Shown: positions 1 to 64,000, counted from the stretch's first letter. The stretch: 64,000 nt of DNA from Eledone cirrhosa (GCA_964016885.1 OZ024741.1:194990001-195054000); one strand, 5' to 3'. Numbers and translations are program-made. Notes: generated from the sequence alone by a model not told the origin.

Positions 1-157
1 TGGCCTATGTTATATATTGTATGTGCCTATGTTATATATTGTATGCTGCCTATGTTATATATTGTATGCTGTCTATGTTATATATTGTATGTGGCCTATG
101 TTATATATTGTATGCTGCCTATGTTATATATAGTATGCTACCTATGTTATATATTGT

Positions 158-799
158 ATGTGGCCTATGTTATATATTGTATGTGGGCTATGTTATATAT
201 TGTATGTGGGCTATGTTATATATTGTATATGGGCTATGTTATATATTGTATTTGGCCTATGTTATATATTCTATGCTGCCTATGTTATATATTGTATACT
301 GCCAATGTTATATATAGTATGCTACCTATGTCATATATTGTATGTGGCCTATGTTATATATTGTATGTGGGCTATGTTATATATTGTATGTGGCCTATGT
401 TATATATTGTATGTGCCTATGTTATATATTGTATGCTGCCTATGTTATATATAGTATGCTACCTATGTTATATATTGTATGTGGCCTATGTTATATATTG
501 TATGTGGGCTATGTTATATATTGTATGTGGGCTATGTTATATATTGTATATGGGCTATGTTATATATTGTATTTGGCCTATGTTATATATTGTATGCTGC
601 CTATGTTATATATTGTATACTGCCTATGTTATATATAGTATGCTACCTATGTCATATATTGTATGTGGCCTATGTTATATATTGTATGTGGGCAATGTTA
701 TATATTGTATGTGGCCTATGTTATATATTGTATGTGCCTATGTTATATATTGTATGCTGCCTATGTTATATATAGTATGCTGCCTATGTTATATATTGT
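158..799 (+). repeat. 321-bp higher-order unit (14 monomers: 13x23+22) as an A/B doublet; first full example
   Basis: ORF starts at offset 321: 158/479, 3717/4038, 7459/7780, 8262/8583, 10906/11227, 11709/12030, 14353/14674, 16193/16514, 20395/20716, 22234/22555, 25632/25953. Copy A carries TATTCTATG and copy B carries GGGCAATG. Confidence 0.92.
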
Positions 800-1990
800 A
801 TGCTGCCTATGTCATATATTGTATGTGGCCTATGTTATATATTGTATGTGGCCTATGTTATATATTGTATGTGGCCTATGTTATATATTGCATGCTGCCT
901 ATGGTATATATTGTATGCTGTCTATGTTATATATTGTATGTGACCTATATTATATATTGTATGCTGCCTATGTTATATATTGTATGTGGCCTATGTTATA
1001 CATTGTATGCTGCCTACGTTATATATTGTATGTTGCCTATGTTATATATTGTATGCTGCCTATGTTATATATTGTATGTTGCCTATGTTATATATTGTAT
1101 GCTGCCTATGTTATATATTGTATGCTGTCTATGTTATATATTGTATGTGGCCTATGTTATATATTGTATGCAGCCTATGTTATATATAGTATGCTACCTA
1201 TGTTATATATTGTATGTGGCCTATGTTATATATTGTATGTGGGCTATGTTATATATTGTATGTGGGCTATGTTATATATTGTATATGGGCTATGTTATAT
1301 ATTGTATTTGGCCTATGTTATATATTCTATGCTGCCTATGTTATATATTGTATACTGCCTATGTTATATATAGTATGCTACCTATGTCATATATTGTATG
1401 TGGCCTATGTTATATATTGTATGTGCCTATGTTATATATTGTATGCTGCCTATGTTATATATAGTATGCTACCTATGTTATATATTGTATGTGGCCTATG
1501 TTATATATTGTATGTGGGCTATGTTATATATTGTATGTGGGCTATGTTATATATTGTATATGGGCTATGTTATATATTGTATTTGGCCTATGTTATATAT
1601 TGTATGCTGCCTATGTTATATATTGTATACTGCCTATGTTATATATAGTATGCTACCTATGTCATATATTGTATGTGGCCTATGTTATATATTGTATGTG
1701 GGCAATGTTATATATTGTATGTGGCCTATGTTATATATTGTATGTGCCTATGTTATATATTGTATGCTGCCTATGTTATATATAGTATGCTGCCTATGTT
1801 ATATATTGTATGCTGCCTATGTTATATATTGTATGTGGCCTACGTTATATATTGTATACTGCCTATGTTATATATAGTATGCTACCTATGTTATATATTG
1901 TATGTGGCCTATGTTATATATAGTATGTGGCCTATGTTATATATTGTATGTGGCCTACGTTATATATTGTATGCTGCCTAAGTTATATAT

Positions 1991-3744
1991 AGTATGCTAC
2001 CTATGTTATATATTGTATGTGGCCTATGTTATATATAGTATGTGGCCTACGTTATATATTGTATGCTGCCTATGTTATATATAGTATGCTACCTATGTCA
2101 TATATTGTATGTGGCCTATGTTATATATTGTATACTGCCTATGTTATATATTGTATGCTGCCTATGTTATATATTGTATGTGGCCTATGTTATATATTGT
2201 ATGTGGCCTATGTCATATATTGTATGCTGCCTATGTTATATATTGTATGCTGCCTATGTCATATATTGTATGTGGCCTATGTTATATATTGTATGTGGCC
2301 TATGTTATATATTGTATGTGGCCTATGTTATATATTGTATGCTGCCTATGGTATATATTGTATGCTGTCTATGTTATATATTGTATGTGACCTATATTAT
2401 ATATTGTATGCTGCCTATGTTATATATTGTATGTGGCCTATGTTATACATTGTATGCTGCCTATGTTATATATTGTATGTTGCCTATGTTATATATTGTA
2501 TGCTGCCTATGTTATATATTGTATGCTGCCTATGTTATATATTGTATGCTGCCTATGTTATATATTGTATGTGGCCTATGTTATATATTGTATGTGCCTA
2601 TGTTATATATTGTATGCTGCCTATGTTATATATTGTATGCTGTCTATGTTATATATTGTATGTGGCCTATGTTATATATTGTATGCTGCCTATGTTATAT
2701 ATAGTATGCTACCTATGTTATATATTGTATGTGGCCTATGTTATATATTGTATGTGGCCTATGTTATATATTGTATGTGGCCTATGTTATATATTGTATG
2801 CTGCCTATGGTATATATTGTATGCTGTCTATGTTATATATTGTATGTGACCTATATTATATATTGTATGCTGCCTATGTTATATATTGTATGTGGCCTAT
2901 GTTATACATTGTATGCTGCCTATGTTATATATTGTATGTTGCCTACGTTATATATTGTATACTGCCTATGTTATATATAGTATGCTACCTATGTTATATA
3001 TTGTATGTGGCCTATGTTATATATAGTATGTGGCCTACGTTATATATTGTATGCTGCCTATGTTATATATAGTATGCTACCTATGTCATATATTGTATGT
3101 GGCCTATGTTATATATTGTATACTGCCTATGTTATATATTGTATGCTGCCTATGTTATATATTGTATGTGGCCTATGTTATATATTGTATGTGGCCTATG
3201 TCATATATTGTATGCTGCCTATGTTATATATTGTATGCTGCCTATGTCATATATTGTATGTGGCCTATGTTATATATTGTATGTGGCCTATGTTATATAT
3301 TGTATGTGGCCTATGTTATATATTGTATGCTGCCTATGGTATATATTGTATGCTGTCTATGTTATATATTGTATGTGACCTATATTATATATTGTATGCT
3401 GCCTATGTTATATATTGTATGTGGCCTATGTTATACATTGTATGCTGCCTATGTTATATATTGTATGTTGCCTATGTTATATATTGTATGCTGCCTATGT
3501 TATATATTGTATGCTGCCTATGTTATATATTGTATGCTGCCTATGTTATATATTGTATGTGGCCTATGTTATATATTGTATGTGCCTATGTTATATATTG
3601 TATGCTGCCTATGTTATATATTGTATGCTGTCTATGTTATATATTGTATGTGGCCTATGTTATATATTGTATGCTGCCTATGTTATATATAGTATGCTAC
3701 CTATGTTATATATTGTATGTGGCCTATGTTATATATTGTATGTG
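1991..3744 (+). repeat. Direct duplication at offset 988 bp (43 monomers minus 1 bp)
   Basis: ORFs 2042/3030 (identical 220 aa), 2109/3097 and 2017/3005. A related offset of 965 bp (42 monomers) is seen at 5782/6747 and 5807/6772. Confidence 0.88.
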
Positions 3745-6229
3745 GGCTATGTTATATATTGTATGTGGGCTATGTTATATATTGTATATGGGCTATGTTA
3801 TATATTGTATTTGGCCTATGTTATATATTCTATGCTGCCTATGTTATATATTGTATACTGCCTATGTCATATATAGTATGCTACCTATGTCATATATTGT
3901 ATGTGGCCTATGTTATATATTGTATGTGGGCTATGTTATATATTGTATGTGGCCTATGTTATATATTGTATGTGCCTATGTTATATATTGTATGCTGCCT
4001 ATGTTATATATAGTATGCTACCTATGTTATATATTGTATGTGGCCTATGTTATATATTGTATGTGGGCTATGTTATATATTGTATGTGGGCTATGTTATA
4101 TATTGTATATGGGCTATGTTATATATTGTATTTGGCCTATGTTATATATTGTATGCTGCCTATGTTATATATTGTATACTGCCTATGTTATATATAGTAT
4201 GCTACCTATGTCATATATTGTATGTGGCCTATGTTATATATTGTATGTGGGCAATGTTATATATTGTATGTGGCCTATGTTATATATTGTATGTGCCTAT
4301 GTTATATATTGTATGCTGCCTATGTTATATATAGTATGCTGCCTATGTTATATATTGTATGCTGCCTATGTTATATATTGTATGTGGCCTACGTTATATA
4401 TTGTATACTGCCTATGTAATATATAGTATGCTACCTATGTTATATATTGTATGTGGCCTATGTTATATATAGTATGTGGCCTATGTTATATATTGTATGT
4501 GGCCTACGTTATATATTGTATGCTGCCTAAGTTATATATAGTATGCTACCTATGTTATATATTGTATGTGGCCTATATTATATATAGTATGTGGCCTACG
4601 TTATATATTGTATGCTGCCTATGTTATATATAGTATGCTACCTATGTCATATATTGTATGTGGCCTATGTTATATATTGTATACTGCCTATGTTATATAT
4701 TGTATGCTGCCTATGTTATATATTGTATGTGGCCTATGTTATATATTGTATGCTGCCTATGTTATATATTGTATGTTGCCTATGTTATATATTGTATGCT
4801 GCCTATGTTATATATTGTATGCTGCCTATGTTATATATTGTATGCTGCCTATGTTATATATTGTATGTGGCCTATGTTATATATTGTATGTGCCTATGTT
4901 ATATATTGTATGCTGCCTATGTTATATATTGTATGCTGTCTATGTTATATATTGTATGTGGCCTATGTTATATATTGTATGCTGCCTATGTTATATATAG
5001 TATGCTACCTATGTTATATATTGTATGTGGCCTATGTTATATATTGTATGTGGCCTATGTTATATATTGTATGCTGCCTATGGTATATATTGTATGCTGT
5101 CTATGTTATATATTGTATGTGACCTATATTATATATTGTATGCTGCCTATGTTATATATTGTATGTGGCCTATGTTATACATTGTATGCTGCCTATGTTA
5201 TATATTGTATGTTGCCTATGTTATATATTGTATGCTGCCTATGTTATATATTGTATGCTGCCTATGTTATATATTGTATGCTGCCTATGTTATATATTGT
5301 ATGTGGCCTATGTTATATATTGTATGTGCCTATGTTATATATTGTATTTGGCCTATGTTATATATTGTATGCTGCCTATGTTATATATTGTATACTGCCT
5401 ATGTTATATATAGTATGCTACCTATGTCATATATTGTATGTGGCCTATGTTATATATTGTATGTGGGCAATGTTATATATTGTATGTGGCCTATGTTATA
5501 TATTGTATGTGCCTATGTTATATATTGTATGCTGCCTATGTTATATATAGTATGCTGCCTATGTTATATATTGTATGCTGCCTATGTTATATATTGTATG
5601 TGGCCTACGTTATATATTGTATACTGCCTATGTAATATATAGTATGCTACCTATGTTATATATTGTATGTGGCCTATGTTATATATAGTATGTGGCCTAT
5701 GTTATATATTGTATGTGGCCTACGTTATATATTGTATGCTGCCTAAGTTATATATAGTATGCTACCTATGTTATATATTGTATGTGGCCTATGTTATATA
5801 TAGTATGTGGCCTACGTTATATATTGTATGCTGCCTATGTTATATATAGTATGCTACCTATGTCATATATTGTATGTGGCCTATGTTATATATTGTATAC
5901 TGCCTATGTTATATATTGTATGCTGCCTATGTTATATATTGTATGTGGCCTATGTTATATATTGTATGTGGCCTATGTCATATATTGTATGCTGCCTATG
6001 TTATATATTGTATGCTGCCTATGTCATATATTGTATGTGGCCTATGTTATATATTGTATGTGGCCTATGTTATATATTGTATGTGGCCTATGTTATATAT
6101 TGTATGCTGCCTATGGTATATATTGTATGCTGTCTATGTTATATATTGTATGTGACCTATATTATATATTGTATGCTGCCTATGTTATATATTGTATGTG
6201 GCCTATGTTATACATTGTATGCTGCCTAT

Positions 6230-9200
6230 GTTATATATTGTATGTTGCCTATGTTATATATTGTATGCTGCCTATGTTATATATTGTATGCTGCCTATGT
6301 TATATATTGTATGCTGCCTATGTTATATATTGTATGTGGCCTATGTTATATATTGTATGTGCCCATGTTATATATTGTATGCTGCCTATGTTATATATTG
6401 TATGCTGTCTATGTTATATATTGTATGTGGCCTATGTTATATATTGTATGCTGCCTATGTTATATATAGTATGCTACCTATGTTATATATTGTATGTGGC
6501 CTATGTTATATATTGTATGTGGCCTATGTTATATATTGTATGCTGCCTATGGTATATATTGTATGCTGTCTATGTTATATATTGTATGTGACCTATATTA
6601 TATATTGTATGCTGCCTATGTTATATATTGTATGTGGCCTATGTTATACATTGTATGCTGCCTATGTTATATATTGTATGTTGCCTACGTTATATATTGT
6701 ATACTGCCTATGTTATATATAGTATGCTACCTATGTTATATATTGTATGTGGCCTATGTTATATATAGTATGTGGCCTACGTTATATATTGTATGCTGCC
6801 TATGTTATATATAGTATGCTACCTATGTCATATATTGTATGTGGCCTATGTTATATATTGTATACTGCCTATGTTATATATTGTATGCTGCCTATGTTAT
6901 ATATTGTATGTGGCCTATGTTATATATTGTATGTGGCCTATGTCATATATTGTATGCTGCCTATGTTATATATTGTATGCTGCCTATGTCATATATTGTA
7001 TGTGGCCTATGTTATATATTGTATGTGGCCTATGTTATATATTGTATGTGGCCTATGTTATATACTGTATGCTGCCTATGGTATATATTGTATGCTGTCT
7101 ATGTTATATATTGTATGTGACCTATATTATATATTGTATGCTGCCTATGTTATATATTGTATGTGGCCTATGTTATACATTGTATGCTGCCTATGTTATA
7201 TATTGTATGTTGCCTATGTTATATATTGTATGCTGCCTATGTTATATATTGTATGCTGCCTATGTTATATATTGTATGCTGCCTATGTTATATATTGTAT
7301 GTGGCCTATGTTATATATTGTATGTGCCTATGTTATATATTGTATGCTGCCTATGTTATATATTGTATGCTGTCTATGTTATATATTGTATGTGGCCTAT
7401 GTTATATATTGTATGCTGCCTATGTTATATATAGTATGCTACCTATGTTATATATTGTATGTGGCCTATGTTATATATTGTATGTGGGCTATGTTATATA
7501 TTGTATGTGGGCTATGTTATATATTGTATATGGGCTATGTTATATATTGTATTTGGCCTATGTTATATATTCTATGCTGCCTATGTTATATATTGTATAC
7601 TGCCTATGTTATATATAGTATGCTACCTATGTCATATATTGTATGTGGCCTATGTTATATATTGTATGTGGGCTATGTTATATATTGTATGTGGCCTATG
7701 TTATATATTGTATGTGCCTATGTTATATATTGTATGCTGCCTATGTTATATATAGTATGCTACCTATGTTATATATTGTATGTGGCCTATGTTATATATT
7801 GTATGTGGGCTATGTTATATATTGTATGTGGGCTATGTTATATATTGTATATGGGCTATGTTATATATTGTATTTGGCCTATGTTATATATTGTATGCTG
7901 CCTATGTTATATATTGTATACTGCCTATGTTATATATAGTATGCTACCTATGTCATATATTGTATGTGGCCTATGTTATATATTGTATGTGGGCAATGTT
8001 ATATATTGTATGTGGCCTATGTTATATATTGTATGTGCCTATGTTATATATTGTATGCTGCCTATGTTATATATAGTATGCTGCCTATGTTATATATTGT
8101 ATGCTGCCTATGTTATATATTGTATGTGGCCTACGTTATATATTGTATGCTGCCTATGGTATATATTGTATGCTGTCTATGTTATATATTGTATGTGGCC
8201 TATGTTATATATTGTATGCTGCCTATGTTATATATAGTATGCTACCTATGTTATATATTGTATGTGGCCTATGTTATATATTGTATGTGGGCTATGTTAT
8301 ATATTGTATGTGGGCTATGTTATATATTGTATATGGGCTATGTTATATATTGTATTTGGCCTATGTTATATATTCTATGCTGCCTATGTTATATATTGTA
8401 TACTGCCTATGTTATATATAGTATGCTACCTATGTCATATATTGTATGTGGCCTATGTTATATATTGTATGTGGGCTATGTTATATATTGTATGTGGCCT
8501 ATGTTATATATTGTATGTGCCTATGTTATATATTGTATGCTGCCTATGTTATATATAGTATGCTACCTATGTTATATATTGTATGTGGCCTATGTTATAT
8601 ATTGTATGTGGGCTATGTTATATATTGTATGTGGGCTATGTTATATATTGTATATGGGCTATGTTATATATTGTATTTGGCCTATGTTATATATTGTATG
8701 CTGCCTATGTTATATATTGTATACTGCCTATGTTATATATAGTATGCTACCTATGTCATATATTGTATGTGGCCTATGTTATATATTGTATGTGGGCAAT
8801 GTTATATATTGTATGTGGCCTATGTTATATATTGTATGTGCCTATGTTATATATTGTATGCTGCCTATGTTATATATAGTATGCTGCCTATGTTATATAT
8901 TGTATGCTGCCTATGTTATATATTGTATGTGGCCTACGTTATATATTGTATACTGCCTATGTTATATATAGTATGCTACCTGTGTTATATATTGTATGTG
9001 GCCTATGTTATATATAGTATGTGGCCTATGTTATATATTGCATGTGGCCTACGTTATATATTGTATGCTGCCTATGTTATATATAGTATGCTACCTATGT
9101 TATATATTGTATGTGGCCTATGTTATATATAGTATGTGGCCTACGTTATATATTGTATGCTGCCTATGTTATATATAGTATGCTACCTATGTCATATATT

Positions 9201-12200
9201 GTATGTGGCCTCTGTTATATATTGTATACTGCCTATGTTATATATTGTATGCTGCCTATGTTATATATTGTATGTGGCCTATGTTATATATTGTATGTGG
9301 CCTATGTCATATATTGTATGCTGCCTATGTTATATATTGTATGCTGCCTATGTCATATATTGTATGTGGCCTATGTCATATATTGTATGCTGCCTATGTT
9401 ATATATTGTATGTGGCCTATGTTATATATAGTATGTGGCCTACGATTTATATATTGTATGCTGCCTATGTTATATATAGAATGCTACCTATGTCATATAT
9501 TGTATGTGGCCTATGTTATATATTGTATACTGCCTATGTTATATATTGTATGCTGTCAATGTTATATTGTAGTATGTGGCCTACGTTATATATTGTATAC
9601 TGTCTATGTTATATATTGTATACTGCCTATGTTATATATAGTATGCTACCTATGTCATATATTGTATGTGGCCTATGTTATATATTGTATGTTGCCTATG
9701 TTATATATTGTATGCTGCCTATGTTATATATTGTATGCTGCCTATGTTATATATTGTATGCTGCCTATGTTATATATTGTATGTGGCCTATGTTATATAT
9801 TGTATGTGCCTATGTTATATATTGTATGCTGCCTATGTTATATATTGTATGCTGTCTATGTTATATATTGTATGTGGCCTATGTTATATATTGTATGCTG
9901 CCTATGTTATATATAGTATGCTACCTATGTTATATATTGTATGTGGCCTATGTTATATATTGTATGTGGCCTATGTTATATATTGTATGCTGCCTATGGT
10001 ATATATTGTATGCTGTCTATGTTATATATTGTATGTGACCTATATTATATATTGTATGCTGCCTATGTTATATATTGTATGTGGCCTATGTTATACATTG
10101 TATGCTGCCTATGTTATATATTGTATGTTGCCTACGTTATATATTGTATACTGCCTATGTTATATATAGTATGCTACCTATGTTATATATTGTATGTGGC
10201 CTATGTTATATATAGTATGTGGCCTACGTTATATATTGTATGCTGCCTATGTTATATATAGTATGCTACCTATGTCATATATTGTATGTGGCCTATGTTA
10301 TATATTGTATACTGCCTATGTTATATATTGTATGCTGCCTATGTTATATATTGTATGTGGCCTATGTTATATATTGTATGTGGCCTATGTCATATATTGT
10401 ATGCTGCCTATGTTATATATTGTATGCTGCCTATGTCATATATTGTATGTGGCCTATGTTATATATTGTATGTGGCCTATGTTATATATTGTATGTGGCC
10501 TATGTTATATATTGTATGCTGCCTATGGTATATATTGTATGCTGTCTATGTTATATATTGTATGTGACCTATATTATATATTGTATGCTGCCTATGTTAT
10601 ATATTGTATGTGGCCTATGTTATACATTGTATGCTGCCTATGTTATATATTGTATGTTGCCTATGTTATATATTGTATGCTGCCTATGTTATATATTGTA
10701 TGCTGCCTATGTTATATATTGTATGCTGCCTATGTTATATATTGTATGTGGCCTATGTTATATATTGTATGTGCCTATGTTATATATTGTATGCTGCCTA
10801 TGTTATATATTGTATGCTGTCTATGTTATATATTGTATGTGGCCTATGTTATATATTGTATGCTGCCTATGTTATATATAGTATGCTACCTATGTTATAT
10901 ATTGTATGTGGCCTATGTTATATATTGTATGTGGGCTATGTTATATATTGTATGTGGGCTATGTTATATATTGTATATGGGCTATGTTATATATTGTATT
11001 TGGCCTATGTTATATATTCTATGCTGCCTATGTTATATATTGTATACTGCCTATGTTATATATAGTATGCTACCTATGTCATATATTGTATGTGGCCTAT
11101 GTTATATATTGTATGTGGGCTATGTTATATATTGTATGTGGCCTATGTTATATATTGTATGTGCCTATGTTATATATTGTATGCTGCCTATGTTATATAT
11201 AGTATGCTACCTATGTTATATATTGTATGTGGCCTATGTTATATATTGTATGTGGGCTATGTTATATATTGTATGTGGGCTATGTTATATATTGTATATG
11301 GGCTATGTTATATATTGTATTTGGCCTATGTTATATATTGTATGCTGCCTATGTTATATATTGTATACTGCCTATGTTATATATAGTATGCTACCTATGT
11401 CATATATTGTATGTGGCCTATGTTATATATTGTATGTGGGCAATGTTATATATTGTATGTGGCCTATGTTATATATTGTATGTGCCTATGTTATATATTG
11501 TATGCTGCCTATGTTATATATAGTATGCTGCCTATGTTATATATTGTATGCTGCCTATGTTATATATTGTATGTGGCCTACGTTATATATTGTATGCTGC
11601 CTATGGTATATATTGTATGCTGTCTATGTTATATATTGTATGTGGCCTATGTTATATATTGTATGCTGCCTATGTTATATATAGTATGCTACCTATGTTA
11701 TATATTGTATGTGGCCTATGTTATATATTGTATGTGGGCTATGTTATATATTGTATGTGGGCTATGTTATATATTGTATATGGGCTATGTTATATATTGT
11801 ATTTGGCCTATGTTATATATTCTATGCTGCCTATGTTATATATTGTATACTGCCTATGTTATATATAGTATGCTACCTATGTCATATATTGTATGTGGCC
11901 TATGTTATATATTGTATGTGGGCTATGTTATATATTGTATGTGGCCTATGTTATATATTGTATGTGCCTATGTTATATATTGTATGCTGCCTATGTTATA
12001 TATAGTATGCTACCTATGTTATATATTGTATGTGGCCTATGTTATATATTGTATGTGGGCTATGTTATATATTGTATGTGGGCTATGTTATATATTGTAT
12101 ATGGGCTATGTTATATATTGTATTTGGCCTATGTTATATATTGTATGCTGCCTATGTTATATATTGTATACTGCCTATGTTATATATAGTATGCTACCTA

Positions 12201-15200
12201 TGTCATATATTGTATGTGGCCTATGTTATATATTGTATGTGGGCAATGTTATATATTGTATGTGGCCTATGTTATATATTGTATGTGCCTATGTTATATA
12301 TTGTATGCTGCCTATGTTATATATAGTATGCTGCCTATGTTATATATTGTATGCTGCCTATGTTATATATTGTATGTGGCCTACGTTATATATTGTATAC
12401 TGCCTATGTTATATATAGTATGCTACCTGTGTTATATATTGTATGTGGCCTATGTTATATATAGTATGTGGCCTATGTTATATATTGCATGTGGCCTACG
12501 TTATATATTGTATGCTGCCTATGTTATATATAGTATGCTACCTATGTTATATATTGTATGTGGCCTATGTTATATATAGTATGTGGCCTACGTTATATAT
12601 TGTATGCTGCCTATGTTATATATAGTATGCTACCTATGTCATATATTGTATGTGGCCTCTGTTATATATTGTATACTGCCTATGTTATATATTGTATGCT
12701 GCCTATGTTATATATTGTATGTGGCCTATGTTATATATTGTATGTGGCCTATGTCATATATTGTATGCTGCCTATGTTATATATTGTATGCTGCCTATGT
12801 CATATATTGTATGTGGCCTATGTCATATATTGTATGCTGCCTATGTTATATATTGTATGTGGCCTATGTTATATATAGTATGTGGCCTACGATTTATATA
12901 TTGTATGCTGCCTATGTTATATATAGAATGCTACCTATGTCATATATTGTATGTGGCCTATGTTATATATTGTATACTGCCTATGTTATATATTGTATGC
13001 TGTCAATGTTATATTGTAGTATGTGGCCTACGTTATATATTGTATACTGTCTATGTTATATATTGTATACTGCCTATGTTATATATAGTATGCTACCTAT
13101 GTCATATATTGTATGTGGCCTATGTTATATATTGTATGTTGCCTATGTTATATATTGTATGCTGCCTATGTTATATATTGTATGCTGCCTATGTTATATA
13201 TTGTATGCTGCCTATGTTATATATTGTATGTGGCCTATGTTATATATTGTATGTGCCTATGTTATATATTGTATGCTGCCTATGTTATATATTGTATGCT
13301 GTCTATGTTATATATTGTATGTGGCCTATGTTATATATTGTATGCTGCCTATGTTATATATAGTATGCTACCTATGTTATATATTGTATGTGGCCTATGT
13401 TATATATTGTATGTGGCCTATGTTATATATTGTATGCTGCCTATGGTATATATTGTATGCTGTCTATGTTATATATTGTATGTGACCTATATTATATATT
13501 GTATGCTGCCTATGTTATATATTGTATGTGGCCTATGTTATACATTGTATGCTGCCTATGTTATATATTGTATGTTGCCTACGTTATATATTGTATACTG
13601 CCTATGTTATATATAGTATGCTACCTATGTTATATATTGTATGTGGCCTATGTTATATATAGTATGTGGCCTACGTTATATATTGTATGCTGCCTATGTT
13701 ATATATAGTATGCTACCTATGTCATATATTGTATGTGGCCTATGTTATATATTGTATACTGCCTATGTTATATATTGTATGCTGCCTATGTTATATATTG
13801 TATGTGGCCTATGTTATATATTGTATGTGGCCTATGTCATATATTGTATGCTGCCTATGTTATATATTGTATGCTGCCTATGTCATATATTGTATGTGGC
13901 CTATGTTATATATTGTATGTGGCCTATGTTATATATTGTATGTGGCCTATGTTATATATTGTATGCTGCCTATGGTATATATTGTATGCTGTCTATGTTA
14001 TATATTGTATGTGACCTATATTATATATTGTATGCTGCCTATGTTATATATTGTATGTGGCCTATGTTATACATTGTATGCTGCCTATGTTATATATTGT
14101 ATGTTGCCTATGTTATATATTGTATGCTGCCTATGTTATATATTGTATGCTGCCTATGTTATATATTGTATGCTGCCTATGTTATATATTGTATGTGGCC
14201 TATGTTATATATTGTATGTGCCTATGTTATATATTGTATGCTGCCTATGTTATATATTGTATGCTGTCTATGTTATATATTGTATGTGGCCTATGTTATA
14301 TATGGTATGCTGCCTATGTTATATATAGTATGCTACCTATGTTATATATTGTATGTGGCCTATGTTATATATTGTATGTGGGCTATGTTATATATTGTAT
14401 GTGGGCTATGTTATATATTGTATATGGGCTATGTTATATATTGTATTTGGCCTATGTTATATATTCTATGCTGCCTATGTTATATATTGTATACTGCCTA
14501 TGTTATATATAGTATGCTACCTATGTCATATATTGTATGTGGCCTATGTTATATATTGTATGTGGGCTATGTTATATATTGTATGTGGCCTATGTTATAT
14601 ATTGTATGTGCCTATGTTATATATTGTATGCTGCCTATGTTATATATAGTATGCTACCTATGTTATATATTGTATGTGGCCTATGTTATATATTGTATGT
14701 GGGCTATGTTATATATTGTATGTGGGCTATGTTATATATTGTATATGGGCTATGTTATATATTGTATTTGGCCTATGTTATATATTGTATGCTGCCTATG
14801 TTATATATTGTATACTGCCTATGTTATATATAGTATGCTACCTATGTCATATATTGTATGTGGCCTATGTTATATATTGTATGTGGGCAATGTTATATAT
14901 TGTATGTGGCCTATGTTATATATTGTATGTGCCTATGTTATATATTGTATGCTGCCTATGTTATATATAGTATGCTGCCTATGTTATATATTGTATGCTG
15001 CCTATGTTATATATTGTATGTGGCCTACGTTATATATTGTATACTGCCTATGTTATATATAGTATGCTACCTGTGTTATATATTGTATGTGGCCTATGTT
15101 ATATATAGTATGTGGCCTATGTTATATATTGTATGTGGCCTACGTTATATATTGTATGCTGCCTATGTTATATATAGTATGCTACCTATGTTATATATTG

Positions 15201-15770
15201 TATGTGGCCTATGTTATATATAGTATGTGGCCTACGTTATATATTGTATGCTGCCTATGTTATATATAGTATGCTACCTATGTCATATATTGTATGTGGC
15301 CTCTGTTATATATTGTATACTGCCTATGTTATATATTGTATGCTGCCTATGTTATATATTGTATGTGGCCTATGTTATATATTGTATGTGGTCTATGTCA
15401 TATATTGTATGCTGCCTATGTTATATATTGTATGCTGCCTATGTCATATATTGTATGTGGCCTATGTCATATATTGTATGCTGCCTATGTTATATATTGT
15501 ATGTGGCCTATGTTATATATAGTATGTGGCCTACGATTTATATATTGTATGCTGCCTATGTTATATATAGAATGCTACCTATGTCATATATTGTATGTGG
15601 CCTATGTTATATATTGTATACTGCCTATGTTATATATTGTATGCTGTCAATGTTATATTGTAGTATGTGGCCTACGTTATATATTGTATACTGTCTATGT
15701 TATATATTGTATACTGCCTATGTTATATATAGTATGCTACCTATGTCATATATTGTATGTGGCCTATGTT
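6230..15770 (+). repeat. 3447-bp higher-order repeat (150 monomers): two near-identical copies plus a 2644-bp third copy lacking one 803-bp module
   Basis: ORF starts 6747/10194/13641, 7964/11411 and 9136/12583. Rare marker TACGATTTATA at 9441, 12888 (+3447) and 15532 (+2644). Marker GTTATATTGTAGTATG at 9561, 13008 and 15652. Confidence 0.92.
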
Positions 15771-18700
15771 ATATATTGTATGTGGCCTATGTTATATATT
15801 GTATGTGGCCTATGTTATATATTGTATGTGGCCTATGTTATATATTGTATGCTGCCTATGGTATATATTGTATGCTGTCTATGTTATATATTGTATGTAA
15901 CCTATATTATATATTGTATGCTGCCTATGTTATATATTGTATGTGGCCTATGTTATACATTGTATGCTGCCTATGTTATATATTGTATGTTGCCTATGTT
16001 ATATATTGTATGCTGCCTATGTTATATATTGTATGCTGCCTATGTTATATATTGTATGCTGCCTATGTTATATATTGTATGTGGCCTATGTTATATATTG
16101 TATGTGCCTATGTTATATATTGTATGCTGCCTATGTTATATATTGTATGCTGCCTATGTTATATATAGTATGCTACCTATGTTATATATTGTATGTGGCC
16201 TATGTTATATATTGTATGTGGGCTATGTTATATATTGTATGTGGGCTATGTTATATATTGTATATGGGCTATGTTATATATCGTATTTGGCCTATGTTAT
16301 ATATTCTATGCTGCCTATGTTATATATTGTATACTGCCTATGTTATATATAGTATGCTACCTATGTCATATATTGTATGTGGCCTATGTTATATATTGTA
16401 TGTGGGCTATGTTATATATTGTATGTGGCCTATGTTATATATTGTATGTGCCTATGTTATATATTGTATGCTGCCTATGTTATATATAGTATGCTACCTA
16501 TGTTATATATTGTATGTGGCCTATGTTATATATTGTATGTGGGCTATGTTATATATTGTATGTGGGCTATGTTATATATTGTATATGGGCTATGTTATAT
16601 ATTGTATTTGGTCTATGTTATATATTGTATGCTGCCTATGTTATATATTGTATACTGCCTATGTTATATATAGTATGCTACCTATGTCATATATTGTATG
16701 TGGCCTATGTTATATATTGTATGTGGGCAATGTTATATATTGTATGTGGCCTATGTTATATATTGTATGTGCCTATGTTATATATTGTATGCTGCCTATG
16801 TTATATATAGTATGCTGCCTATGTTATATATTGTATGCTGCCTATGTTATATATTGTATGTGGCCTACGTTATATATTGTATACTGCCTATGTTATATAT
16901 AGTATGCTACCTATGTTATATATTGTATGTGGCCTATGTTATATATAGTATGTGGCCTATGTTATATATTGTATGTGGCCTACGTTATATATTGTATGCT
17001 GCCTATGTTATATATAGTATGCTACCTATGTTATATATTGTATGTGGCCTATGTTATATATAGTATGTGGCCTACGTTATATATTGTATGCTGCCTATGT
17101 TATATATAGTATGCTACCTATGTCATATATTGTATGTGGCCTCTGTTATATATTGTATACTGCCTATGTTATATATTGTATGCTGCCTATGTTATATATT
17201 GTATGTGGCCTATGTTATATATTGTATGTGGCCTATGTCATATATTGTATGCTGCCTATGTTATATATTGTATGTTGCCTATGTCATATATTGTATGTGG
17301 CCTATGTCATATATTGTATGCTGCCTATGTTATATATTGTATGTGGCCTATGTTATATATAGTATGTGGCCTACGATTTATATATTGTATGCTGCCTATG
17401 TTATATATAGAATGCTACCTATGTCATATATTGTATGTGGCCTATGTTATATATTGTATACTGCCTATGTTATATATTGTATGCTGTCAATGTTATATAT
17501 AGTATGTGGCCTACGTTATATATTGTATACTGTCTATGTTATATATTGTATACTGCCTATGTTATATATAGTATGCTACCTATGTCATATATTGTATGTG
17601 GCCTATGTTATATATTGTATGTGGCCTATGTTATATATTGTATGCTGCCTATGGTATACATTGTATGCTGTCTATGTTATATATTGTATGTGACCTATAT
17701 TATATATTGTATGCTGCCTATGTTATATATTGTATGTGGCCTATGTTATACATTGTATGCTGCCTATGTTATATATTGTATGTTGCCTATGTTATATATT
17801 GTATGCTGCCTATGTTATATATTGTATGCTGCCTATGTTATATATTGTATGCTGCCTATGTTATATATTGTATGTGGCCTATGTTATATATTGTATGTGC
17901 CTATGTTATATATTGTATGCTGCCTATGTTATATATTGTATGCTGTCTATGTTATATATTGTATGTGGCCTATGTTATATATTGTATGCTGCCTATGTTA
18001 TATATAGTATGCTACCTATGTTATATATTGTATGTGGCCTATGTTATATATTGTATGTGGGCTGTTATATATTGTATCTGGGCTATGTTATATATTGTAT
18101 ATGGGCTATGTTATATATTGTATTTGGCCTATGTTATATATTGTATGCTGCCTATGTTATATATAGTATGCTACCTATGTCATATATTGTATGTGGCCTA
18201 TGTTATATATTGTATCTGGGCTATGTTATATATTGTATGTGGCCTATGTTATATATTGTATGTGCCTATGTTATATATTGTATGCTGCCTATGATATATA
18301 TTGTATGCTGCCTATGTTATATATTGTATGTGACCTATATTATATATTGTATGCTGCCTATGTTATATATTGTATTTGGCCTATGTTATATATTGTATGC
18401 TGCCTATGTTATATATTGTATACTGCCTATGTTATATATAGTATGCTACCTATGTCATATATTGTATGTGGCCTATGTTATATATTGTATGTGGGCAATG
18501 TTATATATTGTATGTGGCCTATGTTATATATTGTATGTGCCTATGTTATATATTGGATGCTGCCTATGTTATATATAGTATGCTGCCTATGTTATATATT
18601 GTATGCTGCCTATGTTATATATTGTATGTGGCCTACGTTATATATTGTATACTGCCTATGTTATATATAGTATGCTACCTATGTTATATATTGTATGTGG

Positions 18701-21700
18701 CCTATGTTATATATAGTATGTGGCCTATGTTATATATTGTATGTGGCCTACGTTATATATTGTATGCTGCCTATGTTATATATAGTATGCTACCTATGTT
18801 ATATATTGTATGTGGCCTATGTTATATATAGTATGTGGCCTACGTTATATATTGTATGCTGCCTATGTTATATATAGTTTGCTACCTATGTCATATATTG
18901 TATGTGGCCTATGTTATATATTGTATACTGCCTATGTTATATATTGTATGCTGCCTATGTTATATATTGTATGTGGCCTATGTTATATATTGTATGTGGC
19001 CTATGTCATATATTGTATGCTGCCTATGTTATATATTGTATGCTGCCTATGTCATATATTGTATGTGGCCTATGTTATATATTGTATGTGGCCTATGTTA
19101 TATATTGTATGTGGCCTATGTTATATATTGTATGCTGCCTATGGTATATATTGTATGCTGTCTATGTTATATATTGTATGTGACCTATATTATATATTGT
19201 ATGCTGCCTATGTTATATATTGTATGTGGCCTATGTTATACATTGTATGCTGCCTATGTGATATATTGTATGTTGCCTATGTTATATATTGTATGCTGCC
19301 TATGTTATATATTGTATGCTGCCTATGTTATATATTGTATGCTGCCTATGTTATATATTGTATGTGGCCTATGTTATATATTGTATGTGCCTATGTTATA
19401 TATTGTATGCTGCCTATGTTATATATTGTATGCTGTCTATGTTATATATTGTATGTGGCCTATGTTATATATTGTATGCTGCCTATGTTATATATAGTAT
19501 GCTACCTATGTTATATATTGTATGTGGCCTATGTTATATATTGTATGTGGGCTATGTTATATATTGTATGTGGGCTATGTTATATATTGTATATGGGCTA
19601 TGTTATATATTGTATTTGGCCTATGTTATATATTCTATGCTGCCTATGTTATATATTGTATACTGCCTATGTTATATATAGTATGCTACCTATGTTATAT
19701 ATTGTATGTGGCCTATGTTATATATAGTATGAGGCCTATGTTATATATTGTATGTGGCCTACGTTATATATTGTATGCTGCCTATGTTATATATAGTATG
19801 CTACCTATGTTATATATTGTATGTGGCCTATGTTATATATAGTATGTGGCCTACGTTATATATTGTATGCTGCCTATGTTATATATAGTATGCTACCTAT
19901 GTCATATATTGTATGTGGCCTATGTTATATATTGTATACTGCCTATGTTATATATTGTATGCTGCCTATGTTATATATTGTATGTGGCCTATGTTATATA
20001 TTGTATGTGGCCTATGTCATATATTGTATGCTGCCTATGTTATATATTGTATGCTGCCTATGTCATATATTGTATGTGGCCTATGTTATATATTGTATAC
20101 TGCCTATGTTATATATTGTATGCTGCCTATGTTATATATTGTATGTTGCCTATGTTATATATTGTATGCTGCCTATGTTATATATTGTATGCTGCCTATG
20201 TTATATATTGTATGCTGCCTATGTTATATATTGTATGTGGCCTATGTTATATATTGTATGTGCCTATGTTATATATTGTATGCTGCCTATGTTATATATT
20301 GTATGCTGTCTATGTTATATATTGTATGTGGCCTATGTTATATATTGTATGCTGCCTATGTTATATATAGTATGCTACCTATGTTATATATTGTATGTGG
20401 CCTATGTTATATATTGTATGTGGGCTATGTTATATATTGTATGTGGGCTATGTTATATATTGTATATGGGCTATGTTATATATTGTATTTGGCCTATGTT
20501 ATATATTCTATGCTGCCTATGATATATATTGTATACTGCCTATGTTATATATAGTATGCTACCTATGTCATATATTGTATGTGGCCTATGTTATATATTG
20601 TATGTGGGCTATGTTATATATTGTATGTGGCCTATGTTATATATTGTATGTGCCTATGTTATATATTGTATGCTGCCTATGTTATATATAGTATGCTACC
20701 TATGTTATATATTGTATGTGGCCTATGTTATATATTGTATGTGGGTTATGTTATATATTGTATGTGGGCTATGTTATATATTGTATATGGGCTATGTTAT
20801 ATATTGTATTTGGCCTATGTTATATATTGTATGCTGCCTATGTTATATATTGTATACTGCCTATGTTATATATAGTATGCTACCTATGTCATATATTGTA
20901 TGTGGCCTATGTTATATATTGTATGTGGGCAATGTTATATATTGTATGTGGCCTATGTTATATATTGTATGTGCCTATGTTATATATTGTATGCTGCCTA
21001 TGTTATATATTGTATGCTGCCTATGTTATATATTGTATGTGGCCTACGTTATATATTGTATACTGCCTATGTTATATATAGTATGCTACCTGTGTTATAT
21101 ATTGTATGTGGCCTATGTTATATATAGTATGTGGCCTATGTTATATATTGTATGTGGCCTACGTTATATATTGTATGCTGCCTATGTTATATATAGTATG
21201 CTACCTATGTTATATATTGTATGTGGCCTATGTTATATATAGTATGTGGCCTACGTTATATATTGTATGCTGCCTATGTTATATATAGTATGCTACCTAT
21301 GTCATATATTGTATGTGGCCTCTGTTATATATTGTATACTGCCTATGTTATATATTGTATGCTGCCTATGCTATATATTGTATGTGGCCTATGTTATATA
21401 TTGTATGTGGCCTATGTCATATATTGTATGCTGCCTATGTTATATATTGTATGCTGCCTATGTCATATATTGTATGTGGCCTATGTCATATATTGTATGC
21501 TGCCTATGTTATATATTGTATGTGGCCTATGTTATATATAGTATGTGGCCTACGATTTATATATTGTATGCTGCCTATGTTATATATAGAATGCTACCTA
21601 TGTCATATATTGTATGTGGCCTATGTTATATATTGTATACTGCCTATGTTATATATTGTATGCTGTCAATGTTATATATAGTATGTGGCCTACGTTATAT

Positions 21701-24700
21701 ATTGTATACTGTCTATGTTATATATTGTATACTGCCTATGTTATATATTGTATGCTGCCTATGTTATATATTGTATGCTGCCTATGTCATATATTGTATG
21801 TGGCCTATGTTATATATTGTATGTGGCCTATGTTATATATTGTATGTGGCCTATGTTATATATTGTATGTGGCCTATGTTATATATTGTATGCTGCCTAT
21901 GGTATATATTGTATGCTGTCTATGTTATATATTGTATGTAACCTATATTATATATTGTATGCTGCCTATGTTATATATTGTATGTGGCCTATGTTATACA
22001 TTGTATGCTGCCTATGTTATATATTGTATGTTGCCTATGTTATATATTGTATGCTGCCTATGTTATATATTGTATGCTGCCTATGTTATATATTGTATGC
22101 TGCCTATGTTATATATTGTATGTGGCCTATGTTATATATTGTATGTGCCTATGTTATATATTGTATGCTGCCTATGTTATATATTGTATGCTGCCTATGT
22201 TATATATAGTATGCTACCTATGTTATATATTGTATGTGGCCTATGTTATATATAGTATGTGGGCTATGTTATATATTGTATGTGGGCTATGTTATATATT
22301 GTATATGGGCTATGTTATATATTGTATTTGGCCTATGTTATATATTCTATGCTGCCTATGTTATATATTGTATACTGCCTATGTTATATATAGTATGCTA
22401 CCTATGTCATATATTGTATGTGGCCTATGTTATATATTGTATGTGGGCTATGTTATATATTGTATGTGGCCTATGTTATATATTGTATGTGCCTATGTTA
22501 TATATTGTATGCTGCCTATGTTATATATAGTATGCTACCTATGTTATATATTGTATGTGGCCTATGTTATATATTGTATGTGGGCTATGTTATATATTGT
22601 ATGTGGGCTATGTTATATATTGTATATGGGCTATGTTATATATTGTATTTGGCCTATGTTATATATTGTATGCTGCCTATGTTATATATTGTATACTGCC
22701 TATGTTATATATAGTATGCTACCTATGTCATATATTGTATGTGGCCTATGTTATATATTGTATGTGGGCAATGTTATATATTGTATGTGGCCTATGTTAT
22801 ATATTGTATGTGCCTATGTTATATATTGTATGCTGCCTATGTTATATATAGTATGCTGCCTATGTTATATATTGTATGCTGCCTATGTTATATATTGTAT
22901 GTGGCCTACGTTATATATTGTATACTGCCTATGTTATATATAGTATGCTACCTATGTTATATATTGTATGTGGCCTATGTTATATATAGTATGTGGCCTA
23001 TGTTATATATTGTATGTGGCCTACGTTATATATTGTATGCTGCCTATGTTATATATAGTATGCTACCTATGTTATATATTGTATGTGGCCTATGTTATAT
23101 ATAGTATGTGGCCTACGTTATATATTGTATGCTGCCTATGTTATATATAGTATGCTACCTATGTCATATATTGTATGTGGCCTCTGTTATATATTGTATA
23201 CTGCCTATGTTATATATTGTATGCTGCCTATGTTATATATTGTATGTGGCCTATGTTATATATTGTATGTGGCCTATGTCATATATTGTATGCTGCCTAT
23301 GTTATATATTGTATGCTGCCTATGTCATATATTGTATGTGGCCTATGTCATATATTGTATGCTGCCTATGTTATATATTGTATGTGGCCTATGTTATATA
23401 TAGTATGTGGCCTACGATTTATATATTGTATGCTGCCTATGTTATATATAGAATGCTACCTATGTCATATATTGTATGTGGCCTATGTTATATATTGTAT
23501 ACTCCCTATGTTATATATTGTATGCTGTCAATGTTATATATAGTATGTGGCCTACGTTATATATTGTATACTGTCTATGTTATATATTGTATACTGCCTA
23601 TGTTATATATAGTATGCTACCTATGTCATATATTGTATGTGGCCTATGTTATATATTGTATGTGGCCTATGTTATATATTGTATGTGGCCTATGTTATAT
23701 ATTGTATGTGGCCTATGTTATATATTGTATGCTGCCTATGGTATACATTGTATGCTGTCTATGTTATATATTGTATGTGACCTATATTATATATTGTATG
23801 CTGCCTATGTTATATATTGTATGTGGCCTATGTTATACATTGTATGCTGCCTATGTTATATATTGTATGTTGCCTATGTTATATATTGTATGCTGCCTAT
23901 GTTATATATTGTATGCTGCCTATGTTATATATTGTATGCTGCCTATGTTATATATTGTATGTGGCCTATGTTATATATTGTATGTGCCTATGTTATATAT
24001 TGTATGCTGCCTATGTTATATATTGTATGCTGTCTATGTTATATATTGTATGTGGCCTATGTTATATATTGTATGCTGCCTATGTTATATATAGTATGCT
24101 ACCTATGTTATATATTGTATGTGGCCTATGTTATATATTGTATGTGGGCTGTTATATATTGTATCTGGGCTATGTTATATATTGTATATGGGCTATGTTA
24201 TATATTGTATTTGGCCTATGTTATATATTGTATGCTGCCTATGTTATATATTGTATACTGCCTATGTTATATATAGTATGCTACCTATGTCATATATTGT
24301 ATGTGGCCTATGTTATATATTGTATCTGGGCTATGTTATATATTGTATGTGGCCTATGTTATATATTGTATGTGCCTATGTTATATATTGTATGCTGCCT
24401 ATGATATATATTGTATGCTGCCTATGTTATATATTGTATGTGACCTATATTATATATTGTATGCTGCCTATGTTATATATTGTATTTGGCCTATGTTATA
24501 TATTGTATGCTGCCTATGTTATATATTGTATACTGCCTATGTTATATATAGTATGCTACCTATGTCATATATTGTATGTGGCCTATGTTATATATTGTAT
24601 GTGGGCAATGTTATATATTGTATGTGGCCTATGTTATATATTGTATGTGCCTATGTTATATATTGTATGCTGCCTATGTTATATATAGTATGCTGCCTAT

Positions 24701-25800
24701 GTTATATATTGTATGCTGCCTATGTTATATATTGTATGTGGCCTACGTTATATATTGTATACTGCCTATGTTATATATAGTATGCTACCTATGTTATATA
24801 TTGTATGTGGCCTATGTTATATATAGTATGTGGCCTATGTTATATATTGTATGTGGCCTACGTTATATATTGTATGCTGCCTATGTTATATATAGTATGC
24901 TACCTATGTTATATATTGTATGTGGCCTATGTTATATATAGTATGTGGCCTACGTTATATATTGTATGCTGCCTATGTTATATATAGTATGCTACCTATG
25001 TCATATATTGTATGTGGCCTATGTTATATATTGTATACTGCCTATGTTATATATTGTATGCTGCCTATGTTATATGTTGTATGTGGCCTATGTTATATAT
25101 TGTATGTGGCCTATGTCATATATTGTATGCTGCCTATGTTATATATTGTATGCTGCCTATGTCATATATTGTATGTGGCCTATGTTATATATTGTATGTG
25201 GCCTATGTTATATATTGTATGTGGCCTATGTTATATATTGTATGCTGCCTATGGTATATATTGTATGCTGTCTATGTTATATATTGTATGTGACCTATAT
25301 TATATATTGTATGCTGCCTATGATATATATTGTATGTGGCCTATGTTATACATTGTATGCTGCCTATGTGATATATTGTATGTTGCCTATGTTATATATT
25401 GTATGCTGCCTATGTTATATATTGTATGCTGCCTATGTTATATATTGTATGCTGCCTATGTTATATATTGTATGTGGCCTATGTTATATATTGTATGTGC
25501 CTATGTTATATATTGTATGCTGCCTATGTTATATATTGTATGCTGTCTATGTTATATATTGTATGTGGCCTATGTTATATATTGTATGATGCCTATGTTA
25601 TATATAGTATGCTACCTATGTTATATATTGTATGTGGCCTATGTTATATATTGTATGTGGGCTATGTTATATATTGTATGTGGGCTATGTTATATATTGT
25701 ATATGGGCTATGTTATATATTGTATTTGGCCTATGTTATATATTCTATGCTGCCTATGTTATATATTGTATACTGCCTATGTTATATATAGTATGCTACC
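15050..25800 (+). repeat. Imperfect ~6.0-6.1 kb tandem duplication
   Basis: Rare markers are paired: CCTGTGTT ~15072/21091, GTAACCTATATT ~15897/21938, GGGCTGTTAT ~18059/24147, CTATGATATA ~18290/24400, TATGTGATAT ~19255/25365. Offsets drift from 6019 to 6110, mostly in whole-monomer steps. Confidence 0.8.
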
Positions 25801-27740
25801 TATGTCATATATTGTATGTGGCCTATGTTATATATTGTATGTGGGCTATGTTATATATTGTATGTGGCCTATGTTATATATTGTATGTGCCTATGTTATA
25901 TATTGTATGCTGCCTATGTTATATATAGTATGCTACCTATGTTATATATTGTATGTGGCCTATGTTATATATTGTATGTGGGCTATGTTATATATTGTAT
26001 GTGGGCTATGTTATATATTGTATATGGGCTATGTTATATATTGTATTTTGCCTATGTTATATATTGTATGCTGCCTATGTTATATATTGTATACTGCCTA
26101 TGTTATATATAGTATGCTACCTATGTCATATATTGTATGTGGCCTATGTTATATATTGTATGTGGGCAATGTTATATATTGTATGTGGCCTATGTTATAT
26201 ATTGTATGTGCCTATGTTATATATTGTATGCTGCCTACGTTATATATTGTATACTGCCTATGTTATATATAGTATGCTACCTATGTTATATATTGTATGT
26301 GGCCTATGTTATATATAGTATGTGGCCTATGTTATATATTGTATGTGGCCTACGTTATATATTGTATGCTGCCTATGTTATATATAGTATGCTACCTATG
26401 TTATATATTGTATGTGGCCTATGTTATATATAGTATGTGGCCTACGTTATCTATTGTATGCTGCCTATGTTATATATAGTATGCTACCTATGTCATATAT
26501 TGTATGTGGCCTCTGTTATATATTGTATACTGCCTATGTTATATATTGTATGCTGCCTATGTTATATATTGTATGTGGCCTATGTTATATATTGTATGTG
26601 GCCTATGTCATATATTGTATGCTGCCTATGTTATATATTGTATGCTGCCTATGTCATATATTGTATGTGGCCTATGTCATATATTGTATGCTGCCTATGT
26701 TATATATTGTATGTGGCCTATGTTATATATAGTATGTGGCCTACGATTTATATATTGTATGCTGCCTATGTTATATATAGAATGCTACCTATGTCATATA
26801 TTGTATGTGGCCTATGTTATATATTGTATACTGCCTATGTTATATATTGTATGCTGTCAATGTTATATATAGTATGTGGCCTACGTTATATATTGTATAC
26901 TGTCTATGTTATATATTGTATACTGCCTATGTTATATATAGTATGCTACCTATGTCATATATTGTATGTGGCCTATGTTATATATTGTATGTGGCCTATG
27001 TTATATATTGTATGTGGCCTATGTTATATATTGTATGTGGCCTATGTTATATATTGTATGCTGCCTATGGTATATATTGTATGCTGTCTATGTTATATAT
27101 TGTATGTGACCTATATTATATATTGTATGCTCCCTATGTTATATATTGTATGTGGCCTATGTTATACATTGTATGCTGCCTATGTTATATATTGTATGTT
27201 GCCTATGTTATATATTGTATGCTGCCTATGTTATATATTGTATGCTGCCTATGTTATATATTGTATGCTGCCTATGTTATATATTGTATGTGGCCTATGT
27301 TATATATTGTATGTGCCTATGTTATATATTGTATGCTGCCTATGTTATATATTGTATGCTGTCTATGTTATATATTGTATGTGGCCTATGTTATATATTG
27401 TATGCTGCCTATGTTATATATAGTATGCTACCTATGTTATATATTGTATGTGGCCTATGTTATATATTGTATGTGGGCTGTTATATATTGTATCTGGGCT
27501 ATGTTATATATTGTATATGGGCTATGTTATATATTGTATTTGGCCCATGTTATATATTGTATGCTGCCTATGTTATATATTGTATACTGCCTATGTTATA
27601 TATACTATGCTACCTATGTCATATATTGTATGTGGCCTATGTTATATATTGTATCTGGGCTATGTTATATATTGTATGTGGCCTATGTTATATATTGTAT
27701 GTGCCTATGTTATATATTGTATGCTGCCTATGTTATATAT
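22900..27740 (+). repeat. Duplication at offset 3329 bp at the right end of the homogeneous domain
   Basis: ORFs 23083/26412, 23108/26437 and 24119/27448. TACGATTT at 23413/26742. Confidence 0.8.
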
Positions 27741-27799
27741 TGTATGTGACCTATATTATATATTGTATGCTGCCTATGTTATATATTGTATGTGGCCTA

Positions 27800-30700
27800 T
27801 GTTATACATTGTATGCTGCCTATGTTACATATTGTACGTTGCCTATGTTATGTATTGTATGCTGCCTATGTTATATATTGTATGCTGCCTATGTTATATA
27901 TTATATGTTGCGTATGTTATATATTGTATGCTGCCTATATTATATATTGTATGCTGCCTATGTTATATATTGTATGTGGCCTATGTTTTATATTGTATGC
28001 TGCCTATGTTATATATTGTATGTGGCCTATGTTATATATTGCATGCTGTCTATGTTATATATAGTATGTTACCTATGTTATATATAGTATGCTACCTATG
28101 TTATATATTGTATGTGGCCTATGCTATATATTGTATGTGGGCTATGTTATATATTGTATATGGGCTATGTTGTATATTGTATGTGGCCTATGTTATATAT
28201 TGTATGTGCCTATGTTATATATTGTATGCTGCCTATCTTATATATTGTATGCTGGCTATGTTATATATTGTATGTGGCCTATGTTATATATTGTATGCTG
28301 CCTATGTTATATATAGTATGCTACCTATGTTATATATTGTATGTGGGCTATGTTATATATTGTATGTGGGCTATGTTATATATTGTATATGGGCTATGTT
28401 ATATATTGTATGTGGCCTATGTTATATATTGTATGCTGCCTATGTTATATATTATATGTGGCTTATGTTATATATTGTATGTGGCCTATTATATATATTG
28501 TATGTGGGCTATGTTATATAGTGTATGCTGCCTTTGTTCCATATTGTATGTGGCCTATGTTACATATTGTATGTGGGCTATGTTATATATTGTATGCGGC
28601 CTATGTTATATGTGGTATTCTGCCTATGTTATATAGTGTATGCTGCCTATGTTATACATTGTATGCTGCCTATGTTATATATTGTATGCTGCCTATGTTA
28701 TATATTGTATGTGGCCTATGTTATATATTGTATGAGGCCTATGTTATACATTGTATGCTGCCTATGTTATATATTGTATGCTGCCTATGTTATATATTGT
28801 ATGTTGTCTATGTCATATATTGTATGCTGCCTATGTTATATATTGTATGCTGCCTATGTTATATATTGTATGCTGCCTATGTTATATATTGTATGCTGCC
28901 TATGTTATATATTGTATGTGGCCTATGTTATATATTGTATGCTGCCTATGTTATATATTGTATGTGGCCTATATTATATATTGTATGTGGCCTATGTTAT
29001 ATATAGTATGTGGCCCATGCTATATATTGTATGTGGGCTATGTTATATATTGTATGCTGCCTATATTATATATTATATGTGGCCTATGTTATATATAGTA
29101 TGCGGCCTATGTTATATATTGTATGCTGCCTATGTTATATTTTGTATGCGGCCTATGTTATATATTGTATGCGGCCTATGTTATATATTGTATGCCTACT
29201 ATGTTATTTATTGTATGTGGCCTATATTAAATATTGTATGCTGCCTATGTTATATAATGTATGTAGCCTATGTTATATATTGTATGCTGCCTATGTTATA
29301 TATTGTATGCTGCCTATGTTATATATTGTATGAGGCCTTTGTTATATATATTATGCTGCGTATGTTATATATTGTATGTAACCTATGTTATATATTATAT
29401 GCTGCCTAGGTTATATATTGTATGTAGCCTATGTTATATATTGTATGTGGCCTATGTTATATATTTATGCTGCCTATGTTATATATTGTATGCTGCCTAT
29501 GTTATATATTGTATGATGCCTTTGTTATATATTGTATGTGGCCTATGTTATATATTGTTTGTGGCCTATGTTATATATTGTATGATGCCTAAGTTTTATT
29601 TGGTATGAGGCCTATGATATATATGGTTTGTGACCTATGTTTATATATTTTATTCTGCCTATGTTATATATTGTATGATGCCTATATTATATATTGTAAG
29701 TTGCCTATGTTATATATTGTATGCTGCCTATGTTATATATTGTACGTGGCCTATGTTATATATTGTATGTGATCTATGCTATATATTGTATGCTGCCTAT
29801 GTTATATATAGTATGTGGCCTATGTTATATATTGTATATGGCCTATGTTATATATTGTATGCTGCCTATGTTATATATTGTATGTGGTCTATGTTATATA
29901 TTGTATGTGGCCTACGTTATATATTGTATGTGGCCTATGTTACATATTGTATGCGGTATATGTTATATATTGTATGTGGCCTATGTTATATATTGCATGC
30001 TGCCTATGTTATATATTGTATGCTGCCTATGTTATATATTGTATGTGGCCTACGTTATATATTGTATGCTGCGTTATATATTATGTGTGGCCTATGTTAT
30101 ATATTGTATTTGGCCTATGTTATACGTTGTATGCTGCCTATGTTATATATTGTATGTATCCTATGTTATATATTGTATGTTGCCGATGTTTTATATTGTT
30201 AGTGGCCTATGTTATGTATTGTATGCTACCTATGTTATATATTGTATGTGGCCTATGTTATATATTGTATGTGGCCTATGTTATATATTGTATGTGGCAT
30301 ATGTTATATATTGTATACTGCTTATGTTATATATTGTATGCCGCCTATGTTATATATTGTATGTGGCCTATGTTATATAGTGTATGCGGCATATGTTATA
30401 TATTGTATGTAGTCTATGTTATATATTGTGTCGGGCCTATGTTACATATTGTATGATGCCTAAGTTTTATTTGGTATGAGGCCTATGATATATATGGTCT
30501 GTGACCTATGTTTATGTATTGTATTCTGCCTATGTTATATATTGTATGATGCCTATTTTATATATTGTATGTGGCCTATGTTATTTATTGTATACGACAT
30601 ATGTTATATATTGTATGCTGCTTATGTTATAGATTGTATGCTGCCTATGTTATATATTGTATGTGACCTATGTTATATATTGTATGTGGCCTATGTTATA

Positions 30701-33700
30701 TGTTGTATGTGGCCTATGTTATATTTTGTATGGGGCCTATGTTATATATTGTATGCTGCCTATGTAATGTATTGTATCTAGCCTATGTTATATATTGTAT
30801 GCTGCCTATGTTATATATTGTATGTGGTATGCTGCCTATGTTACATATTGTATGCGGCTTATGTTATATATTGTATGTGGCCTATGTTACATATTGTATG
30901 CTGCCTATGTTATACATTGTATGTTTCCTATGTTATATATTGTATGTGGCCTATGTTATATATTGTATGTAGTCTATGTTATATATTGTGTGGGGCCTAT
31001 GTTATATATTGTATGTGGCCTAAGTTATATATTGTATGCTGCCTATGTTATATATTGTATGTGGCCTATGTTATATATTGTATGCTGCCTATATTATATA
31101 TTATATGTGGCCTATGTTATATATTGTATGTGGCCTATGTTATATATTGTGTTCGGCATATGTTATATATTGTATGCTGCCTATGTTATATATTGTATGT
31201 GGCCTATTTTATATATTGTATGGGGCCTATGTTATATATTGTATGCTGCCTATGTTATATATTGTGTGGGGCCTATGTTATATATTGTATGCTGCCTATG
31301 TTGTATATTGTATGTGGCCTATGTTATATATCGTATGTGGCCTATGTTGTATATTGTTTGTGGCCTATGTTATATATTGTATGTGGCCTATGTTATATAT
31401 AGTATGTGGCCTATTTTATATATTGTATGAGGCCTATGTTATATATTGTATGTGGCATATGTTATATATTTTATACTGCCTATGTTATATATTGTATGCG
31501 GCCTATGTTATATATTATGTGTGGCCTATGTTATATATAGTATGCTGCCTATGTTATATATTGTATGTGGCCTATGTTGTATATTGTTTGTGGCCTATGT
31601 TATATATTGTATGTGGCCTATGTTATATATAGTATGTGGCCTATGTTATATATTGTATGTGGCCTATGTTATATATTGTATGTGGCATATGTTATATATT
31701 GTATACTGCCTATGTTATATATTGTATGCGGCCTATGTTATATATTGTATGTGGCCTATTTTATATATTGTATGGGGCCTATGTTATATATTGTATGCTG
31801 CCTATGTTATATATTGTGTGTGGCCTATGTTATATATTGTATGCTGCCTATGTTGTATATTGTATGTGGCCTATGTTATATATCGTATGTGGCCTATGTT
31901 GTATATTGTATGTGGCCTATGTTATATATAGTATGTGGCCTATTTTATATATTGTATGTGGCCTATGTTATATATTGTATGTGGCATATGTTATATATTG
32001 TATACTGCCTATGTTATATATTGTATGCGGCCTATGTTATATATTATGTGTGGCCTATGTTATATATAGTATGCTGCCTATATTGTATATTGTATGTGGC
32101 CTATGTTGTATATTGTTTGTGGCCTATGTTATATATTGTATGTGGCCTATGTTATATATAGTATGTGGCCTTTGTTATATATTGTATGTGGCCTATGTTA
32201 CATATTGTATGTGGCCTATGTTATATATTGTATGTGGCCTATGTTATATACTGTATGCGGCATATGTTATATATTGTATGTAGTCTATGTTATATATTGT
32301 GTGGGGCCTATGTTATGTATTGTATGTGGCCTAAGTTATATATTGTATGCTGCCTATGTTATATATTGTATGTGGCCTATGTTATATATTGTATGCTGCC
32401 TATGTTATATATTATATGTGGCCTGTGTTATATATTGTATGTGGCCTATGTTATATATTGTGTTCGGCATATGTTATATATTGTATGCTGCCTATGTTAT
32501 ATATTGTATGTGGCCTATTTTATATATTGTATGGGGCCTACGTTATATATTGTATGCTGCCTATGTTATGTATTGTGTGTGGCCTATGTTATATATAGTA
32601 TGCTGCCTATGTTATATATTGTATGATGCATAAGTTTTATTTGGTATGAGGCCTATGATATATATGGTCTGTGACCTATGTTTATGTATTGTATTATGCC
32701 TATGTTATATATTGTATGATGCCTATGTTATATATTGTATGTGGCCTATGTTATTTATTGTATGCGACATATATTATATATTGTATGCTGCCTATGTTAT
32801 ATATTGTATGTGGCCTATGTTATATATCGTATGTGATCTAGGCTATATATTGTATACTGCCTATTTATATATTGTATGAGGCCTAAGTTATATATTGTAT
32901 ACTGCCTATGTTATATATATTATTTTGGCCTATGTTATATAATGTATGTGGCCTATGTTATATATTGTATCTGGCCTATGTTATCTATTGTATATGGCCT
33001 ATGTTATATATTGTATGCTGCCTATGTTATATATTGTATATGGTCTATATTATATATTGTATGCTTCCTGTGTTATATATTGTATGCTGCCTATGTTATA
33101 TATAGTATGTGACCTATGTTATATATTGTGTGTGGCCTATGTTATATATCGTATGTAGCCTATGTTATATTTTGTATGTGGCCTACGTTATATATTGTAT
33201 GCTGCCTATGTTATATATTATGTGTGGCCTATGTTATATATTGTATGCTGCCTATGTTATATATTGTATGTCGCCTACGTTATATATTGTATGCTGCCTA
33301 TGTTATATATAATGTGTGGCCTATGTTATATATTGTATTCGGCCTATGTTATACATTGTATGCTGCCTATATTATATATAGTATGTGGCCTATTTTATAT
33401 ATTGTATGCTACCTATGTTATATATTGTATGTGGCGTATGTTATATATTGGAATTCTGCATGTTATTTATTGTATGCTGCCTATGTTATATATTGCATGT
33501 GGCCTATGTTATATATTGTATGTGGCCTATGTTATATATTGTGTTCGGCATATGTTATATATTGTATGCTGCCTATGTTATGTATAGTATGTGACCTATG
33601 TTATATATTGTGTGTGGCCTATGTTATATATCGTATGTAGCCTATGTTATATTTTGTATGTGGCCTACGTTATATATTGTATGCTGCCTATGTTATATAT

Positions 33701-36700
33701 TATGTGTGGCCTATGTTATATATAGTATGCTGCCTATGTTATATATTGTATGTGGCCTATGTTATATATTGTATGCTGCCTATGTTATATATTATATGTG
33801 GCCTATGTTATATATTGTATGTGGCCTATGTTATATATTGTGTTCGGCATATGTTATATATTGTATGCTGCCTATGTTATATATTGTATGTGGCCTATTT
33901 TATATATTGTATGGGGCCTATGTTATATATTGTATGCTGCCTATGTTATATATTGTGTGTGGCCTATTTTATATATAGTATGCTGCCTATGTTATATATT
34001 GTATGATGCATAAGTTTTATTTGGTATGAGGCCTATGATATATATGGTCTGTGACCTATGTTTATGTATTGTATTCTGCCTATGTTATATATTGTATGAT
34101 GCCTATGTTATATATTGTATGTAGCCTATGTTATTTATTGTATGCGACATATGTTATATATTGTATGCTGCCTATGTTATATATTGTATGTGGCCTATGT
34201 TATATATCGTATATGATCTAGGCTATATATTGTATGCTGCCTATTTATATATTGTATGAGGCCTAAGTTATATATTGTATACTGCCTATGTTATATATAT
34301 TGTTTTGGCCTATGTTATATAATGTATGTGGCCTATGTTATATATTGTATGGGAAATATGTTAAATATTGTATGCTGCGTATGTTATATATTGTATGTGG
34401 CCTATGTTATCTATTGTATATGGCCTATGTTATATATTGTATGCTGCCTATGTTATATATTGTATATGGTCTATATTATATATTGTATGCTGCCTGTGTT
34501 ATATATTGTATGCTGCCTATGTTATATACAGTATGTGACCTATGTTATATAATGTGTGTGGCCTATGTTATATATCGTATGTAGCCTATTTTATATTTTG
34601 TATGTGGCCTACGTTATATATTGTATGCTGCCTATGTTATATATTATGTGTGGCCTATGTTATATATTGTATGCTGCCTATGTTATACATTGTATGTGGC
34701 CTACGTTATATATTGTATGCTGCCTATGTTATATATAATGTGTGGCCTATGATATATATTGTATTTGGCCTATGTTATACATTGTATAATGCCTATGTTA
34801 TATATTGTATGTGGCCTATGTTATATATTGTGTTCGGCATATGTTATATATTGTATGCTGCCTATGTTATATGTTGTATGTGGCCTATGTTATATATTGT
34901 ATGGAGCCTATGTTATATATTGTATGCTGCCTATGTTATATATTGTATGTGGCCTATGTTTTATATTGTATGCCTACTATGTTATTTATTGTATGTGGCC
35001 TATATTATATATTGTATGCTGCCTATGTTATATGAGGTATGTAGCCTATGTTATATATTGTATGCTGCCTATGTCATATATTGTATGCTGCCTATGTTAT
35101 ATATTGTATGAGGCCTATGTTATATATATTATGCTGCGTATGTTATATATTGTATGTAACCTATGTTATATATTATATGCTGCCTATGTTATATATCGTA
35201 TGTAGCCTATGTTATATATTGTATGTGGCCTATGTTATATATTTATGCTGCCTATGTTATATATTGTATGCTGCCTATGTTATATATTGTATGATGCCTT
35301 TGTTATATATTGTATGCAGCCTATGTTATATATTGTATGTGGCCTATGTTATATATTGTTTGTGGCCTATGTTATATATTGTATGATGCCTAAGTTTTAT
35401 TTGGTATGAGGCCTATGATATATATGGTTTGTGACCTATGTTTATATATTTTATTCTGCCTATGTTATATATTGTATGATGCCTATAATATATTGTAAGT
35501 GGCCTATGTTATATATTGCATGCGACATATGTTATATATTGTATGCTGCCTATGTTATATATTGTATGGTGCCTATGTTATATATTGTATGTGATCTATG
35601 CTATATATTGTATGCTGCCTATGTTATATATAGTATGTGGTCTATGTTATATATTGTATATGGCCTATGTTATATATTGTATGCTGCCTATGTTATATAT
35701 TGTATGTGGCCTATGTTATATATTGTATGCTGCCTATGTTATATATTGTATGCTGCCTATGTTATATATTGTATGTGGCCTACGTTATATATTGTATGCT
35801 GCCTATGTTATATAATATGTGTGGCCTATGTTATATATTGTATTTGGCCTATGTTATACATTGTATGCTGCCTATGTTATATATTGTATGTATCCTATGT
35901 TATATATTGTATGCTGCCTATGTTATATATTGTATGTTGCCGATGTTTTATATTGTATGTGGCCTATGTTATGTATTGTATGCTACCTATGTTATACATC
36001 GTATGTGGCCTATGTTGTATATTGGAATTCTGCATTTTATATATTGTATGTGGCCTATGTTATATATTGTATGCTGCCTATGTTATATATTGTATGTGGC
36101 CTATGTTATATATTGTATGTGATCTATGCTATATATTGTATGCTGCCTATGTTATATATTGTATGTGGCCTATAATATATTGTATGTGGCCTATGTTATT
36201 TATTGTATGCGACATATGTTATATATTGTATGATGCCTATGTTATATATTGTATGCTGCCTATGTTATATATTGTATGTGACCTATGTTATATATTGTAT
36301 GTGGCCTATGTTATATTTTGTATGTGGCCTACGTTATATATTGTATACTGCCTATGTTATATATTATGTGTGGCCTATGTTATATATTGTATGCTGCCTA
36401 TGTTATATATAGTATGTGGCCTATGTTATATATTGTATATGGCCTATGTTATATATTGTATGCTGCCTATGTTATATATTGTATGCTGCCTATGTAAGGT
36501 ATTGTATCTAGCCTATGTTATATATTGTGTGCTGCCTATGTTATATATTGTATGTGGTCTATGTTATATATTGTATGCTGCCTATGTTACATATTGTATG
36601 CGGCTTATGTTATATATTGTATGTGGCCTATGTTACATATTGTATGCTGCCTATGTTATACATTGTATGCTTCCTATGTTATATATTGTATGTGGCCTAT

Positions 36701-39700
36701 GTTATATATTGTATGCTTCCTATGTTATATATTGTATGTGGCATATGTTATATATTGTATACTGCATATGTTATATATTGTATGCGGCCTATGTTATATA
36801 TTGTATGTGGCCTATGTTATATAGTGTATGCGGCATATGTTATATATTGTATGTAGTCTATGTTATATATTGTGTGGGGCCTATGTTATATATTGTATGT
36901 GGCCTAAGTTATATATTGTATGCTGCCTATGTTATATATTGTATGTGGCCTATGTTATATATTGTATGCTGCCTATGTTATATATTATATGTGGCCTATG
37001 TTATATATTGTATGTGGCCTATTATATATATTGTGTTCGGCATATGTTATATATTGTATGCTGCCTATGTTGTATATTGTATGTGGCCTATGTTATATAT
37101 TGTATGTGGCCTATATTATATATTGTTTGTGGCCTATGTTATAGATAGTATGCTGCCTATGTTATATATTGTATGTGGCCTATGTTGTATATTGTTTGTG
37201 GCCTATGTTATATATTGTATGTGGCCTATGTTATATATAGTATGTGGCCTATGTTATATATTGTATGTGGCCTATGTTATATATTGTATGTGGCATTTGT
37301 TATATATTGTATACTGCCTATGTTATATATTGTATGCGGCCTATGTTATATATTGTATGTGGCCTATGTTATATAGTGTATGCGGCATATGTTATATATT
37401 GTATGTAGTCTATGTTATATATTGTGTGGGGCCTATGTTATATATTGTATGTGGCCTAAGTTATATATTGTATGCTGCCTATGTTATATATTGTATGTGG
37501 CCTATGTTATATATTGTATGCTGCCTATGTTATATATTATATGTGGCCTATGTTATATATTGTATGTGGCCTATGTTATATATTGTGTTCGGCATATGTT
37601 ATATATTGTATGCTGCCTATGTCATATATTGTATGTGGCCTATTTTATATATTGTATGGGGCCTATGTTATATATTGTATGCTGCCTATGTTATATATTG
37701 TGTGTGGCCTATGTTATATATAGTATGCTGCCTATGTTATATATTGTATGATAAGTTTTATTTGGTATGAGGCCTATAATATATATGGTCTGTGACCTAT
37801 GTTTATGTATTGTATTCTGCCTATGTTATATATTGTATGTGGCCTATGTTATTTATTGTATGCGATATATATTATATATTGTATTCTGCCTATGTTATAT
37901 ATTGTATGTGGCCTATGTTATATATCGTATGTGATCTAGGCTATATATTGTATACTGCCTATTTATATATTGTACGAGGCCTAAGTTATATATTGTATAC
38001 ACCCTATGTTATATATAATATTTTGGCCTATGTTATATAATGTATGTGGCCTATGTTATATATTGTATGGGAAATATGTTATATATTGTATGCTGCGTAT
38101 GTTATATATTGTATGTGGCCTATGTTATCTATTGTATATGGCCTATGTTATATATTGTATGCTGCCTATGTTATATATTGTATGCTGCCTATGTTATATA
38201 TAGTATGTGACCTATGTTATATATTGTGTGTGGCCTATTTTATATATCGTATGTAGCCTATGTTATATTTCGTGCGTGGCCTACGTTATATATTGTATGC
38301 TGCCTATGTTATATATTATGTGTGGCCTATGTTATATATTGTATGCTGCCTGTGTTATATATTGTATGCTGCCTAAGTTATGTATAGTATGTGACCTATG
38401 TTATATATTGTGTGTGGCCAATGTTATATATCGTATGTAGCCTATGTTATATTTTGTATGTGGCCTACGTTATATATTGTATGCTGCCTATGTTATATAT
38501 TATGTGTGGCCTATGTTATATATAGTATGCTGCCTATGTTATATATTGTATGTGGCCTACGTTATATATTGTATGCTGCCTATGTTATATATAATGTGTG
38601 GCCTATGTTATATATTGTATTTGGCCTATGTTATACATTGTATGCTGCCTATGTTATATATTGTATGTGGCCTATGTTATATATTGTATGCTACCTATGT
38701 TATATATTGTATGTGGCGTATGTTATATATTGGAATTCTGCATGTTATATATTGTATGCTGCCTATGTTATATATTGTATGTGGCCTATGTTATATATTG
38801 TATGTGGCCTATGTTATATATTGTGTTCGGCATATGTTATATATTGTATGCTGCCTATGTTATATGTTGTATGTGGCCTATGTTATATATTGTATGGGGC
38901 CTATGTTATATATTGTATGCTGCCTATGTTATATATTGTATGTGGCCTAAGTTATATATTGTATGTGGCCTATGTTATATATTGTATGCTGCCTATGTTA
39001 TATATTATATGTGGCCTATGTTATATATTGTATGTGGCCTATGTTATATATTGTGTTCGGCATATGTTATATATTGTATGCTGCCTATGTTATATATAGT
39101 ATGCTGCCTATGTTATATATTGTATGATGCATAAGTTTTATTTGGTATGAGGCCTATGATATATATGGTCTGTGACCTATGTTTATGTATTGTAAGCTGC
39201 CTATGTTATATATAATGTGTGGCCTATGTTATATATTGTATTTGGCCTATGTTATACATTGTATGCTACCTATGTTATATATTGTATGTAGCTACATACC
39301 ATATATATCATAGGCCTATGATATATATTGTATGTAGCGTATGTTATATATTGGAATTCTGCATGTTATATATTGTATGCGGCCTATGTTATATATTGTA
39401 AGTTATATATTGTATGTGTCCTATTTTATATATTGTATGCTGCCTATGTTATATATTATATGTGGCCTATGTTATATATTGTATGTGGCCTATGTTATAT
39501 ATTGTGTTCGGCATATGTTATATATTGTATGCTGCCTATGTTATATATAGTATGCTGCCTATGTTATATATTGTATGATGCATAAGTTTTATTTGGTATG
39601 AGGCCTATGATATATATGTGACCTATGTTTATGTATTGTAAGTTTTATTTGGTATGTTATATATTGGAATTCTGCATGTTATATATTGTATGCTGCCTAT

Positions 39701-42700
39701 GTTATATATTGTATGTGGCCTATGTTATATATTGTATGTGGCCTATGTTATATATTGTGTTCGGCATATGTTATATATTGTATGCTGCCTATGTTATATG
39801 TTGTATGTGGCCTATGTTATATATTGTATGGGGCCTATGTTATATATTGTATGCTGCCTATGTTATATATTGTATGAGGCCTATGTTATATATATTATGC
39901 TGCGTATGTTATATATTGTATGTGGCCTATGTTATATATTATATGCTGCCTATGTTATACATTGTATGTAGCCTATGTTATATATTGTATGTGGTCTATG
40001 TTATATATTTATGCTGCCAATGTTATATATTGTATGATGCCTTTGTTATATATTGTATGTGGCCTATGTTATATATTGTATGCGGCATATGTTATATATT
40101 GTATGCAGCCTATGTTATATATTGTATGTGGCCTACGTTATATATTGTTTGTGGCCTATGTTATATATTGTATGTGGCCTATGTTATATATAGTATGTGG
40201 CCTATGTTATATATTGTATGTGGCCTATGTTATATATTGTATGTGGGCTATGCTATATATTGTATGTTGCGTATGTTATATATAATATGTGGTATATGTT
40301 ATATATTGTATGCGACCTATTATATATATTGTATGTGGCCTATGTTATATATTGTATGCTGCCTATGTTATATATTGTATGCGTCCTATGTTATGTATTG
40401 TATGTGGCCTATGTTATATATTGTATGCTGCCTATGTTATACATTGTATGCTTCCTGTGTTATATATTGTATGCGTCCTATGTTATGTATTGTATGTGGC
40501 CTATGTTATATATTGTATGCTGCCTATGTTATACATTGTATGCTTCATATGTTATATATTGTATGTGGCCTATGTTATATAATGTGTGCGGCATATGTTA
40601 TATATTGTATGTAGTCTATGTTATATATTGTGTGGGCCCTATGTTATATATTGTGTGGTGCCTATGTTATATATTGTATGATGCCTAAGTTTTATTTGGT
40701 ATGAGGCCTATGATATATATGGTTTGTGACCTATGTTTTTATATTTTATTCTGCCTATGTTATATATTGTATGATGCCTATGTTATATATTGTAAGTGGC
40801 CTATGTTATATATTGTATGCGACATATGTTATATAATGTATGCTGCCTATGTTATATATTGTATGTGGCCTATGTTATATATTGTATGTGATCTATGCTA
40901 TATATTGTATGCTGCCTATGTTATATATTGTATGCTGCCTATGTTATATATAGTATGTGGCCTATGTTATATATTGTATATGGCTTATGGCATATATTGT
41001 ATGCTGCCCATGTTATATATTGTATGTGGTCTATGTTATATATTGTATGCTGCCTATGTTATATATTGTATGCTGCCTATGCTATTTATTGCATGTGGCC
41101 TATGTTATATATTATATGCTGCCTATGTTATATATTGTATGTAGCCTATGTTATATATTGTATGTGGCCTATGTTATATATTTATGCTGCCTATGTTATA
41201 TATTGTATGCTGCCTATGTTATATATTGTATGATGCCTTTGTTATATATTGTATGTGGCCTATGTTATATATTGTATGCGGCATATGTTATATATTGTAT
41301 GCAGCCTATGTTATATATTGTATGTGGCCTATGTTATATACTGTTTGTGGCCTATGTTATATATTGTATGTGGCCTATGTTATATAGAGTATGAGGCCTA
41401 TGTTATATATTGTATGTGGCCTATGTTATATTGTATGTGGGCTATGCTATATATTGTATGCTGCCTATGTTATATATTGTATGTGGCCTATGTTATATGT
41501 TGTATGCGGCCTATTATATATATTGTATGTGGCCTATGTTATATATAGTATGCGGACTATGTTATGTATTGTATGTGGCCTATGTTATATATTGTATGCG
41601 GACTATGTTATGTATTGTATGCCGCCTATGTTATACATTGTATGCTTCCTGTGTTATATAATGTATGTGGCCTATGTTATATATGTTATATATTGTATGC
41701 TTCATATATTGTATGTGGCCTATGTTATATATTGTATGCTGCCTATGTTATATATTGTATGCGGACTATGTTATGTATTGTATGTGGCCTATGTTATATA
41801 TTGTATGCCGCCTACGTTATACATTGTATGCTTCCTGTGTTATATAATGTATGTGGCCTATGTTATATATGTTATATATTGTATGCTTCATATGTTATAT
41901 ACTGTATGTGGCATATGTTATATATTGTATACTGCCTATGTTATATACTGTATGCGGCCTATGTCATATATTGTATGTGGCCTATGTTATATAATGTATG
42001 CGGCATATGTTATATATTGTATGTAGTCTATGTTATATATTGTGTGGGTCCTATGTTATATATTGTGTGGGGCCTATGTTATATATTGTATGATGCCTAA
42101 GTTTTGAGGCCTATGTTATATATTGTATGCGGCATATGTTATATATTGTATGCAGCCTATGTTATATATTGTATGTGGCCTATGTTATATATTGTTTGTG
42201 GCCTATGTTATATATTGTATGTGGCCTATGTTATATATAGTATGAGGCCTATGTTATATATTGTATGTGGCCTATGTTATATTGTATGTGGGCTATGCTA
42301 TATATTGTATGCTGCCTATGTTATATATAGTTTTTGGCCTATGTTATATATTGTATGCGGCCTATTATATATATTGTATGTGGTCTATGTTATATATTGT
42401 ATGCTGCCTATTTTATATATTGTATGCGGACTATGTTATGTATTGTATGTGGCCTATGTTATATATTGTATGCCGCCTATGTTATACATTGTATGCTTCC
42501 TGTGTTATATAATGTATGTGGCCTATGTTATATAGTGTATGCGGCATATGTTATATATTGTATATAGTCTATGTTATATATTGTATGATGCCTAAGTTTT
42601 ATTTGGTACGAGGCCTATGATATATATGGTCTGTGACCTATGTTTATGTATTGTATTCTGCCTATGTTATATATTGTATGATGCCTATGTTATATATTGT

Positions 42701-45300
42701 ATGTGGCCTATGTTATTTATTGTATGCGACATATGTTATATATTGTATGCTGCCTATGTTATATATTGTATGTGGCCTATGTTATATATTGTATGTGATC
42801 TAGGCTATATATTGTATGCTGCCTATTTATATATTTTATGAGGCCTAAGTTATATATTGTATACTGCCTTTGTTATATATATTATTTTGGCCTATGTTAT
42901 ATATTGTATGTGGCCTATGTTATATATTGTATGAGAAATATGTTATATATTGTATGCTGCGTATGTTATATATTGTATGTGGCCTATGTTATCTATTGTA
43001 GATGGCCTATGTTATATATTGTATATGGTCTATGTTATATATTGTATGCTGCCTGTGTTATATATTGTATGCTCCCTATGTTATATATAGTATGTGACCT
43101 ATGTTATATATTGTGTGTGGCCTATGTTATATATCGTATGTAGCCTATGTTATATTTTGTATGTGGCCTACGTTATATATTGTATGCTGCCTATGTTATA
43201 TATTATGTGTGGCCTATGTTATATATTGTATGCTGCCTGTGTTATATATTGTATGCTGCCTATGTTATATATTGTATGCTGCCTATGTTATATATTGTAT
43301 GTGGCCTATGTTATATATTGTATGCTGCCTATTTTGTATATTGTATGTGGCCTGAGTTATATATTGTATGTGGCCTATGTTGTATATTGTTTGTGGCCTA
43401 TGTTATATATTCTATGTGGCCTATGTTATATATAGTATGTGGCCTATGTTATATAATGTATTTGGCCTATGTTATACATTGTATGCTGCCTATGTTATAT
43501 ATTGTATGTGGCCAATGTTATATATTGTATGCTACCTATGTTATATATTGTATGTGGCGTATGTTATATATTGGAATTCTGCATGTTATATATTGTATGC
43601 TGCCTATGTTATATATTGTATGTGGCCTATGTTATATATTGTATGGGGCCTATGTTATATATTTATGCTGCCTCTGTTATATAATGTATGTAGCCTATGT
43701 TATATATTGCATGTGGCCTATGTTATATATTTATGCTGCCTCTGTTATATATTGTATGCTGCCAATGTTATATATTGTATGATGCCTTTGTTATATATTG
43801 TATGTGGCCTATGTTATATATTGTATGCTTCATATGTTATATATTGTATGTGGCATATGTTACATATTGTATACTGCCTATGTTATATACTGTATGCGGC
43901 CTATGTTATATATCGTATGTGATCTATGCTATATATTGTATGCTGCCTATGTTATATATTGTATGTGGCCTATGTTATATATTGTAAGTGGCCTATGTTA
44001 TATATTGTATGCGACATATGTTATATATTGTATGCTGCCTATGTTATATATTGTATGTGGCCTATGTTATATATTGTATGTGATCTATGCTATATATTGT
44101 ATGCTGCCTATGTTATATATTGTATGTGGCCTATGTTATATATTGTATGCTGCCTATGTTATATATAGTATGTGGCCTATGTTATATATTTTATATGGCC
44201 TATGTTATATATTGTATGCTGCCCATGTTATATATTGTATGTGGCCTATGTTATATATTGTATGCTGCCTGTGTTATATATAGTATGTGGCCTTCGTTAT
44301 ATATTGTATGTGGCTTATGTTATATATTGTATGCGGTATATATTATATATTGTATGTGGCCTATGTTTTATATTGTATGCTGCATATGTTATATATTGTA
44401 TGCTGCCTATGTTATATATTTTATGTGGCCTATGTTATATATTGGAATTCTGCATGTTATATATTGTATGTGGCCTATGTTATATATTGTATGCTGCCTA
44501 TGTTATATATTGTATGTGACCTATGTTATATGTTGTATGTGGCCTATGTTATATATTGTATGGGGCCTATGTTATATATTGTATGCTGCCTATGTAATGT
44601 ATTGTATCTAGCCTATGTTATATATTGTATGCTGCCTATGTTATATATTGTATGTGGTCTATGTTATATATTGTATGCTGCCTATGTTACATATTGTATG
44701 CGGCTTATGTTATATACTGTATGTGGCCTATGTTATATGTTGTATGTGGCCTATGTTATATATTGTATGTGGCCTATGTTATATATTGTATGCTGCCTAT
44801 GTTATATATTATATGTGGCCTATGTTATATATTGTATGTGGCCTATGTTATATATTGTGTTCGGCATATGTTATATATTGTATGCTGCCTATGTTATATA
44901 TTGTATGTGGCCTATTTTATATATTGTATGGGGACTATGTTATATATTGTATGCTGCCTATGTTATATATTGTATGGGGCCTATGTTATATATTGTATGC
45001 TGCCTATGTTATATATTGTATGCTGCCTATGTTATATATTGTATGTGGCCTATGTTATATATTGTATGCCTACTATGTTATATATTGTATGCCTACTATG
45101 TTATATAGTGTATGTGGCCTACGTTATATATTGTATGCTGCCTATGTTATATATTGTATGGGGCCTATGTTATATATTGTATGCTGCCTATGTTATATAT
45201 TGTATGCTGCCTATGTTTTATATTGTGTGTGGCCTATGTTATATATTGTATGCGGCCTATGTTAAACATGGTATGCTGCCTATGTTATATATTGTATGTA
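27800..45300 (+). repeat. Diverged layer 1, marked by the AAGTTTTATTTGGTATGAGGCCTATGATATATATGGT(T/C)TGTGACC cassette and GGAATTCTGC monomers
   Basis: Cassette at ~29591, 30462, 32632, 34012, 35392, 37753, 39133, 39584, 40687, 42099 (truncated) and 42594. GAATTC at 33451, 36025, 38733, 39354, 39667, 43574 and 44445. I saw neither marker before 27.8 kb. Confidence 0.85.
39269..39338. other. Single inverted monomer (39292-39314) forming two overlapping palindromes
   Basis: The sequence reads CCTATGTTATATATTGTATGTAG|CTACATACCATATATATCATAGG|CCTATGATATATATTGTATGTAGC. The middle unit is the reverse complement of its neighbours: 21/23 pairs with the left unit and 23/24 with the right. Confidence 0.95.
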
Positions 45301-48300
45301 GACTATGTTATATATTGTATGCTGCCTATGTTATATAATGTATGTAGTCTATGTTATATTTGGTATGAGGCCTATGATATATATGGTTTGTGACCTATGT
45401 TTATATATTGTATTCTGCCTATGTTATATATTGTATGTGGCCTATGTTATCTACTGTATATGTCCTATGTTATATATTGTATGCTGCCTAGGTTATATAA
45501 TGTATGCTGCCTATGTCATATATTGTATGGGGACTATGTTATATATTGTATGCTGCCTATGTTATATATTGTATGGGGCCTATGTTATATATTGTATGCT
45601 GCCTATGTTATATATTGTATGCTGCCTATGTTATATATTGTATGTGGCCTATGTTATATATTGTATGCCTACTATGTTATATATTGTATGCCTACTATGT
45701 TATATAGTGTATGTGGCCTACGTTATATATTGTATGCTGCCTATGTTATATATTGTATGCTACCTATGTTATATATTGTATGCAACCTATGCTATATATT
45801 GTATGATGCCTATGTTATATATTGTATGTGGGCTATGTTATATATTGTATGCTGCCTAAGTTATATATTGTATGTGGCCTATGTTATATATTGTATGCTG
45901 CCTATGTTATATATTGTATGCTGCCTATGTTATATATTGTATGTGGCGCCTATGTTATATATTGTATGCTACCTATGTTATATATTATGTGTGGCCTACG
46001 TTATATATTGTATGCTGCCTATTATATATACTTTATGTGGCTTAAGCTATATGTTGCTGCGGCCTATATTATATATTCTATGCTGCCTATGTTATATATT
46101 GTATGGTACCTATGTTATATATTGTATGCTGGCTATGTTATATATTGTCTGTGGCCTATGTTATATATTTTATGCGGCCTATGTTATACATGGTATGCTG
46201 CCTATGTTATATATTGTATGTAGCCTATGTTATATATTGTATGCTGCCTATGTTATATATATACTGTATGCTGTCTTTGTTATATATTGTGTCTGGCCAA
46301 TGTTATTTATTGTATACTTCCTATGTTATATATTGTATCCTGCCAATGTTATATATTGTATGTGGCCTATGTTATAGATTGTATGTGGCCCTATGTTATA
46401 TATTGTATGCTGCCTCTGTTATATATTGTATGTGGTCTATGACATATTGTATGCTGCCTATGTTATATATTGTATGTGCCCTATGTTATATATTTATGCT
46501 GGCTATGTTATATATTGTCTATGGCCTATGTTATATATTGTATGCGGCCTACGTTATACATGGTATGCTGCCTATGTTATATATTGTATGTTGCCTATGT
46601 TATATATTGTATGCTGCCTATGTTATATATATACTGTATGCTGTCTTTGTTATATATTGTATGCTGCCTATGTTATATATTGTGTGTGGCCTATTTTAGA
46701 TATTGTATGCGGCCTACGTTATACATGGTATGCTGCCTATGTTATATATTGTATGTAGCCTATGATATATATTGTATGCTGCCTATGTTATATATTGTAT
46801 GTGGCATATGTTATATATTGTATACTGCCTATGTTATATATTTTATGCGGCCTATGTTATATATTGTATACTGCCTATGTTATATATTGTATGCTACCTA
46901 TGTTATATATTGTATGCTACCTATGCTATATATTGTATGATGCCTATGTTATATATTGTATGTGGCCTATGTTATATATTGTATGCTGTCTAAGTTATAT
47001 ATTGTATGTGGCCTATGTTATATATTGTATGCTGCCTATGTTATATATTGTATGCTGCCTATGTTATATATTGTATGTGTTATATGTTATATATTGTATA
47101 CTGCTTATGTTATATATTTTATGCGGTCTATGTTATATATTGTATACTGCCTATGTTATATATTTTATGCGGCCTATGTTATATATTGTATGTGGCCTAT
47201 GTTATATAGTGCATGCGGCATAAGTTATGTATTGTATGCTGCCTATGTTATATATTGTATGCGGCCTACGTTATACATGGTATGCTGCCTATGTTATATA
47301 TTGTATGTAGCCTATGTTATATATTGTATGCTGCCTATGTTATATATTGTATGTGGCATATGTTATATATTGTATACTGCCTATGTTATATATTTTATGC
47401 GGCCTATGTTATATATTGTATGTGGCCTATGTTATATAGTGCATGCGGCATAAGTTATATATTGTATGTAGTCTATGTTATATATTGTGTGGGGCCTATG
47501 TTATATATTGTATGATGCCTATGTTATATTTGGTATGAGGCTTATGTTATATATTCTATGCTGCTTATGTTATATATTGTATGTGGCCTATGTTTTCTAT
47601 TGTATATGGCCTATTTATATATTGTATGCTGCCTATGTTATATAATGTATGTGGTCTATGTTATATATTGTGTGTGGCCTGCGTTATATATTGTATGCGG
47701 CCTATGTTATACATTGTATGCTTCCTAAGTTTTATATGTTATGTGGCCTATGTTATATGTTGTATGCTACATATGTTATATATTGTATGCTGCCTATGTT
47801 ATATATTGTATTTGGGCTATGTAATATATTGTACGTGGCCTATGTTATATATTGTATACTGCCTATGTTATATATTATGTGTGGCCTATGTTATATATTA
47901 TATACGGCCTATGTTATACATTGTATGCGGCCTATGTGATATATTGTAATTCTGCCTGTTATATATTTTAAGTGGCCTATGTTATATATTGTATGCTGCC
48001 TATGTTATCTATTGTATGCTACCTATTTTATATATTGCATGCGGCCTATGTTATATATTGTATGTGGCCTATGTTATATACTGTATGCGGCATATGTTAT
48101 ATATTGTATGTAGCCTATGATATATATGGTTTGTGACCTATGTTATATATTGTATTCTGCTTATGTTATATATTGTATACTGCCTATGTTATATATAGTA
48201 GGTGGCCTATGTTATATATTGTATGCTGCATATCTTATATATTGTATATCTTATATATTGTATGTGGCCTAAGTTATATATTGTATACTGCCTATATTAT

Positions 48301-51200
48301 ATATTTTATGTGGCCTATGTTATAGATTGTATGCTGCCTATGTTATATATTGTATGCTGCCTATGTTATATATTGTATGTGTTATATGTTATATATTGTA
48401 TACTGCTTATGTTATAAATTTTATGCGGTCTATGTTATATATTGTATACTGCCTATGTTATATATTTTATGCGGCCTATGTTATATATTGTATGTGGCCT
48501 ATGTTATATAGTGCATGCGGCATAAGTTATATATTGTATGCTGCCTATGTTATATATTGTATGCGGCCTACGTTATACATGGTATGCTGCCTATGTTATA
48601 TATTGTATGTAGCCTATGTTATATATTGTATGCTGCCTATGTTATATATTGTATGTGGCGACTACGTTAAATATTGTATGCTGCCTATGTTATATATTAT
48701 GTGTGGCCTATGTTATATATTGTATGTGGCCTATTTTATACATTGTCTGCTGTCTTTGTTATATATTGTATGTAGCCTATGTTATATATTGGAATTCTGC
48801 TTGTTATATATTGTATGTGGCCGAATATATATCGTATGCTGCCTATGTTATATATTTTAAGTGGCCTATGGTATATATTGTATGTGGCCTATGTTATATA
48901 TTGTATGCTGCCTATGTTATATGTTGTATGTGGCCTATGTTATATATTGTATGGGGCCTATGTTATATATTGTATGCTGCCTATGTTATATATTGTATGT
49001 GGCCTAGGTTATATATTGTATGCCTACTATGTTATATATTGTATGTTGCCTATGTTATATATTGTATGTGGCCTATGTTATATATAGTATGCTGCCTATG
49101 TTATATATTGTATGTGGCCTATGTTATATATTGTATGTGGCCCTATGTTATATATTGTATGCTGCCTATGTTATATATTGTATGTGACCTATGTTATATA
49201 TTGTATACTGCCGATGTAATATAGTGCATGTGGCCTATGTTATATATTATATGCTACCTACGTTATATATTGTATGCTGCTTATGTTATATATTGAATGC
49301 TGCCTATTATATATATTTTATGTGGCTTATGCTATATGTTGCTGCGGCCTATATTATATATTGTATGCTGCCTATGTTATATATTATATGGTACCTATGT
49401 TATATATTGTATGTGATCTATGACATATTGTATGCTGCCTATGTTATATATTGTATGTGCCCTATGTTATATATTGTATGCTGGCTATGTTATATATTGT
49501 CTGTGGCCTATGTTATATATTGTATGCGGCCTATGATATACATGGTATGCTGCTTATGTTATATATTGTATGTAGCCTATGTTATATATAGTATGCTGCC
49601 TATGTTATATATTGTATGTAGCCTATGTTATATATTGTATGCTGCCTATGTTATATATATACTGTATGCTGTCTTTGTTATATATTGTATCTGGCCAATG
49701 TTATTTATTGTATACTTCCTATGTTATATATTGTATCCTGCCAATGTTATATATTGTATGTGGCCTACCTTATATATTGTATGCTGCCTATGTTATATAT
49801 TGTGTGTGGCCTATGTTATACATTGTATGCGGCATACGTTATACATGGTATGCTGCCTATGTTATATATTGTCTGTAGCCTATGATATATATTGTATGCT
49901 GCCTATGTTATATATTGTATGTGGCATATGTTATATATTGTATACTGCCTATGTTATATATTTTATGCGGTCTATGTTATATATTGTATACTGCCTATGT
50001 TATATATTTTATGCGGCCTATGTTATATATTGTATGTGGCCTATGTTATATAGTGCATGCGGCATAAGTTATATATTGTATGCTGCCTATGTTATATATT
50101 GTATGTGGCCTACGTTATACATGGTATGCTGCCTATGTTATATATTGTATGTAGCCTATGTTATATATTGTATGCTGCCTATGTTATATATTGTATGTGG
50201 CATATGTTATATATTGTATACTGCCTATGTTATATATTTTATGCGGCCTATGTTATATATTGTATACTGCCTATGTTATATATTTTATGCGGCCTATGTT
50301 ATATATTGTATGTGGCCTATGTTATATAGTGCATGCGGCATAAGTTATATATTGTATGTAGTCTATGTTATATATTGTGTGGGCCCTATGTTATATATTG
50401 TATGATGCCTATGTTATATTTGGTAAGAGGCCTATAATATATATGGTTTGTGACCTATGTTTATATATTGTATTCTGCCTATATTATATATTGTATGATG
50501 CCTATGTTATATACTGTATGCGACCTATGTTATATATTCTATGCTGCTTATGTTATATATTGTATGTGGCCTATGTCTTCTATTGTATATGGCCTATTTA
50601 TATATTGTATGCCGCCTATGTTATATAATGTATGTGGTCTATGTTATATATTGTGCGTGGCCTGCGTTATATATTGTATGAGGCCTATGTCATACATTGT
50701 ATGCTTCCTAAGTTTTATATGTTATGTGGCCTATGTTATATATTGTATGCTACCTATGTTATATACTGTATGCTACATATGTTATATATTGTATGCTGCC
50801 TATGTTATATATTGTATGTGGGCTATGTAATATATTGTACGTGGCCTATGTTATATATTGTATACTGCCTGTTATATATTATGTGTGGCCTATGTTATAT
50901 ATTATATGCGGCCTATGTTATACATTGTATGCGGCCTATGTGATATATTGTAATTCTGCCTGTTATATATTTTAAGTGGCCTATGTTATATATTGTATGC
51001 TGCCTATGTTATATATTGTATGCTACCTATTTTATATATTGTATGCGGCCTATGTTATATATTGTATGTGGCCTATGTTATATACTGTATGCGGCATATG
51101 TTATATATTGTATGTAGCCTATGATATATATGGTTTGTGACCTATGTTATATATTGTATTCTGCCTATGTTATATATTGTATGCTGCATATCTTATATAT
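45300..51200 (+). repeat. Diverged layer 2 with an imperfect ~3.0-3.3 kb duplication
   Basis: Local markers ACATGGTATGCTG and ATAGTGCATGCGGCATAAG. Paired markers: GTTGCTGCGGCC ~46053/49338, CTTCCTAAGTTTTATATGTT ~47721/50704, GTAATTCTGCCTGTT ~47946/50950. Confidence 0.75.
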
Positions 51201-54200
51201 TGTATATCTTATATATTGTATGTGGCCTAAGTTATATATTGTATACTGCCTATGTTATATATTGTATGTGGCCTATTTTATATATTGTGTGTGGCCTATG
51301 TTATATATTGTATGCGGCCTATGTTATACATTGTATGCTTCCTATGTTATATATTCTATGTGGCCTACGTTATATATTGTATGCTACCTATGTTATATAT
51401 TGTATGCTACCTATGTTATATATTGTATGCTGCCTATGTTATATATTGTATGGGGCCTATGTTATATATTGTATGAGGCCTATGTTATATATATTATGCT
51501 GCCTATGTTATATATTGTATGTGGCCTATGTTATATATTGTATGCTGCCTATGTTATATATAGTATGTGGCCTAATATATATCGTATGCTGCCTATGTTA
51601 TATATTTTAAGTGGCCTATGGTATATATTGTATGTGGCCTATGTTATATATTGTATGCTGCCTATGTTATATATTGAATGTGGCCTATGTTATATATTGT
51701 ATATTGCCTATGTTATATATTGTATGCTACCTATGTTATATCTTGTATGCTACCTACGTTATATATTGTATGTAGCCTATGATATATATTGTAGGCCTCC
51801 TAAGCTATACATTGTATGCTGCCTAGTTTTTATATTGTATGTGGGCTATGTTATATATTGTATGTGGCCTATGTTATAGTTTGTATGTGGTTTATGTTAT
51901 ATAGTGCATACGGCATATGTTATATATAGTATGTGGCCTATGTTATATATTGTATGCGGCCTATGTTATATATTGTTTGTGGCCTATTTTATATATTGTA
52001 TGTGGCCTATGTTATATATTGTATGCTGACTATATTATATATTGAATGTGACCTATGTTATATATCGTATGTAGCCTATATTATATATTGTATGCTACCT
52101 ATTTTATGTATTGTATGCTACCTAAGTTATATATTGTATGTGACCCATGCTATATATTGTCTGCTGACTATGTTATATATTGTAAGCTGCCTATGTTATA
52201 TATTGTATGCTGCCTATGTTACATATTGTATGTGGCCTATGTTATATATTTTATGCTACCTATGTTATATATTGTATGCTCCGTATGTTATATATTGTAT
52301 GTGGCCTATGTTATATATTGTATGTGGCCTATGTTATATATTGTATGCTGCCTACGCTATATATTGTATGCTGCCTATATTATATATTGTATGTGGCCTA
52401 TGTTATATACTCTATGTGGCCTGTGTTATATTTTGTATGTGGCCTATTTTATATATTGAATGCAGCAAATGTTATATATTGTATGTGGCCTATGTTATAT
52501 ATTGTATGCTGCCTATATTATATATTGTATGTGACCTATGTTACATGTTGTATGTGGCCTATGTTATATATTGTATGCTACGTATGTTATGTATTGTATG
52601 CTGCCTATGTTATATATTGTATGTGGCCTATGTGATACCTTGTTTGCTGCCTATGTAATACATTGTATGCTGCCTATGTTATATATTGTATGCTGCGTAT
52701 GTTATATATTGTTTGTGGCCTATTTAATATATTGTATGTGGCCTATGTAATATATTGTATGCTGCCTATGTTATATATTGTATATGGCCTATGAGCTATA
52801 TTGTCTGATGCCTATGTTATATATTTTATACTGCCTATGTTATATATTGTATGTTGCCTATGTTATATATTGTTTGCTGCCATATGTTATATATTGTATG
52901 CTGCCTATGTTATATATTGTATGTGGCCTATGTTATATATTGTATGCTGCCTATGCTATATATTGTATGCTGCCTATGTTATATATTGCATGTGGCCTAT
53001 GTTATATTTGGTGTGTGGCCCATGTTATATATTGTATGCGGCATATCTTTTATATTGTATGTGGCCTATGTTATATATATTATTCTGCCTATGTTATATA
53101 TTATATTCTACCTATGTTATATAATGTATGATGCCTATGTTATATATTGTATGTAGCCTATGTTATATATTGTAGGCCTCATATGCTATATATTGTATGC
53201 TGCCTATGTTTTATATTGTATGTGGGCTATGTTATACATTGTATGTGGCCTATGTTATAGTTTGTATGTGGCCTATGTTATATAGTGCATGCGGCATATG
53301 TTATATATTGTATGTAGCCTATGTTATATATTGTATGGGGCCTATGTTATATATTGTATGATGCCTATTTTATATTTTGTATGCGGCCTATGTTATATAT
53401 TGTATGTGGCCTATGTTATATGTTGTATGCTGCCTATGTAATATATTTATGCTGCGTATGTTATATATTGTGTGCTGCCTATGTTATATATTGTGTGCTG
53501 CCTATGTTATATATTGTATGTGGCCAATGTTATACATTGTTTGCTGCCTATGTTATATATTGTATGCTGCCTATGTTATATATTGTTTGTGGCCTATTTT
53601 ATATATTGTATGTGACCTATGTTATATATCGTATGTGGCCTATATTATATATTGTATGCTACCTATGTTATGTATTGTCTGCTGACTATGTTATATATTG
53701 TATGCTGCCTATGTTACATATTGTATGTGGCCTATGTTATATATTGTATGCTGCCTATGTTATATATTGTTTGTGGCCTATTTCATATATTGTATGTGGC
53801 CTATGTTATATATTGTATGCTGCCTATATTATATATTGTATGTGACCTATGTTATATATTGTATGTGGCCTATGTTATATATTGTATGCTACGTATGTTA
53901 TGTATTGTATACTGCCTATGTTATATATTGTATGTGGCCTATGTTATACATTGTTTGCTGCCTATGTAATATATTGTATGCTGCCTATGTTATATATTGT
54001 ATGCTGCCTATGTTTTATATTGTACGTGGCCTATGAGCTATATTGTCTGCTGCGTATGTTATATATTGTATACTGCCTATGTTATATATTGTATGTTGCC
54101 TATGTTATATATTGTATGTTGCCTATGTTATATATTGTTTGCTGACATATGTTATATATTGTATGCTGCCTATGTTATATATTGTATGTGGCCTATGTTA

Positions 54201-55454
54201 TATGTTGTATGCTGCCTATGCTCTATATTCTATGCTGCCTATGTTATATATTGCATGTGGCCTATGTTATATTTGGTGTGTGGCCTATGTTATATATTGT
54301 ATGTGGCCCATGTTATATATTGTATGCGGCATATCTTTTACATTGTATGTGGCCTATGTTATATATATTATTCTGCCTATGTTATATATTATATTCTACC
54401 TATGTTATATAATGTATGATGCTTATGTTATGTATTGTATGTGGCCTATGTTATATATTGTATGCGGCATATGTTATATATTGTATGCTGCCTATGTTAT
54501 ATATTGTATGTGGCATATGTTATATATTGTATGCTGCCTATGTTATATATTGTGTGTGGCCTATGTTATATATTGTAAGCTGCCTATATTAAATATTGTA
54601 TTTGGCCTATGTTATATATTGTATGCTGCCTATGTTATATATTGTATGTGGCATATGTTATATATTGTATGCTGCCTATGTTATATATTGTATGCTACCT
54701 ATATTATATATTGTATGCTGCCTATGTTATATATTGTATGCTACCTATGTTATATATTGTATGCTACCTATGTTATATATTGTATGCTGCCTATTGTAAA
54801 CATTGTATGCCGCATATGTTATATATTATATGCGACCTATGTTATATATTTTATGTGGCCTATGATATATATTGTATATGGCCTATGTTATATAGTGTAT
54901 GCGGCATATGTTATATATTGTACGCTGCCTATGTTTTATATTGTATGCTGCCTATGTTATATATTGTATGTAGACTATGTTATATATGGTATGCTGCCTA
55001 TGTTATATATTGTATATGGCCTATGTTATATATTGTATGCTGCCTACGCTACATATTGTATGCTACCTATGTTATATACTCTATGTGGCCTATGTTATAT
55101 ACTCTATGTGGCCTGTGTTATATTTTGTATGTGACCTATCTTATATAATGTATGTGGCCTAATTTATATACTGTATGCGGCATATGTTATATATTGTGTG
55201 TAGCCTATGTTATATATGGTTTGTAACCTATGTTATATATTGTATTCTGCCTATGTTATATATTGTATGCTGCCAATGTTATATATAGTATGTGGCCTAT
55301 GTTATATATTGTATGCTGCATATCTTATATATTGTATATCTTATATATTGTATGTGGCCTAAGTTATATATTGTATACTGCCTATGTTATATATTGTATG
55401 TGGCCTATTTTATATATTGTGTGTGGCCTATGTTATATATTGTATGCGGCCTAT

Positions 55455-58400
55455 ATTATACATCGTATGCTGCCTATGTTATATATTCTATGTGGCCTAT
55501 GTTATATATTGTATGCTACCTATGTTATATATTGTATGCTACCTATGTTATATATTGTATGCTGCCTATGTTATATGTTGTATGTGGCCTATGTTATATA
55601 TTGTATGAGGCCTATGTTATATATATTATGCTGCCTATGTTATATATTGTATGTGGCCTATGTTATATATTGTATGCTGCCTATGTTATATATTGTATGC
55701 TGCCTATGTTATATATAGTATGTGGCCTAATATATATCGTATCCTGCCTATGTTATATATTTTAAGTGGCATATGGTATATATTGTATGTGGCCTATGTT
55801 ATATATTGTATGCTGCCTATGTTATATATTGTATGTGGCCTATGTTATATATTGTATATTGCCTATGTTATATATTGTATGCAGCCTATGTTACATATTG
55901 TGTGCTGCCTATGTTATATATTGTATGTGGCATATTTTATATATTGTATGCTGCCTATATTATATATTGTATGCTACCTATGTTATATATTGTATGTAGC
56001 CTATGTTATATATTGTAGGCCTCCTTTGCTATAAATTGTATGCTGCCTATGTTTTATATTGTATGTGGGCTATGTTATATACTGTATGTGGCCTATGTTA
56101 TAGTTTGTATGTGGCCTATGTTATATAGTGCATGCCGCATATGTTATATATTGTATGTAGCCTATGTTATATATTGTATGGGGCCTATGTTATATATTGT
56201 ATGATGCCTATGTTATATTTTGTATGCGGCCTATGTTATATATTGTATGTGGCCTATGTTATATATTTTATGCTGCCTATGTAATATATTTATGCTGCGT
56301 ATGTTATATATTGTGTGCTGCCTATGTTATATATTGTGTGCTGCCTATGTTCTATATTGTATGTGGCCAATGTTATACATTGTTTGCTGCCTATGTAATA
56401 CATTGTATGCTGCCTATGTTATATATTGTATGCTGCCTATGTTATATATTGTTTGTGGCCTATTTTATATATTGTATGTGGCCTATGTTATATATTGTAT
56501 GCTGACTATATTATATATTGTATGTGACCTATGTTATATATCGTATGTGGCCTATATTATATATTGTATGCTACCTAAGTTATGTATTGTATGCTGCCTA
56601 AGTTATATATTGTATGTGGCCCATGCTATATATTGTCTGCTGACTATGTTATATATTGTAAGCTGCCTATGTTATATATTGTATGCTGCCTATGTTACAT
56701 ATTGTTTTATGGCTTATGTTATATATTGTATGCTACCTATGTTATATATTGTATGCTACCTATGTTATATATTGTATGCTCCCTATGTTATATATTGTAT
56801 GTGGCCTATGTTATATATTGTATGTGGCCTATGTTATATATTGTATGCTGCCTTCGCTATATATTGTATGCTGCCTAAATTATATATTGTAAGTGGCCTA
56901 TGTTATATACTCTATGTGGGCTGTGTTATATTTTGTATGTGGCCTATGTTATATATTGAATGCGGCATATGTTATATATCGTATGTCGCCTACGTTATAT
57001 ATTGTATGTGGCCCACGTTATATATTGTATGTCGGCTATGCTATATATTGTATGCTGCCTATGTTATACATTGTATGCTGCCTATGTTATATATTCTATG
57101 TGGCCTATGTTATATATTGTATGCTACCTATGTTATATATTGTATGCTACCTATGTTATATATTGTATGCTGCCTATGTTATATGTTGTATGTGGCCTAT
57201 GTTATATATTGTATGAGGCCTATGTTATATATATTATGCTGCCTATGTTATATATTGTATGTGGCCTATGTTATATATTGTATGCTGCCTATGTTATATA
57301 TTGTATGCTGCCTATGTTATATATAGTATGTGGCCTAATATATATCGTATCCTGCCTATGTTATATATTTTAAGTGGCCTATGGTATATATTGTATGTGG
57401 CCTATGTTATATATTGTATGCTGCCTATGTTATATATTGTATGTGGCCTATGTTATATATTGTATATTGCCTATGTTATATATTGTATGCAGCCTATGTT
57501 ACATATTGTGTGCTGCCTATGTTATATATTGTATGTGGCATATTTTATATATTGTATGCTGCCTATATTATATATTGTATGCTACCTATGTTATATATTG
57601 TATGTAGCCTATGTTATATATTGTAGGCCTCCTATGCTATATATTGTATGCTGCCTATGTTTTATATTGTATGTGGGCTATGTTATATACTGTATGTGAC
57701 CTATGTTATAGTTTTTATGTGGCCTATGTTATATAGTGCATGCCGCATATGTTATATATTGTATGTAGCCTATGTTATATATTGTATGGGGCCTATGTTA
57801 TATATTGTATGATGCCTATGTTATATTTTGTATGTGGCCTATGTTATATATTGTATGTGGCCTATGTTATATATTTTATGCTGCCTATGTAATATATTTA
57901 TGCTGTGTATGTTATATATTGTGTGTTGCCTATGTTATATATTGTGTGCTGCCTATGTTCTATATTGTATGTGGCCAATGTTATACATTGTTTGCTGCCT
58001 ATGTAATACATTGTATGCTGCCTATGTCATATATTGTATGCTGCCTATGTTATATATTGTTTGTGGCCTATTTTATATATTGTATGTGGCCTATGTTATA
58101 TATTGTATGCTGACTATATTATATATTGTATGTGACCTATGTTATATATCGTATGTGGCCTATATTATATATTGTATGCTACCTATGTTATGTATTGTAT
58201 GCTGCCTAAGTTATATATTGTATGTGGCCCATGCTATATATTGTCTGCTGACTATGTTATATATTGTAAGCTGCCTATGTTATATATTGTATGCTGCCTA
58301 TGTTACATATTGTTTTATGGCTTATGTTATATATTGTATGCTACCTATGTTATATATTGTATGCTACCTATGTTATATATTGTATGCTCCCTATGTTATA

Positions 58401-58640
58401 TATTGTATGTGGCCTATGTTATATATTGTATGTGGCCTATGTTATATATTGTATGCTGCCTTCGCTATATATTGTATGCTGCCTAAATTATATATTGTAA
58501 GTGGCCTATGTCATATACTCTATGTGGGCTGTGTTATATTTTGTATGTGGCCTATGTTATATATTGAATGCGGCATATGTTATATATCGTATGTCGCCTA
58601 CGTCATATATTGTATGTGGCCCACGTTATATATTGTATGC
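55455..58640 (+). repeat. 1608-bp tandem duplication (70 monomers minus 2 bp)
   Basis: ORF starts 55651/57259, 55766/57374, 56164/57772, 56220/57828, 56683/58291 and 56893/58501, with near-identical translations. Confidence 0.9.
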
Positions 58641-59899
58641 TGCCTATGTTATATATTGTTTGTGGCCTATTTCATATATTGTATGTGGCCTATGTTATAT
58701 ATTGTATGCTGCCTATATTATATATTGAATGTGACCTATGATATATATTGTATGTGGCCTATGTTATGTATTGTATGCTACGTATGTTATGTATTGTATG
58801 CTGCCTATTTTATATATTGTATGTGGCCTATGTTATACATTGTTAGCTGCCTATGTAATACATTGTATGCTGCCTATGTTATATATTGTATGCTGCCTAT
58901 GTTATATATTGTTTGTGGCCTATTTTATATATTGTATGTGGCCTATGTTATATATTGTATACTGCCTATGTTATATATTGTATGTTGCCTATGTTATATA
59001 TTGTTTGCTGCCTATGTTATATATTGTATGCTGCCTAAGTTATATATTGTATGTGGCCTATGTTATATATTGTATGCTGCCTATGCTATATATTGTATGC
59101 TGCCTATGTTATATATTGCATGTGGCCTATGTTATATTTTGTGTGTGGCCTATGTTATATATTGTATGTGGCCCATGTTATATATTGTATGCGGCATATG
59201 CTATATATTGTATGCTGCCTATGTTATATACTGTGTGTGGCTTATGTTATATATTGTAAGCTGCCTATATTAAATATTGTATTTGGTCTATGTTATATAT
59301 TCTATGTAGACTATGTTATATATTGTATGCTGCCTACGCTATATATTGTATGCTGCCTATGTTATATACTCTATGTGGCCTGTGTTATATTTTGTATGTG
59401 GCCTATGTTATATATTGTATGCGGCATATGTTATATATTTTATGTGGCCTATGATATATATTGTATATGGCCTATGTTATATATTGTATGCAGCATATGT
59501 TATATATTGTACGCTGCCTATGTTATATAGTGTATGCGTCATATGTTATATATTGCATGTGGCCTATGTTATATATTGTATGCGGCACATGTTATATATT
59601 GAATGTGGCCTATGTTATATATTGTATGTCGGCTATGCTATATATTGTATGCTGGCTATATTATATTTTGTATGCGGCCTATGTTATATATCGTGTGCTG
59701 CCTATGTTATATATTGTATGTGGCCTAAGATCTATATTGTATGTGGCCAATGTTATACATTGTATGTGGCATATGTTATATATTGTATGCTGCCTATGTT
59801 ATATATTGTATGTGGCCTATGATATATGTTGTATGTGGCCTTTGTTATATACTGTATGCTTCACATGTTATATATTGTATGCTGCCTATGTTATATAGT

Positions 59900-62800
59900 G
59901 TATGCTGCCTTTGTTATATATCGTATGAGTCCTATACTATATATAGTATGCTGCATATTGTAAACATTGTATGCGGCCTATGTTATATATTATATGCGAC
60001 CTATGTTATATATTTTATGTGGCCTATGATAGATATTGTATATGGCCTATGTTATATATTGTATGCGGCATATGTTATATATTGTACGCTACCTATGTTA
60101 TATATTGTATGCTGCCTATGTTATATATTGTATGTAGACTATGTTATATATTGTGTGCTGCCTATGTTATATATTGTATGCGGCCTATGATCTATATTGT
60201 ATGTGGCCTATGTTATACATTGTTTGCTGCCTATGTAATACATTGTATGCTGCCTATGTTATATATTGTATGCTGCCTATGTTATATATTGTCTGTGGCT
60301 TATTTTATATATTGTATGTGGCCTATGTTATATATTGCATACTGCCTATGTTATATATTGTATGCTGCCTATGTTATATGTTGTATGTGGCCTATGTTAT
60401 ATATTGTATGCTGCCTATGCTATATATTGTATGCTGCCTATGTTATATATTGTATGTGGCCTATGTTATATATTGCAAGTGGCCTATGTTATATTTTGTG
60501 TGTGCCCTATGTTATATATTGTATGTGGCCCATGTTATATATTGTATGCGGCATATGTTTTATATAGTATGCTGCCTATTTTATATTTTGTATGCGGCCT
60601 ATGTTATATATTGTATGTGGCCTATGTTATATATATTATTCTGCCTATGTTATATATTATATTCTACCTATGTTATATAATGTATGATGCCTATGTTATA
60701 TATTGTATGTGGCCTATGTTATATATTGTATGCGGCACATGTTATATATTGTATGCTGCCTACGTTATATATTGTATGTGGCATATGTTATATATTGTAT
60801 GCTGCCTATGTTATATATTGTATGCTACCTATGTTATATATTGTATGCTGCCTATGTTATATATTGTATGTGGCCTATGTTATATGTTGTATGTGGCCTT
60901 TGTTATATACTGTATGCTGACCATGTTATATATTGTATGCTGCCTATGTTATAAAGTGTATGCTGCCTTTGTTATATATTGTATGTCGGCTATGCTATAT
61001 ATTGTATGCTGCCTATTGTAAACATTGTATGCCGCCTATGTTATATATTATATGCGACCTATGTTATTTATTTTATGTGGCCTATGATATATATTGTATA
61101 TGGCCTATGTTATATATTGTATGCGGCATATGTTATATATTGTACGCTGCCTATGTTATATATTGTATGCTGCCTATGTTATATATTGTATGTAGACTAT
61201 GTTATATATTGTATGCTGCCTATGTTATATATTGTATGTGGCCTATGTTATATATTGTATGCTGCCTACGCTATATATTGTATACTGCCTATGTTATATA
61301 CTCTATGTGGCCTATGTTATATACTCTATGTGGCCTGTGTTATATTTTGTATGTGGCCTCTGTTATATATTGTATTTCGGCTATGCTATATATTGTATGC
61401 TGCCTATATTATATTTTGTATGCGGCCTATGTTATATATTGTGTGCTGCCTATGTTATATATTGTATGTGTCCTATGATCTATATTGTATGTGGCCAATG
61501 TTATACATTGTTTGCTGCCTATGTAATACATTGGATGCTGCCTATGTTATATATTGTATGCTGCCTATGTTATATATTGTTTGTGGCCTATTTTATATAT
61601 TGTATGTGGCCTATGTTATATATTGTATGCTGCCTACATTATATATTGTATGTGACCTATGTTATATATTGTATGTGACCTATATTATATATTGTATGCT
61701 ACCTATGTTATATATTGTATGCTGCCTATTTTATATATTGTATGTGGCCTATGCTATATATTGTCTGCTGCCTATGTTATATATTGTATGCTGCCTATGT
61801 TATATATTTATGTGGCCTGTGTTATATATTGTATGCTGCCTATATTATATATTGTATGTGGCCTATGTTATATATTCTATGTGGCCTGTGTAATATTTTG
61901 CATGTGGCCTATGTTATATATTGTATGCGGCTTATGTTATATATTGTAGGTGGCCTATCTTATATATTGTATGCGGCATATGTTATATATTGTATGCTAC
62001 CTATGTTATATTTTTTATGCGGCCTATGTTATATATTGAATGCTGCCTATGTTATATATTGTATGTGGCCTATGTTATATATTGTATGCTGCCTATGCTA
62101 TATATTGTATGCTGCCTATGTTATATATTGTATTTGGCCTATGTTATATTTTGTGTGTGGCCTATGTTATATATTGTATGTGGCCCATGTTATATATTGT
62201 ATGCGGCATATGTTTTATATTGTATGCTGCCTATTTTATATTTTGTATGCCCCCTATGTTACATATTGTATGTGGCCTATGTTATATATTGTATGCGGCA
62301 TATGTTATATATTGTATGCTGCCTATGTTATATATTGTATGTTGCCTATGTTATATATTGTATGCTGCCTATGTTATATATTGTATGCTGCCTGTGTTAT
62401 ATATTGTATGTGGCCTATGTTATATATTGTATGCTGCCTATGTTATATTGTATGTGAACTATTTTATATATTGTATGCTGCCTATGTTATATATTGTATG
62501 TGGCCTATGTTATATATTGTATGCGGCATATGTTATATATTGTATGCTGCCTATGTTATATATTGTACGTGGCCTATGTTATATATTGTATGCTGCCTAT
62601 GTTATATATTGTTAGTGGCCTATGTTATATATTGTATGCTGCCTATGTTATATATTGTATATGGCCTATGTTATATATTGTATGCTGCCTATGTTATATA
62701 TTGTATGTGGCCTATGTTATATATTGTATGCTGCCTATGTTATATATTGTATGTGGCCTATGTTATATATTGTATGCTGCCTATGTTATATATTGTATGT

Positions 62801-64000
62801 GGCCTATATTAGATACTGTATGCTGCCTATGTTATATATTGTTAGTGGCCTATGTTATATATTGTATGCTGCCTATGTTATATATTGTATGTGGCCTATG
62901 TTATATATTGTATGCTGCCTACGTTATATATTGTATATGGCCTATGTTATATATTGTATGCGGCATATGTTATATATTATACGCTGCCTATGTTATATAT
63001 TGTATGGTGCCTATGTTATATATTGTATGTAGCCTATGTTATATATTGTATGCTGCCTACGCTATATATTGTATGCTGCCTATGTTATATATTGTATGTT
63101 GCCTATGTTATATACATTATGCGGCCTGTGTTATATTTTGTATGTGGCCTATGTTATATATTTTATGTGGCCTATGTTATATATTATATGCGGTATATGT
63201 TATATATTTTATGTGGCCTATGTTATATATTGTATGCGGCACATGTTATATATTGTATGTTGCTTATGTTATATATTGTATGTGGCCTACGTTATATATT
63301 GTATGTGGCCTATGTTATATATTGTATGCTGCCTTTGTTATATATTGTATGAGTCCTATACTATATATAGTATGCTGCATATTGTAAACATTGTATGCGG
63401 CCTATGTTATATATTATATGCGACCTATGTTATATATGTTATGTGGCCTATGATAGATATTGTATATGGCCTATGTTATATATTGTATGCGGCATATGTT
63501 ATATATTGTACGCTACCTATGTTATATATTGTATGCTGCCTATGTTATATATTGTATGTAGACTATGTTATATATTGTGTGCTGCCTATGTTATATATTG
63601 TATGCGGCCTATGATCTATATTGTATGTGGCCAATGTTATACATTGTTTGCTGCCTATGTAATACATTGTATGCTTCCTATGTTATATATTGTATGCTGC
63701 CTATGTTATATATTGTCTGTGGCCTATTTTATATATTGTATGTGGCCTATGTTATATATTGCATACTGCCTATGTTATATATTGTATGTTGCCTACTTTA
63801 TATACTGTTTGCTGCCTATGTTATATATTGTATGCTGCCTATGTTATATGTTGTATGTGGCCTATGTTATATATTGTATGCTGCCTATGCTATATATTGT
63901 ATGCTGCCTATGTTATATATTGTATGTGGCCTATGTTATATATTGCAAGTGGCCTATGTTATATTTTGTGTGTGCCCTATGTTATATATTGTATGTGGCC
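59900..64000 (+). repeat. Duplication at offset 3424-3470 bp running to the window end
   Basis: GAGTCCTATACTATATATAG at 59927/63351, TAAAC at 59961/63385 and TATTGCAAGT at 60471/63941. Confidence 0.82.

What the first reader, a model, noticed from the sequence alone, without database searches (positions are those of the whole stretch)
39269..39338. One flipped monomer in ~2,800: a 23-bp inverted triplication with double palindrome
Seen: the array is unidirectional wherever I read it, except 39292-39314 (CTACATACCATATATATCATAGG), a reverse-complement monomer in exact register between two forward monomers. This gives two spacer-less palindromes: one centred on AG|CT (39291/39292, 21/23 pairs) and one on AGG|CCT (39314/39315, 23/24 pairs). 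All three units share the uncommon GTAG ending. The middle and right units also share the TATGAT variant. Established: forward-inverted-forward triplications arise by replication template switching at short inverted repeats, and AT-rich palindromes can extrude cruciforms and be fragile. Inference: the self-complementary AGCT and GGCC junctions primed two fold-back switches, leaving a site with two mutually exclusive hairpins. This may be a minimal seed of strand switching in a satellite.
Basis: partly seen in the sequence, partly recalled or inferred. Interest (0 to 1): 0.8.

Follow-up and report, generated by a model that had tools for sequence, protein, structure and literature searches.

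The report
Lone backward repeat from polymerase hopping
In a 143-kb array of 23-base repeats, one unit out of about 6,200 lies backwards in the assembly; it is likely the scar of a DNA polymerase hopping between neighbouring repeats, a known kind of mutation with no sign of function, and it has not been checked against raw reads.

Summary
39292-39314 is the only reverse monomer among 6,224 in a single-locus, otherwise one-way 143-kb satellite, and both spacer-less palindromes are as described (21/23 and 23/24 pairs). An un-inverted parent block lies 621 bp upstream, at the same offset on both sides, so the event is net length-neutral. The inverted unit looks like a hybrid: its first part mirrors the adjacent GTAG monomer, and 39298-39317 exactly mirrors a variant monomer 140 bp upstream that starts in the only local AGGCCT. 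Three of the array's 10 private out-of-register indels lie within 345 bp downstream. Best reading (0.45): one error-prone synthesis tract with serial short-homology template switches (MMBIR/FoSTeS-like). Rivals: a two-switch event plus point mutations (0.25); an artefact or single molecule (0.18), since no reads were listed. The unit has not spread, so 'seed of strand switching' is unsupported. Known mutation class, unusually legible because monomer variants act as barcodes.

The parts
39292..39314 (-). The single reverse-orientation monomer. Read on the minus strand it carries T7A, T15G and the GTAG end, a combination found in no forward monomer of the array
39269..39291 (+). Left forward monomer (GTAG end); likely donor of the first ~8 bases of the inverted unit
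39315..39337 (+). Right forward monomer (T7A + GTAG, unique in the array); likely a hybrid of the M start and the GTAG monomer end
39269..39314 (.). Palindrome 1, no spacer, 21 of 23 pairs; predicted ssDNA hairpin -10.5 kcal/mol, z -4.8
39291..39338 (.). Palindrome 2, no spacer, 23 of 24 pairs; 39292-39338 folds at -12.8 kcal/mol, z -5.3
39246..39268 (+). Monomer with the 5' mark of parent monomer A (C12) and the 3' end of parent monomer C (GCTA); likely an A|C hybrid from a 46-bp in-register slip
39338..39360 (+). Landmark monomer E (CGTATG start, EcoRI site) that fixes the register on the right
38575..38759 (+). Un-inverted parent block; 39196-39267 and 39337-39380 are exact copies of it at offset -621
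39130..39176 (+). Variant monomer pair L-M. M carries T7A+T15G; their junction holds the only AGGCCT of 38575-39196 (39150-39155); 39150-39169 is the exact reverse complement of 39298-39317
39399..39400 (+). Private 9-bp out-of-register deletion junction (2-base overlap)
39426..39618 (+). Exact 193-bp copy of 38975-39167, ending in a private 5-bp deletion inside the copy of M (2-base overlap at 39617-39618)
39639..39656 (+). 18-base templated piece between two private out-of-register jumps (overlaps 4 and 5 bases). It leaves L just before AGGCCT and lands at the start of E
39652..39876 (+). Exact 225-bp copy of 38718-38942
1..64000 (+). Host satellite: 23-bp monomer, about 30% GC, single locus. 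It runs from about 7 kb before to about 72 kb after the window (G000:C2, about 194.983-195.126 Mb) on a 416-Mb contig

Best explanation
The backward unit is likely the scar of one error-prone stretch of DNA synthesis in which the polymerase jumped several times between nearby repeat units, and it likely has no function. Inferred path, written on the top strand (the mirror order is equally possible). Synthesis copies the parent block and slips two monomers in register. It passes the GTAG monomer and turns onto the opposite strand at the G|C before monomer E (2-base overlap). It copies back a few bases and slips in register by 116 bases onto monomer M. It copies back to the AGGCCT in front of M and turns forward there (6-base overlap). 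It then slips back onto the GTAG monomer (7-base overlap) and carries on. It goes on jumping for about 300 bases more (9-bp and 5-bp deletions, two further jumps). Because the template is periodic, the two extra monomers would be absorbed by sliding two monomers along, which would explain the unchanged length. A staged version cannot be told apart: a 139-bp inverted triplication between M and E, later trimmed by two in-register deletions. Shown: the sequence, the parent, the exact matches, the overlaps, the clustering. Inferred: the order, the single event, the inter-strand route, the pathway.
For: The parent is at the same offset on both sides. 39298-39317 is an exact 20-base reverse match to the L|M junction, and 39312-39328 an exact forward match to it. 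The M copies at 39153 and 39604 are the two nearest other T7A carriers. Only 2 of 69 single changes and 19 of 2,277 double changes would match a monomer within 500 bp this well. With a collapsed pre-state plus 39100-39222 as donors, four switches leave 0 substitutions, whereas two switches leave 3. Overlaps at seven computed junctions are 2, 6, 7, 2, 2, 4 and 5 bases, inside the 2-12 bp range (mean 3.7) reported for MMB-TI junctions (PMC8421209). Three of 10 private out-of-register events of 3 bp or more lie within 345 bp downstream (P about 2e-5 for the array, 2e-3 for the 28.5-52 kb domain). The last jump joins the same two landmarks, L|M and the start of E.
Against: The pre-event state (A|C hybrid plus GTAG) is hypothetical; all three close paralogs have GTGG there. 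It trades substitutions for jumps: about 5 jumps + 2 substitutions from the parent, against 3 + 5 or 4 + 4 for the two-switch routes. If distant monomers may donate, the M match is unremarkable: 8 of 69 and 222 of 2,277 in the domain, 21 of 69 and 607 of 2,277 in the array. Other lineages carry GTAG and T7A at similar places (94906, 99522, 48753; GTAG|T7A junctions at 46751, 48106, 51110, 51768). Overall mosaic breakpoint density here is ordinary: 17% of array windows and 28% of domain windows are as high, and private k-mers are only in the top 4%. The 400-bp window for the cluster test was chosen after seeing the data. Short overlaps are cheap in a tandem repeat. No reads were available.
Confidence: 0.45

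Rival explanations
1. Two-switch event on one monomer (the first reader's triplication, or insertion of a reverse copy of the right monomer at the G|C between two near-identical neighbours), with the T7A and T15G differences arising as point mutations and the nearby indels as separate events.
For: With the inverted unit removed as the pre-state, two switches and one substitution rebuild the site; from a single GTAG monomer, two switches and three substitutions. The shared GTAG end (1.7% of monomers) fits common descent. Two-switch events are common and known: 872-1,121 unmasked per human genome (PMC9435742). Events with point 4 before point 1, which a triplication needs, were found in PMC7954356.
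Against: The needed changes happen to copy the nearest variant monomer (19 of 2,277 locally). From a single monomer the second turn has no overlap, because the base before it is the A of GCTA. It explains neither the exact length neutrality nor the three private indels within 345 bp. PMC5453318 saw no 4-before-1 events.
Confidence: 0.25
2. Not inherited: a chimera from DNA amplification or library preparation, a single somatic molecule, or a local consensus error carried into the assembly.
For: No reads could be consulted. The unit and its neighbouring junctions are each single-copy. Amplification chimeras are mostly inverted, local and primed at 2-21 bases (PMC1855051). Long reads hold many single-read rearrangements, some with fragments from both strands (PMC5829575).
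Against: Base accuracy in this array looks high: 13 private 16-mer runs in 20 kb of the homogeneous left part, and exact local copies of 193 and 225 bp. The event needs at least two turns that return in exact register. Other private out-of-register indels occur in the same domain and some have been duplicated (41685/41871; 48247, 51205, 55337), so such events do get inherited here.
Confidence: 0.18
3. One length-neutral four-point template switch replaced parent monomer C by a reverse copy of its neighbour D; the other differences came by substitution or conversion.
For: The register is preserved exactly. Type 1-4-3-2/3-2-1-4 events are among the commonest (PMC5453318, PMC7954356). Distant paralogs have GTAG after A and T7A before E.
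Against: The best single four-point fit to the parent leaves 8 substitutions in 160 bases, including the same G-to-A change in two monomers, beside exact flanks. Only 5.5% of ape events are length-neutral (PMC7954356).
Confidence: 0.07
4. A double-strand break with hairpin-sealed ends (for example a hAT excision footprint), opened off-centre and joined in register, gave palindromic extensions of 8 and 14 bases on the two ends.
For: Zero-spacer palindromes on both sides are what opened hairpins leave (own knowledge, recalled). A long open hAT transposase frame lies 8 kb left of the array.
Against: There is no 8-bp target-site duplication: the bases before the left turn and after the right turn differ. 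The extensions are long for such footprints (recalled). It does not explain G15 or the downstream jumps.
Confidence: 0.05

Closest known systems
MMBIR templated insertions (MMB-TI; PMC8421209; passages and one Results section read)
   Same: Inverted copy of a nearby template, 10 bp or more, short overlaps at junctions, sometimes several consecutive switches.
   Different: Sits in a satellite, so two of the jumps are in-register slips between monomers. The second donor is about 125-140 bp away (their search looks within 100 bp). Pathway genetics untested.
Short-range template switch mutations, four-point model (PMC5453318: abstract and Results parts 1-2 of 3; PMC7954356: passages and part of one section; PMC9435742: passages)
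   Same: Short reverse-complement fragment that creates a new inverted repeat; size in range (median 12, maximum 128 bp); AT-rich context; likely inter-strand.
   Different: One switch-and-return against the parent leaves 8 substitutions. Those surveys filter out repeat-masked sequence and do not model multiple rounds.
Small inverted triplications (SIT; PMC13334657: abstract, Results parts 1-2 of 3, section 2.6)
   Same: Forward-reverse-forward layout; the smallest inverted fragments reported are 20 bp; palindromic junctions can prime the turn; the inferred 139-bp span between the two turns is near their medians (148/160/148 bp).
   Different: No spacer at either junction (median 30 bp in SITs); no net gain of DNA; the three units are not identical.
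Strand switches in satellite arrays (human HSat3B5 and beta satellite, over 200 breakpoints, 10.1101/2021.07.12.452052; Tribolium madens macro-dyads, PMC13081366; passages read)
   Same: Change of monomer orientation inside a tandem array.
   Different: Those are kilobase to megabase blocks or conserved sites in thousands of copies. This is one monomer, once, unamplified.
Palindromic AT-rich repeats (PATRRs; passages of review PMC7999016)
   Same: AT-rich, near-perfect, spacer-less palindrome.
   Different: 48 bp against about 200-595 bp. The same review counts about 180,000 near-perfect palindromes over 40 bp in the human genome, so this size is not rare in itself.

Membership tests
MMB-TI / serial template-switch insertion | Inserted piece of 10 bp or more is an inverted copy of a nearby template | tested here: met
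   23-bp unit; 22 of 23 bases mirror the right neighbour; an exact 20-base mirror lies at 39150-39169
MMB-TI / serial template-switch insertion | Microhomology at the junctions | tested here: inconclusive
   Overlaps of 2-7 bases on the four-switch path. The first turn's 2 bases were read from the parent by eye, because the script value used the post-event sequence. Zero at the second turn on the two-switch path. Overlaps are cheap in a repeat
MMB-TI / serial template-switch insertion | All junctions arise in one event | tested here: inconclusive
   Clustering P 2e-5 to 2e-3, window chosen after the fact; needs other haplotypes
MMB-TI / serial template-switch insertion | Origin at a broken or stalled fork, by the pathway's polymerases | not testable with these tools
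   Sequence of one assembly only
Four-point template switch mutation | One switch and one return explain the cluster against the ancestral sequence | tested here: not met
   8 substitutions remain against the parent; 1-3 remain only with hypothetical pre-states
Four-point template switch mutation | Reverse-complement fragment of 14 bp or more that creates a new inverted repeat | tested here: met
Small inverted triplication (SIT) | Forward-reverse-forward copies of one segment | tested here: inconclusive
   Layout present, but the units differ at 1-2 sites and the reverse unit matches a third monomer
Small inverted triplication (SIT) | Spacers between the arms (median 30 bp) | tested here: not met
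   0 bases at both centres
Small inverted triplication (SIT) | Net gain of two copies | tested here: not met
   Offset to the parent is -621 on both sides
Conserved satellite inversion sites (Tribolium macro-dyads) | Long inverted sub-arrays with conserved, multi-copy inversion sites | tested here: not met
   1 reverse monomer in 6,224; junction patterns match one place genome-wide
hAT excision footprint | Target-site duplication on both sides of palindromic additions | tested here: not met
   The 8 bases before the left turn and after the right turn differ; the feature itself is recalled
PATRR-type fragile palindrome | Several hundred bp; extrudes a cruciform and breaks in vivo | tested here: not met
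   48 bp with one mismatch; extrusion itself is not testable here

The most novel reading that the evidence does not exclude
This is a readable record of how a one-way satellite starts and then cancels a strand switch. A polymerase U-turn inside a periodic template is locked back into register: it slips between monomers while running backwards, turns again at the nearest AGGCCT, and the surplus DNA is absorbed by sliding, so a 139-bp excursion leaves one hybrid backward monomer and no change in length. If general, isolated backward monomers in satellites would be hybrids, length-neutral and clustered with out-of-register indels at the most diverged monomers. That would explain why young arrays stay one-way although template switching is frequent.
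Probability: 0.15. Interest if true: 0.55.

Novelty: new member of a known kind. Interest (0 to 1): 0.3.

Why it matters
As a single mutation scar it matters little: no function is indicated and it has not spread. Its value is as a worked example. The template-switch surveys I read filter out repeats, and the satellite strand switches I read about are large blocks, so the smallest step of strand switching in a satellite is poorly documented in those papers. Here monomer variants let each jump be assigned to a donor, which yields testable predictions (hybrid unit, length neutrality, co-clustered indels) for any complete assembly with reads.

Tried and rejected
Sequencing runs for 39150-39460: none was listed; that is no evidence either way, and no reads could be laid. 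A degenerate monomer-dimer pattern in metagenome contigs: 0 matches. Four monomer strings in the paper library: 0 papers. Searches on satellite inversions listed no title or abstract start about a single inverted monomer; I saw listings only, so this is a weak negative. Earlier findings of this scan: nothing. A search for further rare short reverse fragments of 13 bases or more with a template within 120 bp found only this site. Spacer inversion between the natural inverted repeat formed by the GCTA end of C and the start of E: rejected by inspection, because it predicts a product three bases shorter at the left turn. That hairpin is weak anyway (-1.3 kcal/mol in the parent, -3.1 with GTAG). 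A hairpin at L-M as the cause of the hotspot: not supported (-1.1 and -2.3 kcal/mol). The figure of 555 copied bases with 0 mismatches is not used as evidence, because the segments were picked for being exact. The script overlaps for the first turn and for the two-switch second turn were wrong by construction and were replaced by reading the parent. No supplements were read; event tables there could hold closer examples.

Full report
Observation. The window is one tandem array of a 23-bp monomer, 2,784.9 copies, about 30% GC. At 39292-39314 one unit reads in reverse. A two-strand profile scan scores it 29.2 reverse against -10.7 forward, and nothing else in the window comes close at k=23. The two palindromes have no spacer and pair 21 of 23 and 23 of 24 positions; base 39300 is unpaired in both. 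Single-strand folds give -10.5 and -12.8 kcal/mol (z -4.8 and -5.3, 0 of 200 shuffles as stable), against -3.9 (z -0.6) for a neighbouring control. Among 1,890 70-base windows sampled along the array (every monomer in 28.5-52 kb, every sixth elsewhere), the three that cover the site are the most stable; the next is -9.1 and the mean is -1.8. The right hairpin is favoured by about 5 kcal/mol, and the 48-bp duplex is far more stable than either (-52.4).

Extent and uniqueness. The window lies at G000:C2:194,990,001-195,054,000 in a 3.0-Gb assembly; the contig is 416 Mb. With 100 kb fetched on each side, the array runs from about -6,980 to 136,070 in window coordinates: 143.1 kb and 6,224 monomers. 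All 123 exact dimer hits and all 2,182 exact 20-mer hits in the genome are accounted for by this array, on one strand. The reverse unit is the only one among the 6,224, and three junction patterns each match this one place genome-wide. The flanks are microsatellite- and transposon-rich. Four monomer strings were found in no paper of the library.

The parent. Landmark monomers show un-inverted paralogs at 33320-33457, 38602-38739 and 43443-43580 with the order Z, A, B (GTGG), C (GCTA), D (GTGG), E. The block at 38575-38759 is the direct source: 39196-39267 and 39337-39380 copy it exactly, both at offset -621. The event therefore changed no length. Outside the inverted unit, the site differs from the parent at 39268, 39290, 39321, 39336 and 39381. 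The parent junctions are GTGG|CC, GCTA|CC and GTGG|CG. AGCT occurs nowhere in 38575-39196, and AGGCCT occurs once, at 39150. Any U-turn at a monomer end or start makes these centres, so their presence at the site is a result and not evidence of priming. A zero-spacer turn cannot be an intra-strand fold-back, because a hairpin loop needs 4-6 unpaired bases (PMC7999016, passage); inter-strand switching is what PMC5453318 infers for most short events.

Who donated the unit. Read on the minus strand, the unit has T7A, T15G and the GTAG end. The left neighbour has GTAG only; the right has T7A and GTAG, a pair found in no other monomer. Frequencies are 99, 63 and 102 of 5,935 regular monomers. T7A with T15G is the mark of monomer M (13 copies). 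39298-39317 is the exact reverse complement of the L|M junction, and 39312-39328 matches it forward; the two nearest other T7A carriers are M at 39153 and its copy at 39604. A match this good within 500 bp would come from 2 of 69 single changes or 19 of 2,277 double changes. It would come from 8 of 69 and 222 of 2,277 in the 28-52 kb domain, and 21 of 69 and 607 of 2,277 in the whole array, so the argument holds only if donors are local.

Histories compared. One four-point switch on the parent leaves 8 substitutions. A collapsed pre-state with one GTAG monomer needs two switches and 3 substitutions; with the inverted unit simply removed, two switches and 1; with the collapsed state plus 39100-39222, four switches and none. 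The script's own four-switch optimum used two 5-base pieces from other places; the path through M that I propose tiles the same bases, with overlaps of 2, 6 and 7 at its last three junctions and 2 at the first (read from the parent). Counting the steps needed to reach each pre-state, the totals from the parent are about 2 jumps + 8 substitutions, 3 + 5, 4 + 4 and 5 + 2. Against the M reading: other lineages carry GTAG after A and T7A before E (94906, 99522), A-GTAG-E (48753), or GTAG|T7A junctions (46751, 48106, 51110, 51768), so in-register conversion from afar could supply the same alleles.

The surroundings. Apart from the site itself and three point differences (39381, 39419, 39425), 39196-39876 is built of exact pieces of the 621 bases before it, at offsets -621, -460, -451, -446, -507 and -934. 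Its junctions include a 9-bp deletion, a 5-bp deletion inside the copy of M, and two jumps at 39639-39656 with overlaps of 2, 2, 4 and 5 bases, each unique in the array. Of 10 private out-of-register events of 3 bp or more in the array (9, one more confirmed), 3 lie within 345 bp of the unit: P about 2e-5 for the array and 2e-3 for the domain, with the window chosen afterwards. The last jump leaves L at the base before AGGCCT and lands at the second base of E, the two places where the proposed path turns; E is the only local CGTATG start and L one of few TAAG sites, so the overlap rules partly force this. Against a special cluster: total mosaic breakpoints here (12 in 470 bp) are reached by 17% of array windows and 28% of domain windows, and private k-mers are in the top 4% only.

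Mechanism. I commit to one unstable synthesis tract with serial short-homology switches (0.45). The two turns would be inter-strand, at G|C before E and at AGGCCT before M; the two slips between them are in register. The surplus of two monomers would be absorbed by the periodic template, which gives length neutrality without coincidence; this step is inference. A staged route through a 139-bp inverted triplication is equivalent in outcome, and PMC13334657 (section 2.6) reports that such structures are lost from plasmids, with slippage over the hairpin as the proposed route. Rivals: two switches plus point mutations (0.25), artefact or single molecule (0.18), one length-neutral four-point event (0.07), hairpin-capped break (0.05). 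On the artefact: no runs were listed. Accuracy in the homogeneous part of the array is high (13 private 16-mer runs in 20 kb), but amplification chimeras are mostly local and inverted (PMC1855051, passages), and long reads carry single-read rearrangements (PMC5829575, passages).

Comparison and novelty. It works like the MMB-TI templated insertions of PMC8421209 (2-12 bp overlaps, mean 3.7; complex multi-switch cases) and like the short template switches of PMC5453318, PMC7954356 and PMC9435742, whose high-confidence sets exclude repeat-masked sequence. It fails the single switch-and-return test. It fails two SIT features, spacers and net gain (PMC13334657). It is unlike the large or conserved satellite strand switches of human HSat3B5 (10.1101/2021.07.12.452052) and Tribolium (PMC13081366). 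At 48 bp it is well below the fragile PATRRs (PMC7999016). I read the passages or sections named under Closest known systems, no whole paper and no supplements. Searches listed no report of a lone inverted satellite monomer, a weak negative. Verdict: real in the assembly, unverified in reads, a new member of a known mutation class, without evidence of function or spread; interest 0.3.

Noticed in passing
window 39130-39176 and paralogs (37751, 39617, 39642-39656, 42103): The diverged L-M monomer pair (29 monomers, 676 bp of 143 kb) carries 4 of the 10 private out-of-register events. No hairpin is predicted there. Possibly a local hotspot for misaligned synthesis; noticed after the fact.
   Followed up: partly
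L012:2451-5171 (-), G000:C2:194,972,451-194,975,171: Open 907-residue hAT transposase frame (DUF4371, Dimer_Tnp_hAT) about 8 kb left of the array.
   Followed up: partly
whole array, window -6980 to 136070: Single-locus satellite with layered structure. The left 35 kb is very homogeneous (13 private 16-mer runs in 20 kb); 28.5-52 kb is a diverse mosaic (244 runs in 23.5 kb); later parts have repeat periods of about 1.6, 4.6, 1.8 and 2.3 kb. Both ends are abrupt, with no similarity between the flanks.
   Followed up: partly
window 41650-42110: A second cluster of out-of-register events: a 9-bp duplication present twice, a private 7-bp deletion and a private 9-bp deletion in L.
   Followed up: no
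window 38684-38723 (parent C-D-E): The GCTA end of C and the CG start of E form a weak natural inverted repeat around D. The G-to-A change that makes GTAG improves it (-1.3 to -3.1 kcal/mol), so GTAG could be a quasi-palindrome correction.
   Followed up: partly
window 93.5-101.6 kb equivalents (L017-L018): A 4,616-bp tandem duplication containing a distant paralog of the Z-A-B-C-D-E block with GTAG after A and T7A before E.
   Followed up: partly
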